In this document: piece by piece, positions 1 to 64,000 of the stretch
How the letters are laid out: each line of letters begins with the position of its first letter
How positions within the stretch are numbered: the stretch's first letter is position 1
Origin: an uncultured Kofleriaceae bacterium
Lineage (GTDB): Bacteria; Myxococcota_A; Polyangia; GCA-2747355; CAZCFB01
Direction: 5' to 3'
Length of the DNA stretch: 64,000 nt
Assembly: GCA_964497805.1 (NCBI GenBank)
Contig: CAZCFB010000012.1
Location: forward strand, 3,301-67,300
Position numbers and translations under genes: made by a program
The notes under the pieces: generated by a model
The model's input: the letters and a program-made list of their open reading frames with translations, nothing else
What the model was told of the DNA's origin: nothing
The model's database searches: none

Positions 1-885
1 AGCTTCCCCGTGGCGGGAGAGAAGGTGGAGGCCCGCTCATATCAGCTGCTGCCCGGGGGGCAGGTGGCCACCGCTATGCTGGCTGGTCAGCGCCTGGGCT
101 TGAGCTGCGCATACCTCGGGGCGGTGGGCGACGATGACCTGGCGCCCCTGGCCTGCCGGAGGCTGGAGCGCGAGGGGGTGGAGGTGCACCTGCGCCAGGT
201 GGAGGGCGGGCGCACGCAGATGTCCACCAACCTGGTCATCACCGACGGTGAACGCACCCTCCTGGAGCACTATGATCCCCGAGTGTTTATGCGCGCCGAA
301 GATCTGGAGGGGCGGCGCGGCCTGATCCAGAGCGCCAGGGCCCTGCACCTGGACATCACAGATCTGCCGGCGGCGCTGCGGGCGGCCCGGTGGGCCCGGG
401 AGGCGGGCGCCCTCGTGAGCCTGGACATCGACCGGCTGCTGCCCGGGGTGGAGGAGCTGTTCCCCCTGGTGGATCTGTTCGTGGCGGCCGAGGAGCTGCC
501 CGATCTGCTCGGCTTCAGCGATGCCGCGGATGCCCTGGCCTACCTGCGCCGGCGCTGCCCGGGGGTGGTTGGTGTTACCCGGGGTGAGATGGGGTGCCTG
601 CTATGGGCGCCGGGAGAGGACGCGCCTGCCAGCTACCCCGCCTTCCTGGTGGAGGCGGCTGACACAACAGGCTGTGGGGACGTGTTCCGCGGGGCGTTGC
701 TGTCAGCGCTGCTGCGAGGCGCCGCACCGGAGCCTGGGGACCTGACCGAGGCCGTGCGCTTCGCCGCTGCCGCCGCTGCCCTGCAGGCTCGCGCCCAGGG
801 GGCCCAGACGGCGGTGCCCGACCTGGACGCGGTGCTATCATTCCTGGCCAGCGAGCCCGAGGTGAGAGGAGGAGCGGAAGTATGA
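1..885 (+). CDS. PfkB-family carbohydrate kinase (ribokinase-like); 5' end probably outside the window
   Basis: Track ORF 10..885 stays open back to base 1. C-terminal PfkB signature DTTGCGDVFRGALLSAL. The GG region LLPGGQVATAM lies near the start, although it normally sits about 30 aa into these kinases. The stop overlaps the next ATG (ATGA at 882-885). Confidence 0.75.
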   Translation, partial: SFPVAGEKVEARSYQLLPGGQVATAMLAGQRLGLSCAYLGAVGDDDLAPLACRRLEREGVEVHLRQVEGGRTQMSTNLVITDGERTLLEHYDPRVFMRAEDLEGRRGLIQSARALHLDITDLPAALRAARWAREAGALVSLDIDRLLPGVEELFPLVDLFVAAEELPDLLGFSDAADALAYLRRRCPGVVGVTRGEMGCLLWAPGEDAPASYPAFLVEAADTTGCGDVFRGALLSALLRGAAPEPGDLTEAVRFAAAAAALQARAQGAQTAVPDLDAVLSFLASEPEVRGGAEV

Positions 886-1166
886 CCGAGGCGAAAGAGA
901 CGGGGGTTCCGGCCGGGGCCATCTACCCGCCGGCCGGAGGGCCCCACGAGGAACAGGTGGTGGATTGCACCCGGGCCTTCGCCAGGGGCGACTTCGGGGA
1001 GGCGCGCAAGCTGGCCGACCTGGTGGCCGGCGCCGGAGAGGCCACGGACGAGGAGAAGGCCTTCGCCGCGGAGGTCATCCGGCGGATCAAGATGGATCCA
1101 GTGGCGTTGTGGGTGGGCGTGGCCTGCGTGGCTATGTTCGGGGTGATTTTGGCGTTGACGATGTGA
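882..1166 (+). CDS. hypothetical small protein with C-terminal transmembrane helix
   Basis: 94-aa ORF with an ATGA overlap to the upstream kinase gene, which suggests translational coupling. Hydrophobic C-terminus ALWVGVACVAMFGVILALTM. No recognisable family. Confidence 0.45.
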   Translation: MTEAKETGVPAGAIYPPAGGPHEEQVVDCTRAFARGDFGEARKLADLVAGAGEATDEEKAFAAEVIRRIKMDPVALWVGVACVAMFGVILALTM

Positions 1167-1167
1167 T

Positions 1168-1224
1168 TTGGGGGACGGTGCTGCTTTGTTGCTATTTTTG
1201 GGGCGGTGCTGCTATTTTGGCTGG
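1168..1224. repeat. left arm of a 57-bp inverted repeat (partner 2661-2717)
   Basis: TTGGGGGACGGTGCTGCTTTGTTGCTATTTTTGGGGCGGTGCTGCTATTTTGGCTGG. Its reverse complement matches 2661-2717 at 55/57 positions. The match also shows as the shared peptide WGTVLLCCYFWGGAAILAG in track ORFs 965..1261(+) and 2459..2740(-). Confidence 0.9.
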
Positions 1225-1257
1225 CTTCCAGCCGCTCCGAACCCTTCTGTTTGGCTA

Positions 1258-2520
1258 TTAAAAGCCTTCGATGTCTGAGGTGTTGACTCCGGGTTGGGTG
1301 TCTTCGCCGGGGAACTCTTCATCACCAGTGAACAGGCCCGTGGCTGCTTCGAGTAGGCCGCCGTCATCTGGTGGTGGGGCAGCGTCGGAGCGCTCGCCGG
1401 TGAAGTAGGGCGGCTGGGGCAGGCCGTGGGTTTCAGGGCGGAAGAAGGCCTCGATCATGTCGTCGAAGCCGTCCGCCGCGAGCTTGGACTGGAAGGTGGG
1501 AACCACCCCGGTGGGGGCCATGTAGCCCTCCACCTTCTCGTCCCGGGCCGAGGCGGTCTGGGTGAAGATCCACATATCTTGCACCCGGTAGTCGCCCTTG
1601 CGGGTAAGGGGCAGCACCTCGCTGATGGCGGTGACCTTGCGGCTGCCGTCCCGCATGCGGGCCTGGCAAACCACCACGTCAATTGCCGACGAAACCTGGG
1701 CGCGAACAGCGGTCAGGGGCAGGCCGATGTCGGCCAGCAGGGCCAGGCTCTCCAGCCGGGAGAGGGTCTCTATGGGGCTGTTGGCGTGGGTGGTGCACAG
1801 CATGCCGCCGTGGCCGGTGTTCATGGCCTGCAGCAGGTCGAAACACTCACCGCCGCGCACCTCGCCGATGACGATGCGGTCCGGGCGCAGGCGCAGGGAT
1901 GAGTGCAGCAGGTCGCGCATGCTCACCTCGCCGCGGCCGTGGCGGTCCGGCGGACGGGACTCCAGGGGGACCAGGTGTTCCTGGGTCAGCTGCAGCTCGG
2001 CCGAGTCCTCGATGGTGAGGATCCGCTCCTCGTTGGGAATGGCCTGGGAGAGCACGTTGAGCAGGGTGGTCTTGCCCGAGCCAGTGCCGCCGGCCACCAC
2101 CACGTTCTTTTTGGCCACAACCAGCACTTCAAGCAGGCGCGCCGCCTCCGGGGTGACGGAGCCGAACTGGATCAGCTCCTCCACGGTGAGGCCACCGGGG
2201 AAGAATTTGCGGATGGAGATCACCGTGCCGCAGCGGGCCATGGGGGGCAGGATCACATGGATACGGGAACCATCGGGCAGGCGCGCGTCCAGGCGGGGCT
2301 GCTCCTCGGTGAGGGTCCTACCCACGTACTGCGCCATGTTGCGGGCAGCAGCCAGTAGGCCATCCTCGGTGAATTGGGCCGAGGTGCGGGTGAGCAAGCC
2401 CTTGCGCTCAATCCAGATGTCATCGGGACCATTGATCATGATCTCAGAGACGTCACGGTCATCGAGGAACTGCACAACTGGGCCGAGGAAGGCCCGGAGG
2501 GATTCGCCAAACATGTCCAT
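1258..2520 (-). CDS. cpaF: CpaF/TadA-family (VirB11-like) secretion ATPase, solitary
   Basis: Walker A VVVAGGTGSGKTTLLN, then ILTIEDSAEL, RPDRIVIGEVRG and GHGGMLCTTHANS boxes typical of CpaF/TadA hexameric ATPases. No other tad or pilus genes are adjacent. Confidence 0.8.
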   Translation of the reverse strand: MDMFGESLRAFLGPVVQFLDDRDVSEIMINGPDDIWIERKGLLTRTSAQFTEDGLLAAARNMAQYVGRTLTEEQPRLDARLPDGSRIHVILPPMARCGTVISIRKFFPGGLTVEELIQFGSVTPEAARLLEVLVVAKKNVVVAGGTGSGKTTLLNVLSQAIPNEERILTIEDSAELQLTQEHLVPLESRPPDRHGRGEVSMRDLLHSSLRLRPDRIVIGEVRGGECFDLLQAMNTGHGGMLCTTHANSPIETLSRLESLALLADIGLPLTAVRAQVSSAIDVVVCQARMRDGSRKVTAISEVLPLTRKGDYRVQDMWIFTQTASARDEKVEGYMAPTGVVPTFQSKLAADGFDDMIEAFFRPETHGLPQPPYFTGERSDAAPPPDDGGLLEAATGLFTGDEEFPGEDTQPGVNTSDIEGF

Positions 2521-2575
2521 GGACGCAGTCTATCAAGAACAGCGCGCATCCGATGCGAAACAGATGGGGTTCGGC

Positions 2576-2634
2576 GCTGTTATTTTGCCCACGCCACTGC
2601 GCCCAAACCAGCAACAACCGGCAAAATAACAGCT
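2576..2634. repeat. hairpin-forming inverted 14-mers (GCTGTTATTTTGCC / GGCAAAATAACAGC) in the cpaF leader
   Basis: 2576-2589 is the exact reverse complement of 2621-2634, with a 31-nt spacer. The 14-mer is related to the GCTGCTATTTTGGC core of the 57-bp repeat. Confidence 0.75.
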
Positions 2635-2660
2635 CCGTACCCGTACGCAGTGGCAGGAGG

Positions 2661-2717
2661 CCAGCTAAAATAGCAGCACCGCCCCAAAAATAGCAACAAA
2701 GCAACACCGTCCCCCAA
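2661..2717. repeat. right arm of the 57-bp inverted repeat (partner 1168-1224)
   Basis: CCAGCTAAAATAGCAGCACCGCCCCAAAAATAGCAACAAAGCAACACCGTCCCCCAA, 55/57 identical to the reverse complement of 1168-1224. Confidence 0.9.
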
Positions 2718-2833
2718 TACTGGCGTTGGGTGAATGTCAATTTGGCACACAGGTGTCAGTTTGGCATGCAGCGTTGACACATCGCCACGATGCCTGCCAC
2801 TCTGACTCAAGTTATTTCGCGCCCTTGGCAATT

Positions 2834-2849
2834 TGGCACTGAACTTGTA
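2834..2849 (+). promoter_or_regulatory. sigma54-type -24/-12 promoter candidate for the activator gene
   Basis: TGGCAC-tgaac-TTGTA versus consensus TGGCAC-N5-TTGCW. It lies 30 nt upstream of the ATG at 2879, with RBS AGGAGGA at 2864-2870 in between. Confidence 0.5.
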
Positions 2850-2878
2850 TCTCTTCAGGATCAAGGAGGAAAAACCCC

Positions 2879-4243
<1,365 letters not shown>

Positions 4244-4339
4244 AGCAGGGGGCCTGGGCGGGCACTTCCCACGGGTCAGGGCGGCGGGGAATGTGTATAA
4301 TCCACGTTCACCCCAATCACCGCGGGAGTTCGCCGAATC

Positions 4340-4864
4340 ATGGCCGCCACCGATGTCTCCACCGGAGAGGTCAAGGTCTGCGCATTATCAGGGCGCTTGA
4401 GGGCCAACGCCCTGGGCTCCTGTGTGGCGATCTCCGTCTACGATCGCGCGCGCAAGGTCGGCGGCATGGCTCATGTCATGCTCCCGGGCCGGTCCCCTGC
4501 CAATAAATCCCACAACGGACGCACCCGCTATCTGGATGACGCCCTGGCCGCGCTGCTGGAGGCGGTGGGGGCCGACCATGCGGACCCATGTGCAATGGAG
4601 GTTTGCGTGGCGGGTGGAGCCAACGTCCTCCGCCGGGAAGGGGACAATATCGGGGACGAGAACGCGGCCGCCGCGCTGGCCGGGCTGGAGGCCCAACGGA
4701 TCCCGGTGGCTGCCGCCTCAACCGGGGGGACCAGGCGGCGCACCATGACCCTGCACCTGGCTGACGGCAGGGTGACACACACGGTGGGAGATTCGGCAGA
4801 GCTCCTGCTCTGGAACGGCGGCGGCCGAAGTGAGAACCCCGGCGGATGGAGGCAGGCCCCATGA
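4340..4864 (+). CDS. cheD: chemoreceptor glutamine deamidase CheD
   Basis: 174 aa with LGSCVAISVYD and GGMAHVMLPG, the CheD Cys and His contexts. The length is typical for CheD. Confidence 0.8.
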   Translation: MAATDVSTGEVKVCALSGRLRANALGSCVAISVYDRARKVGGMAHVMLPGRSPANKSHNGRTRYLDDALAALLEAVGADHADPCAMEVCVAGGANVLRREGDNIGDENAAAALAGLEAQRIPVAAASTGGTRRRTMTLHLADGRVTHTVGDSAELLLWNGGGRSENPGGWRQAP

Positions 4865-7065
4865 GCGACGAGCAAGACGGGGCCGTGACCCCCGAGGAGC
4901 TGGAGCAGAGGCTGCGGGAGCGGGTCAAGGAGCTCACCTGCCTCTACGAGCTGTCACGCATGGTTGAGAACGTTGAGCGCCCACTGGGCGAAACCGTGGA
5001 GCTGCTCCTGCCCAAACTCAAGGTCGCGTGGCGGGCGCCGGAGGAGACCACCTGCGTCCGGATCAAGGTCGGGGACGAGGTCTGGCAGACGGAGGACTTC
5101 GTCAAACCGGTGGCGGTACAGACGGCCGCCATCCCAGGGGACGACCGCTGGCCCGTCGGTGAGGTGGCGGTGGGCTACCTGGAGCCGTGGCCACTACTGG
5201 ACGAGGGACCTTTCCTCCACGAGGAGCGGTTCCTGATCAACACCGTGGCCCGCGCGCTGGGCAACCTGGCCAAGCGGCAGCGGGTGCTGGAGGAGATCCA
5301 GGCTGCCAACCAGCAGCTCGAGGCGTCCAACCAACAGCTGCGGGCCAACGAGCAGCAGCTCCAGGCGGCCAACCAACAGCTGCGAGCCAACGAGCAGCAG
5401 CTCCAGGCGGCCAACCAACAGCTGCGGGCCAACGAGCAGCAGCTCCAGGCGGCCAACCAACAGCTGCGGGCCCATGAGCAGCAGCTGGAGGCGGCCAACC
5501 TGGAGGTCAGGGCCAGCGAAGCCCGCTACCGCGGCGTGCTCAACAGCCTCGACTCCGGGGTGGTGGTCCACGCCGCGGACACCTCCATCGTGCTGGCCAA
5601 CCCGCGCGCCTGCGAGATCCTCGGCCTCACCCTGGGCCAGATGGAGGGGAAGGAGGCCATCGATCCCCAGTGGCAGTTCACCCGCGAGGATGACACCACC
5701 TTGCCCCTGGAAGAGTACCCGGTGATGAAGGTGCTCTCACGGGGAACCGACCTGCGCACAATGGTCGTGGGGGTCTACCGGCCGCAGCACAAGGACAAGG
5801 TCTGGGTGCTGGTCAACGGCCACCCCATGTACAACGACGAAGGGGTGGTGGAGCAGGCGATCATCAGCTTCACCGACATCACCCGGCAGAAGGTGGCCGA
5901 GGAGCAGAAACACCGGCTCCAGGCTCAGCTGCTCCAGGCCCAGAAGATGGAGGCCATCGGCACCTTGGCAGGCGGCGTGGCCCACGACTTCAACAACATC
6001 ATCACCGTGATCAAGTCCAACGTGGAGATCGCCCTGGAGGACGAGGGCGGAGACCTCGAAGCCATGGACGAGATCAAGGAGGCGGCCCAGCGCGCCGGTG
6101 AGCTGACCCGCCAGCTGCTGCTCTACAGCCAGAAGCAGCCCATGAACCTGGAGCCGCTGAGCCTCAACGAGGTGGTGCTGGTCTTCTCCTCCATGATCCG
6201 CCGCATCATCGGCGAGGATGTGGCACTGCACAGCGAGTTCGGCGCGAACCTGTGGGGGATCAAGGCAGACCGTGGGAACCTGGAACAGGTCCTGATGAAC
6301 CTGGCGGTCAACGCCCGGGACGCCATGGCCGACGGCGGGGATTTGTTTGTCTGTACAAGCAACCTGACCCTGGACGAGGCCGACGCCGCTCTCCATGCAG
6401 AGGGCGCCCCCGGGGAGTACGTCCTGTTGGAGATGAGGGACACCGGCGAGGGCATCCCGGAGGATGTCCTGGAGCGTGTGTTCGAGCCGTTCTACACCAC
6501 CAAGAAGGCTGGCCGGGGCACGGGGCTCGGCCTCTCGGTGGTCTACGGCATCGTGCAGGAGCACGGCGGGTGGATCGAGGTGACGTCGGCCGAGGGGGAG
6601 GGGGCGACCTTCCGCATCTTCATCCCCCGCACCAGGAAGAAGTCGGCGGCCCCGGCGAGGGTTAAGCAGTTAACCCCGGAAAACCTGGGGCTGGGAGAGC
6701 GGATCCTGTTGGTGGAGGATGATCCGCCGGTGCTGGCCACCATGACCCGCATCCTCGACCGGCATGGGTATCAGGTAACCGTGGCCACGACGGTGGCGGA
6801 GGCGGAGGCGCTCTTCGCCGGGGCGGACGAGCCGATTGACCTGCTCCTGTCGGACGTCATCCTGCCCGACGGCTCAGGCCTCGACATGGCCGTGAAGCTG
6901 GCCGGGGAAAACCCGGAGCTGAAGGTGCTCGTGGCCAGCGGTTACCCGGGGGACAGGTTCGGCTATGAGGAGCTGAAGAAGCAGGGGCTCCCCTTCATCC
7001 AGAAGCCGTTCGAGCTGGGCGCTCTGGTGGGTATGGTGCGCCAAATCCTCGACGGGAAGGCGTAG
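4861..7065 (+). CDS. hybrid sensor histidine kinase (coiled-coil repeat, PAS, HisKA, HATPase_c, REC)
   Basis: H-box GGVAHDFNNIITVI. HATPase boxes NLAVNARDAM, DTGEGI and GTGLGLSVVYG. C-terminal receiver LLSDVILPDGSG. Start set at ATG 4861 (GGAGG at 4848-4852, ATGA overlap with the cheD stop). The track start at 4846 is the alternative. Confidence 0.85.
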   Translation: MSDEQDGAVTPEELEQRLRERVKELTCLYELSRMVENVERPLGETVELLLPKLKVAWRAPEETTCVRIKVGDEVWQTEDFVKPVAVQTAAIPGDDRWPVGEVAVGYLEPWPLLDEGPFLHEERFLINTVARALGNLAKRQRVLEEIQAANQQLEASNQQLRANEQQLQAANQQLRANEQQLQAANQQLRANEQQLQAANQQLRAHEQQLEAANLEVRASEARYRGVLNSLDSGVVVHAADTSIVLANPRACEILGLTLGQMEGKEAIDPQWQFTREDDTTLPLEEYPVMKVLSRGTDLRTMVVGVYRPQHKDKVWVLVNGHPMYNDEGVVEQAIISFTDITRQKVAEEQKHRLQAQLLQAQKMEAIGTLAGGVAHDFNNIITVIKSNVEIALEDEGGDLEAMDEIKEAAQRAGELTRQLLLYSQKQPMNLEPLSLNEVVLVFSSMIRRIIGEDVALHSEFGANLWGIKADRGNLEQVLMNLAVNARDAMADGGDLFVCTSNLTLDEADAALHAEGAPGEYVLLEMRDTGEGIPEDVLERVFEPFYTTKKAGRGTGLGLSVVYGIVQEHGGWIEVTSAEGEGATFRIFIPRTRKKSAAPARVKQLTPENLGLGERILLVEDDPPVLATMTRILDRHGYQVTVATTVAEAEALFAGADEPIDLLLSDVILPDGSGLDMAVKLAGENPELKVLVASGYPGDRFGYEELKKQGLPFIQKPFELGALVGMVRQILDGKA
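5302..5493 (+). repeat. in-frame tandem repeat: 42-bp unit (two 21-bp heptad units), about 4.5 copies, encoding (A-x-x-Q-Q-L-x)x9
   Basis: GCCAACCAACAGCTGCGGGCCAACGAGCAGCAGCTCCAGGCG recurs at 5326, 5368, 5410 and 5452 with 0-4 changes. The peptide is AANQQLEASNQQLRANEQQLQAANQQLRANEQQLQAANQQLRANEQQLQAANQQLRAHEQQLEA. Confidence 0.9.
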
Positions 7066-7070
7066 CGTCG

Positions 7071-7088
7071 GGGGCGCTATTCCGCCCC
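7071..7088. terminator. small GC hairpin between convergent kinase genes
   Basis: GGGGCG-ctattc-CGCCCC, a 6-bp stem, in the 11-bp gap between the stops at 7065 and 7077. There is no U-tract, so the call is weak. Confidence 0.3.
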
Positions 7089-9056
7089 GCTGTCCTGCCG
7101 GTCCAACACCTCCCGCACTTTCGAGGTCAACTCCTCTGCGGTGAACGGCTTGGGCAAAAAGTCGGTGCCCGGGTCGAGCACGCCGTGGTTGGCGATGGTG
7201 TCCTCGGTATACCCGGACATGAAGAGCGCCTGCAGGCCAGGCCTGAGCAGGATCAGCCGGTCGTGCAGCTCCTTGCCGCTCATGCCTGGCATCACCACAT
7301 CGGTGACCAGGAGGTGGATCTGATCGATATCTTCCCCGACGAGATCCAGGGCGGCCGGGCCGCTCTCGGCGCAGAGCACCCGGTAGCCTGCGCGCTCCAG
7401 GATCCGCTTGCTGAGGGTTCGGACCTGCTCCTGATCCTCCACCAGCAGCAGGGTCTCGTCCCCTTTTTGCAGCTCCTGGACCTCCTGCTCCTCTTCGGTG
7501 TCGGAGCGGGTTTCTCTGGGGAAGTGGATCTGGAAGGTGGCGCCGTCGCCCGGCTGGGAGAGCACGCGGATGTGGCCGTGGTTCTGGGTGACGATGCCGT
7601 ACACCGTGGAGAGGCCCAGGCCGGTGCCCTTGCTCTGGGGCTTGGTGGTGAAGAACGGCTCGAACACCCTGGCGCGGGTCTCCTGGTCCATGCCGTGCCC
7701 GGTGTCCCGCACCGAGAAGAGCACGTACTCACCCCGCGGGATGGCGCCCAGGCCGGTGGATCTGTCCCGCACCGTGATGTTGCGGGTGGTCATCACCAGG
7801 CGCCCGCCGTCCGGCATGGCGTCCCGGGCGTTGATGGCCAGGTTCACCAGCACCTGGTCCACCTGGCCCGGATCAAGGCGGACCCGCCAGAGGCCCTCGC
7901 CGGGGCGGAACTGGAGCACCACGTCCTCACCGATGAGGCGGGTGAGCATCTTCCTGGAGTGCCGGATCATCCCGTTCAGGTTGATGACCCGGGGGGAGAT
8001 GAGCTGCTTGCGGGAGAAGGCGAGCAGCTGCTGCGTGAGCACCGCCGCGCTCTGGGCCGCCCGGGTGATCTCCTCCACGTCCAGGCGCCGTGGATCTGCC
8101 TCATCCATCTCCTCCAGCAGGATGCCGGCGAACCCGCTGATGGCGGTGAGGGTGTTGTTGAAGTCGTGGGCCACCCCTCCGGCCAGGCGGCCGATGGCCT
8201 CCATTTTCTGAGACTGCTGGAGCTGCCCTTCCAGGCGCTCCCGCTCCTGGGCCGCCTCGCGCCGTTCAGTTGTGTCCTGGGTCATGGCCAGGCCTGTGCC
8301 GTCGGGCAGCATGATGGCGTTGAGCAACATCCAGCGGCGGGCGCCTTCCTTGACGCGGTACAGGATCTCGCCCTTGGCCTGGCCCGTTGCCTTGTACTGG
8401 CCCCAGATTCTGGCCGCCTGGCGGGTGTACTCCGGGGCCCACAGCTCGGGAATCGTCTTGCCCAGCAGCTCATCCTCGGCGTAGCCGGTTGACTCGCAGT
8501 CCGCCTGGTTCACCTCGATGAAGCGACCGGTCGCGTCGTAGACCATGATCGGGAGGGGGGAGCCCTGGATATAGGCCCGGTACCGGCTCTCGCTGGCCGC
8601 CAGCATCGCCTCGGTCTCCTTGCGCTCGGTGATGTCCGTGGCGATGTGGATGATGTATTCCACGGCTCCGGCCTGGTCGAGCACCGGGGTGCAAGAAACC
8701 AGGAAGATCCGCCCCACGGCCTCCATCTCCATGTCCACGGACTCGTACGCCCCCCCCTTGATGGCGGTGTCGAGGGGGCAATCGTGCGGGGCCTCACTGG
8801 CGCTGTGGAAAATCTCAAAGCACTTGCGGGTGCACAGCTCGCCGAGGTTGAGGCCGGACAAATCCTGGGCCGCCTCGTTGGCGTGGATGATCTTGTGATC
8901 GGGATCCAGGATCAGGGTGGGGTGCCCGATGGCCTGGAAGATGACCTCCCACTGCAGGAGCTGCCCTGGTCCGGCGCCGTTGGGCCGGCCGGCCAGGGTC
9001 TGGTCGCCTTCCCATTGAACCTCGCTGGACGGAACTCCAGTCTTCTGGTCTGCCAT
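7077..9056 (-). CDS. hybrid sensor histidine kinase (PAS-PAS-HisKA-HATPase_c-REC)
   Basis: H-box GGVAHDFNNTLTAI. HATPase boxes NLAINARDAM, DTGHGM and GTGLGLSTVYG. Receiver LLVTDVVMPGMSG. Start set at ATG 9056 (AGGAG 6 nt upstream). The track ORF begins at a TTG at 9104. Confidence 0.85.
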   Translation of the reverse strand: MADQKTGVPSSEVQWEGDQTLAGRPNGAGPGQLLQWEVIFQAIGHPTLILDPDHKIIHANEAAQDLSGLNLGELCTRKCFEIFHSASEAPHDCPLDTAIKGGAYESVDMEMEAVGRIFLVSCTPVLDQAGAVEYIIHIATDITERKETEAMLAASESRYRAYIQGSPLPIMVYDATGRFIEVNQADCESTGYAEDELLGKTIPELWAPEYTRQAARIWGQYKATGQAKGEILYRVKEGARRWMLLNAIMLPDGTGLAMTQDTTERREAAQERERLEGQLQQSQKMEAIGRLAGGVAHDFNNTLTAISGFAGILLEEMDEADPRRLDVEEITRAAQSAAVLTQQLLAFSRKQLISPRVINLNGMIRHSRKMLTRLIGEDVVLQFRPGEGLWRVRLDPGQVDQVLVNLAINARDAMPDGGRLVMTTRNITVRDRSTGLGAIPRGEYVLFSVRDTGHGMDQETRARVFEPFFTTKPQSKGTGLGLSTVYGIVTQNHGHIRVLSQPGDGATFQIHFPRETRSDTEEEQEVQELQKGDETLLLVEDQEQVRTLSKRILERAGYRVLCAESGPAALDLVGEDIDQIHLLVTDVVMPGMSGKELHDRLILLRPGLQALFMSGYTEDTIANHGVLDPGTDFLPKPFTAEELTSKVREVLDRQDSGAE

Positions 9057-9324
9057 TCCCAGCTCCTGAAGGGTCCTGCGACCCTTCGGCGTCCCCAAAT
9101 TCAAAGCTGATCTGAGTTGAGATTTTAGTCCGGGGGCCTACCCGGTGACAACAGTCACTGGCTGTACTGCCACCGGGGCCCGGACACGCCCTCCGGGGTG
9201 CCAGTCCTGTTGCCAATTTGGCACTCGGTTTCGGGCAAGATCGGTCCCATTGCCAGAATGTCCCAAAGAGGGGCCGAGTATCGATTTCGCCCCAATGTTT
9301 TCAGGTAATTAGCCTGTTGACAGT

Positions 9325-9340
9325 TGGCATCGAGTTTGCT
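9325..9340 (+). promoter_or_regulatory. sigma54-type -24/-12 promoter candidate for the gsp operon
   Basis: TGGCAT-cgagt-TTGCT is a near-consensus match to TGGCAC-N5-TTGCW, 49 nt upstream of the gspD ATG. A perfect TTGACA at 9316-9321 overlaps it, so a sigma70 reading cannot be excluded. Confidence 0.6.
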
Positions 9341-9388
9341 CTAACTCAGCCCGAGCCAGTGACTGCTCATCACTACAGGGTATCCAGC

Positions 9389-11908
9389 ATGAAGCCAAGT
9401 CGCATTCCCAAACTGATCCCGGCCGCGGCCATCGCCGCCACGGTCATCCTCATCGCCGGCCTGATGATACCGGCCACTTCCCATGCCCAGTCCAGAGGTG
9501 GCAGGGGCGGGGGCCGGGCGGACGAAACCCGCTCAGGGGGCGCCGCCAAGGCGGAGAAGGAGGTCGCCGGCAGCGCGGGCGATCCTCTGGCCACCACGGT
9601 CACCACCACCACGGCCGGTGGGAAGATCAAGGTGGAGCCAGCCAAGCTGGAGTACAACGAGTGCCTTGGCCGTAAGGCCCGCCGGGCCGCGTACAAGTTC
9701 TCCCTGAACAAGGGCACCGAGCTGCTGGAGCTGGTGGAGTTGATCAGCAAGATGACCTGCAAGCGGTTCATCGTCTCGGAGACCCTGCGCGCCCAGAAGG
9801 TGACCATCATCTCGCCGGAGAAGATCACGGTGGAGGAGGCGTACAAGGCGTTCCTCAGCTCCCTGGACGTGATGGGGCTCACCGTGGTGCCGGCTGGCCG
9901 CTACCTGAAGATTGTCCAGGGGAACTGGGCCATCCAGGGCCCGATCAAGACCTTCGGCGACAAGCAGAAGGGGCGCACCCCCCTCACCGATGACGTGGTG
10001 ACGCAGATCATCCAGGTCAAGAACGTGGACGTAAACGAGATGCTGCTGGTGCTGAACAAGCTGAAGTCGCGTAACGGCGACATCACCGCTTACAAGCCCA
10101 GCAACTCTCTGATCATCACCGACAACGGCTACAACATCCGCCGCATGCTCTACCTGATCAAGGAGCTGGACCTGGAGTCCGAGGGGGAGAAGATCTGGGT
10201 GGTCCGTCTCAAGTACGCCGACCCGGACGAGGTGAACAAGATCCTGAGCCAGCTCTTCTCGGCCACGGGCAACGCGCGGCCCCAGGTGCGGGGGAGGCCG
10301 GGCAGGCAGCGGGACGACGCCAGCCAGGTGCGCGCCTCAAAGATCGTCTCCGACTCTGCCTCCAACTCCCTGATCATCGTTGCCAGCACCGGCTCGTTCA
10401 ACCGCATCGCCTCCCTGATCAAGAAGCTCGACGTGGAGGAGGACGCGGCCACGCAGAAGGTACATGTCTACTACCTGGAGAACGCCGACGCCGAGGACCT
10501 CTCCAACACCCTCGGCGCCCTCACGGGCACTTCGGGCGGCCGCAACGTACGCGGCCGGCGGCCAGCGCGGCGGCCCGGCGGCGGCCAGCAGGCGGCCACC
10601 CTGTTTGAGGGGGACGTCAAGATCAGCGCTGACAAGCCCACCAACTCCCTGGTCATCGTGGCCACCACCAAGGACTACCTGAACCTGCGCGGCGTGATCC
10701 AGAAGCTGGACATCCCGCGCCGGCAGGTGTTCGTGGAGGCGAGCATCCTCGAGATCAGCATGGACAACACGAAGAAGGTGGGCTTCGCCTACCACGGCGG
10801 CGGCGTGGCGGGGGAGGGGGACACCGAGTCCCTGATCTTCGGCGGCGTGGAGTCCTCGGACCTGAACTCCCTGCTGGTCAACCCCCTGGGCATGATGGGC
10901 CTGGCCGTGGGCGTGAGGGGCGCGGAGATCCAGGGGTCCGGGCAGCTGCTGGGCGTGGGCACCGACATCCCTGGCTTCGGCGTCATGTTCCAGGCGCTGC
11001 AGAACAACAGCGACGTGAACATCCTCTCCTCTCCTCACATCCTCACCACCGACAACGAGGAGGCGGAGATCACGGTGGGGCAGAACCTGCCGTTCCAGGG
11101 CGCCATGATGGGCGGCGGCTTCGGCGGGCTCGCAGGTGCGGCTGGCGCGGCTGGCGCTGCCGGCGGCGCGGCGGCGCTCTCCTCCTTCCTGCCCGGCGTC
11201 TCGGTGCAGCGCCAGGACGTGGCCCTGAAGATGAAGATCACCCCCCACGTCAACGAGAGCGAGATGGTGCGCCTTGAGCTGGAGCAGGAGGTCTCGGACA
11301 TCGTCTCCCAGAACTTCAACGGCATGGGGCCGGCCACCTCCAAGCGTTCGGCCAAGACGGTGGTGGTGGTGCGTGATCAGCAGACCGTCGTCATCGGCGG
11401 CCTCATGGGCAACCGGGTGCGCAACTCGGTGAGCAAGGTGCCGATCCTGGGCGACATCCCGATCCTGGGTTACCTGTTCAAGTACAAGAAGAAGACCACC
11501 GAGAAGACGAACCTGCTCATCGTGTTGACCCCGTACATCATCCGGGACCAGACCGACCTGCGGCGTATCCTGAAGAAGAAGATGGAGGAGCGGCGGGAGT
11601 TCATCGAGCGCTACACCAGCTTCAAGTACCACGAGATAACCGCCGACGTGGACTTCCGCCACAAGCGCGGCCTGCTTGCCGAGATCAACCGCGTGGCGGG
11701 CCAGGCCGAGCAGGAGGCCAAGCTGCTGGAGGAGGCGCGCAAGGCGTCGGAGCCGGAGGACGTGGAGCCGGTGGAGATGCCCACTGGCATGACCGTGACG
11801 CCGGTGAAGGGCAAGGGCACCAGGCGCAACCCGCGCCGGCAACCCGCCTCGGAGATTCGCCACCCGCCGCGGCCAGTTATCCGCGAGCGGCCCAGGCGGA
11901 TTCGCTAG
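9389..11908 (+). CDS. gspD: type II secretion system secretin GspD
   Basis: Signal peptide MKPSRIPKLIPAAAIAATVILIAG. N-domain repeats (NSLIITD, NSLIIVAS, NSLVIVAT). Secretin domain (VVIGGLM...VPILGDIPILGYLFKY). Start moved to ATG 9389, in frame with track ORF 9218. Confidence 0.9.
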   Translation: MKPSRIPKLIPAAAIAATVILIAGLMIPATSHAQSRGGRGGGRADETRSGGAAKAEKEVAGSAGDPLATTVTTTTAGGKIKVEPAKLEYNECLGRKARRAAYKFSLNKGTELLELVELISKMTCKRFIVSETLRAQKVTIISPEKITVEEAYKAFLSSLDVMGLTVVPAGRYLKIVQGNWAIQGPIKTFGDKQKGRTPLTDDVVTQIIQVKNVDVNEMLLVLNKLKSRNGDITAYKPSNSLIITDNGYNIRRMLYLIKELDLESEGEKIWVVRLKYADPDEVNKILSQLFSATGNARPQVRGRPGRQRDDASQVRASKIVSDSASNSLIIVASTGSFNRIASLIKKLDVEEDAATQKVHVYYLENADAEDLSNTLGALTGTSGGRNVRGRRPARRPGGGQQAATLFEGDVKISADKPTNSLVIVATTKDYLNLRGVIQKLDIPRRQVFVEASILEISMDNTKKVGFAYHGGGVAGEGDTESLIFGGVESSDLNSLLVNPLGMMGLAVGVRGAEIQGSGQLLGVGTDIPGFGVMFQALQNNSDVNILSSPHILTTDNEEAEITVGQNLPFQGAMMGGGFGGLAGAAGAAGAAGGAAALSSFLPGVSVQRQDVALKMKITPHVNESEMVRLELEQEVSDIVSQNFNGMGPATSKRSAKTVVVVRDQQTVVIGGLMGNRVRNSVSKVPILGDIPILGYLFKYKKKTTEKTNLLIVLTPYIIRDQTDLRRILKKKMEERREFIERYTSFKYHEITADVDFRHKRGLLAEINRVAGQAEQEAKLLEEARKASEPEDVEPVEMPTGMTVTPVKGKGTRRNPRRQPASEIRHPPRPVIRERPRRIR

Positions 11909-11921
11909 AGGAGGCGAGGCC

Positions 11922-13658
<1,737 letters not shown>

Positions 13659-13824
13659 AGATGTCCGAGGCGCGAATAATGATGCGGTTTGGTCGAGAAA
13701 CTGGCGCCGAGGTCAAGGCGCGACGACGAAGGCGTACCAGAGGTACGTCGAGGAGGAGCAACGCAGAGATCGGCGCCTGGGGCCGGCCAGACCGCGTTGT
13801 GACTTCCGCCGAGGACATCTAACC

Positions 13825-15057
13825 GTGCCGGTATTCGCGTACAAGGGCGTCGACGCCAAGGGCAAGCAGGTTTCCGGGGTCAAGGACGCCGATGGCCGCC
13901 GGGGGCTGCGCGCCTCGCTCCGCAAGGAGGGGGTGCTGGTCACCGACATCTCCGAGGAGCGGGAGCGGGTCGTCAGCGGCGAGGGGCTCAACCGAGAGGT
14001 GGACGTCAAGGGGCTGTTCGACCGGGTCCGGCCCCAGGACGTGGCGGTCGTCACGCGCCAGCTCGCCACCCTCATCCGCGCGGGCATCCCCCTGGCCGAG
14101 TCCCTGTCCGCCATGGGGGAGCAGGCCACCAGCGACCGGCTCAAGCGGTGCATGGCCGAGATACGCACCAAGGTTAACGAGGGCACGTCTCTGGCCGACG
14201 CCCTGGCCGAGCATCCGAAGATCTTCGACGATCTGTACGTGAACATGGTCCGCGCGGGCGAGGCTGCCGGGAACCTGGACGATGTGTTGGCCCGGCTGGC
14301 CGACTTCCTCGACGGGCAGGTGAAGCTCAAGGGGAAGGTCCAGGGGGCCATGGTCTACCCCATCGTCATGGCCATGGTGAGCGTGGCCATCACCGGCATG
14401 TTGATGGTGGTGGTGGTGCCGAAGATCACCGAGATCTTCTCCGACATGGGCCGGTCTCTGCCCTGGAACACTCAGCTGCTGGTCTGGCTCAGCGGTATCA
14501 CCGGGAACTACTGGTGGCTGATCCTCCTGCTGTCCGCTGGAGGGTATTACGGGTTCAAGCGCTGGAAGACGAGCAAGTCCGGGAAGCCGGTGTACGACGG
14601 CATCGTGCTGCGGCTCTGGCTGGTGGGGCCCCTGGTGCGCATGGTGGCGGTGGGCCGGTTTGCCCGCATCCTCGGCACCCTGCTCCACGGCGGCGTGCCC
14701 CTGCTGCAAGCCCTGGAGATCGTCAAGTTCCTGCTGGGCAATGAGGTGCTGATCAAGGTGGTGGACAAGGCGCGGGTCTCCATCCGCGAGGGCGAGAGCA
14801 TCGCCGCCCCGCTGGAGAAGAGCGGCCAATTCCCGCCGCTGGTGACCCGGATGATCGCGGTGGGGGAGCGGTCGGGCCACCTGGAGGAGATGCTGGAGAA
14901 CGTGGCCCAGGCCTACGAGACCGAGGTGGAGCTGAAGCTGAACCGGCTGACCACCCTGATGGAGCCGCTGCTGATCCTCTCCATGGGCGGCATCGTGGGC
15001 TTCATCGTGTTCTCCATCCTGATGCCGATCCTGGAGATGAACGAGATGGTGGGGTAG
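13825..15057 (+). CDS. gspF: type II secretion inner-membrane platform protein GspF
   Basis: 410 aa with a duplicated GspF/PilC-type domain (LATLIRAGIPL, LGTLLHGGVPLLQAL) and three hydrophobic segments. GTG start. Confidence 0.9.
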   Translation: MPVFAYKGVDAKGKQVSGVKDADGRRGLRASLRKEGVLVTDISEERERVVSGEGLNREVDVKGLFDRVRPQDVAVVTRQLATLIRAGIPLAESLSAMGEQATSDRLKRCMAEIRTKVNEGTSLADALAEHPKIFDDLYVNMVRAGEAAGNLDDVLARLADFLDGQVKLKGKVQGAMVYPIVMAMVSVAITGMLMVVVVPKITEIFSDMGRSLPWNTQLLVWLSGITGNYWWLILLLSAGGYYGFKRWKTSKSGKPVYDGIVLRLWLVGPLVRMVAVGRFARILGTLLHGGVPLLQALEIVKFLLGNEVLIKVVDKARVSIREGESIAAPLEKSGQFPPLVTRMIAVGERSGHLEEMLENVAQAYETEVELKLNRLTTLMEPLLILSMGGIVGFIVFSILMPILEMNEMVG

Positions 15058-15080
15058 GGCCCGCCAAACTGGAGGCAGTT

Positions 15081-15512
15081 ATGAGCTTGATAATGAACGT
15101 GGCGAAGGCCCTGAAGAAGAAGCAGCGGCCTGCTCAGGAACGTGAGCTGGGTATGACCCTCATCGAGATCATGGTGGTGGTGGCCATCATCGGGTTGCTC
15201 ATGGGGACGGTGGGCGTGGTGGCGTACAACCGCTTCCAGAAGGCGAAGCTCACCAACGCCAAGATGATCGTCAAGAACATGCAAGAGGCGATCGTGCACT
15301 ACTTCATGGACAACCAGGACAAGTGCCCCACCGACCTGAAGGCCCTGTACACCCAGAAGTACATCAACAAGGAGCCCCAGGACCCGTGGGGTCAGGAGCT
15401 GAAGTTCAAGTGCCCGGGGGAGAACGACACCCAGGGCGCGGACATCTACTCCATGGGGCCTGACCGCAAGGACGGCACCGAGGACGACATCAAGAGCTGG
15501 GAGCTCGACTAG
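15081..15512 (+). CDS. gspG: major pseudopilin GspG
   Basis: Prepilin motif LG/MTLIEIMVVVAIIGLL. C-terminal GspG signature DPWGQELKFKCPG...GPDRKDGTEDDIKSW. Confidence 0.9.
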   Translation: MSLIMNVAKALKKKQRPAQERELGMTLIEIMVVVAIIGLLMGTVGVVAYNRFQKAKLTNAKMIVKNMQEAIVHYFMDNQDKCPTDLKALYTQKYINKEPQDPWGQELKFKCPGENDTQGADIYSMGPDRKDGTEDDIKSWELD

Positions 15513-15518
15513 GGGTGC

Positions 15519-16388
15519 ATGCGCCGCGCCGGGTCACATAGGCGGGAGACCGCCGGATTCACCATCATGGAGCTGATGATCGTCGCGGCGATCTTCGGGC
15601 TGATCATGGTGGGCGCCACGGCGAGCCTGCGCAACCTGACCCGGGCCGACCTCCGCTCGGCGGCCAGCCGCACCGCGGGGGCCATGCGCTACGTCTTCGA
15701 CCGCGCGGCCATGACCGGCCACTACCTCCGCCTGGCCATCGACATCAAGGAGGGCCGCATCTGGATCGAGTACTCCGAGGACCTGGTCCGCCTGCGCGCC
15801 GGCCGGGAACAGCATGTACTGGAGAAGGGGCAGAAGGATCACTCCGGCGAGGCGCGGGCCAAGCTGCGCCAGGCCGCCGAGGAGCGCAAGGGCGGCAGCG
15901 ACTTCCTCGGCTCCATGCTCGGGCTGGGAGGAGACGACGACTACGACGAGGACGGCAACCTGCTGGAGGATGACGAGGAGTTCATCGGGGGGCTGGACGG
16001 CAAGCAGATCGCGGACGAGGCGGAGCTGATGAACATGCCGGTGATCCGGCCCAAGGCCTCCTTCAAGCCGCTTCAAAACGTGGTGACGCGCACCATCAAG
16101 CTCAAGGGCGGGGTGAAGGTCGCCTCGGTGATCACGCCCCGCCTCGCGGAGGCCACCAAGCAGGGGATGGCGTACATCTACTTCTTCCCTCAGGGCCACA
16201 GCGAGCCCGCCATCGTCTACTTCACCGACGAGGAGGAGGAGAAGGTCTACTCGGTGGTGCTGCACCCGCTCACGGGTCGGTCGGTGGTCTACTCATGCGA
16301 GTACGAGATCCCCGACGACTTCGGCGTGAGCGACGACAAGCGCAAGTCCACAAGCCGTGAGAAGTGCAAGAAGGGTGGGAGCTTGTGA
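15519..16388 (+). CDS. gspH: minor pseudopilin, GspH-like (unusually long, acidic insert)
   Basis: Prepilin motif AGFTIMELMIVAAIFGLIMV. Lies directly after gspG. 289 aa with the insert GGDDDYDEDGNLLEDDEEF. Confidence 0.6.
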   Translation: MRRAGSHRRETAGFTIMELMIVAAIFGLIMVGATASLRNLTRADLRSAASRTAGAMRYVFDRAAMTGHYLRLAIDIKEGRIWIEYSEDLVRLRAGREQHVLEKGQKDHSGEARAKLRQAAEERKGGSDFLGSMLGLGGDDDYDEDGNLLEDDEEFIGGLDGKQIADEAELMNMPVIRPKASFKPLQNVVTRTIKLKGGVKVASVITPRLAEATKQGMAYIYFFPQGHSEPAIVYFTDEEEEKVYSVVLHPLTGRSVVYSCEYEIPDDFGVSDDKRKSTSREKCKKGGSL

Positions 16389-17092
16389 GGCGCGCCCGGC
16401 CACATACCGCGGGCTTCACCCTGCTGGAGGTGATGATCGCCCTGGCGATCCTTGCCATGTCCCTGATCACCCTCTCCAGCTCGTACCAGAACAGCGTGCG
16501 GGCGGCCAATCGGTCCCGGCTCATGACCGAGGCCACCCTGCTGGCTCGCTACAAGATGGTCGAGGTGGAGGAGGAGATCTTCAAGGAGGGCTTCTCTGAC
16601 TTTGATGAGGAGGAGGAGGGGGACTTCGAAGACGAGGATTTCGAGCGGTTCAAGTACACGCTCCTGGTGGAGAAGGTGGAGCTGCCCAAGTCGGTTGACC
16701 AACAGGACGCCATGGATCTGATGGGGAGCAGCTCCAGCTCTTCAAGCTCGTCCTCCTCATCCTCCTCGGGCACCGGCAGCCCCATGGACATGCTGGGCGG
16801 CGGCATCCTCGCCTCCTACTACGACATGATCCGCCAGGTGCTGGAGCGGAGCATCCGGCGGGTGCAGCTCAAGGTGCACTGGAAGGAGGGGGCCGTCTCC
16901 CGTGAGGTGACGGTGGTCTCCTACTTCACCGACGATCGCTACATCTCCCAGGCGGCCTCTGGATCGCTCTCCCCGGCCGGCCTGAACACCTCGGGCACAA
17001 GCGGCACAGGCGGCACGGCCACCTCGGGCTCCTCCGGCGCCGGCTCCCCATCCACCGCGCCGGCCATGAACACGGGAGGGCTCAAGCGGTGA
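16385..17092 (+). CDS. gspI: minor pseudopilin, GspI-like (poly-Ser insert)
   Basis: Prepilin motif AGFTLLEVMIALAILAMSL. Start set at GTG 16385 (GTGA overlap with the gspH stop). The track start at 16364 is the alternative. Confidence 0.6.
   Translation: MRRARPHTAGFTLLEVMIALAILAMSLITLSSSYQNSVRAANRSRLMTEATLLARYKMVEVEEEIFKEGFSDFDEEEEGDFEDEDFERFKYTLLVEKVELPKSVDQQDAMDLMGSSSSSSSSSSSSSSGTGSPMDMLGGGILASYYDMIRQVLERSIRRVQLKVHWKEGAVSREVTVVSYFTDDRYISQAASGSLSPAGLNTSGTSGTGGTATSGSSGAGSPSTAPAMNTGGLKR
16727..16768 (+). repeat. 14-codon serine homopolymer inside gspI
   Basis: AGC AGC TCC AGC TCT TCA AGC TCG TCC TCC TCA TCC TCC TCG. Mixed Ser codons argue for selection on the peptide rather than slippage. 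Confidence 0.9.
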
Positions 17093-17790
17093 TCCGGTCA
17101 CGGTCACAGTCACGGTCGCTGGACCAGGGCTTCACGCTCATGGAGGTCCTGGTCTCTCTGGCGATCCTGGCGGGTATGTCCACCATCGTCTGGGGCTCCT
17201 TCTCCATGACCTCGCGCACCAAGCGCAAGGTGGAGGACATCGAGGACCGGTACCACCAGATCAGGCTCGCGATGAACCGCATGGCGCGGGAGATCAGCAT
17301 GGCCTACCTGTCCAAGAACGATCAGCCCATGGCCCAGACGCCGCGCACCATGTTCATCCACTCGCGGGAGAGCTCGGTGGACGAGCTGATGTTCAGCAAC
17401 TTCGCCCACACGCGCCTGCGCGAGGAGGCCAAGGAGTGCGATCAGGCGGTGATCCGGTACTTCAGCGCGGCGGATCCGGAGGACAGCAGCCAGACCAACC
17501 TGATGCGGCGGGAGACCCGCCGGCTGGGCAGCCTGAAGCCGGAGGACGAGGGGCCGGCCTACGTGATGCTCGAGGACATCGAGGAGCTGCACTTCGAGTT
17601 CTTCGACGACCAGATGAACGAGTGGAAGGACACCTGGAATACGCGGTCCCTGGACGGCCAACCCGACCGGCTGCCGGCCAAGATCAAGATCGAGCTCACC
17701 GTGGAGGATTACTGGGGCAAGGAGATCACCTTCGTCACCGCCACGCGGATCTTTGTGCGCAACCCGCTCTGGTTCAGCGCGGGGTCCTAG
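17089..17790 (+). CDS. gspJ: minor pseudopilin GspJ-like
   Basis: Prepilin motif QGFTLMEVLVSLAILAG. 4-bp overlap with gspI. Size and position fit GspJ. Confidence 0.65.
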   Translation: MIRSRSQSRSLDQGFTLMEVLVSLAILAGMSTIVWGSFSMTSRTKRKVEDIEDRYHQIRLAMNRMAREISMAYLSKNDQPMAQTPRTMFIHSRESSVDELMFSNFAHTRLREEAKECDQAVIRYFSAADPEDSSQTNLMRRETRRLGSLKPEDEGPAYVMLEDIEELHFEFFDDQMNEWKDTWNTRSLDGQPDRLPAKIKIELTVEDYWGKEITFVTATRIFVRNPLWFSAGS

Positions 17791-17802
17791 AGGAGAGATG
17801 GA

Positions 17803-19113
17803 GTGAAAGAGGGCCACCACAAACGACGCCGCAATGACCGGGAGCGGGGCGCGGCCCTGGTCTCCGTGGTCGTCGTGGTGGCGGTGATGGCCGTGACCAC
17901 GGCGGACTTCGCCTTCAACACCACCATGGATCTGGCCGCGGCGGCCAACGCGCGGGACGACCTGCGCGCCCACTTCCTGGCCCGCTCCGGCATCAACCTG
18001 TCCCGGCTGCTCTTCCGCCTGCAGCAGCGCATCATCGATCCGAACCGCAAGTTCCTGGGCGGCATGGACCTGCAGGTGGCCGACTACGCGCCCCTGCTCA
18101 TGAGCGCGTTCAACAGCAAGGAGGGGGCAGCGCTGCTCGGCTCCCTGTTCGGCATCAGCGAGGGCGAGATCAAGGGGATCGGGGTGGACGTGGGCACCTT
18201 TGACCTGGAGGTGGAGTCCACCGATGGCCGCATCAACCTGAACTGCGGGGGCGGAGCGAACCCGTCCAGCCCGTCGGTGGTGCGCATGGCCGCGGGGCTC
18301 ACGGCCATGATGATGGCCCCCCGCTATAACCGCCTGTTCGAGGAGCCGGACTCCAAGGGGGAGTACGCCGACCGGCTGGAGATCCTGCGCGCCATCATCG
18401 ACTGGGTGGACCAGGACACCGTGATGTTCGGCTCCTCCGCGGTGGAGGACTACCGCTACAACACCGGCAAGGACCCGTACGAGAACAAGAACCAGTACCT
18501 CGACACCATCGACGAGCTGTACCTGATCAAGGGCGTCGAGGAGGACTGGATGGACGCGTTCCGCTCCTCGGTGACGGTGTACGGCGCGTGCAAGGTGAAC
18601 GTGAACATCGCCACGCCCACCACCATCGTCGCCCTGATCCTGCAGTACGCTCAGACCCCGACCCACCCCTCCATGCGGTGGGAGAACGTAATGCTCCTCT
18701 CCCGCTATGTGGTGCACCTGCGCGACTACTTCGGTGGGTTCAAGGACGAGGAGTCGTTCGTGCGGGCGATCATCGACCCCATGGACGTGACGCTCACGGC
18801 GTACAAGCAGGGGTTCGGGCAGATCTCGGCGGGTACGGGCAGCAGCTCATCCACGACGTCAACCCCACCCAAGAACGTGTCCTCCTACCAGCAGTCGCTG
18901 CCTCCTGTCATCGGGGTGCCGGTGAAGAAGAAGCCGCTCAAGGAGGCCATCGTGGCGGGAGGGCCGCGGAGGATCTACGAGATCCGGGCCACGTCCGAGG
19001 TGGGGCATATCAAAAAGAAGATCACCGCGGTTTGGGACATGAAGCTGATCCCGATGTCGCGGACGCAAGCTCAGGCAGGGCCCGGCGGGTTCCTGTACTG
19101 GCGGGAGGAGTAA
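17803..19113 (+). CDS. gspK: minor pseudopilin GspK-like
   Basis: N-terminus ERGAALVSVVVVVAVMAV, the pseudopilin-like helix without Glu5 seen in GspK. 436 aa. Position fits the operon order. Confidence 0.65.
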   Translation: MKEGHHKRRRNDRERGAALVSVVVVVAVMAVTTADFAFNTTMDLAAAANARDDLRAHFLARSGINLSRLLFRLQQRIIDPNRKFLGGMDLQVADYAPLLMSAFNSKEGAALLGSLFGISEGEIKGIGVDVGTFDLEVESTDGRINLNCGGGANPSSPSVVRMAAGLTAMMMAPRYNRLFEEPDSKGEYADRLEILRAIIDWVDQDTVMFGSSAVEDYRYNTGKDPYENKNQYLDTIDELYLIKGVEEDWMDAFRSSVTVYGACKVNVNIATPTTIVALILQYAQTPTHPSMRWENVMLLSRYVVHLRDYFGGFKDEESFVRAIIDPMDVTLTAYKQGFGQISAGTGSSSSTTSTPPKNVSSYQQSLPPVIGVPVKKKPLKEAIVAGGPRRIYEIRATSEVGHIKKKITAVWDMKLIPMSRTQAQAGPGGFLYWREE

Positions 19114-19116
19114 CCC

Positions 19117-20700
19117 ATGGCGCAGATGGTCCTCGGGATCGATTTGGGATCCCACAGCGTCAAGGTAGCCCGGCTGGAGGTTGGGATGCGCAAGGTTGAG
19201 GTCGCGCACCTGGAGACCCTCCCGGTGCCCTCGGGGCCCGAGCCGCAGCTCACGCGCAGCCTGGAGGCGCTCCAGGGGTTGGAGCTACCCGACAGCGGCG
19301 TGGACCTGGTGACCCTCGGGCTCCCCGGGGACAAGGTGCTGCAGCGGCTGTTCGAGATCCCGGTCACCGACGCCAGGCGGCTGGCGGCGGTGGTCCAGAA
19401 CGAGCTGGCCGACGACATCCCGTGGGAGGTGGATGAGGTCCTGTTCGACCACGCGGCGGTGCCCCAGTTGCCGGGGCAGGTGCTGGTGGTGGCCACCCGA
19501 TCCGAGGCAGTGGAGGAGGTGATCGAGGCCTGCGAGCCGCTGGAGATCACCCCACGCAATATCCCCCCGGCGCCGCTGAGCTATGGCCAGCTGCTGCGGG
19601 GCGCTGACGCGGACGGCGTGACCCTGGTGGCTGACATCGGCCACCGCCTGACAAACCTCTGCCTGGTGGCCGACGGCAGGCCCATCTCGGCCCGCTCCAT
19701 CTCCCGCGGCGGCTACAACTTCACCGACGCCATCCGGCGGGCCTTCCAGATCTCATTTGACGAGGCGGAGGACCTCAAGGAGCGGTACGCGCAGGTGGCC
19801 CCCGGCGACGGGGAGGGGCTGGATCCCAGGGTCAAGGCCATGACGGGGATCCTCCGGGAGGCGCTGGATCCGCTGGTGCGTGAGATGCGCCTCACCCTCG
19901 GCGTGATGGGCGGCAAGCTCGGCATGGCGCCGGGGCGGATCCTCCTCTGCGGCGGCACGAGCCTGCTGCCCGGGCTGGACGAACACCTGTCCGCGGAGCT
20001 GGGGCTCCCGTGCAAGCGCCTGAGCCTGGACCAGGACCCGAACATGTCGGTGGGGGGCATGACCGGCGACGCCCAGGCCCTGGGGGCGCTCTCGTTGGGC
20101 CTCTGCCTGCAGCAGGGCGGCAGGACCGGCCTGGACCTTCGTCAGGGTGAGTACGCCTTCCGCACGGACAGCTCCATCTTCCGCGAGAAGCTCACCACCC
20201 TGGCCGTGTCCACGGTGCTGATCCTGGTGTTCCTCACCCTCAACGCCCTGAGCAGCCTCTACTCCATGCGCAAGGAGGAGGTCCTGCTCAAGAACCGCCT
20301 GAAGCAAGCCTCCCGGGCCGTGTTCGGCGAGGTGATCACGAGCCCGCGTAAGATCTCGCTCATGATCCGCCGTGGCTCCGGGCCGCGGGGCGCGGTGATC
20401 CCGGAGAAGACCGCATTTGACCTGCTGAACCTCTTCTCGAGCAAGATCCCGGCCTCCATGGAGGGGGAAACCGACAAGAAGGGGAAGCCGGTGAAGCTAA
20501 ACCTGGACATCGCCCGCCTGGATATCAAGCAGGAGAAGACCTCCATGTCGGGCACGGCTGATTCCCGCTCCCAGATCGACTCCATCGTCAAGGCGGTGTC
20601 GTCGGATCCATGCGTGAGCAAGGTGACCCAGGGCAAGATCTCGACGGTGGCGGAGGAGAAGAAGCAGTTCTCCCTCACCATCTTTACGGAGTGTTTTTAG
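19117..20700 (+). CDS. gspL: GspL-like assembly protein with PilM/actin-like N-terminal domain
   Basis: VLGIDLGSHSVKVARLE actin-fold start. One transmembrane segment LTTLAVSTVLILVFLTLNAL. Lies between gspK and gspM. Confidence 0.6.
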   Translation: MAQMVLGIDLGSHSVKVARLEVGMRKVEVAHLETLPVPSGPEPQLTRSLEALQGLELPDSGVDLVTLGLPGDKVLQRLFEIPVTDARRLAAVVQNELADDIPWEVDEVLFDHAAVPQLPGQVLVVATRSEAVEEVIEACEPLEITPRNIPPAPLSYGQLLRGADADGVTLVADIGHRLTNLCLVADGRPISARSISRGGYNFTDAIRRAFQISFDEAEDLKERYAQVAPGDGEGLDPRVKAMTGILREALDPLVREMRLTLGVMGGKLGMAPGRILLCGGTSLLPGLDEHLSAELGLPCKRLSLDQDPNMSVGGMTGDAQALGALSLGLCLQQGGRTGLDLRQGEYAFRTDSSIFREKLTTLAVSTVLILVFLTLNALSSLYSMRKEEVLLKNRLKQASRAVFGEVITSPRKISLMIRRGSGPRGAVIPEKTAFDLLNLFSSKIPASMEGETDKKGKPVKLNLDIARLDIKQEKTSMSGTADSRSQIDSIVKAVSSDPCVSKVTQGKISTVAEEKKQFSLTIFTECF

Positions 20701-20735
20701 CGGATCCCGGCTCCGGCCGGGGAGGATAAGAGAAC

Positions 20736-21329
20736 GTGGCATTGAACATCCGAGACCGCATCGACGATATGAAGAGCTCTCTGAGCCGGCTCTCCCCGCG
20801 GGAGTGGCTCGCCCTTGGCGCGCTGGGGCTGACCCTGGTGCTCGGCACGGCGACGGTGGTGGGGTACGTCATCGTCTCCGGGCTGGAGGAGCTGGCCGAG
20901 CGCAACGAGTCCATGCGCAAGGCCATCAAGGACCTGCAGCTCAACGGCTCCAAGTACATGACCCAGCGCCAGCGTCTTGCCGCCCTGGAGGTGCGCATGT
21001 CTCGCGCCCCGCTGAAGCTCAACTCCTTCGTGGAGAAGGTGGCCAAGGATGTGGGCGTGGAGATCGCGGAAACCGGGCAGGTCAACCCGGTGGAGGGGGA
21101 CATCTTCGTGCAGCGGGGCCTTGAGGTGAAGCTGCGCAAGGTGGGGCTCAAGGATCTGGCTCAGCTGATCAAGCAGCTGGAGAACAGCCCCCACATCGTG
21201 CAGATCACGCGGCTGAGCGTGTCGGCGCGCTGGGGGGAACACAAGGACCTGGATGTGGAGATGGTCGTGTCGACCTACGAGAAGCGGGCCAGTGAACCTC
21301 GGGGTCCGGAGCCGGAGAACCGGACATGA
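20736..21329 (+). CDS. gspM: GspM-like bitopic membrane protein
   Basis: 197 aa, single N-proximal transmembrane segment WLALGALGLTLVLGTATVVGYVIV. Assigned mainly from operon position and size. GTG start. Confidence 0.5.
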   Translation: MALNIRDRIDDMKSSLSRLSPREWLALGALGLTLVLGTATVVGYVIVSGLEELAERNESMRKAIKDLQLNGSKYMTQRQRLAALEVRMSRAPLKLNSFVEKVAKDVGVEIAETGQVNPVEGDIFVQRGLEVKLRKVGLKDLAQLIKQLENSPHIVQITRLSVSARWGEHKDLDVEMVVSTYEKRASEPRGPEPENRT

Positions 21330-22402
21330 GCGGCCGCATGCAACGCATCCTGAAGTGGGTGGGATATCCGCTGTTCGCGCTGTTCGCCTTCGTGGTGGCC
21401 TTCTACCTGATGTTCCCCTACGACAAGGTGAAGACCCGGGTTGAGGACTTCCTCTCCGCGTCCGGGGAGATGCAGGTGAGCATCGGCTCCCTGGGGCCGA
21501 GCCCCCTGACCGGGGTGAAGGCGGAGGATCTGGTGGTGCGCATCATGGACGCGGCGGCTCCAGGAGGCGTCAACCCGGGGGCCACCATGGCTGGCGCGGA
21601 GGGGGAGGGCGACCCCGGAAAGAAGAAGGCCAACAGGCCGCGCTTCTCCAGGGTGGTGCTGGACGAGGTGCGCGTCGGGGTGGGGCTGTTCGCCCTGCTC
21701 GGCGGCGGCATCGACATCGACTTCGATGTGGAGGGGCTGGGCGGCACGGTGGAAGGAGAGTTCGCCAGGACCAAGAAGAAGGACATGAAGATCAAGGTCG
21801 AGGCCGAGGGCGTCAAGCTGGGGCGGGCCAAGATCCTGTCCAAGAAGCTGGGGCTCCCCCTGGTGGGCGGGCTCTCGGCCGAGGTGGACATGAAGGTGCC
21901 GGCGGGCAAGATGAACGAGGCGAGCGGCGCCATCAAGATCAGCTGCAAGGGGTGCGCGGTGGGGGACGGCAAGAGCAAGCTCAAGGTGAAGGGGCACCCC
22001 TTCCTGGCCGCGGGGATCACCCTGCCCAAGCTGCGCATGGGGCGCATGGCCGGGGAGATCAAGGTGGCCAAGGGGTTGGCCAAGATCCAGTCTTTCGCTG
22101 CCAAGTCGCCCGACCTGGAGTTGAAACTAGAGGGGAGCGTGCAGCTGCGGAAGCCGGTGGCTTTCTCGACGCTCAACGGCTACCTGCGCTTCAAGGTGAG
22201 CGCCGCCCTCAAGGAGAAGAACCCCGCGTTCGGCCTGCTCGACAGCGCGCTGGGATCCGCCCGGCGGCCCGATGGCTTCTTCGGCATGAAGGTTTACGGC
22301 AGCCTGAAGAACCCCAAGTTCCTGCCCTCCCGGGTCGGTCCGCCCAAGCGGGCGGCGGCGGGTGGCGGCGGGGTGGGCGAGAAATTGGCGCTGGCGCGCT
22401 GA
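21326..22402 (+). CDS. gspN: GspN-like protein
   Basis: N-terminal transmembrane segment WVGYPLFALFAFVVAFYLMFPYD. 4-bp overlap with gspM. The last gene of the operon. Assigned from position and architecture. Confidence 0.5.
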   Translation: MSGRMQRILKWVGYPLFALFAFVVAFYLMFPYDKVKTRVEDFLSASGEMQVSIGSLGPSPLTGVKAEDLVVRIMDAAAPGGVNPGATMAGAEGEGDPGKKKANRPRFSRVVLDEVRVGVGLFALLGGGIDIDFDVEGLGGTVEGEFARTKKKDMKIKVEAEGVKLGRAKILSKKLGLPLVGGLSAEVDMKVPAGKMNEASGAIKISCKGCAVGDGKSKLKVKGHPFLAAGITLPKLRMGRMAGEIKVAKGLAKIQSFAAKSPDLELKLEGSVQLRKPVAFSTLNGYLRFKVSAALKEKNPAFGLLDSALGSARRPDGFFGMKVYGSLKNPKFLPSRVGPPKRAAAGGGGVGEKLALAR

Positions 22403-22452
22403 CCCCTGTACAACCGAATACGTACCGGTAGTGCTACGAACTGGAGGTGTCC

Positions 22453-23082
22453 ATGAGGGGCCACTCGTTGATCATCGCTGTATTCATGTTGGCTCTGGCG
22501 CTGCCGTCGGGCGCTGAGGGTAAGGGCAAGAAGAAGGGGAAGGCGAAGCTGTCCAGGGCCTACACCACCGCGGGGGTGGCGAAGGCCTATGACAAGCTGG
22601 CGGAACAGGTGCGCCTGTCGGCCGAGAAGCGCAAGGAGCTCAAGGACCTGGTCGAGGTGACCATGGCCCGCAAGTGGTTCAAGGCGGCGGCAAAGAAGAA
22701 GCCGGTGCGCGGGGTGTTTGTCTACTCATCTGGCGAGGGCGGCTTCATCGTCAAGTACATGAACGGCGACGGGTACGCCGCGTTCAAGGGCAGCAAGGAG
22801 GGCGGCAAGGTTCACCTCAAGGCCTGGAGCGCCGGGGCGCAGGTAGGCGGCAGCGCGTCGTGGGGCGTGGGCCTGGTCATGGGGCTGAAGAAGGTCTCGG
22901 ACTTCGGAGGCGACTACAAAGGTGGCATCAAGGGCGCCACGGCCGGCGACTCGGCCACCCGCGGGGCGGTCATGCTGAGCAAGTCGGGAAAGCGTGGCCA
23001 TGACCTGGCCCTGATCACCGTGGGCCGAGGCATGAGCGCCGGGGTGGGCGGGGCGTCACTGACCATCACGCCGGACTGGTAG
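22453..23082 (+). CDS. secreted Gly/Lys-rich hypothetical protein
   Basis: Signal peptide MRGHSLIIAVFMLALALPSGAEG. GGAGG at 22443-22447. Possibly SYLF-like (WSAGAQVGGSASWGVGLVMG), but I cannot confirm this. Confidence 0.5.
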   Translation: MRGHSLIIAVFMLALALPSGAEGKGKKKGKAKLSRAYTTAGVAKAYDKLAEQVRLSAEKRKELKDLVEVTMARKWFKAAAKKKPVRGVFVYSSGEGGFIVKYMNGDGYAAFKGSKEGGKVHLKAWSAGAQVGGSASWGVGLVMGLKKVSDFGGDYKGGIKGATAGDSATRGAVMLSKSGKRGHDLALITVGRGMSAGVGGASLTITPDW

Positions 23083-23105
23083 GGATTGTGAGAGGAGAGC
23101 GGATA

Positions 23106-24080
23106 ATGACTTCTTGGGCGAGGCTTCTGAGCCTGACAACGGTGGCGGTAGTTTGCCTGGGCGGGTGCGCCCACAGCAAGAAGATCGACGCGCTTGAGAA
23201 GCGCGTGGCTTTGCTTGAGGACCGGCTGCTCAACAAGGAGCTGGGGCAGGATGCGCCGGCGGTCAAGGCCTCCCCCGTCCCCCCCATGGAGACGCAGCAG
23301 GACCAGGTCGTCATGGATTCCCTGGCCAGCACAGACACCAAGGCTCCGCCGCCTCAGGTCAAGAAGATGACCCCGGCGCCGCAGTCGTTGGCGGTGCGGG
23401 ACTCAGTGGTGCGGGCCAAGGAGTACTACGTGGACGGCGACTACAAGCGCGCCTATTCCAGGGCGCGGCAGGCCCTGCGCATGGATCCGTACAACAAGAT
23501 CGCGCTCCAGATCTACGGCGCGTCGGCCTGTCACCGGAACCTCAAGCGCAAGGCGCGTGAGGCGCTGGCCAAAATGGACCAGAGCCAGCGCAGGTATCTG
23601 CGCACCCTGTGCCGCCGGCTTGGGGTCCGCCTGGGCAAGGTGGGGCCGCCGCCGGATCCCATGCAGATTCAGGCGCCGCGGGCTCAGCCGCAGCGCCGGG
23701 CCCTGGCGCCCGCGCCGGTGTTGAGCCCGGCGGTGGGGGGCGGAGACGCCATGATTATCCAGCGCCCTGCGCGGGCGCCGGCCGCGCTGCCACCGTACAA
23801 GGACAGCGCGTCCACCCTGTCGCGCATCCAGATCAAGGCGGGCATGTCCTCGGCCCGTGATCGGATCTCCCGCTGTTACCAGCTCCACGGCGTACCGGGG
23901 CTCGCCCTGATCCGGGCCACCATCGCCCCCGACGGGACCGTGAAGAGCTCCGCGGCAGTGGGCGGTGTCCTGGCCAGCACCCCCACGGGCGACTGCATCG
24001 CCAAGGCGGTGAAGGCCGCCTCGTTCCCGACGTTTACGGGAGCGGCGGTGACGGTTACGCACCCGTTTATTTTGCGGTAG
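23106..24080 (+). CDS. lipoprotein with TPR-like segment, Pro-rich linker and AgmX/PglI (TonB-C-like) C-terminal domain
   Basis: Lipobox VVCLGGC. C-terminal ISRCYQLHGVPGLALIRATIAPDGTVKSS...CIAKAVKAASFPTFTGAAVTVTHPFIL matches the myxobacterial AgmX/PglI C-terminal pattern. Confidence 0.55.
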   Translation: MTSWARLLSLTTVAVVCLGGCAHSKKIDALEKRVALLEDRLLNKELGQDAPAVKASPVPPMETQQDQVVMDSLASTDTKAPPPQVKKMTPAPQSLAVRDSVVRAKEYYVDGDYKRAYSRARQALRMDPYNKIALQIYGASACHRNLKRKAREALAKMDQSQRRYLRTLCRRLGVRLGKVGPPPDPMQIQAPRAQPQRRALAPAPVLSPAVGGGDAMIIQRPARAPAALPPYKDSASTLSRIQIKAGMSSARDRISRCYQLHGVPGLALIRATIAPDGTVKSSAAVGGVLASTPTGDCIAKAVKAASFPTFTGAAVTVTHPFILR

Positions 24081-24102
24081 GGACCAGGGACCAGGGGCAG
24101 GG

Positions 24103-24121
24103 GAAGAGGCTACGCCTCTTC
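24103..24121. terminator. bidirectional hairpin between convergent genes
   Basis: GAAGAGGC-tac-GCCTCTTC, a perfect 8-bp stem spanning the stop codon of the minus-strand cyclase gene. Confidence 0.4.
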
Positions 24122-25759
24122 GGGCATCTCCATACCTTCCTCGAAGGCCACCGCGCGGTTTCGTCCGTCAGCCTTGGCGTGGTAGAGGGCGAGATCCGCG
24201 GCCTTGATCATCTCCTCGCGGCTGGAGACGCCATCGATGGCCTGGCAGGCGCCCAGGCTGATGGTCACGGATAAGAGCTCACCATCGCCGGTGGGCACGC
24301 GCAGGCCCTCGATCTTGGCGCGCAGGCGCTCGGCCGCCACCATGGCGCCCTCCAGGTCGGTCTCGGGCAGGAGCACGGCGAACTCCTCACCGCCGTAGCG
24401 GGCCACCACATCGATCTCGCGACACTGCTCCTGCATCGCGGCGGCCACCTCCTTCAGCACGACGTCGCCGGTGTCGTGGCCGTGAGTGTCGTTGAACTTC
24501 TTGAAGTGGTCGATGTCCAGCAGCAGCAGGGAGATCTCGGTGCCGTAGCGGCCCCGCCGGCGGGTCTCCTCGTCCAGGCGGCGGTAGAAGTACCGGCGCA
24601 CGAACAAGCTGGTGAGCTCGTCGGTGATGGCCAGCTGGTACAGGTCGGCTTTCTCGATGGTCATGGCCGCCTGCCCGGCGATGGCGGTGAGGATCTCCAC
24701 GTCTTCCTCGCAGAACTGGCTCTCCTTCTTGTTGGTGATGTTGAGCACGCCGATGGGCTGGTCGTTGACCGCCAGGGGGAGGCAGGCGATGGAGGCCACG
24801 CGGGTGTCTCCGGAGGGTGTGAACTTCTCGTCGCTGGATGGATCGTGGGAGAGGTAGCCCTCGCCGCTCTTGAACACGGATCCCGCGATGCCCTCGCCGG
24901 GGCGGAAGGTCTTGCAGGCCTGCTGGCCGCTGTTGATGCGCTCCTCGGCCAGGGGGTCGGGCAGGCCGCGAACCACCTGCATGCGGAGCAGGTCCTCGTC
25001 GGGGACGTAGAGCATGATCGAGCCGCGCTCGGCCCCCACGCGGCCAATGGCGTGCTCCAGGATCTCCAGCAAGAGCTGCTTCATGTTGTCGATCTGGCTG
25101 ATGGCGCGGCTGATGTCGTAGAGCACCGAGAGATCGCGGATGGTGCGGTCCAGGCGCGCCTGCTCCGAGCGTAGACGCTGATAAAGGTGGATGGAGGCCG
25201 CCGCCACGGCTGCCTGCTCGCCCAGGGTGTGCAGGAACTCCAGCTCCCGCTGGCTGTAGGCAGCGCTGCCGGGCAGGGGGCCCAGGGCGAGCAACCCCTT
25301 GGGTTGGTCGTCCATCACCAGCGGGGTCCAGATGACCGCGCCCATGCGGTCCAGCCCGGTCTCCTCGAACAGGTCCGGGAAGCGGTAAGCGCCGTCCATG
25401 TCCACCACTGAGAAGGGCTCGCCCCGGCGCAGTAGCTGCCAGAGGATGCCTGGCCCGAGGTCGAAGGAGAAGGGCGTCTCATCGCCACTGACCAGGAGCT
25501 GGGTAAAGCCGCCGCCTTCTTCGTCGTACATGAAGATGCACACCGTGACATCGCCCATCTTGTCCCGGATCATGGCCCGGAGCACCGATGAGAGGGTCTC
25601 CATGTCCCGACAGTGGTGCAGGGCGCGGGAGGCTCGTAGCAGGCTGTGGTAGTCGAAGAGCCTGCCGTCCATCTGCCGCTGGTCCTGCAGCAGGCGGTCC
25701 CGTTCCTTCTCGGCCTTGGTGGGGAACTGCTCTTCGCTCAGGTTGGGCTGAGGTGCCAT
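24110..25759 (-). CDS. GAF-GAF-GGDEF diguanylate cyclase
   Basis: Active-site RYGGEEFAVLL with the upstream I-site REID at PleD-like spacing. Two GAF-like regions precede it. Confidence 0.85.
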   Translation of the reverse strand: MAPQPNLSEEQFPTKAEKERDRLLQDQRQMDGRLFDYHSLLRASRALHHCRDMETLSSVLRAMIRDKMGDVTVCIFMYDEEGGGFTQLLVSGDETPFSFDLGPGILWQLLRRGEPFSVVDMDGAYRFPDLFEETGLDRMGAVIWTPLVMDDQPKGLLALGPLPGSAAYSQRELEFLHTLGEQAAVAAASIHLYQRLRSEQARLDRTIRDLSVLYDISRAISQIDNMKQLLLEILEHAIGRVGAERGSIMLYVPDEDLLRMQVVRGLPDPLAEERINSGQQACKTFRPGEGIAGSVFKSGEGYLSHDPSSDEKFTPSGDTRVASIACLPLAVNDQPIGVLNITNKKESQFCEEDVEILTAIAGQAAMTIEKADLYQLAITDELTSLFVRRYFYRRLDEETRRRGRYGTEISLLLLDIDHFKKFNDTHGHDTGDVVLKEVAAAMQEQCREIDVVARYGGEEFAVLLPETDLEGAMVAAERLRAKIEGLRVPTGDGELLSVTISLGACQAIDGVSSREEMIKAADLALYHAKADGRNRAVAFEEGMEMPEEA

Positions 25760-25845
25760 ATCATCCCTCCGTTAAGGGATAATGTTAGCAAAACAGAAAA
25801 AATATGCAAATCGTTCTTTTATTGCAATTGGTGCTAGGTGCGGAA

Positions 25846-27876
<2,031 letters not shown>

Positions 27877-27950
27877 GGTTGCCTCCGTAGCGTGGCAGAG
27901 CATAACCTACGCACCGGACCGCATATAGTCCATCCATACAGGAGATACAG

Positions 27951-28580
27951 ATGCGACCCATGAAGCTAATGCCCCTGTTGGGCCTCATGGCCCTGACCCT
28001 CGCCGGTTGCCCCAAGGATGAGGTGATCAGCGCCCCCTTCACCGAGGACTTCGAGCGCGCGGAGCTGGGGAGCCGCTACTACAACACCGGCGGCCCGTAC
28101 CGCATCGTCTCCGGCAAGCTCAAGGTTCAAGGCGCGTACAACCACCCGCTCTGGCTCAAAAAGCGCCTGCCCAGGAACGCGGAGATCACCTTCGAGGTCA
28201 CCTCAAACAGCGCCTCCGGTGACATCAAGGTGGAGGCCTGGGGCGATGGCAAGACCCACGCCACCACCAAGGGCGCCTACATGGCCTCCAGCTACGTGTT
28301 CATCTTCGGCGGCTGGGGTAACTCCACCAGCGCCCTGTGCCGCATGGACGAGCACGCCGACGACCGCAAAACGCGGTCCGACGTGAAGGTGGTCAAGGGG
28401 CAGACCTACAAGTTCCGCATCCGCCGGGAGGGCCAGTTCGTGCAGTGGTTCGTGGACGGCAACGCCTTCCTGGAGATGAAGGATCCCTCGCCCCTGGAGG
28501 GGGAGGAGCACAGCTACTTCGGCTTCAACAACTGGGAGTCGGACCTGACCTTCGACAACCTCGTCATCAAGCCGTTGTAA
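27951..28580 (+). CDS. lipoprotein, LamG/DUF1080-like jelly-roll (tentative)
   Basis: Lipobox LTLAGC. FGGWGN...YKFRIRREGQFVQWFVDGNAFLE...FGFNNWESDLTFDNLVIKPL resembles concanavalin-like DUF1080 proteins. Confidence 0.5.
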   Translation: MRPMKLMPLLGLMALTLAGCPKDEVISAPFTEDFERAELGSRYYNTGGPYRIVSGKLKVQGAYNHPLWLKKRLPRNAEITFEVTSNSASGDIKVEAWGDGKTHATTKGAYMASSYVFIFGGWGNSTSALCRMDEHADDRKTRSDVKVVKGQTYKFRIRREGQFVQWFVDGNAFLEMKDPSPLEGEEHSYFGFNNWESDLTFDNLVIKPL

Positions 28581-28593
28581 AAAGCAGCCGCCC

Positions 28594-29031
28594 TTACATC
28601 TCCTCTTCCACCTCTTCCACCACCTGCTTGCCCTGGTCGTCCAGGTTGATGCCTGCCTGCTGGCACTCCGCGCGCAGGCGGTCGCGGTCGGCCGGCTTGA
28701 GCTGGAGCCAGAGGGAGGGGAGGGGGCGCGCGTCCTTGCGCTTGCATGAGGCGAAGCCCATGAGCCGGGTGGCCGTGTAGTACTCCTCGGGGCTGGCCAG
28801 GCCGCGCCGCACCCGGCCGGCGTTGACAACGACATCTCCCCAGCGGCCCTCCATGAAGGCGGTTTCTGCCTGGCGCAGCGTGTCGGAGACCGCGGCCTCG
28901 GTGCGCAGGTCCTTCTCGCCCTGGGCGGTGATTGTGGCCACGGCCTCTTCCTGAGGCGGGGGCTGCTCGGCGGCCGGACCGCTGCAGGCGGAGGTGACAA
29001 GGAGGCTGACGATGAGCAGTGGTATTCGCAT
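28594..29031 (-). CDS. hypothetical lipoprotein
   Basis: Signal and lipobox MRIPLLIVSLLVTSAC. 145 aa. No recognisable domain. Confidence 0.5.
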   Translation of the reverse strand: MRIPLLIVSLLVTSACSGPAAEQPPPQEEAVATITAQGEKDLRTEAAVSDTLRQAETAFMEGRWGDVVVNAGRVRRGLASPEEYYTATRLMGFASCKRKDARPLPSLWLQLKPADRDRLRAECQQAGINLDDQGKQVVEEVEEEM

Positions 29032-29086
29032 GGTTATCTGTTTGTTGTCTCGAGGTGAAGGTGGCGTTCAATATACACTCACCGCA

Positions 29087-29848
29087 ATGAGCGAAGTCCA
29101 GCTTCATACAGCCCTTCTTTACGCCTGGTTCGGCCTGTCGGCCGTGGTCCTGGTGGCGCTGCTCTTCATCTCGGCGCCGTACGGCCGCCACAGCCGCGGT
29201 GGGTGGGGGCCCACCGTTCCCAGCGCTCTCGGTTGGGTGCTGATGGAGGCGCCAGCCGCCCTGGTGATCTTATTGTTCTATCTCATCGCCCCGCGTCCGC
29301 CCGGCATGGCGGCCTGGGTCTTCCTGCTGTTCTGGGAGGCGCACTACCTGCACCGGGCGTTTGTCTACCCCTTCCGGCTCAGGCTCAAGGGCAAGACCAT
29401 GCCGCTCTCCGTGGTGCTCATGGCGATCTTCTTCAACGCCGTGAACGGATACCTGAACGGGCGCTGGCTCACGGCCCTTGGCCCGGAGGTCCCTGCCTCA
29501 TGGCTCATGGATCCACGCTTCCTGGCCGGCGCGGCGCTCTTCATGCTTGGGCTCGGCGTGAACCTTTACGCCGATCAGGTCCTGATCAACCTCCGCGCCC
29601 CCGGCGAAACCGGCTACAAGATCCCCCGCGGCGGCCCGTACCGGCTGGTTTCGTGCCCCAACTACCTGGGGGAGATGGTGGAGTGGGGCGGCTGGGCCCT
29701 GCTCACCTGGTCCATGCCCGGCCTCGCCTTCGCCGCCTGGACCGCGGCCAACCTCCTGCCCCGCGCCATGACCCACCACCGCTGGTACCAGGATAAGTTC
29801 CCCGACTACCCCAGGGAGCGGCGGGCCGTGATTCCTTTTCTATTGTAA
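29087..29848 (+). CDS. 3-oxo-5-alpha-steroid 4-dehydrogenase (SRD5A/polyprenol reductase) family membrane protein
   Basis: C-terminal family signature YKIPRGGPYRLVSCPNYLGEMVEWGGWAL...HHRWYQDKFPDYPRERRAVIPFLL. Start moved to ATG 29087 so the gene no longer overlaps the minus-strand gene. Confidence 0.75.
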   Translation: MSEVQLHTALLYAWFGLSAVVLVALLFISAPYGRHSRGGWGPTVPSALGWVLMEAPAALVILLFYLIAPRPPGMAAWVFLLFWEAHYLHRAFVYPFRLRLKGKTMPLSVVLMAIFFNAVNGYLNGRWLTALGPEVPASWLMDPRFLAGAALFMLGLGVNLYADQVLINLRAPGETGYKIPRGGPYRLVSCPNYLGEMVEWGGWALLTWSMPGLAFAAWTAANLLPRAMTHHRWYQDKFPDYPRERRAVIPFLL

Positions 29849-29959
29849 TGGGGCAAACCATTTATCTGGGCGCCATGGGTATCGTTGACCTGCGCGGCCA
29901 CGCCATCACCATCGTGTTGTATGCACCCTGAAGAGATCGAACATCAGGAGGTGAACGTC

Positions 29960-30388
29960 ATGGTCAGGTCCACGCTCTTTGTCGCATTGCTCGTCTCCCT
30001 GTTCGCCCTCGGCGCATGCAAGGGGAAGGAGAACCCGCACACCGTCAACCCGCCGCCGGCGCCCACCATGCCCGCCCACTGGAACGTCACCTCGGACGTG
30101 GCCATCCCGACGGCGGCCATCAAGCCGATCTCTCAGAAGCTCGGGGGCGAGATCATCGCCCTGCGCAATACGCGCTACGAGGTGGCCGGCAAGACGATCC
30201 AGCTCAACACTATCCGGGCGGCAGACGACCAGGCCGCGGACGCGGTGATGGCCGCGCTCAAGAAGATGAAGTCCGAGATCGCCTTTGTGCGCACGAACCA
30301 GATCATCTATGAGTTCGTGTGTGCCAATGACGCCTTGCCCGAGCTGGACGCGGCCAGGGCGATCCTGACCCGCGCGGGGGGCCACTGA
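29960..30388 (+). CDS. hypothetical lipoprotein
   Basis: MVRSTLFVALLVSLFALGAC lipobox. AGGAGG at 29946-29951. Confidence 0.5.
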   Translation: MVRSTLFVALLVSLFALGACKGKENPHTVNPPPAPTMPAHWNVTSDVAIPTAAIKPISQKLGGEIIALRNTRYEVAGKTIQLNTIRAADDQAADAVMAALKKMKSEIAFVRTNQIIYEFVCANDALPELDAARAILTRAGGH

Positions 30389-30813
30389 TGGCCGGGGAGA
30401 ACAGGCGCTGCCTCTGGTGCCACGGGGCGGAGGGGGAGCTAACGGAGCTCAACCTGAAAGGGGACGCCTGGCAGGAGGAGCCGTCCCTGATCCACCCTGG
30501 GCACGAGGAACGGCTGCGCGCCTTCATGGACGAGGCCCAGCGCAGGTCCCGGCTCTTCATCATCCTGATCGTGGCGCTGGTGTTCCTGATGATGAACTCC
30601 ACCCTGGTGGCCATCGCAGTGGCTCAGTGGATCGGCACGATGATCATGGGCGCCTCGCTGCTCGGGATGGCGGCCACCATCATGGTCATGCCCTTCGCCA
30701 CGCCTCAGACCGCCCGCGCGCTGGGGATTCGCCGCTCCATCACCGTGGCCCGGGCGTGCGGTGTGGGGATCGGGGTGTTCGGCCTGATCCTGGTGGTGAT
30801 CTCCCTCTGCTAG
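30388..30813 (+). CDS. hypothetical membrane protein
   Basis: TGATG overlap with the upstream gene. N-terminal CLWCHG, followed by three or four hydrophobic helices. Confidence 0.5.
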   Translation: MAGENRRCLWCHGAEGELTELNLKGDAWQEEPSLIHPGHEERLRAFMDEAQRRSRLFIILIVALVFLMMNSTLVAIAVAQWIGTMIMGASLLGMAATIMVMPFATPQTARALGIRRSITVARACGVGIGVFGLILVVISLC

Positions 30814-32228
30814 GGCTTGCCCTGCCAGGTGCTCGTGAACAGCCCCCCAGGCTTGACGGATAGCCCAAGGTAGGCCTCTCCGGCGCCGGAGAAGGCCACG
30901 GCGTTCATGCCGGCCGTGAGCAGCTTGGAGGTGAGCTTGGACCAGGTCTTGCCGTCGTCGTGAGAGGCGTGGGTTGAGCTGCCGGTTATCAGGATCCGCG
31001 GCTGGCCGCTGGATGGCTTCTCGTAGGCCAGGTCGTGGAACGCGTCCGAGAGCGTGCCGAGCTTGAAGTGCTGCCACAGCTTCAGCCCGGCGTTGTAGTC
31101 GTGGTAGTAGCCGAGGGCGTCCACGGCGAGCGCCCTGCCCGAGGAGAGCAGTATCACCTCCTCCGGCTTGAGCATGGCTGAGGCGGAGAAGACCGATGAG
31201 GTGTCGGTCCAGGTCTTGCCCTGGTCGCTTGAGCGGTAGGTGAAGTGCTTGAAGTTCTTGAGCGTCGTCGTGCGCCACCCCACCACCACCGCCTCATCCT
31301 TGCCGCCCACCTTGGTCAGGGCGGCTCCCCTGAAGGGGATGGGAAAAGAGGCCCAGTTCTTCAGGGTGTTCTTGAACGCCCCGGAGAGGGTCTGGGCAGC
31401 GCAGAGCCAGCCCATGCCGGCGGCGATGGTGACCGTGCCGAGCTGCGCCACGGCGCCGTCGCCATCCTTCTTCCAGCAGATGGTGCGGTAAGACCACTTC
31501 TTGCCGCCGTCGATTGTTGTGTAGACCTTGCCGCCCCTCTCCGTGGCCGCGCCGTAGAGGCCGTCCATGGAGATGCTCGTCACATGTCCGCCGGTGTGCA
31601 CCGAGCTCCAGGATTTCCCCCCGTCGTCAGACCGCTGGATGCTGCCTGTCTGGCTCCCGTCGCCGCCGCCCACCAGCAGCACCTTGCCGCTGGCGTGGAT
31701 GGTGGAGACCAGGATTCCAGCGGGGAAGGTGCTCACCTTGCTCCAGGTGACATAGCCGGATGGCAGCGGCGCGTCAGGGGTGGGCGCGTCGGGGATGATC
31801 GCGTCGGGTGGCTGCTGGTCCAGGGCCGAGACATCGGGCGTTGCCTGATCCGGGGTGGAGGCCTCGGGCTTGGGGCCCGCGTCGGGTGGGCCCATGTCGG
31901 GTGAAACGGACTGAACACACACACCGGATATGCAGGAGCGGCTGCGGCACTCTTCTCCCCACCGGCACGCCTCCCCCTTGGAGCTGTTGCCGGGCACGCA
32001 GATGGAGCCGTTGCAGGTGTAGCTCTTGCAATCGCCCGTTCCGCTGCACGGCTGTCCGTTGTCGACGGGGTTGGCGCTGGCGCAAATGGAGCGGTGGCAG
32101 ACTCGATCAGCGCAGTCGGTGTTGGCCACGCAGAGTTCGTTCACCTGGCCCTTCTTGCTCTCCTCGCCACAACCTGGCGAGGAGAGCGCCATCATGCAGA
32201 CCAGCACGATTCGGCGGGTGGAGTTCAT
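30810..32228 (-). CDS. secreted lipoprotein: three Cys-rich modules plus BNR/Asp-box beta-propeller
   Basis: Lipobox SSPGC. Three C-x5-C-x4-C-x4-C modules (CVANTDCADRVCHRSIC, CSGTGDCKSYTCNGSIC, CRWGEECRSRSCISGVC). Four Asp-boxes (SDDGGKSW, TIDGGKKW, SSDQGKTW, SHDDGKTW). Confidence 0.65.
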   Translation of the reverse strand: MNSTRRIVLVCMMALSSPGCGEESKKGQVNELCVANTDCADRVCHRSICASANPVDNGQPCSGTGDCKSYTCNGSICVPGNSSKGEACRWGEECRSRSCISGVCVQSVSPDMGPPDAGPKPEASTPDQATPDVSALDQQPPDAIIPDAPTPDAPLPSGYVTWSKVSTFPAGILVSTIHASGKVLLVGGGDGSQTGSIQRSDDGGKSWSSVHTGGHVTSISMDGLYGAATERGGKVYTTIDGGKKWSYRTICWKKDGDGAVAQLGTVTIAAGMGWLCAAQTLSGAFKNTLKNWASFPIPFRGAALTKVGGKDEAVVVGWRTTTLKNFKHFTYRSSDQGKTWTDTSSVFSASAMLKPEEVILLSSGRALAVDALGYYHDYNAGLKLWQHFKLGTLSDAFHDLAYEKPSSGQPRILITGSSTHASHDDGKTWSKLTSKLLTAGMNAVAFSGAGEAYLGLSVKPGGLFTSTWQGKP

Positions 32229-32238
32229 GGATCGGATT

Positions 32239-35200
32239 CTACCTCAGCGGCAGCCTCAGCTTCAGCTCCAGTCGGCCCTGGTTTGGATCCTCATCCTCGG
32301 TGTCCAGGCGCGTGGAGAGGCGCTGCCACTTGCCCACGAGCATCAGGAGGTCGTGCATCTTCACCTCCAGGGCGCCCATGGCCCGGCTATCCCCGAGCAA
32401 GCCGAGCTCGTACTCTCCGCTCATCAAGATGAATCGCCCGATCTTCTTTCCCGCGCGGATCTGGGCCGACTCGGTGCCAACCTCCAGGCTGATCACGTCG
32501 AGGCGGGTCACCTTCTTCAGCGGATCCTCAATGATGGAGGAGAGGATCTCTCCGGTGAGCTGCTTCACCTGGGCGTCGGCGGCGCCCGCAGCCCACGAGG
32601 CGCTGGACGCCGTCCCACTGTCGCTGCTGCCGGTGAGGTCCTTGCGCAGCTGGTCCGTGGTGCGGCCCAGGAAGAGCAGGGCGGTGATCTGCCCAGGGTC
32701 GAGGTTCGGCACACTGCTCAGCTTGATGGAGGGGTTGCTCAGGGGGCCCTCCACGGTGAGGGCGATGATGTAGTCCACCTGGTTTCGGGCCTCGATGGTG
32801 GCCTCTCCCCGCAGGCCGAGGATGGCCTGGTCGATTGGTTTGCTGCGGGAGAAGCTGATCTGCCCCTGGCTCAGGGTGAACGCCTCCCGCGAGGCGGGCA
32901 GCTTGAACTTGCCCTCCTCGGCGCGGATAAGCCCGCCCAGGCGTGGGTTCTCAAGGGTCCCCACCACCGTGAAGTCGCCGGAGAGGGAGAGGTTGGCGAG
33001 GTTGTTCTTTACCATGATCTGCCCCATGGAGCGCACCTTGAGCTCCAGAGCCAGGCTCTCCAGCAGGGGGTAGCCCTTCCAGAACGGCGGCTCCTCCTCC
33101 AGCACGCGGGGCTTGATTAAGGCCGACTTGAACACGTCGAACTTGCGCGTGTACGACATGTCCACCAGCTCCAGGTCTCCGCCGAGCTGCAGCTGTTGGC
33201 TGTCGCCCAGCAGCTTCACATCCATGTTGAACTCAGCGCTGTACACGTCGGGCTGGCGCAGGGGGATGCCGAGGCCGGCGATGCGGAGGTACACGTCCAC
33301 GGGATCGAAGCGGTCCAGGCGCACCTCTCCCTCCACGCGGATCATGCCCTCGTCGTAGGTGCCTGCCAGGGGCACCTTGGTCTCAACGAGGTAGCTTGAG
33401 AAGATGATCTCGCCGCTGTTCAGGGTGATGGTTCGGCCCCAGCCGCGCGGCGAAACCTCCATGCGCTTCACCTTGAGCTTGCCCGAGAGCATCGGGTCAT
33501 TCACCGGCCCCTGGGCGCGCACGCGGATCCAGGTGGCGCCCACCGAGTGGGAGATGTGCTCGGGGAAGAAGAGCTGAAGCAGCTCCATGTTCACGTCGCC
33601 GGTGAGCAGCAGATCCGCGGTGGTCGGGCGGAAGTGGACCAGGGCCATGGTCCCCGACGCGCTGAGCGTCTCCTGGCCCACCTTGATCTTCAGGCCGTCC
33701 AGCTTGAGCCCGCCGTCGTCCAGCTTGATCTGGCCCACGGGTACCAGGATCCGGCGCTGAAAGCCGGGCATCTGGATGGAGATCTTGCGCAGATCAAGCT
33801 CCCCGGTCAGGTCCAGGGCGGTGAGCGGCCCCTTGACGCGCACGTTGGCCCTGGCCTCGCCCTTGAGGTCTTGCACCCGGCCCGCCAGGAAGAACTCCAG
33901 GATCTCCAGGGCCACCTTGCCGCGGAGCTCCATGTCCGCGCCCGATGGAGAGATCCAGCCGCCCACCCTGAACTTTCCCTGTTTGCTCTTGGTGCCGACA
34001 ACGCGGGTGTCGAGGTTGGCCGTCACAAGGTGGAGCTGGCTGCCGTCCCAGCGGGCGAGGATGTCTTCGGTGTTGGCGAGCTTGACCACGGTGGCTCGTC
34101 GTTCGCCAGGGGCCTGGTGGCGCAGGGAAACCTCCACCTGGGGCAGGCGCGCGTCGGCCCAGGTGAGACCGCCCTTGCTGTCCAGGTCAAGGCGGATGGT
34201 GCCGCTCACCAGCCCCCGCACATCCCCCAGCTCGCGCACCTCATAGATGAGCTTCTCCAGGGGGAGGCTCTTGACCACCAGCCGCAGATGGAGGCGGGCC
34301 CGGGGATCGGTGACCATGTACCCCTCCAGGCGGAGGAGACCCGCCAGGAGGTCGCCCTTGATGCGCACCAGGTCGGCGCCGGCCTTGAGATCGATGGAGC
34401 CGGATCCCATGTCCATGTTGCGCACCTTGGCGTCGTCCAGGCGCACCTTGCCGCTCAGGCGGGGGTTGTCCATGGTCCCGCCCACGTTGACCTGCCCGTG
34501 GACCAGGCCGCCGAGGCCCAGATCCAGGCGCGCCAGCTGGGGCACCCCCGTAATGGGGAAGGACGTGGCCCGCAGTCGCAGATCGAGGCTGGTGTCGTAG
34601 AAGAGGTCTCCCCACGCCTCCAGCTTGCCGCCGCCGCTGCCCTGGCGGATGAACTCGGAGCGGTAGATCACGAGACGATCCTGGAGGATGCCCAGGCGGG
34701 CCCAGGATCCGTCGTACCGTTCCCCCTGGTAGGTCACGCGGGGCATGCGGAAGGTGGCTGTTCCGGTGAGGTTGTCCAGCGGACCGCTCACCTCCGCCTC
34801 GCCGAAGATGCGGCCGATGAGCCCGGCGCGGTTATCCATGGCCGTGAGGTCGAGCCCCACCGCCTTCACCTTCCCGCGCATGAGCGGGGTTTTCAGAGGG
34901 TTGGTCAGGTCGCCCTTGAACAGGGAGATGCTGGTTTCACCGCGGAGGACCCCGCCGTACCCCTCCGAGCGGATGCGGCTCAGGCGGAGGTCCTCGCCGT
35001 CAAAGGTGACATCCGCCACCAGGCGCTTGAGGCGGAACGGGTCGTAGCCCACGCCGCGGGCCTTGAGGGTGCCCCTGGCGCGCAGGGAAGGCACCTTGCC
35101 GGTGACATGGAGATCCGCAGAGGCGCCGCGAGCTAGCGGGAGCAACTTCTTGCGGGTGAGCCACCTGTGGATCGAAGGGGAGGAGACCTTGGTGTACAGG

Positions 35201-36684
35201 TTGACCAGGCGCGATTGGATGTTCACCGAGCCGCGGGCTTCGAGGGTGTGCCCGTCGCCGCGCAGACGCACGCCTGCGAGGTCGAGCACCCGGGTCCCGA
35301 GGTGCATGGTCCCGTCGGCCCGGACCCGGCGAGGGAGCCAGTCGCGATCGCGCCGGGTGAGATCTAGGTCGAGCACGGCCAGGGCGCGCGGGGCAGGGGA
35401 GGTGACCCCCTTGAGCTTGACCTGGCCCCTCAGCCGGCCTGCCAGTGAGTCGTCGAGTACGCCGGGATTCATCCCTTCGAGGTCGAGGGTGCCGCTCCAG
35501 TCGCCGCTCTCCAGCTCCAGACGTCCACCGGCCTTGAAGGCGCCGTCCAGCGCCTTGCCGGTGACCCCCTTGGCGGTGAAGGTGTTCTTGCTTAGGTCGA
35601 GGGCGAGATCGCCCTGCAGCTTCTTGACCTTGCCGGCGGGGCCGAGATCCGCCTCAACGTCGCGCACCCTGCCGCTGATCAGGGGACCTTCCAGGGGGCC
35701 ATCCAGGCGGCCCACCACCTGCACCTGGCCGGTGACGCGCGGGCCGAGCAGGTGCTGCAGCAGGGGTGTCGCCCCCTTACTGCTCATGGCCAGCTCAACG
35801 CCGGTGCCGTCGCGGAAGGTGTTGGTCATGCGGCCCTTGGCCTGGACCGGGGCGCCGGCAGCGGTCAGGGTCGCGTCCACCCACCAGCTCATCGGATCGT
35901 CAGGGGTAACCTGGCAGCGGGTCACCGAAACCCCCTTCACCGGGATGGTCTGCCCGGCGATGGTGAAGGTGCCGGCGCCCGCCGAGGCCTTGGCGTTGTA
36001 CAGCACCCCGGTGACGCTGGTGTCGCCAGCAGGCACCTCGAGCACCCCTCTCACCGCGAGGTCGGACACATCCACCGACCAGCTGGGGAAGGTGAGCTTG
36101 AAGCGGAAACCATCCAGGTCCACCCCGTTGAGTTGGACGACGGTGCCGGAGTCCGAGTCGGGCTCATCATCGGAGGAGGGATCCGCCGAGGAGAAGGCGT
36201 TGAGGAAGCCCACCTCGGTGGGCTGGTCTGGAGGATTCACGGTGCGGACGTTGACGTAGCCGCCCTTGCCCTTGATGTCGTAGAGCAGCACATGACCGCC
36301 GTTGATCAGGGCCATCAGGTCGATGGCTGCCGTGGCGGACGGCACGTAGATCACGCGCTCCCCTGACGGATCGTACACCGCGAAGTGGTCAACCTTCGCC
36401 GGCGCGGGCAGGCCCACGGCCAGGTGGATCAGGGTGTCGGCGCTCCAGCGGATCGAGCCAAACTCCAGGCGGCCGCGCAGGCTGGGGTTGGCCAGTTCCA
36501 TTACCAGCCGCGCGATGTACTCGCCGTTGCGGTAGCGGTGGCCCCAGAGCAGGGTGAGGCTGAAGAGCAGGGCCAGAGTAAGCAGGGCAGCGAAGAGCCG
36601 CAGAGGCCAGCGCACCGGGGCAGGGCGGCCGGGCCGCTTGGGCTCGTCCGGTGGCGGTGTGGGGGCTGGTTCTGTGGTTGCCAT
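32239..36684 (-). CDS. tamB: TamB/AsmA-like translocation and assembly module protein (DUF490 C-terminus)
   Basis: About 1480 aa with an N-terminal anchor RWPLRLFAALLTLALLFSLTLLW, a long repetitive beta-rich body, and a C-terminal TamB-like end. Start moved to ATG 36684, in frame with track ORF start 36792. Confidence 0.7.
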   Translation of the reverse strand: MATTEPAPTPPPDEPKRPGRPAPVRWPLRLFAALLTLALLFSLTLLWGHRYRNGEYIARLVMELANPSLRGRLEFGSIRWSADTLIHLAVGLPAPAKVDHFAVYDPSGERVIYVPSATAAIDLMALINGGHVLLYDIKGKGGYVNVRTVNPPDQPTEVGFLNAFSSADPSSDDEPDSDSGTVVQLNGVDLDGFRFKLTFPSWSVDVSDLAVRGVLEVPAGDTSVTGVLYNAKASAGAGTFTIAGQTIPVKGVSVTRCQVTPDDPMSWWVDATLTAAGAPVQAKGRMTNTFRDGTGVELAMSSKGATPLLQHLLGPRVTGQVQVVGRLDGPLEGPLISGRVRDVEADLGPAGKVKKLQGDLALDLSKNTFTAKGVTGKALDGAFKAGGRLELESGDWSGTLDLEGMNPGVLDDSLAGRLRGQVKLKGVTSPAPRALAVLDLDLTRRDRDWLPRRVRADGTMHLGTRVLDLAGVRLRGDGHTLEARGSVNIQSRLVNLYTKVSSPSIHRWLTRKKLLPLARGASADLHVTGKVPSLRARGTLKARGVGYDPFRLKRLVADVTFDGEDLRLSRIRSEGYGGVLRGETSISLFKGDLTNPLKTPLMRGKVKAVGLDLTAMDNRAGLIGRIFGEAEVSGPLDNLTGTATFRMPRVTYQGERYDGSWARLGILQDRLVIYRSEFIRQGSGGGKLEAWGDLFYDTSLDLRLRATSFPITGVPQLARLDLGLGGLVHGQVNVGGTMDNPRLSGKVRLDDAKVRNMDMGSGSIDLKAGADLVRIKGDLLAGLLRLEGYMVTDPRARLHLRLVVKSLPLEKLIYEVRELGDVRGLVSGTIRLDLDSKGGLTWADARLPQVEVSLRHQAPGERRATVVKLANTEDILARWDGSQLHLVTANLDTRVVGTKSKQGKFRVGGWISPSGADMELRGKVALEILEFFLAGRVQDLKGEARANVRVKGPLTALDLTGELDLRKISIQMPGFQRRILVPVGQIKLDDGGLKLDGLKIKVGQETLSASGTMALVHFRPTTADLLLTGDVNMELLQLFFPEHISHSVGATWIRVRAQGPVNDPMLSGKLKVKRMEVSPRGWGRTITLNSGEIIFSSYLVETKVPLAGTYDEGMIRVEGEVRLDRFDPVDVYLRIAGLGIPLRQPDVYSAEFNMDVKLLGDSQQLQLGGDLELVDMSYTRKFDVFKSALIKPRVLEEEPPFWKGYPLLESLALELKVRSMGQIMVKNNLANLSLSGDFTVVGTLENPRLGGLIRAEEGKFKLPASREAFTLSQGQISFSRSKPIDQAILGLRGEATIEARNQVDYIIALTVEGPLSNPSIKLSSVPNLDPGQITALLFLGRTTDQLRKDLTGSSDSGTASSASWAAGAADAQVKQLTGEILSSIIEDPLKKVTRLDVISLEVGTESAQIRAGKKIGRFILMSGEYELGLLGDSRAMGALEVKMHDLLMLVGKWQRLSTRLDTEDEDPNQGRLELKLRLPLR

Positions 36685-36727
36685 GCTGGCTTGGAGTTTA
36701 ACGTAAGTTGCTGTTTCTGCGAGCACA

Positions 36728-36808
36728 CCCCTGCCGGGGCCCACCCAGTAGTATTGCCTTGGGTTGCTGTATGCGCCCCTGCCGGGGCCCACCCATAGGT
36801 AATACCTT
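36728..36808. repeat. two direct copies (48-bp period) of a hairpin-containing element
   Basis: CCCCTGCCGGGGCCCACCCA is identical at 36728-36747 and 36776-36795. The copies continue with related tails (GTAGTATTGCCTT / TAGGTAATACCTT). Each contains a CCCC-tgcc-GGGG stem-loop. Confidence 0.85.
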
Positions 36809-36829
36809 GAGCAGCCTCATCAGGCTCCC

Positions 36830-36848
36830 CCGGTCCAAATTGGACCGG
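36830..36848. promoter_or_regulatory. 19-bp palindrome (operator-like)
   Basis: CCGGTCCAA-a-TTGGACCGG has perfect 9-bp arms. It lies in the tamB/xerD divergent intergenic region. Confidence 0.6.
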
Positions 36849-37014
36849 ACGCCCGGCCAGCGGCGCCGCCCACCACCCACGCTACCGACCGTCGACCCGG
36901 GTATGGTCCCGGATCACGGGGCGGTTATCGTCAGCGCCGCCCGGACGTTGCCCCCGCGCCATCAGAAATGACCAGTTTTTTGCCCACTTCGGAAACACGG
37001 TGTTAGCTGTGGCC

Positions 37015-37905
37015 ATGGACCTCGACCAGGGAATCGACACCTTTCTGCAGCACATCAAGGTGGAACGGAACCTGGCCGCCAACACGGTGGAGTCCTACGC
37101 AAGGGACCTGGCCAAGTTCCGCCGCTTCTGCGGATCCCAGGGTCTGGAGCAGATCGCCGAGGTCAACGGCCAGCACATGCTGGAGTACCTGATCCACCTC
37201 TCCAAGAAGAAAATGTCGGTGCGAACCCAGGCGCGAAACCTGGTCACCCTGCGAGGAATGTTCCGGCACCTGCGCGCCGAGAAGGTCATCGACGCGGATC
37301 CCACCGCCGCGGTGGAGCTACCCAAGGTGACGCGAAAGCTCCCCGAGGTGCTCACCCTGGATGAGGTGGAGCGGTTCCTTGCCGCGCCGGATCCACGCAA
37401 GATCCTGGGGCTGCGCGACCTGGCAATGCTGGAGCTGCTGTACGCCACCGGCCTGCGCGTCACCGAGCTGTGCCATGTGCGCAACGACGACCTGAACATC
37501 GACCACGGCTACCTCTCCACCATGGGCAAGGGCCGCAAGCAGCGCCTCGTGCCGGTGGGTGAGACCGCCCTGGAGCACCTGGGCCGTTACCTGACCGAGG
37601 CCCGCCCCAAGCTGGATCGCAAGCGTTCGGTCTACCTCTTCCTCACCAACCGCGGTGGCCCCATGAGCCGCCAGGGATTCTGGATGATGGTGGGCAAGTA
37701 CGCGCGCAAGGCCTGTATCGAGAAGTCAATCTACCCCCACATGCTTCGGCACTCCTTCGCGACCCACCTGCTGGAGCGGGGCGCCGACCTCCGCGCTGTC
37801 CAGGCCATGCTGGGCCACGCCGACATCAGCACGACGCAGATCTACACCCATGTGAGCCGCGCCCATGTGGTGGAGATGTACCGCCAGCACCACCCGCGCG
37901 CCTAG
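37015..37905 (+). CDS. xerD: tyrosine recombinase XerD
   Basis: N-terminal IDTFLQHIKVERNLAANTVESYARDL. Catalytic region HMLRHSFATHLLERGADLRAVQAMLGHADISTTQIYTHV. XerD-type C-terminal end QHHPRA. Confidence 0.85.
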   Translation: MDLDQGIDTFLQHIKVERNLAANTVESYARDLAKFRRFCGSQGLEQIAEVNGQHMLEYLIHLSKKKMSVRTQARNLVTLRGMFRHLRAEKVIDADPTAAVELPKVTRKLPEVLTLDEVERFLAAPDPRKILGLRDLAMLELLYATGLRVTELCHVRNDDLNIDHGYLSTMGKGRKQRLVPVGETALEHLGRYLTEARPKLDRKRSVYLFLTNRGGPMSRQGFWMMVGKYARKACIEKSIYPHMLRHSFATHLLERGADLRAVQAMLGHADISTTQIYTHVSRAHVVEMYRQHHPRA

Positions 37906-38019
37906 ACAAAGCCCCTCCGTTCCAGCTGCACGCAATTCAAGGCACTGACACCACTGCCTCATCTTAATTTTTCTGCCCTCGAGCATTCGCTTTGAAGGCT
38001 ACCAGGAATACATGAAACA

Positions 38020-38047
38020 TTGAAGTTCTCGACGGAGATGCTATAAT
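38020..38047 (+). promoter_or_regulatory. sigma70-type promoter with extended -10
   Basis: TTGAAG-N16-TGcTATAAT, 21 nt upstream of the ATG at 38069. Perfect TATAAT hexamers are rare in this GC-rich window. Confidence 0.45.
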
Positions 38048-38068
38048 GTTAGCCTTATTCAAGATGCC

Positions 38069-38767
38069 ATGAACCGCACTTCAAGACAGACCGCCTTCAC
38101 CTTCCGTTCCTGGGGTGGAAGACGAAAGGGAGCAGGCCGCAAGAAGGGCTCCGTGCCCCGGATTGCCCACCGGGCGCGGCCTCCCCTGCCTTCCAGGTTC
38201 CCCGTGCATGTCACCCTCAAGGTGGCCAACGACATCCCAAACCTCAGGCGAGCCAGGGTGTATGCCGTCATTCGGACCAGCCTGGTGCGGGGCAAGGAGA
38301 GGTTCGGATTCCGGGTGGTGCAGTTTTCAGTGCAGGGCAACCATCTCCACCTGATCTGCGAGGCAAAGAGCAAGGAGGCCCTGACCAGAGGGGCCAAGGG
38401 ACTGTGCGTCCGGCTGGCCAGGGGACTCAACAAGCGGCTGGGCCGGTCCGGGCAGGTGTTCCCCGAGCGTTACCACGCGCGGATCCTACGCTCCCCCACT
38501 GAAGTGCACCGTTGTCTGGTTTATGTCCTGCTCAACGCCAGGCGTCATGCGGCCCAGCAAGGGAAAACCCTGTCCTGGGATTACCTGGACCCCTGCTCCT
38601 CGGCGGATTACTTCACGGGATGGCTCGGGTGGGAGATCAGGCCCGCTTCCGGGCGCGCTCCGCCGGTGGTTTCACCTCGTACCTGGCTGCTGAAAGCCGG
38701 TTGGATGCAGGTGGAAGGCCCCATTTCGTCCGAGAAACTGCCCGGTAGAGCTCGCCTTGCGCGCTGA
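38069..38767 (+). CDS. IS200/IS605-superfamily Y1 (HUH) transposase-like protein, RayT type
   Basis: HUH motif in VQGNHLHLICEA. Downstream catalytic-Tyr context HRCLVYVLLNARRH. Single gene with no recognisable IS ends. Confidence 0.7.
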   Translation: MNRTSRQTAFTFRSWGGRRKGAGRKKGSVPRIAHRARPPLPSRFPVHVTLKVANDIPNLRRARVYAVIRTSLVRGKERFGFRVVQFSVQGNHLHLICEAKSKEALTRGAKGLCVRLARGLNKRLGRSGQVFPERYHARILRSPTEVHRCLVYVLLNARRHAAQQGKTLSWDYLDPCSSADYFTGWLGWEIRPASGRAPPVVSPRTWLLKAGWMQVEGPISSEKLPGRARLAR

Positions 38768-38862
38768 CGTCTGATTTTGTGGAAATCTCCCAGTCATGTA
38801 CAAATACCCTTGAGTCCGGTGACCGATCCAGGGAAGGGCAGAACAGGGGAAAGCGAGCGAAT

Positions 38863-40659
38863 ATGATCAGATCATTGAAGAAGATGCTGGCCTGGGGGGC
38901 TTGCGCTGTGCTGCTGGCCCTGGGCGGGTGTGTGGGGGACAACCCCGACTACTGCGAGAACAACGCGCAGTGCCAGGACCCGAACCGTGAGGGGTATGAC
39001 GCGGCCAAGAAGTACTGCCACAAGGACGGCAAGTTCTGCCACGTGGGTTGTACCTCCGACGACCAGTGCAAGATCAAGACGGCGCGTAACGAGGCCTGGT
39101 ACGACCCAAGCCGGCCGTACTGCGACAAGGCATCGTACTCCTGCGTGGCCAAGAAGACCTCGGACGGAGGTGTCGATGCTGGCGCGGATTGTTGCTTCGA
39201 TGTAGGCGTGGACGCGGCGGATTCAGGCGCACCTGACTTGAAGGATATTGGGACGGATGGGGCCATCAACGGCACCAAGTGCAACGTCGATGGCGTGGTG
39301 TGCGCCAGCGGCAAGTGCGTGGATGGGTACTGCTGCAATAGCGACTGCAAGGGCACATGCGAGGCGTGCAACGTTGCGGGAAAGCTGGGCACCTGCAGCG
39401 ACATCCCCGCTGGCACGGACCCCGACGGTGAGTGCAAGGGCGACAAGGAGTGCGGCGGAGACATGTGCTTCGGGTCGGGCAACAAGTGCACCGCGGCCAA
39501 GAACACCGGCACGGTTTGCAAGGAAAGCTGCGACACCAACCTGGAGAAGCTGGAACAGACCGCCTGCGACGCCAGCCATAAATGTGTGACGGTGAAGACG
39601 CCTGTGGACTGCAATGCTTACAAGTGCATCAAGGGCAGCGGCAGCACAAAGGACGCGTGCGCCAAGACCTGCGTGACCCACGACCAGTGCGAGAAAGACG
39701 GCGCCTGCGACCGAAGCCAGGCCCACACCTCTACGGGTGGGGTTTGCCTGGCCTCCACCAAGGTGACCTCGGCGAAAGATGCCACCGCCCTGACCACCGC
39801 CCTGGCCGCTGCGGGAAGCACTGCAAAGTACATTCTCTTGTCCGGAACCACCGCCTACAGCGGCAACTTCACGCTGAAGAGCGGCAAGGCGATGGTGATG
39901 GGGGCGGGGAAGACGAAGCTTGCCGCAAAGGACCTACTGAAACCTGTCGTTCTCGTGGACCCGGGAGCTGAATTGGCGCTTCAAGGCGTGGCGGTGAGCG
40001 GATCCAACAAGGACGGCATCAAGTGCGATGCCACAAGCACCAAACCGGGTGCGATCAAGGTCTTAGAGAGCCAGGTAGAGAAGAATCTGGGCATTGGGAT
40101 CACCACCTCTAACTGCGACGCCGAGCTCCGCCGTAACCGAATCTCCACAAACGGAAAGGGCGGTGTGAAGCTGCAAGAAGGCACCTTCACAATCGTCAAC
40201 AACGTCGTCGATAACAATGGTGCAGACGGCTCCTCAAGTGGCTCAACATTTGGTGGACTCAACATCACTCCTGCCAGCGGCAAGACCTTCGTCTTCTACA
40301 ACAACACCGTCGCAGACAACCTGGCCAAGACAACAGGCGCCTCCGGCATCTACTGCGGCCTCAACACCGGCACCCTTTACAACACAATCGTCTACAGCAA
40401 ATACAACACCACCAAAGCTGCCACCACCACCGGTTGCACCTTCTCCCACTCCAACGTTCAGGGCTCCAAGGGCACCGGCACCAACAAGGATGAAGACCCA
40501 AAGTTCACCTCAACCTTCTCCCTCACGGCCGCAACCTCCAAATGCATCGACGCCGGAACTTCCACCAACATCCCCACCATCATCGACATCCTCAACAACC
40601 CCCGCCCGGACACAACGGGCTTGAAGAAGGTGGACATGGGGGCCTACGAAGTTAAGTAA
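38863..40659 (+). CDS. Cys-rich lipoprotein with right-handed parallel beta-helix and choice-of-anchor-Q-like end
   Basis: Lipobox LALGGC. About 260 aa with more than 40 Cys. Beta-helix turns (ELRRNRISTNGKGGVKL, FTIVNNVVDNNG, VFYNNTVADN, LYNTIVYS). C-terminal NPRPDTTGLKKVDMGAYE. Confidence 0.6.
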   Translation: MIRSLKKMLAWGACAVLLALGGCVGDNPDYCENNAQCQDPNREGYDAAKKYCHKDGKFCHVGCTSDDQCKIKTARNEAWYDPSRPYCDKASYSCVAKKTSDGGVDAGADCCFDVGVDAADSGAPDLKDIGTDGAINGTKCNVDGVVCASGKCVDGYCCNSDCKGTCEACNVAGKLGTCSDIPAGTDPDGECKGDKECGGDMCFGSGNKCTAAKNTGTVCKESCDTNLEKLEQTACDASHKCVTVKTPVDCNAYKCIKGSGSTKDACAKTCVTHDQCEKDGACDRSQAHTSTGGVCLASTKVTSAKDATALTTALAAAGSTAKYILLSGTTAYSGNFTLKSGKAMVMGAGKTKLAAKDLLKPVVLVDPGAELALQGVAVSGSNKDGIKCDATSTKPGAIKVLESQVEKNLGIGITTSNCDAELRRNRISTNGKGGVKLQEGTFTIVNNVVDNNGADGSSSGSTFGGLNITPASGKTFVFYNNTVADNLAKTTGASGIYCGLNTGTLYNTIVYSKYNTTKAATTTGCTFSHSNVQGSKGTGTNKDEDPKFTSTFSLTAATSKCIDAGTSTNIPTIIDILNNPRPDTTGLKKVDMGAYEVK

Positions 40660-40747
40660 CTTGCAGGAAAACTGGCTGTTTTTTTGTGTCCTCGCGAGAT
40701 TCCTGATTATGTAAAGCGGACGCCCAAGTCCCTTTCAGGAGTCTGTT

Positions 40748-43700
40748 ATGAGGGTTCGCCTGCCTCGGAAAATCTTCTCTCTTTTCACGATGTTGAGCCT
40801 TGTTTTACCCTCTGTGGCCAATGGCGAGGGGACTCAACAGCTCGGATTGAACCAGGACATCGACGTCAAGACTGAGTTCAAGGTGGATATCCTCAAGGTG
40901 GGCGAGGTGATCAATATCGCCGTGGGGACCAACGTGGGCGACGGGTCGGGCACCATCACGGTGACGGTGAAGGACGCGGCGGGCAAGGCGGTGACCGGCT
41001 CGCCTTTTTCCATCACCAAGAACCAGCCGGGATACTTGCCAAAGCCGGGGGTGCTGCCGCCCTCGACCATCATCAATCCCCTGCAGATCGTCACCAAGTC
41101 CACTGGCACCTACTCGATAAAATTCACGAATTCAAAGTCCCTGTACCTGGATCCCCTGGACATCACCGTGACCGGCAGCAAGGGCGCAACGGTGAGTCCA
41201 TCCTCGCCCCCAGGGGGCCTCGGGCGGCTCCATGCCAAGAGCTGGTCCATCCTGGGCGACAGCTACACCCTGGGCACGAGCCCCGAGTTTTATGTGCTGG
41301 TGCCGGTGGGCAAGACCAAGGACGTCACCTGGCTGATGGAGTTCAACGGCCTGGCCGGCTTCGAGTACACGGTCATGGGCAACGCCTCGGGATTGCCCTC
41401 GGCCTACTCCAGCCCCAGCGCGCAGAAGATTTCTGGCGCGACCCCGGCGGCCGAGTTCGAGGTTTACCTCCATGTGCCGGCCGTGGCCAAGGGGGGCGTC
41501 ACCTCGCCCAAGCTGGGACACTTTGCCATGAAGGGCGCGTCTTCCTGCAAGGCGGCCATGCTCGGCATGAGCAACAACTTCTCCTTCAACGTGAACATGG
41601 ACACCGGCTACACCATCACCATCGACACCGACAGCAGCGGCACCTTCGATCCGAGCAAGGACCTGGTGCTCTCCGGCAAGGCCACTGCGGGCACCACCAA
41701 GGTGACCTGGGACGGCAAGGATGGCGCGGGCAAGCTGCTCAAGCCGGGCAGCTACAAGGCGCGCCTGGAAGCCAAGGTCGGGGAGTTCCACTTCGTCGCT
41801 GATGACGTGGAGACCGTGAACCCGGGCTTGCGCATCTTCAAGGTGGATCCGCCCAAGGTCTCAACGGTGCCAGCGGCCGCGCTCATGTACTGGGACGACA
41901 CCGTGATCAATAACAAGACCTACAAGATCGTACCTGTCACGACCCTGCCCAAGGGCCTCTCCAGCGGAAAGTACTCTGCCACGCCGGTGTGCAGCACCAC
42001 GGGCAAGACCGGCGTCAACGCCCACTGCTGGGGCAACTTCACCACCGACACCTCCAAGAGCCCTGGCGATGAGCGGTACATAGACACCTGGGTCAACGCC
42101 CACCTGCTGAGCAACACCATCACCATGTTGGTGCTGGACCCCAAGGCGGATGACGACAACGACGGCCTGACCAACCTGGAGGAGTGCCCGCTCAAGACCG
42201 ACCCGAAGAAGGCGGACACCGACGGCGACGGCATCAAGGACGGCGACGAGGTGGGCGGCAACATCAAGACCAACCCGCTGGTCAAGGACACTGACGGTGA
42301 CGGCCTGGACGACGGCGTCGAGGACCGGAACAAGGACGGCAACCTGGACAGCGGCGAGCTGAACCCGACGCTCAAGGACACGGACAGCGACGGCCTGGAG
42401 GACGGCCACGAGGACCGGGACAAGGACGGCCTCAAGGGCAGCAAGGAGACCGACGGCCTCAAGGCGGACACCGACGGTGACGGCCTCAAGGATGGGCTGG
42501 AGGACAAGGACAAGGACGGCAAGGTGGGCGCCACGGAGACGGATCCCCTGAACCCGGACACCGACGGCGACACCCTCACCGACGGCTGGGTGGACAAGGA
42601 CGGCGACAAGATCTGGGACGTGCTGGAGGGTGAGGACCGCGACAACAGCGGGACCACTGAAACCACCGAGACGGACCCGCTGAAGAAGGACACCGACGGC
42701 GGCTGTGAGGACGACGGCTCCGAGGAGAGGAACAGCCGAGACCCGCTCAAGCCCTCAGACGATGTCTGCCCCAAGGATGGCGGGGTGGACGCAATGGACG
42801 GCGGCGTCGACGCCACGGACATGGGCGGCGCCAGCGACGGCGGCGTGGACGCCACGGACAGCGGCGGCGCCAGCGCGGACGTGGGCCGGCGGGGCTACCT
42901 GTACGGCACCGGCGGGTGCTCAGTGGGCTCCGGCCCGAGCAAGCAGGACCTGGGGATCTTCGCCGTGGGCCTGCTGCTCATGGCCCTGGTGCGCCGCCGC
43001 CGCCGCGGCCTGATCGCTGGCCTGCTGCTGCTGCTCTTGCTGCTGGCCCGGCCCGCCAACGCCCAGAACGATGCACTCATCTTCCCTGTGAACAACTTCA
43101 AGCCGGTGACCACCATGCCGGGCAACTTCATCGTCACCGAGGCCGCCGCCGTGCTGCCCCACCTGAGCCCGTCGGCCAACTTCCTGATCCACTACACCCA
43201 CCGGCCGCTGGCAGTGTACACACCAGGCGGCGAGCTGGAGACCGAGGTTATCCGCTACCGGCTGGGCATGGACATGAGCATGTCCATTGGCTTCCTGGAC
43301 CGTGTGGAGATCGGGCTCACCGTCCCGGTGCTGATGGCCCAGGACTCGGAGGACCTCACCGCCATCTCGCGCTCGTCCGACGCCAGCCTGAGCGCGGCCC
43401 GTGGGGACCTGCGGTTGACGCCCAAGGTGTACATAGCCACGGTGGGGCCGGTCTCCTTCGGCGCCGCGGTGCCGGTGACCATCCCAACCGGCGACGAGGA
43501 GAACCTGTACGGCGAGGCCGGCGGGACCATCACGCCCAAGGCCATCGTGAGCCTGGCCGTTGGGAAGTTCGCCGCGGGCCTCAACGCGGGCGTGATGGTG
43601 CGTAACGATCAGAGCATCTCCTACAGCGCCAACCAGGACCAGGTCACCATCAGCCACCAGTTCCAGCTCTCCGCCGGGCTGCGCTACCGGGCCTGGCGCG

Positions 43701-44521
43701 AGGTGATCGACCTGTTGGCCGACATCTACATGGGCCTCGCCCTGGAGGAGCAGGACACAGAGGAGATCCCGGCAGAGCTCCTCGTCGCCGCCCGCTTTCA
43801 CCTGCCCAAGGGCTTCCTGGCCACGGTGGGCGCGGGGCCTGGCCTCACCCACGGCCTGGGCACGCCCACCTTCCGCTTCTTCGCCGGGGTCGGCTACCAG
43901 TACCTGCCGCCCAAGGAAGAGAAGGCGGAGGGGCCCGCCGATCGTGACGGGGACGGCATCGCCGACGCGGCTGACCGCTGCCCGGACCAACCCGAGGATA
44001 TGGACGGGTTCGAGGACGACGACGGCTGCCCCGACCTGGACAATGACGGGGACGGAATCCCCGACGCCGCTGACAAGTGCCCGCTCAAGCCGGAGGCGTT
44101 CAACGGCGTCGACGACGAGGACGGCTGCCCGGACAAGGGCACGGGCAAGGTGCAGCTCGACGTGGAGCGCCGGCGCATCACAGTGCCGCCGGTGTACTTC
44201 GCCACGGACAAGGATGTGATCCTCAAGCGCAGCTTCCCCACCTTGCTGCTTGTGGCGGATGTGTTGTCCAAGAACACCTGGGTGAAGCTGGTGAGCATCG
44301 AGGGCCACACCGACGACCGCGGCTCGGACGACTACAACCAGAAGCTCTCAGCCCGCCGGGCCGCCAGCGTGGTGACCTTCCTCATCGAGAACGGCGTCTC
44401 CAGGGAGCGCCTGGCCTCTCAGGGCCACGGTGAGGCCAAGCCGGTGGACTCCAACAACACCTCGCAGGGCAGGGCCAAAAACCGCCGGGTCGAGTTCCTG
44501 ATCATCAAGCCGAAGCCGTAG
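40748..44521 (+). CDS. 1257-aa surface/OmpA-family ORF: signal peptide, Ig-like region, thrombospondin type-3 repeats, internal MYXO-CTERM-like segment, second signal-peptide-like segment, TSP3 repeats, OmpA_C domain
   Basis: N-terminal signal LSLVLPSVANG. DTDGDGxxDG repeats. GGCSVGSGPSKQDLGIFAVGLLLMALVRRRRRG at 42911-43009. C-terminal OmpA_C (IEGHTDDRGSDDYNQKLSARRA...RAKNRRVEFLI). There is no in-frame stop between the two halves. Confidence 0.7.
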   Translation: MRVRLPRKIFSLFTMLSLVLPSVANGEGTQQLGLNQDIDVKTEFKVDILKVGEVINIAVGTNVGDGSGTITVTVKDAAGKAVTGSPFSITKNQPGYLPKPGVLPPSTIINPLQIVTKSTGTYSIKFTNSKSLYLDPLDITVTGSKGATVSPSSPPGGLGRLHAKSWSILGDSYTLGTSPEFYVLVPVGKTKDVTWLMEFNGLAGFEYTVMGNASGLPSAYSSPSAQKISGATPAAEFEVYLHVPAVAKGGVTSPKLGHFAMKGASSCKAAMLGMSNNFSFNVNMDTGYTITIDTDSSGTFDPSKDLVLSGKATAGTTKVTWDGKDGAGKLLKPGSYKARLEAKVGEFHFVADDVETVNPGLRIFKVDPPKVSTVPAAALMYWDDTVINNKTYKIVPVTTLPKGLSSGKYSATPVCSTTGKTGVNAHCWGNFTTDTSKSPGDERYIDTWVNAHLLSNTITMLVLDPKADDDNDGLTNLEECPLKTDPKKADTDGDGIKDGDEVGGNIKTNPLVKDTDGDGLDDGVEDRNKDGNLDSGELNPTLKDTDSDGLEDGHEDRDKDGLKGSKETDGLKADTDGDGLKDGLEDKDKDGKVGATETDPLNPDTDGDTLTDGWVDKDGDKIWDVLEGEDRDNSGTTETTETDPLKKDTDGGCEDDGSEERNSRDPLKPSDDVCPKDGGVDAMDGGVDATDMGGASDGGVDATDSGGASADVGRRGYLYGTGGCSVGSGPSKQDLGIFAVGLLLMALVRRRRRGLIAGLLLLLLLLARPANAQNDALIFPVNNFKPVTTMPGNFIVTEAAAVLPHLSPSANFLIHYTHRPLAVYTPGGELETEVIRYRLGMDMSMSIGFLDRVEIGLTVPVLMAQDSEDLTAISRSSDASLSAARGDLRLTPKVYIATVGPVSFGAAVPVTIPTGDEENLYGEAGGTITPKAIVSLAVGKFAAGLNAGVMVRNDQSISYSANQDQVTISHQFQLSAGLRYRAWREVIDLLADIYMGLALEEQDTEEIPAELLVAARFHLPKGFLATVGAGPGLTHGLGTPTFRFFAGVGYQYLPPKEEKAEGPADRDGDGIADAADRCPDQPEDMDGFEDDDGCPDLDNDGDGIPDAADKCPLKPEAFNGVDDEDGCPDKGTGKVQLDVERRRITVPPVYFATDKDVILKRSFPTLLLVADVLSKNTWVKLVSIEGHTDDRGSDDYNQKLSARRAASVVTFLIENGVSRERLASQGHGEAKPVDSNNTSQGRAKNRRVEFLIIKPKP
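42149..42720 (+). repeat. array of thrombospondin type-3 (calcium-binding) repeats
   Basis: Recurrent D-x-D-x-D-G-x-x-D units (DDDNDGLTN, DTDGDGIKD, DTDGDGLDD, DTDSDGLED, DTDGDGLKD, DTDGDTLTD). The DNA motif GACACCGACGGCGACGGC recurs. Confidence 0.75.
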
Positions 44522-44639
44522 CGCCTCAGAAAAAAGTCCGAAGGATCAAGGAACCGCCAAGGATTTGAGCTGTCCAAGGCTCTAATTGGGACAGGTACGC
44601 TTAAGACTAAAAGACCCCTTGCTGTGGAGGAAGCTGCTG

Positions 44640-45473
44640 ATGATACCGGCTGAGCGTGGCACGTCTCCCCCCGCTGCCGCCCTCGCCAGCGACCTCTCCC
44701 TCCCCGGCGCGGTCCTGCGCAACGACCCGCTGGACCGGCGAGGCCTGGTCATGGGCGCCGCGGCCCTGGCTCCCCTTGTGAGCCACCGCGTGCTGGAGGC
44801 CCTCTCCATGGCGTGGCCCATGCCGCCCTGGAACCAGGTGGCCCTGCACCTGCTCCCGCCCATGAGCATGCTCGCCCTGGGGTTGTTGCTCTGGCGCGTT
44901 GTGCCGCCCTTGAACGCGGATCACTACCCCAAGAAGGCACGGCCCGGGCACCGGGGGCTGTGCATCGCCGCGGGCCTGCTGCTGGGGGCCATGGCCGCGG
45001 TGGCCAACCTGCTCTCCATGCTCGCGTCGGCCGGGGACCAGCCCGCCACGGCAGCTGTGGCCATCAGCCCGGTCTCTGCCGCGTTGGTTGTCCATGTGAT
45101 GATCCTGGCCCCGTTGGCAGAGGAGGTGGCCTTCAGGGGCCTGCTCTACCGCTACCTCCGCTTCATGGCCGCGCCCCTCATCGCGACCCTCGGCTCTGCC
45201 CTTATCTTTGCGCTGATGCACGCCAACCTGGGCCAGGGGATTTGGGCCCTGGTGCTCGGCCTCGTGGCGGCAGTGGCCTACGAACAGACCGGCTCCCTGC
45301 TCACCCCGATCTTGATCCACGGCCTGTTCAACTCGGTGCCCATCGGGGTGGCGGTGGTTCGCTCCAATCCAACGGATACGGGCCCGATCTGGCTGCTCAT
45401 CTGCGTGGTGGCGGGCATCTTCACTCTCGCCGCGCGAGCTGCGGGCCAGGGCGACCCCCGAACCTGGGAATAG
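44640..45473 (+). CDS. CPBP-family (CAAX/Abi) intramembrane glutamic protease
   Basis: Motifs APLAEEVAFRGLLY (EExxxR), FALMH and IHGLFN. Start set at ATG 44640 (GGAGG at 44626-44630). The track ORF begins at a TTG at 44586. Confidence 0.75.
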   Translation: MIPAERGTSPPAAALASDLSLPGAVLRNDPLDRRGLVMGAAALAPLVSHRVLEALSMAWPMPPWNQVALHLLPPMSMLALGLLLWRVVPPLNADHYPKKARPGHRGLCIAAGLLLGAMAAVANLLSMLASAGDQPATAAVAISPVSAALVVHVMILAPLAEEVAFRGLLYRYLRFMAAPLIATLGSALIFALMHANLGQGIWALVLGLVAAVAYEQTGSLLTPILIHGLFNSVPIGVAVVRSNPTDTGPIWLLICVVAGIFTLAARAAGQGDPRTWE

Positions 45474-45542
45474 CCCAGGGAAACGTGGACCGGGACCACC
45501 AGAGAAGATAAAATCCAAGCCGTTAAGAGGGATTAAACGAGC

Positions 45543-47477
45543 GTGGTCTGCCCCAAATGCAAGCGGGCCTACCCGGCCCACCGGCGAGTCTGCCCAGAGG
45601 ATGGCACCCCCCTGGTGCAGGACAGGAACGAGACTGCCTCCTGGGGGGCGGACCAGGTCCCTGCCAACCCGGGGCCGACGCCCGGCTCCATTGAAGATCC
45701 TCTGGCCACCTCGGCCACCGAAGAGACGGCCATGGAGACCCTGCTTTCGGAGTCGGACGAGGCCGCCGGGTCGGGGCCCGCCATGGACCCCACCCCCCCC
45801 GCCGAGGGGGAGCAGGTTTCGGTGGCCCCCGAGGCGGTGAGCTTTGATACCCCGCCCGGCGACACCAGCCTCTCCGAGGGGCAGATGGTGGACGAGTACA
45901 AGGTGACGGGCGTGCTGGGGGAGGGGGGCATGGGCGTGGTGTACGCCGGGGTCCAGCCGGTCATCGGCAAGCGGGTTGCCATCAAGGTGCTGCTGCACGA
46001 GTTCGCCTCCAACGCCAAGGTGGTGAGCCGCTTCGTGCAGGAGGCCCGGGCGGTCAACCAGATCCACAGCCGCTACATCGTCGACATCTTCTCCTTCGGC
46101 AAGCTCAAGGACGGCCGGCCATACTTCGTCATGGAGTACCTGGACGGCACGCCCCTGCGGCAGTTCATTCGGGAGCGTGGGGTGCTCTCCTTCGACGACG
46201 CCCACGCCATCCTCAAGTGCGTCGGCCGCGGGCTGGCCGCTGCCCACGGCGGCGAGATCGTCCACCGGGACCTGAAGCCGGAGAACATCATCGTGATCCG
46301 GGAGGAGGACGGCGACCTGAGCGCCAAGATTCTCGACTTCGGCATCGCCAAGCTGCTTGGCGAGGGGGCCATGACCGGGCCGGCCACCCAGACCGGCATC
46401 GCCATGGGCACGCCGTACTACATGTCCCCGGAGCAGGTGCGTGGATCCGGGGTGGATCACCGCAGCGACATCTACGCCCTGGGCATCATCATGTTCGAGA
46501 TGTTCACCGGCTCGCTCCCCTTTGTGGCCAACTCCTACATCGAGCTGGTGACCCAGCACCTCACGGCCACGCCGCCCAACCCGTCGGACCTGAGCAAGGA
46601 CATGCCCAGGGCCCTGGAGCAGCTGATCCTGAGCTGCATCCAGAAGGATCCGATCCAGCGCCCCCAGCAGATGAGCGACTACCTTGACGCGCTCAAGAAG
46701 GCGGCGCCCGAGGCAGCGGGGGCCACCTTCACGCCAGCTACACCCCCGGCCGAGCCGGCGCCCGACCCGGACGCGGCGCCCGTGCCCAGCGAGCCCAACT
46801 TCATCGAAGGGGAACCGCTGGAGATACCGGAGCAGCCGTCCGGTGGATCAAAGGCGTGGATCATCATCCTGTTCGTCATCGTGCTGCTTGTGGCTGGTGG
46901 AGGCGGCGCGGCCTACTACTTCTTCTCGGGAGCTGGCGGCGATGTGAAACCCATCGCAGGAAAGGACCCGGCCACAAAGAAGGCGCCGGCCAAGGCGGCG
47001 GCCACAAAGAAGTCCCCGGCCGAGGACCCGGCCCCGCAAGCCAAGCCTGACGCTGCCCCGCCCGCAGCCGCCCGCCTCACCGCCCGCACCGGCCTCGATA
47101 TGGCCGTCTATCTCCTGGACGGGGATGAGGTGGGCAAGGGCCCGGAGTTATCCCTGGAGGAGGTCACGCCAGGCAAGCACACCCTGAAGATCCAGGCCGA
47201 GGGCCACCAGGAGTTGACACGCGAGCTGGACGTCCAGCCAGGCGCGATCCTCTCCCTGGATCTGATGCTGACGCGCGAGGCAGACGCGCCATCCACCAAC
47301 GATAAGCCCGCCGCTGGCAAGAAGCCTGCGGGGGGGAAGAAGCCGGCAGGCGGCAAGCGGCCGGCGGGGGGCAAGAAGCCGTCCGGCGGCAAGAAGCCGT
47401 CCGGCGGCAAGAAGCCCGGAGGGAACAAGAAATATGATCCCGATGAGACCATCGATCCTTTCTCCAAGGGCCGCTAG
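45543..47477 (+). CDS. Ser/Thr protein kinase: Zn-ribbon, kinase domain, TM, PEGA-like domain, Lys/Gly-rich tail
   Basis: CPKC...CPEDG. Kinase motifs GEGGMGVVY, VAIK, HRDLKPENI, DFGIAK and GTPYYMSPEQ. Transmembrane segment WIIILFVIVLLVAGGGGAAYYFF. Confidence 0.85.
   Translation: MVCPKCKRAYPAHRRVCPEDGTPLVQDRNETASWGADQVPANPGPTPGSIEDPLATSATEETAMETLLSESDEAAGSGPAMDPTPPAEGEQVSVAPEAVSFDTPPGDTSLSEGQMVDEYKVTGVLGEGGMGVVYAGVQPVIGKRVAIKVLLHEFASNAKVVSRFVQEARAVNQIHSRYIVDIFSFGKLKDGRPYFVMEYLDGTPLRQFIRERGVLSFDDAHAILKCVGRGLAAAHGGEIVHRDLKPENIIVIREEDGDLSAKILDFGIAKLLGEGAMTGPATQTGIAMGTPYYMSPEQVRGSGVDHRSDIYALGIIMFEMFTGSLPFVANSYIELVTQHLTATPPNPSDLSKDMPRALEQLILSCIQKDPIQRPQQMSDYLDALKKAAPEAAGATFTPATPPAEPAPDPDAAPVPSEPNFIEGEPLEIPEQPSGGSKAWIIILFVIVLLVAGGGGAAYYFFSGAGGDVKPIAGKDPATKKAPAKAAATKKSPAEDPAPQAKPDAAPPAAARLTARTGLDMAVYLLDGDEVGKGPELSLEEVTPGKHTLKIQAEGHQELTRELDVQPGAILSLDLMLTREADAPSTNDKPAAGKKPAGGKKPAGGKRPAGGKKPSGGKKPSGGKKPGGNKKYDPDETIDPFSKGR
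47316..47423 (+). repeat. six tandem 18-bp units encoding GKKP(A/S)G
   Basis: GKKPAG GKKPAG GKRPAG GKKPSG GKKPSG GKKPGG at the kinase C-terminus. Confidence 0.85.
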
Positions 47478-48246
47478 CGCAGTCCTTGTCTGCGCGCTGC
47501 TCTGCTGGGCCGCGCCGGCGCTGGGCGACAATGTTGAGGAAGCCAAGCGCGCCTTTGACGCGGCTGAGACCGCCTACAAGCTGGGCAAGTACAAGGAGGC
47601 CATCAAGGAGTACGAGGCCGCCTTCCGGGCCATGGCCGAGCCGGCGTTCCTGTACAACATGGCCCAGGCTCACCGCCAGCAGTACAACCTGGACAAGAAG
47701 TCATTCCACCTGCACAAGGCGCTGAACCTGTACAAGACCTACCTGCGCGAGAGCAAGGAGACCCAGCGCAAGCAGGTGGTCAAGAACCTCATCGACGAGC
47801 TGAAGCAGATAATCTCCGCGCTGGAGGCCAACGCGCCCGCGGATAACACGAAGAAGCCCGGGCGCCTGATCCTGCGCGGCGAGCTTGCCAAGGGCGGCGT
47901 CATCACCCTGGACGGCAAGCGCTGGGGCACCGTGCCCTGGAGCGGCGAGGTGAAGCCCGGCACCCACGTGGTGAAGGTAACCAAGGACGGCTTCAACCCC
48001 TGGTCGACCACGGTGAAGGTGAGCGGAGGCGGCGAGGTGGAGGTGGCTGTGATGCTCACTGGCGGCGGCGCGGCGGGGCGGGGCGGCGAGGTTGGCGAGA
48101 CGCCGATCTACAAGAAGTGGTGGCTCTGGACCATCGTGGGGGTGGCGGTGGTGGGCGCCGGCGTGGGCGTGGGCCTGGGCCTGCACTTTAGCAACAGCGG
48201 CGGCGAAAACAATGTGTCCAGCCTGCCCACCATCGACCTGAGGTGA
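47434..48246 (+). CDS. secreted TPR-like plus PEGA-domain protein with C-terminal TM
   Basis: Signal peptide AVLVCALLCWAAPALG. PEGA-like VITLDGKRWGTVPWSGEVKPGTHVVKVTKDGFNPWSTTVKV. Overlaps the kinase 3' end by 44 nt. Confidence 0.6.
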   Translation: MIPMRPSILSPRAASAVLVCALLCWAAPALGDNVEEAKRAFDAAETAYKLGKYKEAIKEYEAAFRAMAEPAFLYNMAQAHRQQYNLDKKSFHLHKALNLYKTYLRESKETQRKQVVKNLIDELKQIISALEANAPADNTKKPGRLILRGELAKGGVITLDGKRWGTVPWSGEVKPGTHVVKVTKDGFNPWSTTVKVSGGGEVEVAVMLTGGGAAGRGGEVGETPIYKKWWLWTIVGVAVVGAGVGVGLGLHFSNSGGENNVSSLPTIDLR

Positions 48247-48250
48247 GGGG

Positions 48251-48970
48251 ATGAAGACCATGAGAAAGCTCGGAATCACCCTGCTGCTCCTGGCCTCGGG
48301 TATCTCTGCCGCGGCTTGCGGCGACGAGGACGGCGTGGAGAAGACATGGGAGGAGGAGATCATCCTCCAGCTGTTCAGGCCGGCCTCCCTGAGCCCCGGC
48401 ACCCTCACGGTGTCCGCGGCCTCAGGAACGGGCCAGCCCGTGAGCCTGCTGGTCAACGCCGACGGTAAGTTCTTCAGCGACTGCGAAAGCAACAAGATCC
48501 GGATTCTGCCCCGCAAGACGTCTGGCGCCTACCAGCAGGTGACCGTCACCGTGCACTCCTCGGTCCTCCAGAAAGTGACCAAGAGCGTCCCGGTGCCCGT
48601 GCCCGCCGCGGACAACGTGGTCCAGATGGTGCTCAAGAACGACAAGCAGCTTGTCCCGGCGGCGTGCGCGCCCAAGGTCCAGCTAAGGAAGGTCGGCGAC
48701 TCCTGCGCCCAGGACACTGACTGCGAGCACAACAAGTGCCTCAAGTCCGTGGTCGACTCCAGCGGCACCATCACCTTCCACGACGGCTACTGCTCCGAGG
48801 TCTGCACCAAGACCAAGACCTGCACCAACACCAAGCACATCTGCAAGGACTTCGGCGGCATCTCCCAGCCGAACAAGCCGTACTACTGCCTCAAGAACTG
48901 CACCGGGAACATAGACTGCCGCGCCGGGGACGGGTACTCCTGCACCGCCGGCGGCGCCTGCATGCCGTAG
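48251..48970 (+). CDS. lipoprotein with Cys-rich C-terminal domain
   Basis: Lipobox LLASGISAAAC. C-terminal 100 aa contain 14 Cys (CAQDTDCEHNKC...CTGNIDCRAGDGYSCTAGGAC). Confidence 0.55.
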   Translation: MKTMRKLGITLLLLASGISAAACGDEDGVEKTWEEEIILQLFRPASLSPGTLTVSAASGTGQPVSLLVNADGKFFSDCESNKIRILPRKTSGAYQQVTVTVHSSVLQKVTKSVPVPVPAADNVVQMVLKNDKQLVPAACAPKVQLRKVGDSCAQDTDCEHNKCLKSVVDSSGTITFHDGYCSEVCTKTKTCTNTKHICKDFGGISQPNKPYYCLKNCTGNIDCRAGDGYSCTAGGACMP

Positions 48971-48992
48971 GGAACGCGGCGGCGGCGGCCCG

Positions 48993-50393
48993 CTACTCCA
49001 GCGACACCGGCTCCATATCGAAGGTCACGGTGAAGGTGGAGCCCTCACCCTCCACGGACGACACTGTGAGGTCCCCGGCGTGGCGCTCTGCGATCTTCTT
49101 GCAGATGGCCAGGCCCATGCCGGTGCCCTCGTACTCTTCGCGGGTGTGCAGGCGCCTGAACACCTCGAAGATGTCCTCCAGATATTGGGCCGGGATGCCG
49201 ATGCCGTTGTCCTGCACCACGATGCTGACCTTGCCTCCGTCCCGCTCTCCAGAAACCCGGATCTTCGGCGGTTGATCTGGCCGGCGATACTTCACCGCGT
49301 TGGAGATCAGGTTCTGCACCAGCTGGAGGAGCTGGGAGCGGTCCCCGGTCACCGTGGGGAGGTCGCCCTCCACCTGGATCTCGGCTCCGCTCTCCTTGAT
49401 GGCCACGGCCAGCCCCTTGAGCACGTCCTCCAACACCTCGCCCAGGTTGACGGCGCGGAAGGTCCGCCCCCGCGTGCCGACCCTGGCGTAGGAGAGCAGG
49501 TCGGCGATGAGCCGGTCCATGCGGGCCGCGCCGTCCAGGGATTTGCCGATGAAGAGGTGCACCTTGTGCATATCCGGGTCGTCTTTGCGGAGCTGACGCT
49601 CGATGAGCCCGAGGAAGCCCGAGATCACCCGCAGGGGCTCGCGCAGATCGTGAGAGACGGTGTTGGCGAACTGGTCCAGTTCCTCGTTGGATGAGCGCAG
49701 CTCCCGGCTCTGGCGCCGGAGCTGGACGGTGGTGCTCTGGTGGTGCGAGACCTCCTCCTCAAGCTCCTCCTTGCGTCGCCCGGCGAGCCACCGCATGGCG
49801 AACTCCCGCCGGGTCATCCCCTCCTGGAACAGCCCCATGGCGACAGTGACCACGCCCGCCACGATCGGATCGATGAAGAGGGCGAACTCCTGGGGGGTGA
49901 GCACCATGTTCACCGCGAAACCCACCAGCATCAGGGTCAGCGGGACTCCTGTGATCAAGATGAGGAAGCGGCGGGCGCCGGCCGCCATGACGAAGACGGC
50001 CAGGATTGAGATGAAGAGGGCGCCGGTGGCGCCGGTCTGCCAGCCCACGGTCTCGGGGCGGGTTATGAAGCTCTGGTAGCAGAGCAGGCACCCCTGGACC
50101 ATGAGGGCGATGAGGGAGAGGCAGTGGAAGGGGACCACCCAACCCGGGCGAGTCGGGAGCACAGAGTAAGACAGGACCAGGGCGATACAGAGGGGGAGGA
50201 GCCCGGTGAGCCTGACCCAGACCATGTCCGTCAGGCCGAGCAGGGGCCTGTCGATGACCATGAACATGGAGAGGACAATGACGCCGATGACGCAGGCCAG
50301 GCGCAGCACCTTCAGGGTCCTCTCGGCGGACTCCTGATAGTACGCCTCGAGCCGCTCCTGGCGCGCCGTGGTGTCCTTATCGGGTGCTGGCAT
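48993..50393 (-). CDS. membrane sensor histidine kinase (polytopic N-terminal sensor, HisKA, HATPase_c)
   Basis: About six N-terminal hydrophobic helices. H-box VSHDLREPLRVI. HATPase boxes NLISNAVKY, DNGIGI and GTGMGLAICKK. Confidence 0.8.
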   Translation of the reverse strand: MPAPDKDTTARQERLEAYYQESAERTLKVLRLACVIGVIVLSMFMVIDRPLLGLTDMVWVRLTGLLPLCIALVLSYSVLPTRPGWVVPFHCLSLIALMVQGCLLCYQSFITRPETVGWQTGATGALFISILAVFVMAAGARRFLILITGVPLTLMLVGFAVNMVLTPQEFALFIDPIVAGVVTVAMGLFQEGMTRREFAMRWLAGRRKEELEEEVSHHQSTTVQLRRQSRELRSSNEELDQFANTVSHDLREPLRVISGFLGLIERQLRKDDPDMHKVHLFIGKSLDGAARMDRLIADLLSYARVGTRGRTFRAVNLGEVLEDVLKGLAVAIKESGAEIQVEGDLPTVTGDRSQLLQLVQNLISNAVKYRRPDQPPKIRVSGERDGGKVSIVVQDNGIGIPAQYLEDIFEVFRRLHTREEYEGTGMGLAICKKIAERHAGDLTVSSVEGEGSTFTVTFDMEPVSLE

Positions 50394-50425
50394 GGCATCA
50401 AGTACCGCGCCGGCGAGGTTTTATG

Positions 50426-51490
50426 TCAAGCGGGCTCCACCCCCAGGCCGGGCAGCCATGGCAGGTGGAGTTCGCCCGCGCCGCTCACCGCCATGCCCCT
50501 GAAGGGGTCCTCTTCGATGAGCAGGTGCCCGTCCAGATCTGCCAGATCGCACAGCGGGGCCAGGTGGGCGGCGGCCGTGACGCCCAGGCTGCTCTCCACC
50601 ATGCAGCCGAGCATCACCTTGAGGCCGGCGTCCCGGGCGGCGTGGATGGCGCTGAGGGCAGGGGCCAGCCCGCCCAGCTTGCTCAGCTTGATGTTCACGC
50701 CGTCGGCCACCTGGGCCAGCCACGCCAGATCCTCCTCGGACTGGAAGGACTCGTCGGCCACCAGGGGCGGGGCGCCATCTCCGAGGAGGGAGCGCAATTC
50801 GCGCCAGCCCTCCAGGCCAGGCTCGGCCGGGATGGGCTGCTCCAGGAAGACCAGGTCCAGGGCGCGCATCTCCGAGACCGCGCGGGCTGCCTGCTCGGCT
50901 GTCCAGGCGCCGTTGGCGTCCACGCACAGGCGGCTGCCGGGGGCCTGCTCATGGGCCATACGCGCCAGCTCCAGGTCGCGCTCCAGGTCGCCGCTGCCCA
51001 GCTTCAACTTGAGCAAGGAGAAGCCGCTGGCCGCGATCACGCGCTCCCGGTAGCGGGCGTCGTCGCTGTCCATGGCGATGGTGAACGAGGTGCGCGGGCA
51101 CCTGTCGGGGTCAAGTCCCCAGAGCTGGTGCAAGGGGAGCCCCCTCCGGCGTGCCCAGATATCGTGCAGGGCCATGTCCAGGCCGGCCATGGCGGCGGGG
51201 GCCAGGGGGCGGCGCAGGCTCTGCAGGGCGCGCTCCGGATCCAGCGCGGCCGCCCCGGAGAGGTGCGAGAGCAGGCCCGGGTGCGCAAGCTCACGCTCGA
51301 GATCCGCGGCCGTGTCTCCCCGGTACGGGACCACCGCCACCTCCCCGTACCCTACAAGCAGCCCCCACTGGATGGTCACCAGGAGGTTGTCCCGCACCAG
51401 GGAGGTGCCGTGCGCGATGGCGAAGGGATCCCGCAGGGAGAGCTGGAGGGGGGTGACGGCGATGCGGGCGGCTGAACGGTCCGTGAGCAT
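50426..51490 (-). CDS. enolase-superfamily dipeptide epimerase (L-Ala-D/L-Glu epimerase-like)
   Basis: LKLKLG, CVDANGAW, LEQP, VADES and NIKLSKLGG catalytic and metal-ligand contexts. Start set at ATG 51490 (MLTDRSA...). The upstream 129 codons of the track ORF look non-coding. Confidence 0.8.
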   Translation of the reverse strand: MLTDRSAARIAVTPLQLSLRDPFAIAHGTSLVRDNLLVTIQWGLLVGYGEVAVVPYRGDTAADLERELAHPGLLSHLSGAAALDPERALQSLRRPLAPAAMAGLDMALHDIWARRRGLPLHQLWGLDPDRCPRTSFTIAMDSDDARYRERVIAASGFSLLKLKLGSGDLERDLELARMAHEQAPGSRLCVDANGAWTAEQAARAVSEMRALDLVFLEQPIPAEPGLEGWRELRSLLGDGAPPLVADESFQSEEDLAWLAQVADGVNIKLSKLGGLAPALSAIHAARDAGLKVMLGCMVESSLGVTAAAHLAPLCDLADLDGHLLIEEDPFRGMAVSGAGELHLPWLPGLGVEPA

Positions 51491-51518
51491 GGTATGGAAC
51501 AGTATAGACTTAACGCCC

Positions 51519-54500
51519 ATGCTCCGAACCCTCCTCGCGTGCACCATCCTCCTGGCCGCCTGCTCTGGCCCAACACGGGAGGTGCCGCCTGCCGGGCCGC
51601 CGGGGCCGCCGCCCTCCATCAGGGTGCTGCTCGTTGCCCAGGAACGGGAGGCCATGTTCCAGCGGGCCCCCGCCATCAACGCCTGGCTGGGGCGAGAGGG
51701 GATCCAGGTGTCGTCACACCGGTCGCTGGAGGACCTGACCCCGGCGCTGTTGCGGCCCTTCCATGTGGTGGTGCTGCACCAACACCGCCTGGCCCCAAGC
51801 CTGACTCCAGCTGTACGCCGCGGCCTGACCCTGCTGCGCGACCACGCGGCTGCAGGCGGTGGGCTGCTCGTGACCAAGGACCTGTACAGCAGGCGGGGCG
51901 CCGCCTTCTACCGGGCGTTGCTTTCACCCCTGGGCGCCGAGGTCCTCCAGGAGCAGCTCGTGGAGCGGGACCCGGGCTACACCTACCGCCTCAAGACCCT
52001 GGGCCCCGCGGCGAACCTGTTCGCCTGGACAGACGCCATGGCGGCCGGACACCCCGTCACCCTGGGCGTGAGAGGCCTCTACTACAGCGTGGGCCGCTGG
52101 GAGCCGGGGGAGCCGGGGAGCCTCCCCCTGAAGGTGAGCCGCGCCTGGACCGTGCTGGTGCGGGGGCGGCCCTCCGTGGTCAGCCTGGCGTCACGGCCCA
52201 CCGGCTTTGACCCCTCGGCAGACAACGCGGGCCCAGGGACCCACCGCGCCTCGCCGCCCCTGCTGGCCGTTCGCTCCCTGAAGCGGGGGCGGGTGGCGGT
52301 GTGGCCCACCCTGGCCAGCTTCACCTTGCTGGATGGCTTCTCCCCGGTGCTGGAGGGGGGGCTGGTCATGCGATCCACCCGGGCGGGGCGCCCCAGCGAC
52401 GGCGGGCGGTTGCTGGCCAACTTGCTCCGGTGGCTGGCGCCGGGGGAGCTCCCCGCCGGGGTGACCACCACAGTGCGCGGGCTCAAGGCCGCCACCACCC
52501 CAACCGCGAAGCCCCTCACCTGGGGGCGCCGGGTGGTCCCTGTTCCTGCCTCGGGGGCCCGGGCCTTCCGCGGGATCATCGGCGCCTTCAGCACCCTGTC
52601 CGGGGGGCGCTCAACCCCCGAGGAGCTCGTGGAAGCGGCGCGAGGGGCGGGCTACGACTTCATCGCCTTCGCAGAGGACCTGAGCGCGCTCAAGCGAGAG
52701 GGGTGGGAGCGGCTGGTTCGTCTCTGCCGCGCCGAATCCGATAGCCAGTTCCGCGCCGTGCCGGGCCTGCTTTACCGGGGCGCCGACAGCGACCCCTTCA
52801 TCGCCCTGGGCGAGATAGGCTTCCCCCCGGCGGCCTGGGCTGACCCGCTCGTCCCGGGCAAGAAGATCGCCAGCAACACCACCCTGCGCATGGCCCTTAA
52901 CCCGGTGCCGGCCATCATCCACCTGCCCCTGCCCGACAACCGGCGGCCGGCCAGGTTGCACGCCGCTTTTTCCGGCCATGCCCTGGAGGTGTGGCGCGGC
53001 GGCCCCCGGCTGGCCTGGGATCTCCAGGGGTACCTGGCCCTGCAACGGGAAGGCCTGGGCCTCTTCCCCACGGCGGTGCGCCTGGTGGACACGGGGGACC
53101 AGGTGACGGCAGCGGCCAGCAGCCCGGGCCTGCAGGCCTGGATCCGCGCCGACGGGCTGGGCACGCTGCTCCAGGGGGTGCAGGGGCTGCGTGGGGCAGG
53201 TGGGAGGTATCAACGCCTGGGCTTCGCCTCTTCCGGGCCCGAGGTGGTGGCCTTCTCCGTGGCCAACTGGGGCACCAGCGATCTGGCCCGGTCCGGGCGT
53301 CACCGCTTCCGGCTCAAGCTGCGGGTGCGCTCCACGGTGGGGCTCAAGGAGGTGCGCGTGCTGGACGGCGGGCGCACATGGAGGCGGTTCCTGCCCCGCG
53401 GCGCCAGGACCTTCTCCGCCACGGTGGACGGCAACCATGACCGGCAGCACTCCTTCGTCTTGCAGGTGACCGACACCCGGGGAGGGCGGGCCGTGTCATG
53501 GGCCCGCAACACGGCGGTTCAGGAGCTGAGCCTGGGCACCAGCACGGATAACCTCAACGACGTGGGGCCCATGGGCAAGGTCGCCCTGGACCGGGGCCAG
53601 ATCCGCCTGCGCGGCACCGAACAAGCCACCCGGGCCATCTCGCCCGGGGTGTTCCGGCGGCTGGCGGGGTTGGTCGCGGCGGAGCCGCTCACGGGCCAAC
53701 GCCTGGCCTCGCCTGGCCGCCACGCCTCCATGCAGCGGTCCCTGTTGGTGGGGCGCTTCGGCGCGGTCACCGAGCACTCCCTTGCTCGCCTCTGGAAGGG
53801 GCCGGGCCTGCCAGGCATCGCCCACGCCACGCCGGTGGTGGACAACCCGGTCTACGGCGGCGTGGTGCGGCGTACGCGCCTTGCCCGCCTGCCCCCCGGC
53901 CCGGAGCTCGAGGTGCGTGAGTTCAAGCTGCGGCTGAAGCGTCCGGTGCGCATGCTGCAAACCCCCGGGGTGGTGTTGGCCGAGAGCGCCAGCTGGGGCC
54001 TGAGGTCGGGGGAGCTGGACCATGTCCTCCTGCCGGGCGGGCAGGGGAGCGTCCGCCGCTGGACGCCGGATGGACCCCGAACCCAGGTTGTGGAGTTGGC
54101 CCCGGGCGCCTTCGTGGCTGCCTACCCCCAGCCCACCGCGGTGTTCGCCCTGGACCGGCCGCTGCAGGCCCTGGTCCGCCGGAAACCCGGGCCCGGGGGC
54201 GCCACCTTGATTCAGGTGGGCCTGGGGCGCAAGGGGGAGACCTTGCCCGCAGGCACGGTGTTGCGCGCCCGCCTGGGGTTGCTGACCCTGCCCAGGGCCA
54301 CTCAGGGAACCTACCCCTGGCTGCCCACGCACCGGAGCCTCTGGACCGGCCCGGGGCTCATGCTCCAGGTGCGCGACGGGCTGGGCCTGGCCGGACCTCC
54401 GGGGTACCTGATCCAGCCCACGGTGGGGCGGGTTGCGGGCTCCGGCATGCTCCTGCGCCTGAGCCCGGACGAGGGCGGCTTCTCGGCCCGCGTGGGCAGG

Positions 54501-54977
54501 AGTGAGCTCCCCCTGCCGGTGCCTGCCCTCCTGTCTGGCCTGAACCCGGGCTGGAGCGCCGTGCTCCTGTACCGGGGGAAAAACCGGATCCTCACCGCGG
54601 AGTGGCCGCCCGGCTGGTTCCGCGGGGCGCCTTCCCACCGCCGGTTTGTGCGCCTGCGCCGTTTCCAGGATCCAATCTACCCGGTGGGCGTTTCGGAGGA
54701 TGGCGTGGCCCTGGCCCAGCTCGACCTGCACGACGAGGATCGCGACCTCTTCCTGGGGCACCCCGTTGTCTGCGATCGGCCCGACATAAAGCTCACCTTT
54801 GTGCATGATCAGGCCCGCGATGAGGCCAGCGTGGAGGTGCACAACCCCACGGATCTCGCCGCCACGGTCCTTGTGCGGCCGGGCAAGGGCTTCCAGCTGT
54901 TCGGGGACTTCACTCGGAAAGTTAAAGTGGATTCTGGGGCTTCTGTTGTCTTTAGATTACGGAAGCCTGTGCGCTAA
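51519..54977 (+). CDS. 1152-aa hypothetical lipoprotein
   Basis: MLRTLLACTILLAAC lipobox at ATG 51519, in frame with track ORF start 51072. No confident domain. The segment GGRSTPEELVEAARGAGYDFIAFAED resembles a degenerate PHP-domain start. Confidence 0.6.
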   Translation: MLRTLLACTILLAACSGPTREVPPAGPPGPPPSIRVLLVAQEREAMFQRAPAINAWLGREGIQVSSHRSLEDLTPALLRPFHVVVLHQHRLAPSLTPAVRRGLTLLRDHAAAGGGLLVTKDLYSRRGAAFYRALLSPLGAEVLQEQLVERDPGYTYRLKTLGPAANLFAWTDAMAAGHPVTLGVRGLYYSVGRWEPGEPGSLPLKVSRAWTVLVRGRPSVVSLASRPTGFDPSADNAGPGTHRASPPLLAVRSLKRGRVAVWPTLASFTLLDGFSPVLEGGLVMRSTRAGRPSDGGRLLANLLRWLAPGELPAGVTTTVRGLKAATTPTAKPLTWGRRVVPVPASGARAFRGIIGAFSTLSGGRSTPEELVEAARGAGYDFIAFAEDLSALKREGWERLVRLCRAESDSQFRAVPGLLYRGADSDPFIALGEIGFPPAAWADPLVPGKKIASNTTLRMALNPVPAIIHLPLPDNRRPARLHAAFSGHALEVWRGGPRLAWDLQGYLALQREGLGLFPTAVRLVDTGDQVTAAASSPGLQAWIRADGLGTLLQGVQGLRGAGGRYQRLGFASSGPEVVAFSVANWGTSDLARSGRHRFRLKLRVRSTVGLKEVRVLDGGRTWRRFLPRGARTFSATVDGNHDRQHSFVLQVTDTRGGRAVSWARNTAVQELSLGTSTDNLNDVGPMGKVALDRGQIRLRGTEQATRAISPGVFRRLAGLVAAEPLTGQRLASPGRHASMQRSLLVGRFGAVTEHSLARLWKGPGLPGIAHATPVVDNPVYGGVVRRTRLARLPPGPELEVREFKLRLKRPVRMLQTPGVVLAESASWGLRSGELDHVLLPGGQGSVRRWTPDGPRTQVVELAPGAFVAAYPQPTAVFALDRPLQALVRRKPGPGGATLIQVGLGRKGETLPAGTVLRARLGLLTLPRATQGTYPWLPTHRSLWTGPGLMLQVRDGLGLAGPPGYLIQPTVGRVAGSGMLLRLSPDEGGFSARVGRSELPLPVPALLSGLNPGWSAVLLYRGKNRILTAEWPPGWFRGAPSHRRFVRLRRFQDPIYPVGVSEDGVALAQLDLHDEDRDLFLGHPVVCDRPDIKLTFVHDQARDEASVEVHNPTDLAATVLVRPGKGFQLFGDFTRKVKVDSGASVVFRLRKPVR

Positions 54978-56401
54978 GCGTTCGCCTGATTTGTGAACAT
55001 CACGTTGAACACCAGAGGCACGGCCCGCAGGTACTTTGTCATGTCGGAGGGGCGCCTGGCATGCTTCAGGTTGCGCCACATGAGCTTGGGGCGCAGGTAG
55101 AAGCGCCGGTAGAAGCGGCGGTGCGCAGCCTGCAACTCCTCGGCGGTGAGGCCCTCCGGGATGAACACCGGCTGGAAGAACGAGTACATCTGATCGTCGT
55201 GAGAAACCAGGGTCCCGTGCTTCTCGCACTCCTCGAACAGGGGCGTGCCGCGCAGGGGCGTGGTGATCTGGATGGTGGCATCGGTGAGGGGCAGGGAGAG
55301 GGCGAAGTCCAGGGTGTCCTGCATGGTCTGCCGGGTCTCGCCGAGGTGGCCGAGCATGAAGAAGGCCTTCACCTGGAAGCCGATCTTGGCGGCCGCGGTG
55401 ACGGTCTTACGGAACTGGGCCTTGGAGATCCCCTTGCGGATGCGCTTGAGGATCTCGTCGTTGCCGCTCTCGATGGCGATGCGGATCTTCCAGCAGCCCA
55501 GCGCCTTCATCCGGCGCAGGCTCTTCTCGTCCAGCAGGTTGGCCCGGCAGGAGCAGGTCCAGGTCACCGGCGGGGGGGAGGCCTCCATGGCGTCCAACAT
55601 GGCCAGCAGGCGCCGCTTGTTGGGGGTGAAGGTGGAGTCCACGATGGCCACATCCTTGATGCCGTAATCACGGGCCAGGATGTGCATCTCCTCCACGACC
55701 TTCTCCGGCGAGCGGGCGCGGTAGCTCTTCCCGAAGGTGGCCTTGTCGCAAAAGATGCAGGAGAAGGGGCAACCGCGGCTGCCGATGAGGCTGGCCTTGG
55801 GCAGCCTGCGCTCGTCGTTGGGCAGGGGGCGGTAGCGCGAAAGGTCCAGCAGGTGCCGGGCCGGAAAGGGCAGGGCGTCCAGGTCCTCCACCGGGGGGCG
55901 GAAGGGCGCGTAGTGGACCTCGCCGTCCGGGGCGGTGACCACGCCGGGGATCTCGGAGACCTCCTCGCCGCGTTCCAGCGCCTGCACCACCTCCAGCAGG
56001 GTGTACTCCCCCTCGCCCCTCACGCCGAAGGCGAAGTCCGGGTAGCGCACGAGGAAGTCGGGGTGGGCGTTGAAGTGGGGGCCGCCCACGCAGATGGGCA
56101 CGCCGGGCAGGGCGGCCTTGATCGCGCTGGCCCCCTGCACGGCCACGTCATGGTACGAGGTGGTGGCGGTGAAGCCCACCAGGTCCGGCTTCAGGTCGGC
56201 GGCCATGGGCCCCAGGTCAACGGCGGTCATGCCGTGCACCGGGCTGTCGGTGACAGTGACCCGGTGCCCTGCCTCCTCGAGCACGGCGGCCAGGGAGAGC
56301 AGGCCCAGGGGCGGCGAGTTGAAGAAGAGGTTCTCGATGATCGCCCCGAGCTTGGTGGGCTCGTCGCGCTTGACCGGTGGATTAATTAGCCAGATATGCA
56401 T
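54974..56401 (-). CDS. B12-binding-domain radical SAM enzyme (class B)
   Basis: N-terminal Rossmann-like PPLGLLSLAAVLEEAGHRVTVTD. Radical SAM cluster motif SRGCPFSCIFC (CxxxCxxC). Confidence 0.85.
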   Translation of the reverse strand: MHIWLINPPVKRDEPTKLGAIIENLFFNSPPLGLLSLAAVLEEAGHRVTVTDSPVHGMTAVDLGPMAADLKPDLVGFTATTSYHDVAVQGASAIKAALPGVPICVGGPHFNAHPDFLVRYPDFAFGVRGEGEYTLLEVVQALERGEEVSEIPGVVTAPDGEVHYAPFRPPVEDLDALPFPARHLLDLSRYRPLPNDERRLPKASLIGSRGCPFSCIFCDKATFGKSYRARSPEKVVEEMHILARDYGIKDVAIVDSTFTPNKRRLLAMLDAMEASPPPVTWTCSCRANLLDEKSLRRMKALGCWKIRIAIESGNDEILKRIRKGISKAQFRKTVTAAAKIGFQVKAFFMLGHLGETRQTMQDTLDFALSLPLTDATIQITTPLRGTPLFEECEKHGTLVSHDDQMYSFFQPVFIPEGLTAEELQAAHRRFYRRFYLRPKLMWRNLKHARRPSDMTKYLRAVPLVFNVMFTNQANA

Positions 56402-56414
56402 TCTGCTTAGTCCT

Positions 56415-57941
56415 TCACTGGATCAGCCGCCTCCGGTAGGAGGCGTACTCCTTGAGCTTGAACCGGGAGAGCTCCCCGCGCAGCAACATCTGGGCGGCGA
56501 CCTGCCCAAGCTTGACGAAGTTGGCCGCCTCAGCGGCCAGGCGCACGGGCGTGGGGTTTTCGCGCAGGGCCTCGACCTTGCTCAGGGCGCGCAGCAGGCC
56601 CCGGGGGACGAACCCCTTGGAGGCCAGGGAGATGAGGCTGGCGTAGAAGGTGTCCTCCGCCGGCCGCGGGTAGTCCAGGGTGAGGCGGAACTGCTCGAAC
56701 GACTTGGTGGCCCGGCCCTCCACATCGTCCTCGGTGACCAGCCCGGCCGCCAGCAACGTGCGCGCGGTCTGGGAGCGGGGGAAGACCACCAGGGAGTAGA
56801 TGAACAGGTTGAATGGGCGCGGCAACTCCAGCAGCAGGTCGAGCATGGCCTGCTTCTCGGCCCGGCTCTCCATGGGGTTATCCAGGATGATGTCGTAGGT
56901 CACGGCCACGCCCAGGTCATGGAGCTGATGGGCCAGATCCAGGGTGCGGGCGTTGGAGCCCTTGCGCGCGTACTGCTTCTCCACCTCCTCCTCGGAGCCG
57001 CCCTGGATGCCCACCTGCACATGGATCAGCCCGGTGTCGCGCAGGAGCTTGAGGGTGCGCGGCTTGGCGGCCAGGGGGTTGAGCAGGATGTCGAAGGGGA
57101 GGCCCACCCGGGCGGGGTACTCCCGGGCGAACTCGTCCAACCAGGCCCGGGGGAAGACGAAGGTGTCGTCGTCGAAGCGCACCTTGCGCAGGCCGGGGCG
57201 GTCGCGCAGGGCCTGCTCCAGCTCGGTCATCACCGAGGCCACGGTGCGGGTGCGGTGGTAGCGCCCCAGGCCCTCGTAGATCTCGCGGTACTGGCTGTTG
57301 TAGCAGAAGGCGCAGCCGTAGGGGCAGCCGCGGGAGGCGAAGATCCGGTAGAGGGTGTTGTCCTCCTGGGGGTCGCCGCGGGTGAGCTTGTCGTCCTCGA
57401 TAAAGGCCGTATCCAGCTGGCCCAGGCGGTCCCAGGGCAGACCGTCCAGGTCCTGAATCAGGGGTCGCGGCGGGTTCTTCTGTACCGCTCCATCCACGTC
57501 GCGGATCCAGAGGTTCGGGATGTCGCGCACCTCATCGCCCTTTCCGATGGCGTCGGCCAGATCGATGATGGGCAGCTCTCCCTCGCCGATGCACACCGAG
57601 TCCGCGTGATCGATGCAGTCGTCGGGCACGATGGTGGGGTGCACCCCGCCGAGCACGATGTGGGCCTGGGGCAGCACCCGGCGGATGCGCGCGCACAGGT
57701 CGCGCACCAGGCCGATGTATGGCGTGCCGAAGCCGATGCCCACCACGGCCGGCTGTCTTTCTGTGAGGTAGGCGTCGAACAGCTCCAATTCGCGGTCGCT
57801 GGGCAGCTGCACGTCGTTGTTGCGCCACCCCTTGAGGTAGAGCACCGGCGCCTCGTGGCCCGCCCGCTCCAGCGCAGCGGCCAGCAGGCGGATCCCCTGG
57901 TTCTGGTAGCCGTAGGGCGTGACGAGCAGGGCGCGGGTCAA
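56415..57941 (-). CDS. B12-binding-domain radical SAM enzyme (class B), divergent
   Basis: GIRLLAAALERAGHEAPVL N-domain. SRGCPYGCAFC motif. 508 aa. Confidence 0.8.
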   Translation of the reverse strand: MTRALLVTPYGYQNQGIRLLAAALERAGHEAPVLYLKGWRNNDVQLPSDRELELFDAYLTERQPAVVGIGFGTPYIGLVRDLCARIRRVLPQAHIVLGGVHPTIVPDDCIDHADSVCIGEGELPIIDLADAIGKGDEVRDIPNLWIRDVDGAVQKNPPRPLIQDLDGLPWDRLGQLDTAFIEDDKLTRGDPQEDNTLYRIFASRGCPYGCAFCYNSQYREIYEGLGRYHRTRTVASVMTELEQALRDRPGLRKVRFDDDTFVFPRAWLDEFAREYPARVGLPFDILLNPLAAKPRTLKLLRDTGLIHVQVGIQGGSEEEVEKQYARKGSNARTLDLAHQLHDLGVAVTYDIILDNPMESRAEKQAMLDLLLELPRPFNLFIYSLVVFPRSQTARTLLAAGLVTEDDVEGRATKSFEQFRLTLDYPRPAEDTFYASLISLASKGFVPRGLLRALSKVEALRENPTPVRLAAEAANFVKLGQVAAQMLLRGELSRFKLKEYASYRRRLIQ

Positions 57942-59332
57942 CGTGGCCCCCCGCTCGTGAGCATGCGCAGGCCGGCGCGGGCCTTGCTCATCAGGCCCCC
58001 GCGGCGCAGCTGGCTCAGCACCACCGAGGGGCGCAGGTAGAAGGACCTGTACGCCCTGTCCAGCAGGTCGAACAGCTGGTCATGGCTCAGGTGCTCGTCC
58101 CAGATGGGCGCCTCGAAGTCGGGGCGCGGGTCCAGGGCGAAGTCGCGCCACAGGCCGGGCGCCACCAGGCCGCGGTTCTCGGCCATGCGCAGCAGGGGGG
58201 TGCCCGGGTAGAGGGTCAGCACGTTGAACAGGGCGTAGTCCGGCTTCAGGTCGCGGGCGAAGTCGATGGTGCGCTGCACGTCCGCCCGGGTGCGCTCGTT
58301 GGGCAGCCCGATCATGAAGTACGCCATGGTGGGCATGCCCACCTTGCGGGCGGCGGCGAAGGAGTCCTGGATCTGCTTGAGGGTGGCCCGCTTGCCCAGC
58401 ACCTTGAGCCCCTCCGGGGTGCAGGTTTCCACCCCGATCTGCATGCGGGTGCAGCCGGCGCGGAGCATCATGGCCAGGTTCTCCTCGCTGAGGCCCAGGG
58501 CGGCGGTGCGGCAGGACCAGGGGGGCAGGTGGGGGCGCGCGGACAGCTCCTCGCACAGGGCGGCCAGGCGGGAGCCGGCGATGGGGAAGGTGTCGTCCAC
58601 GAAGTAGATGTGCTGGGCGCCCAGGGCGGCGCACGCCTCCATCTCCCGCACGATGGCGTCCACATCCCGGTGGCGCCAGCGCCCGCGCGGCGTGGAGCAG
58701 AAGGTGCACTTGTGGGGGCAGCCGCGGCTGCTCATCATGGTGGCGAAGATGACGTCCTCGCCGGCCAGGCCGCGGTAGAGCCGCCACACCAGGCGGTCGC
58801 GCCGGGGCGTGGGGAGCTCGTCGACCGGCGGCAGGAGCACCTCTGGACCGAGGCCCAGGTCTGCCGGGCCGAGCACGCCGGGATCCGGCGCCTGGCCATC
58901 TTGCACCAGGTCGGCCAGGGCGGGCAGGGTGAGCTCGCCCTCGCCGGGCAGCACGTAATCCACGCCCTCCAGGGTGGCGGTCTCCTCGGCGAACAGCTCG
59001 GTGTGGGGGCCGCCGATGACCACCCTGGCCCCGGGGTAGGCTTGCCGGGCCGTGGCCACCGCGGCCATTACGGATGGCAGGTTCGGGGTGAGCGCGGTGA
59101 CGCCCACCAGGCCGGGAGGGGCGTCGTGGCGGTCCTGGGAGATGGTGCGGGCCAGGGCCAGTGGGATATTACCGTCCACCAGGTCCACCCGGTGTCGCCC
59201 GCTCTGTTCGGCGGCTGCCTGGAGGTACATCAGGCCCAGGGGCGGGTACGGCCCGGACTGGTCGGCCGCGTGGTCGCCAGCCTCGGAGCCCAGGGCCTCG
59301 GTCTGGCCCGGCTTGATGAGCAGGATCCTCAT
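57938..59332 (-). CDS. B12-binding-domain radical SAM enzyme (class B)
   Basis: PPLGLMYLQAAAEQSGRHRVDLVD N-domain. SRGCPHKCTFC motif. 4-bp overlaps with both neighbours. Confidence 0.85.
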   Translation of the reverse strand: MRILLIKPGQTEALGSEAGDHAADQSGPYPPLGLMYLQAAAEQSGRHRVDLVDGNIPLALARTISQDRHDAPPGLVGVTALTPNLPSVMAAVATARQAYPGARVVIGGPHTELFAEETATLEGVDYVLPGEGELTLPALADLVQDGQAPDPGVLGPADLGLGPEVLLPPVDELPTPRRDRLVWRLYRGLAGEDVIFATMMSSRGCPHKCTFCSTPRGRWRHRDVDAIVREMEACAALGAQHIYFVDDTFPIAGSRLAALCEELSARPHLPPWSCRTAALGLSEENLAMMLRAGCTRMQIGVETCTPEGLKVLGKRATLKQIQDSFAAARKVGMPTMAYFMIGLPNERTRADVQRTIDFARDLKPDYALFNVLTLYPGTPLLRMAENRGLVAPGLWRDFALDPRPDFEAPIWDEHLSHDQLFDLLDRAYRSFYLRPSVVLSQLRRGGLMSKARAGLRMLTSGGPR

Positions 59333-60444
59333 GCCCTGGCCTCCATGAGCAGGCGGTCCACGGCGTCCGTATCAACTGGCCCGCGCGGGACCTGGGCCTT
59401 GAGCTGGTTGCGGACCATCTCCAGGGTGCTCATGGGGTCAAGCACCATGAAGCCCACCTCGGCCCAGCAGGGCCGGAAGCACCCCTCGCAGCTGCTGGCC
59501 ATGTCCCGCACCTCGTCCAGGTAGCCGCGCGTCCCGAACACCGCGGGCAGGTCGCTGTAGTGGATGCCCCGCTCGCTGTCCTCGTAGGCGTGGCACGGGG
59601 AGACATGGCCGTCCGGGCCGATGGAGAGGAATAGCTCGCCCGCGCGGCAGGGCCACTGGGCCGAGCCGGTGGAGAGGTAGCGCACCGAGCCCTCAAGGAA
59701 GGCCGAGGAGTTGATGATGCGGGCCCCCTTGCGCTTGCGGCTGCGGATCTCGCGGTACACGGCGCGCAGAGGCTCTCGGTGTTCGTCGGCGAAGCGCAGG
59801 GTGCCGTCACGGGAGTAGAAGCGGTGCTCGCCTCCGCCCTGCTCGCCCAGGTGCACCGGGATGATGGAGGCGAAGAAGCCGATGGCCTCGGCCAGGTCCA
59901 GGACCCTGAGCACCTCGTGGTAGTTCTTGGGGGAGACCACCACGTTGAGCAGGGGCATGGATCCAGTGGGGGGGAGGGCCTGGGCCAGTGCCACCAGGTT
60001 CTCCATGCGCTTGTTGAAGGTGCCCTTGGCCGAGTCCAGGTCTTCCTGCACCTCGGGGACCAGGGAGTCCACCGAGAAGGAGAAGTCACGCACGCCGGCG
60101 TCGATGAGCGCGCCGGCGGCCCTGGGCGTCATGGCCACGCCGTTGGTAAGCACGCGAACCTGGATGCCATGATTCATGAAGGCCCGGGCGACCTGCGGCA
60201 GGTCCTTGCGCAGGACCGGCTCGCCCCCGCCCAGGCTCACCTGCACGGCGCCCAGGTCGGCCATAACCCCGGCCATCTCCCGCACCTGAGCCGTGGTCAG
60301 CTCCGACGCGGAGGTGTCCCTCTGCCAGATGACGCAGGAGCGGCACTTGAGGTTGCAGCGGCTCGAAACCCCATAGTGCACGTAGATGGGGCGATCTCTC
60401 AGTACGAGCCCCCTGGCTAGCCGTAGATATGGTGAAAATTTCAT
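59329..60444 (-). CDS. radical SAM enzyme with SPASM-type C-terminal auxiliary-cluster domain
   Basis: SSRCNLKCRSC at residues 28-38. C-terminal CRAG...GPDGHVSPCH...SSCEGCFRPC, a 7-Cys SPASM pattern. Confidence 0.8.
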   Translation of the reverse strand: MKFSPYLRLARGLVLRDRPIYVHYGVSSRCNLKCRSCVIWQRDTSASELTTAQVREMAGVMADLGAVQVSLGGGEPVLRKDLPQVARAFMNHGIQVRVLTNGVAMTPRAAGALIDAGVRDFSFSVDSLVPEVQEDLDSAKGTFNKRMENLVALAQALPPTGSMPLLNVVVSPKNYHEVLRVLDLAEAIGFFASIIPVHLGEQGGGEHRFYSRDGTLRFADEHREPLRAVYREIRSRKRKGARIINSSAFLEGSVRYLSTGSAQWPCRAGELFLSIGPDGHVSPCHAYEDSERGIHYSDLPAVFGTRGYLDEVRDMASSCEGCFRPCWAEVGFMVLDPMSTLEMVRNQLKAQVPRGPVDTDAVDRLLMEARA

Positions 60445-60479
60445 GGATTCAACCGCATGGCGGGGTCTGCCGCGAGAAC

Positions 60480-60491
60480 TATACTATAGTA
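60480..60491. promoter_or_regulatory. AT-rich palindrome in the divergent promoter region of the radical-enzyme island
   Basis: TATACTATAGTA contains the perfect 10-bp palindrome TACTATAGTA. It reads TATACT on plus and TACTAT on minus, giving -10-like hexamers for both divergent operons. Confidence 0.35.
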
Positions 60492-60565
60492 CCCGCCCGC
60501 GCTGGCAGGGCAACTCAGCTCACGGTAGGCCCACCGCCAGTAAGGCTTAGCCCCGAGGAGACTCC

Positions 60566-61945
60566 ATGTCCACCTCCACAAACGAGGAATCCCTTACGAC
60601 CCCCACTCCACCCACGTCGGTCCTGCGCGAAACCCGGGGAACGTGCCCCGAGTGCATCAAGCCAGTGCCGGCGCGGGTAATCGAGGAGGCAGGGAGCGTC
60701 TACCTGGAGAAGCGCTGCCCTGAGCACGGCGACAACCGCGTGCTGCTGTCCGAGAGCCCGGCCTATTTCAAGGAGCTGATGGGCTACTACTTCGACGTGA
60801 TGCCGGAGAGCCTGCCGCAGAAAGACTACATCCTGCGCCTGACCCACCGCTGCAACATGGCGTGCCCCATCTGCCTGGCCAGCTCGGACCAGTTCAAGGA
60901 GTCCGAGATGCAGCTGCAGCAGGTGCGGGAGCTCATGGATCTGCGCCCGCGCGGCATGAAGCTGGACCTCATGGGCGCGGAGCCGACCCTCTGGCCCGAG
61001 CTGGAGCAGCTGATCCGCGAGGCCAGCGGGCGGGGGCACATCACGGCCCTGCACACCAACGGCATCAACATCGCCCGGGACGAGGACCTGGAGCGCCTCC
61101 TGGACGCCGGCCTGGACGAGGTGCACCTGCAGTTCGACGGGTTCGAGGACGAGCACGACATGGTGCTGCGGGGGCAGCCCATGGGCGCCATCCGGCGCAA
61201 GATCCTCAAGACGCTGGAGCGGCACGACGTGGCCACCGACCTGGTCGTGACCCTGATGCAGGGGCTCAACGAGGACCAGATGTTGCCGGTGCTCGACTTC
61301 GCGGCGGCCAACACCTTCGTCAAGGAGGTGTTCTACCTGGGCTGCCGGCGCCTGGGCCGCGGGCGTGACGACTTCGCCACCGCTACCCTGGCCCCGGACC
61401 AGGTCATCAGCGAGGCGGAGGAGCGCTCCGGGGGCATGATCAACCGCGACGACCTGCGGGGATTCAACAAGCTCTACTTCGCCATGCTCTCCATGTTCAA
61501 GCTGCGCAAGTGTTTCTACATCCACCACTACATGGTCTTGCGTGACGGGAAGGGCGGGTACAGGCCGGTGTCCGAGTACATCGACCTGCCTTACCTGGAG
61601 CCGCATCTTGATCGCTACCGCGCGGACTTCCAGAGCAACCGCAAGGCGGCCGCGGCCCGGCTGCTGCCCCACATCGGCATCGCCATGGCCCGCAAGAAGG
61701 GCACCCGCCTGGTGATTGACGGCGCCATCCTGCCGGTGCTGCTCAAGATGGGCTTCAACCTGTCCAAGATCCGCAGCCGCATCATCCTCATCGGCTTCAT
61801 CTCGGCCTGCGACCCCTGGATGCACGACGAGCAGGTGGCGGCCAACTGCGGCAAGGGCGAGTTCTCCACCGACCTGGGCGTCCACCCCGCCGGCGCCGAC
61901 GCCAACGTCGGGCGTGAGCGCCTGCACATGGAGGGCGAGCAGTAA
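60566..61945 (+). CDS. radical SAM enzyme with N-terminal Zn-ribbon (COG1964-like; possibly Tes/GDGT-MAS-related)
   Basis: CPECIKPVPARVIEEAGSVYLEKRCPEHG ribbon. THRCNMACPIC radical SAM motif. C-terminal IGFISACDPWMHDEQVAANCGKG. The radical SAM call is firm. The family placement is from memory only. Confidence 0.75.
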   Translation: MSTSTNEESLTTPTPPTSVLRETRGTCPECIKPVPARVIEEAGSVYLEKRCPEHGDNRVLLSESPAYFKELMGYYFDVMPESLPQKDYILRLTHRCNMACPICLASSDQFKESEMQLQQVRELMDLRPRGMKLDLMGAEPTLWPELEQLIREASGRGHITALHTNGINIARDEDLERLLDAGLDEVHLQFDGFEDEHDMVLRGQPMGAIRRKILKTLERHDVATDLVVTLMQGLNEDQMLPVLDFAAANTFVKEVFYLGCRRLGRGRDDFATATLAPDQVISEAEERSGGMINRDDLRGFNKLYFAMLSMFKLRKCFYIHHYMVLRDGKGGYRPVSEYIDLPYLEPHLDRYRADFQSNRKAAAARLLPHIGIAMARKKGTRLVIDGAILPVLLKMGFNLSKIRSRIILIGFISACDPWMHDEQVAANCGKGEFSTDLGVHPAGADANVGRERLHMEGEQ

Positions 61946-61974
61946 ATCTCCGCCATCCGCGCTAACATCCCCCC

Positions 61975-64000
61975 ATGACGCCTGACCCTGCCCTGGATCC
62001 TCGCGTCCACCGCATGAAGCAGCGGCTGCTATCGGCGCCGTACGAGATCTGCATGGCCCGCGCCCGGTACTTCACCGAGGCGTACCGCCGCACCGAGGGG
62101 CTGGATCCTTGCCTGCGCAACGCCCACGCCCTGCGCCACACCCTGGCGCGGCAGCGCATCCGCATCGAGCCCGACGAGGGCCTGGCGGGCAGCAAGACCG
62201 AGAGGTTCCTGGCCGGGCCGCTCTCGGTGGAGCGGGGGGACTTCCTGCGTTCGGTGCAGCTTGAGATGGAGATGCTGGGGCAGAAGCAGCGCCCATTCCT
62301 GATCTCCGAGGAGGACCGCGGGACCTTTTACGATGAGGTGCTGCCCTACTGGGACGGCCGCACGGTGCGTGACGCCAAGGCGCGCAAGTGGCTCGAGCGG
62401 GGCATCTGTGAGCGGCCGCGCTCCCCGCGGGCGCATGTGCGGGCGGCGATTGATGGCGTACGGCTCCTGCGCTACCTGGGCCACGAGCCACTGGCCAAGG
62501 CCTTCGGGCAAAGCATGAAGGGCAAGCTCTCCGTGCGGCGGCTGCGCAACCTGCACGCCATGCGGGGCGAGTTCGCCTACAACAACCCCACGCCCGCCGT
62601 CTACTGTCTCGACGTCCAGGGGCACCTCTGCCTCGGGGTGGACAAGGTGGTGGAGCAGGGCATGGAGGCTCTGGCCACGCAGGCCCGGGCGCGGCTCGGG
62701 CGCCTTGAGACGGAGGAGCCTGGAAACCGGCGGGGCGCGGCCTTCCTGGAGGCGGTGGTGATCAGCCTGGAGGCGGCCATGGCCTACGCCGAGCGGTTCG
62801 CGGAGCTTGCCGGCGAGATGGCCGCGGCGGCCACCGATCCGGACGAGCGTGAGCGGCTCCGCCACATGGCCACGGCATGCAGGAGGGTGCCGCGCCGGCG
62901 CCCGCGTACCTTTCAAGAGGCGCTCCAGGCGGCGTGGATGGCCAGCGTGGTGGGGGAGATCCAGTACGGCACCATGGATGTGTTCGCCCAGGGCAGGGCA
63001 GACCAGTTCCTCTGGCCGTTCCTGAAGCAGGACCTGGAGACAGGGACCATCACCCGGGAGCGGGCCGTGGCCCTGGTGCAGGAGTACCTGCTCAAGCTAT
63101 CGGCCAACGTGCAGCCCATCCCCGAGGTGGGTATGGAGACCAACGGCGTCCTCGGCAATAGCCAGCATGTGGTGGTCATCGGCGGGCTCACGCCGGCGGG
63201 CGAGGACGGGGAGAACGAGCTGTCCCGGGTCTTCCTGGACGCCTACGCCGGCATGGGCGGGACGGTGAACCAGCTCTGCGTGAGGCTCCACCCGGGCTCC
63301 TCGCCAGCCTTCCTGGGCCGGGCCGTCGCCGCCTTCCGACGCACCAACGGCATCGCCTTTTATAACGACGAGGCCATCGTGGCGGCCCTGGAGGCGGACG
63401 GGCTGGAGACCGGCGCGGCCCGGGACTACTGCATCATCGGCTGCGTGGAAACCAGCGGACAGTCGGACACCCACGGCTGCCCGGGGGGGCATGACCTTGT
63501 GCTGCCCGCTGCGTTGGTGCTGGCGCTCACGGGCGGACGCTTCCCGCCCCCGGCGCCGGGCCAGCAGGACGGGGTGGCCAAGGGGCCGCGGCGGCTCACC
63601 AGCTTCGACCAGGTCATGGAGGCGTTTGAGGGGCAACTGGCCCACCAGATCGCTGTCCTGGTGGCGGCCACGGCTGCCAAGGACGAGGCCCACCGGGAGA
63701 TCCTGCCCGCGCCCTACGTCTCCGCCCTGATGGATGATTGCATCGAGCGGGCCAGGGACCTCACCGACGGAGGCGCGCGCCACGACTTCACCGGGGTGGC
63801 GGTGCGGGGGCTGGCCACCACGGTGGACTCCCTGCTCGCCGTGGAGGCCCTGGTCTTCCAGCGCGGCGAGCTGAGCCTGGAGGCCCTGGTGCGGGCCATG
63901 CTGGGCAACTTTCACGGGGAGGAGGCCCTGCGCCAGCAGCTCCTGGAGCAGGCGCCAAAGTATGGCGCCGGGGATCCCCACGCGGACGCGCTGGCCCGGC
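61975..64000 (+). CDS. glycyl radical enzyme, PFL2/eliminase-type (3' end outside the window)
   Basis: My own translation from ATG 61975 is open through 63999. It is not in the ORF track because no stop lies in the window. N-terminal RMKQRLLSAPYEICMARARYFTEAY. Thiyl loop DYCIIGCVETSG (Cys codon 63442-63444). APKYGAGDPHAD resembles the GRE PKYGNDDD motif. Confidence 0.8.
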   Translation, partial: MTPDPALDPRVHRMKQRLLSAPYEICMARARYFTEAYRRTEGLDPCLRNAHALRHTLARQRIRIEPDEGLAGSKTERFLAGPLSVERGDFLRSVQLEMEMLGQKQRPFLISEEDRGTFYDEVLPYWDGRTVRDAKARKWLERGICERPRSPRAHVRAAIDGVRLLRYLGHEPLAKAFGQSMKGKLSVRRLRNLHAMRGEFAYNNPTPAVYCLDVQGHLCLGVDKVVEQGMEALATQARARLGRLETEEPGNRRGAAFLEAVVISLEAAMAYAERFAELAGEMAAAATDPDERERLRHMATACRRVPRRRPRTFQEALQAAWMASVVGEIQYGTMDVFAQGRADQFLWPFLKQDLETGTITRERAVALVQEYLLKLSANVQPIPEVGMETNGVLGNSQHVVVIGGLTPAGEDGENELSRVFLDAYAGMGGTVNQLCVRLHPGSSPAFLGRAVAAFRRTNGIAFYNDEAIVAALEADGLETGAARDYCIIGCVETSGQSDTHGCPGGHDLVLPAALVLALTGGRFPPPAPGQQDGVAKGPRRLTSFDQVMEAFEGQLAHQIAVLVAATAAKDEAHREILPAPYVSALMDDCIERARDLTDGGARHDFTGVAVRGLATTVDSLLAVEALVFQRGELSLEALVRAMLGNFHGEEALRQQLLEQAPKYGAGDPHADALAR

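Follow-up and report, generated by a model that had tools for sequence, protein, structure and literature searches.

The window (the whole 64-kb stretch of DNA that was analysed) carries a gene for a CpaF/TadA-like ATPase which is bracketed by the two arms of an inverted repeat:

1258-2520, minus strand: CpaF/TadA-like ATPase, 420 aa, PF00437 and C-terminal PF27713/UCP018868
1168-1242, no strand: left arm of the 75-nt inverted repeat, from repeat search
2643-2717, no strand: right arm of the 75-nt inverted repeat, from repeat search

The ATPase was assigned to the T2SSE family (PF00437; 1.6e-57, 195 bits) and is a member of a subfamily of roughly 400 aa displaying the PF27713/UCP018868 domain at the C-terminus. 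Its score against TIGR03819 (293 bits) lies below the cutoff of 373.15, and the protein was thus not classified as a TadA-type equivalog. None of the tad genes (TadB/C, CpaA-E, Flp pilin) is adjacent to it, so that no tad operon is formed. The gene had initially been described as a solitary cpaF. The missing tad neighbours agree with that description, but it is an overstatement: at a distance of 6.7 kb there is a type II secretion-like cluster (9218-20700), which includes a GspE-type ATPase of its own, and relatives likewise have the ATPase paired divergently with a sigma54 regulator and a secretin gene close by. The CpaF-like ATPase belongs to a conserved module together with the divergent sigma54 response regulator and the nearby type II secretion-like cluster. 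Genes within about 6 kb code for PfkB, a 94-aa ORF, the sigma54 regulator, CheD and hybrid kinases.

The arms are 91% complementary over 75 nt each, with 1400 nt between them, and BLAST alignment of the arm core gave matches at 56 of 58 positions. The longest exact inverted match in 1-6000 was 37 nt, while 50 shuffles gave a maximum of 18 and a mean of 14. The near-perfect 57-bp inverted repeat that had been proposed from the sequence is therefore real, and stronger than claimed. The T2SSE-family ATPase ORF is alone between the arms, as initially stated. The left arm indeed fills the 3' gap of the ATPase gene, where it occupies the 91 nt that separate the ATPase stop codon (1258-1260) from the convergent stop of the 94-aa ORF (end 1166). 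The inner edge of the right arm (2643) is 123 nt upstream of the ATPase ATG (2520). Tandem units within the arms were recovered by repeat search (1166-1191 and 1194-1219, 81% alike), and the local hairpin turned out to be longer than described (2567-2589 and 2620-2642, 23 nt, 91%). The AT-rich cores were likewise found, the two element copies described below having 56% GC compared with 67% for the window. Arms and locus are 100% identical in two further assemblies, L001 (ENA) and L002 (JGI), which excludes an assembly artefact of one contig. A look-up with the ORF at 62029-62916, aimed at a longer contig, returned no record.

Gapped alignment of the two flanks extended the similarity beyond the arms: positions 1168-1233 correspond to 2717-2652 at 62 of 66 positions, and 1234-1255 to 2577-2555 at 19 of 22. 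The shorter sequence lacks a 74-nt internal segment present in the longer one. Judged from the same two ends and from this one clean internal deletion, each arm belongs to a copy of the same discrete, bounded element, and both termini are common to the two copies. The following features were defined:

1168-1255, plus strand: short copy of the MITE-like element, 88 nt, outer terminus 1168, from gapped alignment to the long copy
2555-2717, minus strand: long copy of the MITE-like element, 163 nt, outer terminus 2717, full length
1171-1192, plus strand: unit U1 of the short copy, GGGGACGGTGCTGCTTTGTTGC, one position off the family's terminal 22-mer
1198-1221, plus strand: unit U2 of the short copy, from repeat search and unit profile
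1219-1233, no strand: hairpin GGCTGG-CTT-CCAGCC in the short copy, between the convergent genes, from sequence and fold
2693-2714, minus strand: long copy, unit U1, identical to the terminal 22-mer of the family, GGGGACGGTGTTGCTTTGTTGC
2664-2687, minus strand: unit U2 of the long copy, from alignment and unit profile
2620-2642, minus strand: long copy, unit U3, forming one side of the local hairpin, from repeat search and unit profile
2567-2589, plus strand: unit U4 of the long copy, inverted relative to U1-U3, other arm of the local hairpin and inner terminal inverted unit

The long copy contains four units, three in direct orientation and one inverted, and its fold-back was predicted at -74 kcal/mol. 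The hairpin of the short copy has no U-run behind it and was not called as a terminator. A profile search detected exactly six 23-nt units in the 64 kb, all of them at the two flanks of the ATPase gene, and no third element copy was found elsewhere in the window by BLAST and unit profile. Random insertion is unlikely to place two copies within 1.3 kb of each other and to leave the remaining 62 kb free of them; such a close pairing would need local hopping, or represents a rare case that was picked at the stage of the initial annotation.

Comparison with relatives showed that both insertion sites can be empty. Both copies are missing from three close relatives whose genes are arranged in the same order and orientation; the order regulator, ATPase, 94-aa gene, PfkB is kept in L003-L006, L007/L008 and L009-L011. 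In these relatives the 5' intergenic region measures 177-246 nt, compared with 358 nt in the window, and the 3' gap measures 13-17 nt, compared with 91 nt, the short copy being absent there. When aligned with L003, L007 and L009 (alignment A1), the long copy stands out as a single inserted block. The empty sites in L003-L011 represent a presence/absence polymorphism as known for MITEs. A search of relatives for the repeat, as had been recommended, found no 23-nt unit in L003, L007 and L009 or in the more distant L068 and L069; the intergenic gaps are also short in L071. The ATPase is 88-90% identical to its counterparts in the close relatives, in keeping with the 90-94% of the adjacent regulator, and the ATPase gene has kept its orientation. 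Since the relatives lack the copies at the same gene order, the arms are, on this comparison, lineage-specific insertions and the ATPase gene, which lies outside of the element, is resident rather than cargo.

The outer terminus is also present in other genomic contexts. The outer 23 nt, GGGGACGGTGTTGCTTTGTTGCT, are the terminal inverted repeat of MITE-like elements of about 170-190 bp in the metagenome Ga0315286, where family members were detected on at least 8 contigs adjoining unrelated genes (PD40, radical SAM, FG-GAP, DUF4062, NUDIX). These elements measure 170-188 bp and have perfect 28-nt terminal inverted repeats, GGGGACGGTGTTGCTTTGTTGCTTTACT. Their link to the window consists solely of the identical 23-nt terminus, the interiors being different from those of the window copies. 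The outer repeat boundary in the window coincides with the family terminus to within 3 nt. Three of the four complete Ga0315286 copies are flanked by TA on both sides, and this TA may belong to the terminus. Among 16 pattern variants the exact 20-mer was the commonest, with 16 matches at 12 loci with differing flanks, including MAGs named PVC-group bacterium and 'uncultured bacterium'. In the genome collection, which like the metagenome collection does not include the window organism, the unit pattern gave 24 matches compared with about 17 expected by chance (hand estimate), most of them in coding regions of unrelated taxa or as orthologous copies of a single site. Viral contigs gave one match, which is at chance level. 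Among plasmids, BLAST found nothing meaningful for the terminus (E-values of 2 or more, in unrelated genes), and a literature search for the terminus sequence retrieved no papers.

The outer ends of both copies carry the family terminus, one inverted relative to the other, as a transposase would require. This would suit a composite unit bounded by two MITE copies with outward termini, which captured the ATPase gene or will move it as cargo, and MITE-bounded units carrying integrons are known (PMC10969869). Such a unit is nevertheless extremely unlikely here: the ATPase gene is found at its ancestral position and orientation with concordant divergence and is not foreign, no direct repeat surrounds the whole (the sequence outside 1168 is GATGTGAT and that outside 2717 is ATACTGGC), and the search gave no further copy of the unit. 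In view of its conserved synteny and concordant identity, the ATPase gene was rejected as captured cargo. Of the three readings offered initially, the foldback or MITE-like element was accordingly the closest: MITE-like elements do flank the gene, but gene capture is contradicted by the relatives, which keep the gene free of repeats.

Intramolecular replicative transposition gives two inverted element copies flanking a segment. One insertion followed by this reaction would produce an inverted duplicate and invert the DNA between the copies, thus yielding exactly the arrangement of two inverted copies around a segment. It also predicts that the ATPase gene is inverted with respect to the ancestral state, which is contradicted by the relatives, and the scenario has virtually no probability. 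The gene was rejected as a replicative inversion product, its orientation (divergent from the regulator and convergent with the 94-aa gene) being that of the element-free relatives.

The element was further compared with the properties of MITEs and of other known repeat systems. Both copies are small and non-coding. The long copy has imperfect terminal inverted repeats, formed by the outer U1/U2 and the inner inverted U4. Rfam search of the whole window at gathering thresholds returned nothing, and a permissive search of 1000-3000 and of six related loci returned chance-level matches only. No target-site duplication was definable for either window copy, the intergenic DNA of the relatives being too diverged. 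No autonomous element or transposase with the same ends was found among plasmids, viral contigs and literature. No transposase adjoins the single matches L030, L037, L016 and L031 or the other matches, nor does any recombinase or transposase gene lie next to the window copies.

Correia repeat-enclosed elements (CREE) of Neisseria are the best-studied bacterial MITEs. They occur in a long form and in a shorter, internally deleted form, a property shared by the window element with its copies of 163 and 88 nt. The window copies also resemble them in being small, non-coding and intergenic with terminal inverted repeats; in contrast, there is no sequence similarity, and the termini of the window element carry tandem 23-nt sub-repeats. 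Correia elements can be located just upstream or downstream of genes, and their transcribed hairpins can be cut by RNase III (PMC10969869, PMC2649163). More generally, cases of gene-flanking MITEs, of MITEs as recombination hotspots and of MITE effects on transcripts have been reviewed (PMC10969869). In the MITE-flanked class 1 integrons of Acinetobacter, two copies of one MITE likewise bracket a coding segment (PMC10969869), but there the enclosed DNA is of foreign origin and the unit has moved as a whole, while here a resident orthologue is found at its ancestral site. The RAYT-mobilised REP/BIME/REPIN sequences are also short extragenic repeats, often located between convergent genes, with inverted pairs forming hairpins, as is seen here for U3/U4 and in the L021 hairpin. 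Unlike them, the 23-nt unit of the window is not itself a palindrome, GGGGACGGTGTTGCTTTGTTGC having no internal dyad symmetry, and the Ga0315286 relatives have the appearance of classic elements, about 170 bp long with a terminal inverted repeat at either end. No RAYT/Y1 transposase was detected among the window ORFs scanned, a set that left out 29885-30388, 32239-36792, 40748-44521, 51072-54977 and 57938-63981.

Two candidate promoter elements were considered:

2527-2535, minus strand: candidate extended -10 sequence TGaTAGACT, 6 nt before the ATPase ATG and downstream of the long copy
2834-2849, plus strand: sigma54-type -24/-12 site TGGCAC-N5-TTGTA, for the divergent response-regulator gene 2879-4243, outside of the element

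No Shine-Dalgarno sequence precedes the ATPase ATG, and a TAnnnT hexamer is located 6-8 nt before the ATG in six of eight orthologous loci (the window, L003, L007, L009, L070 and L071). Hexamer and missing ribosome-binding site together suggest that the ATPase mRNA is leaderless, starting at the ATG, with the upstream arm outside of the transcript. A sigma70 consensus scan of 1000-3000 gave no site, and hence none upstream of the right arm. Between the right arm and the ATG, the minus strand has a weak hairpin with a T-rich stretch behind it (2557-2545).

These features weigh on another of the initial readings, in which both arms would be part of the ATPase mRNA and form a duplex of about 75 bp that circularises the message and serves as RNase III substrate or for translation control. 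The arm-arm duplex was predicted at -132.4 kcal/mol and is physically possible. The downstream copy almost certainly belongs to the 3' end of the transcript, as it begins 2 nt past the ATPase stop codon, and cleavage of MITE-containing transcripts by RNase III is known for Correia elements (PMC10969869). On the other hand, the likely leaderless start lies downstream of the upstream arm, the hairpin and T-rich stretch separate this arm from the ATG, no sigma70-like promoter was detected upstream of it, and relatives without either arm indicate that the gene does not need them. An mRNA clamped in this way is very improbable.

The sigma54-type site is an invariant block in the relatives (alignment A1), and the gene downstream of it codes for a Sigma54_activat domain. 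The first two TTTGGCA(C/T) motifs (2735-2767) were rejected as sigma54 promoters, having no -12 element at the right spacing; these motifs resemble binding sites of an activator that acts on the promoter of the regulator gene itself. Confinement of all six 23-nt units to the two flanks could also point to arrays of binding sites for a locus-specific protein, e.g. the adjacent sigma54 regulator, which would loop out or insulate the ATPase gene. The probability of this is exceedingly small, given that units are absent from relatives whose regulator is 90-94% identical, that the same 22-mer is found beside unrelated genes in unrelated organisms, and that the likely sites of the regulator are the conserved TGTCAATTTGGCAC-type 14-mers at 2735-2767.

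The initial annotation had also proposed an invertible gene cassette, in which a flip would place cpaF under the sigma54-type promoters. In such a phase-variation system, a recombinase would flip 1243-2642 between the arms and change ATPase expression. Long, near-perfect inverted repeats bracketing exactly one gene are what such a system would display, and invertons (fimS, hin) similarly consist of a DNA segment bounded by inverted repeats. A homology of 37 nt suffices for rare homologous recombination, and the exact core reaches this length. Invertons, however, have short repeats, a dedicated invertase and usually a promoter as cargo, none of which was found at the window locus, where the segment between the arms carries a gene with its own likely promoter. 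No site-specific recombinase gene is located within about 6 kb, the only recombinase in the window being a XerD equivalog (37000-37905, 361 bits compared with a cutoff of 329.6) at a distance of 34 kb. A single orientation was observed in the window, L001 and L002, i.e. in three assemblies, and close relatives carry the same gene without arms. The segment also includes the candidate promoter (2527-2535), which a flip would turn together with the gene. The sigma54-type site lies to the right of the cassette and points rightward into the regulator gene, so that a flipped ATPase gene would be upstream of the site and could not be driven by it. An invertible cassette has no support and is highly unlikely.

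Site comparison with close relatives and the scattered occurrence of the same terminus elsewhere explain the inverted repeat as two insertions of a mobile repeat. The inverted repeat is, with good confidence, a by-product of two insertions of a MITE-like element in opposite orientation around a resident ATPase gene. One small non-coding element would have inserted twice, in both intergenic gaps beside a CpaF-like ATPase gene that was inherited vertically. Of the two copies, the one upstream (2555-2717) would be full length, its three direct and one inverted units constituting imperfect terminal inverted repeats, and the downstream copy (1168-1255) would be the same element after the 74-nt internal deletion. 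A transposase acting in trans would recognise the termini GGGGACGGTGYTGCTTTGTTGC and move the element. The upstream copy would then sit upstream of the likely leaderless promoter, and the downstream copy in the short gap of the convergent genes. The copy pair is probably without designed function. Possible side effects are a rare RecA-type inversion over the 37-nt exact core and RNA pairing in read-through transcripts. It is very unlikely that the pair is kept for joint action on the ATPase gene, either through a 75-bp duplex in read-through transcripts that is processed or silenced, or as a substrate for flipping or mobilisation. If true, a MITE pair would have been co-opted as a control or mobilisation module for one gene.

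Most likely, the locus is thus an ordinary genome feature and not a gene switch, and an inverted repeat around a single gene, even one as striking as these 75 nt, does not have to mean a switch. The MITE-like family defined here has apparently not been described before. Its terminus GGGGACGGTGTTGCTTTGTTGC(TTTACT), of 22-28 nt, is exactly conserved in uncultured bacteria named as different groups and with widely different GC content, which implies a transposase spreading between lineages.

The inverted repeat that the initial annotation described around the CpaF/TadA-like ATPase gene (1258-2520, reverse strand) is real and longer than claimed. Its arms (1168-1242 and 2643-2717) span 75 nt and are 91% complementary, with a core matching at 56 of 58 positions in BLAST. 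Exact inverted matching extends to 37 nt, whereas shuffled sequences gave no more than 18 nt. The tandem units within each arm were recovered by a repeat search; a local hairpin (2567-2589/2620-2642) and the lower GC content of the element (56% vs 67%) were also confirmed. Profiling the 23-nt unit across the 64 kb detected six units, every one at the two ATPase flanks. The repeat-bearing sequence recurs, 100% identical, in two further assemblies (L001, L002). According to a gapped alignment, both arms belong to copies of a single bounded element:

2555-2717, reverse strand: upstream (long) copy, 163 nt, read from 2717 to 2555 in ATPase sense; its units U1, U2 and U3 are direct and U4 is inverted
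1168-1255, forward strand: downstream (short) copy, matching the first 66 nt of the long copy at 62 of 66 positions and its last 22 nt at 19 of 22

With three direct units and an inverted fourth one, the inner end of the long copy is an imperfect inverted repeat of its outer end, and a fold-back structure is predicted for this copy (-74 kcal/mol). In the gapped alignment, the short copy lacks the 74 nt separating the matched ends. Since the copies share their ends and differ by these 74 nt, the '57-bp inverted repeat' is the portion common to two oppositely oriented copies of the element.

The nearest relatives of the ATPase (P0002, P0004 and P0003, 88-90% identity) are encoded in loci with the same gene order and orientation as the window: a sigma54 response regulator, the divergent ATPase, a convergent 94-aa gene, PfkB and biotin carboxylase. 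The 5' intergenic region measures 358 nt in the window vs 177-246 nt in these relatives, and the convergent stop codons are 91 nt vs 13-17 nt apart. Alignments of both regions (A1 and A2) revealed that the surplus DNA is precisely the two element copies. The unit was found neither in the loci of the close relatives nor in the more distant loci L068 and L069. The identity of the ATPase is comparable to the values for the adjoining regulator (90-94%); conservation is lower in the 94-aa gene and PfkB (67-75%). The syntenic empty sites and the concordant divergence of ATPase and regulator indicate that the ATPase is resident and that the repeats arrived around it in the window lineage. Among the three earlier readings, that of MITE-like elements flanking a gene was thus retained, while gene capture was abandoned, the ATPase being native at a syntenic site. 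An origin by replicative intramolecular transposition was excluded, because this mechanism would invert the segment, and the orientation of the ATPase is unchanged relative to the relatives.

In the P0004 relative, a different small insertion (L007:4940-4985, also in L008) is found at the intergenic position that corresponds to window 2555-2717. Two 19-nt palindromes, GGCGGGGTC(A/T)GACCCCGCC, located ~30 nt apart, make up this insertion, which is REP-like in appearance and unrelated to the window element. The intergenic site upstream of the ATPase evidently tolerates insertions. In the P0003 relative, three contigs, each from a different sample, stop 1 nt past the ATPase stop codon (L009:6270, L010:3564, L011:1944), which suggests a repeat or strain polymorphism directly downstream of the ATPase in that lineage. 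The accessory genes between regulator and secretin differ, with an HNH/DUF222 protein in the close relative L003 (2009-3322) and two genes for PemK-type toxins in L068 (1654-2414), making this neighbourhood a variable spot.

No Shine-Dalgarno sequence precedes the ATPase ATG at 2520. Located 6-8 nt 5' of this ATG is a TAnnnT hexamer (TGaTAGACT in the window), likewise in loci L003, L007, L009, L070 and L071. Hexamer position and missing Shine-Dalgarno sequence suggest a leaderless mRNA, whose candidate promoter would lie downstream of the long copy. An RNA clamp, in which both arms are co-transcribed and pair into a duplex, is physically sound (predicted -132 kcal/mol); however, a leaderless message would exclude the upstream arm, and the clamp is considered very unlikely. 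The unrelated insertion at the equivalent spot in L007 indicates that spacing upstream of that point is not critical.

It is extremely unlikely that the segment between the arms is an invertible switch, flipped by a recombinase to alter ATPase expression. No recombinase gene is located near the arms, which counts against the earlier reading of an invertible cassette, and the only one in the window lies 34 kb away:

37000-37905: tyrosine recombinase, XerD equivalog (361 bits vs a cutoff of 329.6), presumably the housekeeping dimer-resolution enzyme

All three assemblies display a single orientation, and the candidate ATPase promoter would turn together with the gene. Flipping had been proposed to place the ATPase co-directional with sigma54-type promoters; the conserved site instead faces rightward into the regulator gene and could not drive a flipped ATPase:

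2834-2849: conserved sigma54-type -24/-12 site, TGGCAC-N5-TTGTA, overlapping the third of three 14-mers and serving the response-regulator gene 2879-4243

The 14-mers, TG(T/G)CA(A/G)TTTGGCA(C/T), are located at 2735-2767 and 2826-2849. The first two (TGTCA(A/G)TTTGGCA(C/T), 2735-2767) have no -12 element, are kept in relatives and lie 70-110 nt upstream of the sigma54-type promoter. In appearance they resemble sites at which an activator would bind to autoregulate the regulator gene.

The ATPase contains the T2SSE core, scores below the TadA equivalog cutoff (293 bits vs 373) and harbours a C-terminal domain (PF27713/UCP018868) typical of a large ~400-aa subfamily, whose members, where named by the source, are mostly labelled Myxococcota or 'Deltaproteobacteria' MAGs. 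No tad genes were found flanking it, as noted earlier, but the description 'solitary' holds only superficially. A type II secretion/type IV pilus-like cluster is present at 9218-20700 (secretin, GspE-type ATPase with MshEN domain, GspF, N-methyl pseudopilin, T2SSJ, T2SSK, PilM), and the ATPase is likewise paired with the sigma54 regulator, close to a secretin gene, in L008, L009, L068 and L071. Between the ATPase and this cluster lie the genes for the sigma54 regulator, for CheD and for two PAS hybrid histidine kinases. Within the hybrid histidine kinase gene 4846-7065, tandem 42-nt repeats (5269-5520, 82-95% identical) encode a repeated Q/N/L-rich stretch which looks like a coiled coil.

The pattern GGGRCGGTGYTGCTWTKTTG gave 24 matches in reference genomes, near the chance number. 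In the metagenome collection, sample Ga0315286 stands out with at least eight matching contigs. Among the 16 variants allowed by the pattern, the exact 20-mer is the commonest (16 matches in 12 loci with differing flanks), and its carriers include MAGs named PVC-group bacterium and 'uncultured bacterium' as well as another sediment sample. Four Ga0315286 contigs contain complete elements of 170-188 bp with perfect 28-nt inverted termini, GGGGACGGTGTTGCTTTGTTGCTTTACT. The termini are identical and the interiors differ from copy to copy, as transposase recognition would predict. The search for a target-site duplication defined none: TA borders three of the four complete copies, but this dinucleotide may belong to the terminus itself. 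The adjoining genes (PD40, radical SAM, FG-GAP, DUF4062, NUDIX) show no relationship with one another or with secretion ATPases. The window element appears linked to this family, because homology between the window copies starts at most 3 nt from the family terminus; the only sequence in common is the 23-nt terminus.

In the Deltaproteobacteria MAG Meg19_02_Bin_77 (L021:5681-5745), two inverted copies of the unit, GGGGACGGTGTTGCTTTTTTGCC, form a perfect hairpin with a ~30-bp stem between convergent ORFs, a structure that could represent either a minimal relative of the element or a bidirectional terminator. L037 (~2530-3650, reverse strand) carries two direct copies of the 22-mer 857 nt apart, close to a separate ~200-nt repeat with >90% identity, suggesting that several repeat families form a mosaic in this organism.

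A transposase bearing these ends was not found in the neighbourhoods of single matches, in plasmids or in viral contigs, and the literature search gave no paper containing the terminus sequence. Tests for other classes failed: an inverton (no invertase), a composite transposon (native cargo and no flanking duplication) and a REP/REPIN (unit not palindromic). The window element displays four features of MITEs: it is small and non-coding, its termini are inverted, and the corresponding sites in relatives are empty. Among known systems it comes closest to bacterial MITEs, for example Correia elements, and to MITE-flanked units, for example Acinetobacter integrons (PMC10969869). Transposition in trans is suggested by the anatomy of the element together with these empty sites and its dispersed relatives. 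The repeat is very probably an ordinary, previously undescribed MITE-like element, with two oppositely oriented copies on either side of a resident gene.

Follow-up and report, generated by a model that had tools for sequence, protein, structure and literature searches.

Sensory adaptation through covalent modification is taken as the feature that sets chemotaxis pathways apart from generic two-component systems, and the modified residues of chemoreceptors lie in a motif of the form [A/S]-x-x-[E/Q]-[E/Q]-x-x-[A/S]. In the Escherichia coli receptors Tar and Tsr, which are deamidated by CheB and methylated by CheR, successive sites on a helix lie seven residues from each other; an encoded Gln serves as a neutral stand-in for methyl-Glu, and the charge of the sites tunes kinase output. 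A further modifying enzyme, CheD, also recognizes a short helical motif outside the MCPs, in the protein CheC, and deamidates a Gln engineered into it, so that CheD can act on non-receptor helices (PMC3513319).

The window analyzed here, a stretch of 64,000 nucleotides from an uncultured Kofleriaceae bacterium, contains a cheD gene whose product has the same Pfam family, fold and Cys/His pair as the CheDs of Bacillus subtilis and Thermotoga maritima (2F9Z), followed directly by a gene for a hybrid sensor histidine kinase. An earlier note on this DNA had called a cheD with catalytic Cys and His, its ATGA overlap with the kinase gene, nine kinase heptads matching the chemoreceptor modification consensus, near-identical 42-mers encoding these heptads, and an absence of other che genes from the 64 kb; all of these calls hold up against the profile searches, alignments and repeat analysis reported below. 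The gene pair comprises the following features:

4340..4864, plus strand: cheD, encoding a divergent CheD-family Cys-His amidohydrolase of 174 aa with Cys28 and His45 (Pfam, 2F9Z alignment)
4847..4864, plus strand: translational-coupling junction, GGAGG (4847-4851) followed by ATGA, where the start codon of the kinase (ATG, 4861) and the stop codon of cheD (TGA, 4862-4864) overlap
4861..7065, plus strand: hybrid sensor histidine kinase of 734 aa, with a GAF-like N-domain, a long helix carrying the QQL array, PAS, HisKA, HATPase_c and REC
4891..5178, plus strand: small N-terminal alpha/beta sensor domain, aa 11-106, with the motifs ERVKELxCLY, WQYPE and DEGPF (alignment, predicted structure)
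5218..5532, plus strand: single continuous predicted helix, aa 120-224, joining the N-domain to PAS with the array inside it (structure prediction, pLDDT 93)
5302..5493, plus strand: nine in-register Gln-Gln heptads, the candidate CheD target (translation, family logo)
5311..5500, plus strand: tandem repeat in the DNA with a 42-nt unit spanning two heptads, 4.5 copies at 94% identity (TRF)
5521..5892, plus strand: PAS domain, aa 221-344 (Pfam)
5959..6138, plus strand: HisKA dimerization and phospho-acceptor domain, aa 367-426 (Pfam)
6268..6633, plus strand: HATPase_c catalytic domain, aa 470-591 (Pfam)
6703..7038, plus strand: C-terminal receiver domain (REC), aa 615-726 (Pfam)

The cheD ORF is matched by the Pfam CheD family (PF03975) with an E-value of 8.7e-19, and chain C of T. 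maritima 2F9Z aligns with its product (residues 7-152, E 1.2e-16) such that GSC28 and AH45VMLP fall on the T. maritima Cys and His. Nine NCBIfam CheD equivalog models are also matched, eight at about 50-82 bits and the ninth at 30.6, and the cutoff (223-369) is reached on none of them. Chao et al. are said to have identified Thr21 in 2006 as the third active-site residue of the T. maritima enzyme; the window protein has Ala22 six positions before its Cys, and in the consensus of its clade, LxASALGSC, the Thr21-equivalent position is mostly Ala. The window protein also carries V96, L97 and R133, which assign it to the type that we term the GGANVL/R133 clade. At the junction GGAGG sits 8 nt 5' of the kinase ATG at 4861, the start chosen by gene callers on five independent contigs to give a protein of 734 aa. 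There is a second in-frame ATG further 5', at 4846, and 4861 is preferred because of its Shine-Dalgarno spacing. Across 106 pairs of cheD and QQL genes the median gap is 14 nt, and 32 of the pairs overlap.

Pfam matches to HisKA (5.3e-07), HATPase_c (1.4e-24) and Response_reg (1.1e-15) identify the downstream protein as a hybrid sensor histidine kinase, the C-terminal half of which is CckA-like and PRK13557-like; no MCP signaling domain (MCPsignal, PF00015) was matched in it by Pfam. Its N-domain, predicted with a pLDDT of 93, has a weak GAF/PAS-like fold (Foldseek best E 1e-3, to GAF and PAS domains) and matched no Pfam family, and the N-domain plus array gave only spurious coiled-coil matches against Pfam, NCBIfam and PDB sequences. 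The array reads AANQQLE ASNQQLR ANEQQLQ AANQQLR ANEQQLQ AANQQLR ANEQQLQ AANQQLR AHEQQLE A, the repeat unit of which can be written in peptide form as (AANQQLRANEQQLQ)n. All nine octets fit [AS]-x-x-Q-Q-x-x-[AS], with seven-residue spacing on a predicted helix (pLDDT 93), and no second [EQ][EQ]L heptad run is found anywhere in the 64-kb window. At the DNA level three of the 42-nt units differ by one base, and contig L005 lacks 84 nt of the repeat (5327-5410); copy number varies between contigs. A family logo drawn from 198 distinct arrays displays the same heptad in differing codons and copy numbers, the arrays ranging from 3 to 16 heptads across the family. In this logo Q-Q-L stands at 100/100/100% by selection, Ala at 92% at position -3, and Lys or Arg at +3 in about 51% of heptads; N and E alternate strictly, with E never after E. 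Among 805 heptads flanked on both sides by QQL, 742 are QQL, 9 are EQL and none is QEL. One base substitution is enough to turn a Q codon into an E codon, yet encoded Glu is nearly absent from the QQ positions.

None of CheA, CheW, MCP, CheC, CheR and CheB is encoded with cheD in the 64 kb. Both Pfam on all long ORFs and tblastn with the E. coli Che proteins returned no CheA, CheW, CheR, CheB, CheZ or MCP from the window, and the positive controls of the tblastn search recovered Che proteins at Paenibacillus and haloarchaeal loci. The window likewise has no CheB_methylest or CheR domain of the kind that characterizes CheB/CheR fusion sensors (K13924). The immediate neighbors of the pair are:

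2834..2849, plus strand: weak sigma54-like -24/-12 element, TGGCAC-N5-TTGTA, with one mismatch, 30 nt before the regulator gene
2879..4243, plus strand: NtrC-type response regulator (REC, sigma54 AAA+, HTH_8; Sigma54_activat 7.9e-70, Response_reg 2.9e-29), ending 97 nt before cheD
7077..9104, minus strand: second hybrid kinase (two PAS, HisKA, HATPase_c, REC; Pfam), convergent with the first, the two ends being 11 nt apart, and without a QQL array

The earlier note had linked cheD functionally to the QQL kinase and had taken the NtrC-type regulator as the output of the pair, with a gsp promoter as target. The first part is strongly supported by comparative genomics in two directions, whereas the NtrC/gsp output is not conserved. 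An NtrC-type regulator lies directly 5' of cheD in 2 of 155 cheD loci (the window and one other) and was rejected on this count as a third component of the module. The window has two sigma54-like one-mismatch sites (2834 and 9325) against 2.28 expected by chance, and a sigma54 promoter was rejected as evidence of module output because the site count, to which the one-mismatch gspD site belongs, equals chance. Both sites are sensibly placed. As judged from these gene neighborhoods, the NtrC/gsp output proposal is particular to this locus.

In the forward direction we took 80 genome loci with the closest CheD relatives, 53 of them che-free and 26 in che clusters, and scored an array wherever at least three in-register QQL heptads were encoded on the cheD strand. 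Such an array is present in the gene just downstream of cheD in 36 of the 53 che-free loci, 60-2436 nt downstream of cheD and nowhere else within up to ±10 kb, and in 0 of the 26 che-cluster loci; in at least six of the 17 che-free loci without an array the contig ends less than 1 kb past cheD on the downstream side. No chemotaxis genes occur within ±10 kb in the 53 che-free loci related to the window. In the reverse direction 120 metagenome loci were chosen solely by the DNA pattern of the QQL heptads, 99 of which proved informative and 21 uninformative. The objection that QQL repeats are equally frequent in kinases without cheD fails here, since 76 of the 99 informative loci have cheD (directly upstream on the same strand in 71, elsewhere in the locus in five) and 23 have none nearby. 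A tblastn search with the Tar cytoplasmic domain found no match in the QQL loci. The partners of the clade CheDs are almost always PAS/GAF histidine kinases: in 53 partner proteins HATPase_c was found in 46, PAS in 41 and HisKA in 32, and the 25 commonest Pfam families listed for them do not include MCPsignal. The pairing is spread over at least 12 bacterial phyla, many of the hosts being MAGs of Bacteroidota, Chlorobium or Planctomycetota.

A neighbor-joining tree places the window CheD in a clade of 118, of which 106 have a QQL partner, 11 have none, one is mixed and none comes from a che cluster; the clade as a whole amounts to about 301 clusters at 50% identity matching at E<=1e-30. Every one of the 106 QQL-linked CheDs has the Cys and the His, which show 100% conservation in the che-cluster group as well, and the canonical Phe of GGAxMF is Leu in the QQL-linked clade. 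This Phe is required in B. subtilis CheD for binding both receptor and CheC, suggesting that substrate recognition has changed in the clade. One natural fusion, P0071, has the architecture CheD-QQLx4-PAS (AlphaFold2 model, pLDDT 93). Seven other natural CheD-sensor fusions are without QQL in the same chain; they seemed to speak against a link between CheD and QQL until three CheD-kinase fusions were inspected, each of which (3/3) has a QQL protein next door. In two such loci (L210, L211) the gene directly upstream of a CheD-PAS/HK fusion encodes a dCache or HAMP protein with a QQL array at its end.

We define the module as a GGANVL/R133-clade CheD whose immediate downstream neighbor, in the same orientation, encodes a sensor protein bearing three or more in-register A-x-[N/E]-Q-Q-L heptads. 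The window has this arrangement, with V96, L97, R133, nine heptads and the ATGA junction, as do 36 genome loci and 71 metagenome loci. These comparisons give strong support to the view that the two genes, cheD and that of the kinase, constitute a conserved module, and that this cheD would be no stray chemotaxis gene. A literature search, with subscription journals largely outside its reach, found no description of such a CheD/QQL module, which looks like an apparently undescribed way of regulating ordinary two-component sensors.

As to what the module does, we lean slightly toward the reading that CheD binds the QQL arrays and sets kinase output, probably by deamidating them. The chemotaxis machinery would have been left behind by a separate clade of CheD-family Cys-His amidohydrolases, which would now act on a helical linker found in ordinary two-component sensors, a heptad array of the form A-[A/S/T]-[N/E]-Q-Q-L-[R/K/Q] that fits the chemoreceptor modification motif. 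Translational coupling would have CheD made in stoichiometric proximity to the kinase, where it may bind exposed Gln pairs and hydrolyze Gln to Glu. Every such step would place a negative charge on the coiled coil between the GAF-like domain and the PAS and DHp/CA core, and the added charge could move the on/off equilibrium of the kinase, as charge does at chemoreceptor methylation sites. Because no CheR or CheB accompanies the module deamidation would be one-way, conceivably a maturation step or a slow memory reset by protein turnover alone, with array length (3-16 heptads) adjusted through gain and loss of the 42-nt units. We infer the Gln-to-Glu conversion from the complete conservation of the Cys/His pair and the near-absolute presence of Gln at both positions; the direction of its effect on kinase activity and its irreversibility are likewise read from sequence. 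In favor of deamidation, CheD acts in this way on the Gln of receptors and on a Gln introduced by engineering at the mimic site of CheC (PMC3513319).

Several observations count against it. For chemotaxis in B. subtilis the deamidase activity of CheD is less important than its binding to receptors and CheC (PMC3513319), 23 of the 99 informative QQL loci have no cheD nearby, and Thr21 is replaced by Ala in the window protein and the Phe of GGAxMF by Leu in the clade. Moreover, were Glu the state in which the array works, one would expect the genes to encode it at some of the QQ positions, where it is almost never seen. The B. subtilis data and the scarcity of Glu, together with the seven fusions without QQL in cis, would be consistent with the array being only a docking site and CheD a non-catalytic regulatory subunit or adaptor that stabilizes one signaling state of the helix. 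This docking role is kept alive by relatives split into a sensor-QQL protein and a CheD-kinase, as in L210 and L211, where the former would possibly be coupled to the latter. We nevertheless consider it unlikely, albeit with an appreciable chance: complete conservation of Cys and His in 106 clade members from many phyla would be unexpected for a pure binding module, and a binding site needs neither 5-16 tandem copies nor strict Gln over Glu, given that CheC binds CheD via a Glu-containing mimic. The stand-alone 174-aa CheD also has no other domain by which it might itself be regulated.

It is improbable, in our estimate, that CheD carries out some other chemistry on the Gln pairs, be it a thioester resolved by an amine (a transglutaminase-like cross-link or adduct) or an esterase action on modified Glu. 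The CheD fold is common to the CNF1/DNT deamidase and transglutaminase toxins, and the Lys or Arg at +3 in about half the heptads would suit such a reaction; T. maritima CheD has also been reported as a methylesterase (NCBIfam NF041119 name; PMC3579733). However, no conserved methyltransferase or modifying gene lies nearby, with zero CheR and CheB matches in about 200 loci. Deamidation is, to our knowledge, the sole reaction shown for CheD on Gln. As we know CheD otherwise solely as a chemoreceptor enzyme, the gene might instead be a displaced one that serves MCPs encoded elsewhere, its position before the kinase being meaningless. We rejected this very improbable explanation on clade structure and fusions: the separate clade excludes every che-cluster CheD, and natural fusions join its members to sensor kinases. 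The association in both directions over at least 12 phyla, the tight or overlapping junctions and the many Bacteroidota, Chlorobium or Planctomycetota hosts argue in the same direction. The near-identity of the 42-nt units and their differing copy number between contigs could suggest a low-complexity coiled coil born of CAG-rich slippage, with an accidental match to the receptor motif. The chance of this is practically negligible, being ruled out by the association statistics, in which the heptad co-localizes with cheD, and by the family-wide logo, where the same heptad recurs in 198 distinct arrays with other codons and copy numbers, with Ala in 92% at -3 and with N and E strictly alternating.

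Deamidation of the arrays by CheD would give orphan cheD genes a function in lineages that are not chemotactic (Bacteroidota, Planctomycetota and Chlorobium among them), and would explain a highly stereotyped, unannotated repeat of many sensor proteins. It would also offer a simple two-protein system relating the charge of a signaling coiled coil to kinase output.

The module resembles the chemoreceptor CheD systems in that the candidate target is a receptor-type motif on a long helix, but it has no MCP, CheA, CheW, CheC, CheR or CheB nearby, and the target is the linker helix of a histidine kinase instead of the four-helix bundle of an MCP. Its enzyme falls in a separate clade, far below the NCBIfam cutoffs, with Thr21 changed to Ala, the Met-Phe of GGAxMF to Val-Leu and a Gly to Arg133. 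Unlike the QQL module, MCPs have few sites, mostly encoded as Glu, a reversible cycle and a separate kinase (CheA). CheC has one Glu-containing mimic site and is an inhibitor and phosphatase, whereas the module has 3-16 Gln-Gln sites in the kinase and no CheC. The S-helix and Q-linker, helical or Gln-rich connectors of input and output modules, occupy the same position as the QQL array; they are general coiled-coil or compositional features, and we know of none that shows strict Q-Q-L heptads, alternates N and E over 14 residues or has an enzyme gene dedicated to it. The CheB/CheR fusion sensors (K13924) share with the module the heptad template [small]-[small]-N-[EE or QQ]-L-x, placed in a helical linker that precedes PAS domains. 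Their parallel heptad, [S/T]-x-N-E-E-L-x, forms arrays that share a locus with CheB and CheR domains, a physical link to enzymes that modify chemoreceptors, in sensors other than MCPs. A reversible cycle is implied for them because methyltransferase and methylesterase lie in or beside the array gene; we found no functional study of these proteins in the literature. The K13924 arrays have Glu-Glu with Q/E at +3, and the QQL arrays Gln-Gln with R/K/Q at +3. If our reading is true, ordinary sensor kinases are tuned by recruited chemotaxis chemistry, and the Glu-Glu arrays served by CheR and CheB point likewise. This raises the tentative idea, to which we give not quite an even chance, that chemotaxis-style covalent adaptation extends beyond chemoreceptors to ordinary sensor kinases of many phyla with dedicated modification arrays in the signaling helix, QQ arrays using a specialized CheD for one-way deamidation as a timer or memory, EE arrays using fused CheR/CheB for reversible methylation, and array length being tuned by repeat expansion.

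The cheD gene of the window overlaps the hybrid kinase gene that follows it, and the kinase carries a tandem array of QQL heptads (A-x-[N/E]-Q-Q-L-x):

4340-4864, + strand: cheD, CheD-family protein of 174 aa (Pfam PF03975, E 8.7e-19)
4861-7065, + strand: hybrid histidine kinase of 734 aa with PAS, HisKA, HATPase_c and REC domains (Pfam)
5302-5493, + strand: nine in-register QQL heptads (translation), inside the predicted helix of kinase residues 120-224

The kinase ATG at 4861 is overlapped by the cheD TGA (4862-4864) in an ATGA junction, with GGAGG 8 nt 5' of the ATG, and the same start was chosen by gene callers on five independent, sequence-identical metagenome contigs. Residues 7-152 of the window CheD align with T. 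maritima CheD (PDB 2F9Z; E 1.2e-16), the catalytic Cys and His being matched by GSC28 and AH45VMLP. An AlphaFold2 model of the kinase (25-sequence alignment, pLDDT 93) predicts one unbroken helix at residues 120-224 and a small α/β domain at residues 11-106, to which GAF/PAS-like structural matches are weak. The array in the helix reads AANQQLE ASNQQLR ANEQQLQ AANQQLR ANEQQLQ AANQQLR ANEQQLQ AANQQLR AHEQQLE A; all its octets conform to [A/S]-x-x-Q-Q-x-x-[A/S], and the DNA consists of 4.5 copies of a 42-nt repeat (94% identity), with one-base differences among three units. The ATGA overlap, nine-heptad array and near-identical 42-mers described in the earlier note were thus confirmed as written by ORF, Pfam and repeat analysis. 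Its statement that the 64 kb hold no other chemotaxis genes was likewise upheld, both by Pfam scans of all long ORFs and by tblastn with E. coli CheA, CheW, CheR, CheB, CheZ and Tar.

No Pfam or NCBIfam model covers either the array or the N-terminal domain of the kinase (4891-5178, aa 11-106). The latter shows the motifs ERVKELxCLY, WQYPE(I)TCARI and DEGPFLxEER and is found again in many sensor proteins, with two copies in one of the compared proteins (P0002) and a position immediately before HisKA in a Maribacter protein (P0050); it often has QQL arrays on both flanks, as in P0004.

The pairing of cheD with QQL arrays extends well beyond this locus. Starting from an alignment of the 40 closest CheD relatives, we collected 80 loci from one-genome-per-species contigs with flanks of up to 10 kb, and scanned all six frames for at least three QQL triplets exactly seven residues apart and, by tblastn, for Che proteins. 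In 36 of the 53 che-free loci a QQL run lies in the very next gene, on the cheD strand and 60-2436 nt downstream, with no second run in these flanks. At least six of the other 17 have less than 1 kb of contig 3' of cheD, and five fall outside the QQL-linked CheD clade. No QQL run occurs in any of the 26 che-cluster loci (Paenibacillus, haloarchaea and others), all of which have CheA, CheW, CheB or CheR matches. The paired arrangement is found in, among others, Planctomycetota (Sedimentisphaerales, Brocadiaceae), Bacteroidota, Fibrobacterota, Fidelibacterota, Myxococcota, Desulfobacterota, Nitrospirota, Chloroflexota, Elusimicrobiota, Omnitrophota, Firestonebacteria, Thermotogaceae and Victivallales. 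Conversely, a degenerate DNA pattern for N-Q-Q-L-x-A-x-E-Q-Q-L-x-A-x-N-Q-Q-L recovered 120 loci from metagenome contigs independently of cheD, which was then sought by tblastn with the CheD set. It lies directly upstream on the same strand in 71 loci and elsewhere in five; 23 lack it despite at least 700 nt of upstream sequence, and 21 are too truncated to tell. The earlier note would have taken equal frequency of such repeats in kinases without a nearby cheD as a refutation of its hypothesis; with cheD in 76 of the 99 informative loci (77%), this is not the case. The median distance from cheD stop to partner start is 14 nt (106 pairs); overlaps occur in 32 pairs and measure 4 nt in 14 of these.

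The CheDs of these pairs form a lineage of their own. In a neighbour-joining tree of 149 CheD sequences from all loci, rooted on the haloarchaeal CheDs, the window protein belongs to a 118-member clade in which 106 have a QQL partner, 11 have none and one is mixed, and which includes no che-cluster CheD. The Cys and His are 100% conserved in QQL-linked and che-cluster CheDs alike; the clade is set apart by GGANVL versus the canonical GGAxMF, by Arg133 versus Gly, and by a short C-terminal tail that ends in LLW. The Phe of GGAxMF is presumably F102 of B. subtilis CheD. Mutation of F102 weakens binding to CheC and receptors (PMC3513319). The window protein matches nine NCBIfam CheD equivalogs, eight of them with about 50-82 bits and one with 30.6, where the cutoffs are 223-369. 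When 1.84 billion representative proteins were searched with a profile, 6692 CheD-like matches passed E<=1e-10; the 301 that passed E<=1e-30 give a rough clade size at 50% clustering.

Across 198 distinct arrays (1112 heptads) the logo is A(92%)-[A33 S26 T12 N9]-[N56 E39]-Q-Q-L-[R37 Q14 K14], with a median of five heptads and a maximum of 16. The residue before QQ passes from N to E 377 times, from E to N 366 times and from N to N 102 times, and never from E to E; the true period is therefore 14 residues, in agreement with the 42-nt DNA unit. Among 805 heptads with QQL at both plus and minus seven, 742 are QQL, nine EQL and none QEL or EEL. Since one base substitution is enough to turn a Gln codon into a Glu codon, Gln must be strongly selected at both positions. 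Array copy number is labile: an orthologue with 76% identity (P0001) has five heptads, and a short contig from the same population (L005) is missing exactly 84 nt (two units of 42 nt, or four heptads; window 5327-5410), through either copy-number polymorphism or short-read assembly collapse. This contig also has a small indel near 5146-5154.

Pfam domains of the 53 full-length QQL proteins are HATPase_c (46), PAS (41), HisKA (32), REC (31), GAF (13), HisKA_3 (7) and HAMP (2); the MCP signalling domain is absent from the families listed, which argues that the module of clade CheD and array protein serves ordinary sensor kinases. One protein, P0071, is a natural CheD-QQLx4-PAS fusion. In seven of the best 150 clade representatives an N-terminal CheD is fused to PAS or HK modules in a chain without QQL, and each of the three such loci that were inspected encodes a QQL-array protein in the neighbourhood of the fusion:

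L209 (1489-6770): dCache_1-HAMP-QQLx8 gene, 1.5 kb upstream of the CheD fusion
L210 (5969-11987): dCache_3 protein with C-terminal QQLx5, immediately upstream of the CheD fusion
L211 (1856-4018): HAMP-QQLx3 protein, immediately upstream of the CheD fusion

Such pairs have the appearance of split sensors, [input-QQL] plus [CheD-kinase], in which the CheD-QQL contact can also serve as a protein-protein interface and CheD may be the docking module. In three CheD-HK fusions (P0230, P0234, P0244) a different motif recurs in the linker, some 60-130 aa beyond the CheD domain. It approximates to A-[SFYL]-[LI]-N-[ILF]-[MILVF]-[EQ]-[ED]-[LM]-[EA] (ASLNIMEDLE, ASLNFMEDLA, AFLNLLE, AYINIVEDME) and may mark a further type of CheD-associated helix.

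Chemoreceptors are bound by CheD, which deamidates particular Gln residues in them; CheC imitates the receptor site and is itself deamidated when a Gln is engineered into the mimic (PMC3513319, PMC7289035, PMC3579733). The best-supported reading of the sequence evidence, and one we hold with moderate confidence, is that clade CheDs bind the Gln pairs of the kinase signalling helix and convert them to Glu. Full conversion of the window array would give each chain up to 18 additional negative charges, which would shift the coiled-coil equilibrium coupling the N-terminal GAF-like domain to PAS and DHp/CA. In about 200 loci the module has no CheR or CheB match beside it, so the change would be one-way. 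The main rival, docking without catalysis, is a weaker contender that we nevertheless take seriously: it would suit the split systems and has a precedent in B. subtilis chemotaxis, where CheD binding outweighs catalysis (PMC3513319, PMC7289035, PMC3579733), but the invariant Cys/His, the many sites per array and the strict preference for Gln over Glu speak against it. Some chemistry on Gln other than deamidation is improbable. That cheD is a displaced chemotaxis gene is very unlikely beside its separate clade, and a chance origin is hardly credible beside pairing found from either end.

The earlier note had further proposed an adjacent NtrC-type regulator as the output of the kinase and a sigma54-type gsp promoter as a possible target:

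2879-4243, + strand: NtrC-type regulator, ending 97 nt before cheD
2834-2849: sigma54-like element with one mismatch, before the regulator gene
9325-9340: sigma54-like element with one mismatch, about 50 nt before gspD at 9389

The regulator gene is real, adjacent and on the cheD strand, but only 2 of 155 cheD loci have a sigma54 AAA+ gene as the immediate upstream neighbour of cheD, which places it outside the conserved module. The two one-mismatch elements in the window equal chance expectation. The regulator and gsp output model is plausible locally but unsupported.

The element at 9325-9340 stands 5' of a type II secretion or pilus-like cluster (9325-24080: GspD 9389-11908, GspE, GspF, GspG, pseudopilins, PilM-like); a T2SSE-family ATPase lies apart from it (1258-2520, -). 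A second hybrid kinase (PAS-PAS-HisKA-HATPase-REC, 7077-9104, -), devoid of a QQL array, is convergent with the first, their stop codons 11 nt apart. The window also encodes a GAF-GAF-GGDEF diguanylate cyclase (24110-25759, -), a TamB-family protein of 1517 aa (32239-36792, -) and a XerC/D-like tyrosine recombinase (37000-37905, +); large ORFs without a Pfam match include 38779-40659, 44607-46559, 51072-54977 and 56070-59524.

A synthetic N-E-E-L heptad query retrieved fragments named 'CheB/CheR fusion protein' by JGI, many with a PAS_10 domain. Their logo, [S57 T31 A9]-[T/S/A]-[N73 K13]-E-E-L-[Q51 E24], follows a template identical to that of the QQL arrays, with EE replacing QQ. At the +3 position QQL arrays have mostly Arg, Lys or Gln, and Glu-type arrays Gln or Glu. 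Of the two loci inspected, L212 (4105-6297) has the array in series with CheB_methylest and CheR fragments, and L213 (4752-7692) has a CheR gene just 5' of the array and CheB_methylest nearby. In non-MCP sensors, heptad arrays thus accompany chemoreceptor-modifying enzymes in two forms, which suggests that the Glu-type arrays with CheR/CheB are a second, reversible version of the CheD-QQL scheme. In literature mostly outside subscription journals, where a prior mention is possible, we found no description of an orphan CheD with sensor kinases or of QQL or NEEL heptads, and no function for CheB/CheR fusion proteins. The CheD enzyme family and the modification motif are known from chemoreceptors; new, within that scope, are the class of target, the arrays dedicated to this modification and the distinct clade of CheDs.

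Follow-up and report, generated by a model that had tools for sequence, protein, structure and literature searches.

Climate reconstruction makes wide use of branched tetraether lipids as proxies and, to our knowledge, the bacteria that produce them and the enzymes responsible are largely unknown, especially in anoxic settings. A radical SAM gene in an uncultured Kofleriaceae bacterium raised the question of whether one such enzyme is encoded here: a first-pass annotation of the 64,000-nucleotide stretch analysed (hereafter the window) had suggested, from sequence motifs, that the product may belong to the archaeal tetraether-synthase family (Tes, also GDGT-MAS). In most Acidobacteria, branched tetraethers are accounted for neither by the bacterial membrane-spanning lipid synthase Mss nor by recognised bacterial homologues of Tes (PMC13159169, PMC8941075).

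A genuine gene for a zinc-ribbon radical SAM protein

The gene and the elements of its product are as follows.
60566..61945, + strand: Zn-ribbon radical SAM enzyme gene, 459 aa (ORF, Pfam PF23545 + PF04055, AlphaFold2, Foldseek, tree)
60620..60751, + strand: rubredoxin-like zinc-ribbon domain, residues 19–62 (Pfam Zn_ribbon_HMPTM, regular expression)
60851..60874, + strand: radical SAM cluster motif C96-X3-C100-X2-C103 (regular expression, alignment)
61511..61858, + strand: C-terminal domain with C316, C415 and C428 (invariant alignment columns)

In the ORF listing the reading frame at 60566–61945 was open through 459 codons, and a Shine-Dalgarno-like sequence (GAGGAG) lies immediately 5′ of its ATG. 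The product matched Zn_ribbon_HMPTM (PF23545) over residues 19–62 (60 bits, cut-off 27) and Radical_SAM (PF04055) over residues 92–246 (66 bits). At E ≤ 1e−5 it was matched by 377 database proteins, full-length relatives sharing 40–86% identity. Given the open frame, the Shine-Dalgarno-like sequence, the Pfam domains and this conservation, 60566–61945 is a genuine gene and its motifs are no chance effect. The three-part layout on which the annotation rested (CPxC-x20-CPxHG; CxxxCxxC; a C-terminal stretch) was recovered by regular expression on the translation, as CPEC-x20-CPEHG at residues 27–55 (ligand pattern C27-X2-C30-X20-C51-X2-H54), CNMACPIC at residues 96–103 (C96-X3-C100-X2-C103) and IGFISACDPWMHDEQVAANCGKG at residues 409–431. 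Together with a Foldseek TM of 0.79 to PDB 7TOM, the two Pfam matches place the protein in the zinc-ribbon radical SAM superfamily, which combines an HMPTM-type ribbon, the radical SAM core and a GDGT-MAS-type C-terminal domain. The only characterised member of this superfamily is the archaeal tetraether synthase GDGT-MAS/Tes.

The modelled fold resembles GDGT-MAS, with three predicted metal centres

The AlphaFold2 model of the protein (pLDDT 87.7, pTM 0.88) was used as a Foldseek query and returned GDGT-MAS (7TOM/7TOL; TMq 0.79, TMt 0.73, about 490 columns) as its only full-length match, the runner-up, MoaA, aligning over the radical SAM core only (TM 0.38). In a PDB profile search, the profile of the target clade aligned to 7TOL (E 1.1e−57) across chain residues 22–475, reaching through the C-terminal domain. 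As modelled, the 459-aa protein is a full-length structural relative of GDGT-MAS/Tes, of the same superfamily and overall fold. The reference enzyme, M. jannaschii MJ0619 (PDB 7TOL, 7TOM), has the same four-part layout with its elements in the same order, namely a zinc ribbon with identical CX2CX20CX2H spacing, a CX3CX2C radical SAM core and a helical C-terminal domain in which chain C358 and chain C475 have Cys counterparts in the target, although sequence identity to the target was only 21–22%.

Conservation of the predicted ligands was assessed in 25 diverse clade members. The zinc-ribbon ligands C27, C30, C51 and H54 were nearly invariant and lie in a domain with four beta strands in the AlphaFold2 model. 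A rubredoxin-like mononuclear iron site, CX2CX20CX2H, is therefore predicted, with the spacing of the site in GDGT-MAS, C9X2C12X20C33X2H36 (PMC9433317). The radical SAM motif C96/C100/C103 was invariant (25/25). CX3CX2C occurs once in the protein, and likewise once in 25/25 aligned members, whereas GDGT-MAS and many bacterial proteins of the Tes clade carry two. Ligands of the N-terminal auxiliary [4Fe-4S] cluster (C73/C77/C80/His of GDGT-MAS), which form a CX3CX2C motif plus His some 25 residues ahead of the radical SAM motif, were missing from 25/25 aligned members; in the target, a short Cys-free linker (residues 79–86) replaces the [Fe4S4]N motif. Of the auxiliary ligands that the annotation had proposed checking, the rubredoxin-like set was thus found and the N-terminal set was not.

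Three C-terminal Cys were invariant across the alignment, C316 (RKC), C415 (ACDP) and C428 (NCGKG), and may together bind a site-differentiated auxiliary [4Fe-4S] cluster. Two of them have aligned equivalents in GDGT-MAS, chain C358 for C316 and chain C475 for C428. At the position of C415 the Tes clade has no Cys: the third C-terminal Cys of the target comes from the new ACDP motif, that of the Tes clade from ‘CxYN’, and both the ‘CxYN’ Cys and the labile Met439 are absent from the 459-aa protein. It is the C-terminal cluster that has been implicated in GDGT-MAS catalysis; what the remaining auxiliary centres do there is not known (PMC9433317). The predicted cofactor content of the target is three metal centres, versus four in GDGT-MAS.

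The target clade is separate from the Tes clade

Against the NCBIfam model for Tes/GDGT-MAS (NF045702), the protein scored 124.2 bits, far below the curated cut-off of 450, which three archaeal control genomes exceeded. The phylogeny, in which one archaeal Tes sequence (the 7TOL fragment) was the sole characterised member, recovered the target clade as monophyletic (support 100) and apart from the clade holding GDGT-MAS and the nearer bacterial Tes homologues. Together with a small sister clade, it lay apart from the GDGT-MAS clade (27 rows, support 98), and an AU test rejected uniting the target clade with GDGT-MAS and its nearest bacterial homologues (p 0.005). The bacterial Tes homologues (about 630 aa; 310–356 bits to NF045702), which have been proposed as candidates for brGDGT synthesis (Zeng et al. 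2022, PMC8941075), belong to the same superfamily as the target and are likewise bacterial and uncharacterised, but in the tree they fall with GDGT-MAS, unlike the target clade.

Three results exclude the protein from the Tes family: the NF045702 score, the lack of an N-terminal [4Fe-4S] motif and the placement in a clade of its own. The proposed Tes/GDGT-MAS membership thus holds for the superfamily, the fold and the CX2CX20CX2H ribbon, and fails at the family, by tree, AU test and model score. Two outcomes that the annotation had named as refuting, a position outside the Tes clade and missing auxiliary-cluster ligands, were both observed. Given this separate, unstudied bacterial branch and its lack of one of the four GDGT-MAS metal centres, the 60566 gene cannot be called a tetraether synthase.

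Other signatures of the Tes clade were also replaced. Its FQPxSFxGR loop, which contacts 5′-dA, corresponds to EVF[FY]LGCRxLGR in the target clade, and the target lacks the Tyr that the aligned bacterial sequences of the Tes clade carry four residues past the last aligned Cys (Tyr459 of GDGT-MAS lies beyond the portion of the 7TOL sequence used for this comparison). With the loop replaced, the Tyr absent, one Cys lost and a new ACDP Cys gained, the chemistry of the target clade may differ from that of Tes.

Two further families were compared. The best NCBIfam score of the target, 158.3 bits, was to the functionally uncharacterised radical SAM (seleno)protein TrsS (NF045646); the match lay mainly over the radical SAM core and far under the 490-bit cut-off, so membership fails. 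Mss (Thermotoga maritima Tmari_0825) is a radical SAM enzyme of an anaerobic system thought to couple two lipid tails (PMC13159169). Its architecture appears to differ from that of the target, as judged indirectly from the T. maritima control genome: that genome had no match to the Zn_ribbon_HMPTM domain, nor to the Tes model at E ≤ 1e−40, and published work reports no Tes homologue in T. maritima (PMC13159169).

The clade occurs in uncultured bacteria of many phyla

Members of the target clade were found in at least 10 phyla, all of them in uncultured organisms, including Acidobacteriota, Planctomycetota, Myxococcota and Omnitrophota. The clade was sharply bounded, with 24 scores of at least 410 bits and the next best at 229 bits among 301 genomes of the phylum. 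In the phylum sample, no genome carried both the target clade and the closest bacterial Tes homologues (0/23 and 0/18); the 18 genomes with these homologues belong to the class of the target. Our literature search found no paper describing the clade. A BLASTP threshold of E < 1e−50, as applied in published surveys, would presumably exclude the target, and the clade would probably have escaped those surveys. The clade defined here combines sharp boundaries with the Tes fold and three predicted metal centres.

Class-B radical SAM genes recur around the clade

The following features flank the target gene.
60445..60565, no strand: divergent intergenic region of 121 bp between the target operon and a four-gene radical SAM operon
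59329..60444, − strand: radical SAM enzyme, 371 aa, whose Cys-rich C-terminal tail is SPASM-like (Pfam Radical_SAM)
57938..59332, − strand: class-B (B12-binding) radical SAM enzyme, 464 aa (Pfam B12-binding + Radical_SAM)
56415..57941, − strand: class-B radical SAM enzyme, 508 aa (Pfam B12-binding + Radical_SAM)
54974..56401, − strand: class-B radical SAM enzyme, 475 aa, HpnJ/BchE/ApyD-like (Pfam B12-binding + Radical_SAM)
61975..64000, + strand, continuing past the window to G000:C12:67818: glycyl radical enzyme (GRE), 848 aa in full (Pfam PFL-like + Gly_radical)

The divergent operon begins with the 371-aa radical SAM gene, whose top NCBIfam matches (PqqE/AhbD/MoaA) were each under cut-off and whose orthologue adjoins clade members in Myxococcota, Planctomycetota, Omnitrophota and Chloroflexota. 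Among the class-B enzymes, the 464-aa protein matched BchE, rSAM_ladder_B12 and HpnJ best, each under cut-off; orthologues of the 508-aa protein (40–67% identity) adjoin clade members in several phyla; and the 475-aa protein fell under every NCBIfam cut-off, with ApyD (190 bits) about level with HpnJ and BchE. The adjacency to three class-B genes noted in the annotation was thus borne out by domain content, and the association recurs across phyla. Considering only the 37 loci whose flanks extend 5 kb or more in each direction, a class-B radical SAM, rSAM371, rSAM336 or FAD oxidoreductase gene lay within 10 kb in 20, spanning Myxococcota, Acidobacteriota, Planctomycetota, Omnitrophota, Chloroflexota, Gemmatimonadota, Elusimicrobiota and Vulcanimicrobiota. 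In a related clade, one protein (P0153) is a fusion of a class-B with a Zn-ribbon radical SAM. The genes around the enzyme often form a putative multi-enzyme radical tailoring module, and the recurrence of the clade with class-B genes in at least eight phyla provides a compact gene set for expression. No reference partner gene was found nearby at 34 of 80 loci, where the surrounding genes were not conserved.

Other neighbours were more variable. A flippase-like LPG_synthase_TM gene is present in the target operon, in both close relatives and at one Verrucomicrobia locus. Sugar-modifying neighbours at related loci comprised a DegT aminotransferase, weak GT-C-like hits and Wzy_C; one related locus carried a type III PKS, two enoyl-CoA hydratases and a PEMT-like methyltransferase, and a U32-family pair lay 3′ of the target-clade gene in 18 loci. 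The 606-aa membrane protein had no Pfam match even at E ≤ 5, and no BLASTP similarity to the weakly GT-C-like 560–640-aa proteins of related loci. The last operon gene (492 aa) encodes a GT-A glycosyltransferase fold like mannosylglycerate synthase; since its family stands alone, without a Zn-ribbon radical SAM gene, in cultured sulfate reducers, it says little about the target.

A candidate for C–H activation on a lipid-like substrate

Our preferred reading, to which we give a probability of about 0.5, is that the protein would perform Tes-like C–H activation on a hydrophobic, lipid-like substrate, as a member of an uncharacterised clade and often as part of a multi-enzyme module. The flippase-like gene of the operon adds a membrane context. 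Against this reading count the replaced Tes-clade signatures, the 34 loci lacking reference partners and, weakly, the failure to find HGD-D or hopene cyclase genes in this genome. The gene, its motifs, fold, clade and synteny are results of the analysis; which cofactors the enzyme carries, what chemistry it performs and that its substrate is a lipid are inferences. By homology, the C96/C100/C103 cluster would cleave SAM, and the 5′-deoxyadenosyl radical would take a hydrogen from an unactivated sp3 carbon of the substrate, held in a pocket formed with the helical C-terminal domain. The [4Fe-4S] cluster on C316, C415 and C428 would handle the substrate radical, with a C–C bond or possibly a C–S bond as the outcome. 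Such an enzyme would be a trimmed GDGT-MAS, with three metal centres instead of four, and its module partners would be the class-B enzymes and the 371-aa SPASM-like enzyme, joined in most other lineages by a 336-aa radical SAM enzyme and an FAD oxidoreductase. Given the sugar-modifying neighbours at related loci, a glycoconjugate and a plain membrane lipid fit equally well. Should the substrate turn out not to be a membrane lipid, the clade would still reveal which of the four GDGT-MAS metal centres radical chemistry of this type can do without.

Somewhat unlikely, but to be taken seriously, is that the enzyme works alongside other radical SAM tailoring enzymes of a biosynthetic cluster and acts on something other than a membrane tail, such as a lipid-anchored sugar or glycolipid head group, a polyketide or alkylresorcinol-type metabolite, or a peptide (RiPP). 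Clusters rich in class-B and SPASM radical SAM genes are typical of RiPP and natural-product pathways, and the match of the 475-aa enzyme to ApyD is to a RiPP enzyme. The type III PKS locus, the DegT, Wzy_C and GT-C-like neighbours and the U32-family pair point the same way. However, the tight junctions leave no room for a small precursor-like ORF, nor does the 121-bp intergenic region, where no ORF of at least 20 aa was found as a possible precursor peptide, and the full-length fold match is a lipid-binding enzyme. The gene also often stands alone in unrelated neighbourhoods, a pattern more in keeping with a bulk cellular substrate than with a metabolite specific to one cluster.

A functional tetraether or membrane-spanning lipid synthase, coupling fatty-acyl or alkyl chains in pairs, tail-to-tail, into diabolic acid, iso-diabolic acid or brGDGT-type lipids, with class-B partners adding methyls and rings, appears improbable. 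The GDGT-MAS fold, including its C-terminal cluster domain, is consistent with it, and the set of SPASM-type and class-B partners has a parallel in the Tes / Gms / Grs / methylase toolkit of archaea (PMC13459092). The phyla of the clade overlap those of Black Sea MAGs that carry Tes homologues (phyla including Acidobacteriota and Planctomycetota) or Mss (phyla including Planctomycetota, Myxococcota and Omnitrophota) (PMC11868695), and iso-diabolic acid in most Acidobacteria is unexplained by known Mss and Tes homologues (PMC13159169). The mutual exclusion of the target clade and the closest bacterial Tes homologues (0/23, 0/18) would fit functional replacement, related genomes being non-independent observations. 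Against this reading stand the position outside the Tes clade and far under the Tes cut-off, the missing [Fe4S4]N cluster and Tes-clade signatures, and the sugar-modifying neighbours. Nor was an ether-lipid gene (HGD-D, PlsA/Ger-type) found in this genome; this absence, like that of a hopene cyclase, is weak evidence as the genome is 61% complete.

More speculative, and a long shot, is that the clade and its class-B and SPASM-like partners are the missing machinery for membrane-spanning branched lipids (brGDGT or brGMGT type) in anaerobic uncultured bacteria, the Zn-ribbon enzyme making the tail-to-tail bond and the partners adding methyls, rings or cross-links. The bacteria meant here are Acidobacteriota (such as Thermoanaerobaculia and Holophagae), Myxococcota, Planctomycetota and Omnitrophota.

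Identities suggested by position and by existing names

The 60566 gene lies directly 5′ of the GRE gene on the same strand, 29 bp upstream, and several homologues are named ‘pyruvate-formate lyase-activating enzyme’ (JGI), so that activation of the GRE by its product was considered; we regard this as highly improbable. The GRE is already paired with a canonical 242-aa activase encoded directly 3′ of it (L009 2827–3555; TIGR02494, 219.6 bits, cut-off 174). It was absent at 82 related loci, comprising 80 loci and those of the two closest relatives (86%- and 80%-identical orthologues). These two observations effectively refute the identity, and with its own activase and this absence elsewhere the GRE is a lineage-specific insert outside the conserved module. 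Of the 41 NCBIfam matches of the target, the 25 listed included no activase model (TIGR02494/TIGR02493) other than a weak match to NrdG2 (42 bits).

The chance of a class-D radical SAM pterin methylase (7,8-dihydro-6-hydroxymethylpterin dimethyltransferase) is practically negligible: HMPTM gives the Pfam domain its name and JGI labels homologues P0007, P0075 and P0077 as such, but the founding member, MJ0619, has been re-assigned to GDGT-MAS, its pterin methylase activity not being reproducible (PMC9433317), and no methanopterin pathway genes were seen in the target neighbourhood. The analysis corrects the legacy names of the homologues: pterin methylase, PFL activase and MoaA.

Target locus and sequence motifs

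The ORF encoding the Zn-ribbon radical SAM protein (the target) is open over 459 codons and follows a GAGGAG ribosome-binding sequence. The first-pass annotation had proposed from sequence alone that it may belong with GDGT-MAS (Tes), the archaeal tetraether synthase that joins two lipid tails, and its reading of the motifs was borne out by regular expressions on the translation. The N-terminal CPxC-x20-CPxHG is CPEC-x20-CPEHG (residues 27-55), the CxxxCxxC core is CNMACPIC (residues 96-103; the sole CX3CX2C in the protein) and the C-terminal stretch is IGFISACDPWMHDEQVAANCGKG (residues 409-431). The three class-B genes described next to it are also real, as each of these minus-strand neighbours carries B12-binding and Radical_SAM domains (Pfam). 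Reading was extended from the window (G000:C12:3301-67300) to the contig end (L009), and the target locus consists of two divergent operons.

Features of the target locus
51072-54977, plus: large ORF, ~1150 aa from its likely start, convergent with the class-B operon
54974-59332, minus: three class-B radical SAM genes
59329-60444, minus: rSAM371, 371-aa radical SAM enzyme with SPASM-like tail
60566-61945, plus: target, with Zn_ribbon_HMPTM (residues 19-62) and Radical_SAM (residues 92-246) domains (Pfam)
61975-64000 and on into L009, plus: glycyl radical enzyme (GRE), 848 aa
L009 276-3555 (G000:C12:65275-68554), plus: the GRE gene to the end of its activase gene
L009 7087-8565, plus: 492-aa protein, last gene of the operon

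The minus-strand operon comprises rSAM371 followed by the class-B genes (464, 508 and 475 aa), with junctions of -4, -4 and +13 bp. The plus-strand operon runs from the target through the GRE and its activase (242 aa) to genes for a 606-aa polytopic membrane protein, a flippase-like LPG_synthase_TM protein, a 209-aa Cys-rich lipoprotein and the 492-aa protein. The latter had no match in Pfam or NCBIfam; its model, confident at pLDDT 90.7, has a GT-A glycosyltransferase fold and most resembles mannosylglycerate synthase (TMt 0.70-0.72). The cultured Desulfacinum hydrothermale, Desulfosoma caldarium and Thermodesulforhabdus norvegica also carry members of this protein's family, which stand alone there. 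The ~1150-aa ORF had no Pfam match; conserved counterparts of 1147 and 1175 aa lie at the same place in the two close relatives.

The target has a GDGT-MAS fold and lies outside the Tes clade

The target passed neither of its two best-matching NCBIfam equivalog models, scoring below the cut-offs of both TrsS (top match; 158 bits, cut-off 490) and Tes (NF045702; 124 bits, cut-off 450). Among solved structures, GDGT-MAS was the only strong sequence match: 7TOL was hit at E 1.9e-30 with the target as a single sequence and at E 1.1e-57 with a 25-member family profile, the latter covering chain residues 22-475 and extending into the C-terminal domain. The AlphaFold2 model built from the family alignment was confident (pLDDT 87.7, pTM 0.88), and its sole full-length Foldseek matches were 7TOM/7TOL (TMq 0.79, TMt 0.73, 21-22% identity); the next, MoaA, matched the radical SAM core alone (TM 0.38). 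The predicted fold of the target is thus that of GDGT-MAS.

IQ-TREE was run on 66 sequences, which comprised 25 family members, the 7TOL fragment in the form that HMMER prints (the one characterised Tes sequence), the paralogue encoded elsewhere in the window's genome, two radical SAM proteins as outgroup, 12 bacterial Tes homologues (310-356 bits to NF045702) and 25 other superfamily members from the same phylum as the window. The target family was monophyletic (SH-aLRT 100) and had a small clade (97) as its sister, and a separate 27-row clade (98) united GDGT-MAS with the 310-356-bit homologues. Joining the target family with GDGT-MAS and these homologues, a grouping named after the tree had been seen, was rejected by the AU test (p 0.005).

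GDGT-MAS holds four metal centres: a rubredoxin-like iron (C9X2C12X20C33X2H36), [Fe4S4]N (C73, C77, C80 and a His), the radical SAM cluster and [Fe4S4]C (three Cys and the labile Met439) (PMC9433317; PMC13459092). The target retains the identical rubredoxin spacing (C27, C30, C51, H54) and the radical SAM motif, whereas the [Fe4S4]N segment is reduced to a short Cys-free linker, as it is in every one of the 25 aligned family members. GDGT-MAS and many bacterial proteins of the Tes clade have a pair of CX3CX2C motifs spaced by 25 residues, which is not a feature of the target family. Phylogeny and missing ligands, the two sequence-based grounds on which the annotation would count its proposal as refuted, therefore both tell against the proposed Tes-family membership, which fails; the superfamily and fold assignment stands.

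The C-terminal domain of the target contains three invariant cysteines. C316 and C428 align with chain C358 and C475 of GDGT-MAS, whereas C415 (ACDP motif) pairs with no cysteine of the Tes clade. Conversely, the conserved 'C-x-Y-N' cysteine and Met of that clade, the Tyr four residues past the last aligned Cys (in the aligned bacterial sequences) and the FQPxSFxGR loop contacting 5'-deoxyadenosine are all replaced in the target. The alignment suggests a C-terminal cluster that is three-Cys-held but rearranged, with invariant D416 or H321 as a possible fourth ligand.

Putative function

By homology, the radical SAM cluster would generate a 5'-deoxyadenosyl radical. A hydrophobic substrate, lodged between the core and the helical C-terminal domain, would lose hydrogen to this radical from an unactivated carbon. 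The resulting substrate radical would then be handled by the C-terminal cluster on the GDGT-MAS pattern, in which a carbon-sulfur adduct comes before the C-C bond (PMC9433317; PMC13459092). Loss of [Fe4S4]N need be no bar to this chemistry, because the non-catalytic centres of GDGT-MAS have no known role and its Met439 variant remains active (PMC9433317). By analogy, we favour Tes-like C-H activation on a lipid-like substrate, the product left unspecified (probability about 0.5). The active-site loop is replaced and the Cys set changed, and the reaction outcome could therefore differ from that of GDGT-MAS. Action on something other than a membrane lipid tail, such as a glycolipid head group, a polyketide-type lipid or a peptide, is somewhat unlikely. 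True synthesis of membrane-spanning lipids, which the fold would suit and the tree and ligands oppose, appears distinctly improbable. Pterin-methylase and GRE-activase names for the target carry negligible weight.

The GRE pair is a lineage-specific insert

The GRE is of the PFL2/dehydratase type (TIGR01774, 514 bits, under the 678 cut-off), and its short activase exceeded the TIGR02494 cut-off (219.6 bits). The pair separates the target gene from the 606-aa gene. At the two loci where the target orthologue is 86% or 80% identical, it is accompanied by the four radical SAM genes and the LPG_synthase_TM, 209- and 492-aa genes but by neither the GRE nor its activase; both genes are also missing from all 80 other loci. 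Sequence directly 5' of the 606-aa gene is conserved between the window's genome and the 86% relative, and GC3 of the pair (0.89-0.91) is near that of neighbouring genes. The pair is a lineage-specific insert. A role for the target as GRE activase was rejected, since the GRE has its own activase and the pair is missing from both close relatives and the 80 loci.

In the spacer after the activase (L009 ~3556-3590), CCGTTTC is repeated four times in tandem; at the equivalent position (L102 ~11390-11470) the 80% relative has ~5 copies of a different, ATGACAGGTGGGG-like 13-mer. Further GRE loci lie on contigs C16, C6 and C32 of the window's genome.

Recurring partners at related loci

Across the 80 best related loci, a 336-aa radical SAM gene recurred in 33-34, a FAD amine-oxidase-family gene in 28-29 (directly upstream of the target orthologue, often overlapping), class-B genes in 27-28 and rSAM371 orthologues in ~14 (best assignment). 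At least one of these partners was present at 20/37 loci flanked on each side by 5 kb or more; 34/80 had none nearby and surrounding genes that were not conserved. At 18/80 loci, from Verrucomicrobiota, Lentisphaerota and related lineages (including L039, L042, L046, L048 and L049), a U32-family protein and then a conserved ~270-aa protein with no Pfam match lie directly downstream of the family member. Peptidase_U32 is the family of UbiU/UbiV, oxygen-independent hydroxylases.

Distribution of the clade

A word-indexed search returned 377 proteins at E<=1e-5, with full-length relatives 40-86% identical to the target; all were without a name or generically named, and all came from metagenomes or MAGs. 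An exhaustive HMMER scan of 1.84 billion representatives gave 145 hits at E<=1e-30, a number that rose to 1296 at E<=1e-10. GTDB species genomes contained 212 stretches with a gene for a relative; the 80 that matched best span Myxococcota, Acidobacteriota (Thermoanaerobaculia, Holophagae), Omnitrophota, Verrucomicrobiota, Lentisphaerota, Planctomycetota, Chloroflexota, Gemmatimonadota, Elusimicrobiota, Bacillota and others. Every carrier found was uncultured, and several NCBI labels (e.g. Rickettsiales or Enterobacterales) look unreliable.

Bacterial Tes homologues are already known, unconfirmed (PMC8941075; PMC11868695), and Lloyd et al. included bacterial homologues without known function in an InterPro network. 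Published surveys with E<=1e-50 thresholds would probably miss the target clade because its pairwise scores are low.

Within the window's phylum, 24/301 sampled genomes held a family member (>=410 bits; next best score 229 bits). The 23 other family carriers did not overlap with the 18 genomes holding the closest bacterial Tes homologues (all of the window's class), which is only a pattern, because related genomes are not independent. These homologues (~580-640 aa, 310-356 bits; loci L104-L115, from G215, G300, G230 and other genomes) lie nearer to GDGT-MAS in the tree than any other bacterial proteins and occur in 17/23 sampled genomes of one family (4-11 Mb); screening them with a simple regex turned up no standard zinc ribbon and no second CX3CX2C.

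In the window's genome (61% complete), no protein scored over the Tes cut-off and a single Zn_ribbon_HMPTM domain was present. The same genome holds a second related radical-enzyme locus, where a 429-aa target paralogue (L011 6879-8168 = G000:C8 ~24.9-26.2 kb, minus; ~32% identity over the core, zinc-ribbon ligands degenerate) adjoins genes for a 501-aa class-B radical SAM and a 571-aa thiamine-diphosphate enzyme. The genome is unusually radical-SAM-rich, with at least 27 stretches matching the Tes model core at E<=1e-5, many class-B paralogues (several in arrays) and radical SAM genes on contigs C5, C8, C13, C56, C77, C84, C88 and C101.

One or two N-terminal hemerythrin domains are repeatedly fused to clade members and near relatives (P0122, P0124, P0152, P0201, P0215, P0232), and may serve oxygen or iron sensing or shield an oxygen-labile enzyme. 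P0153, from a related clade, is a fusion of class-B and Zn-ribbon radical SAM proteins.
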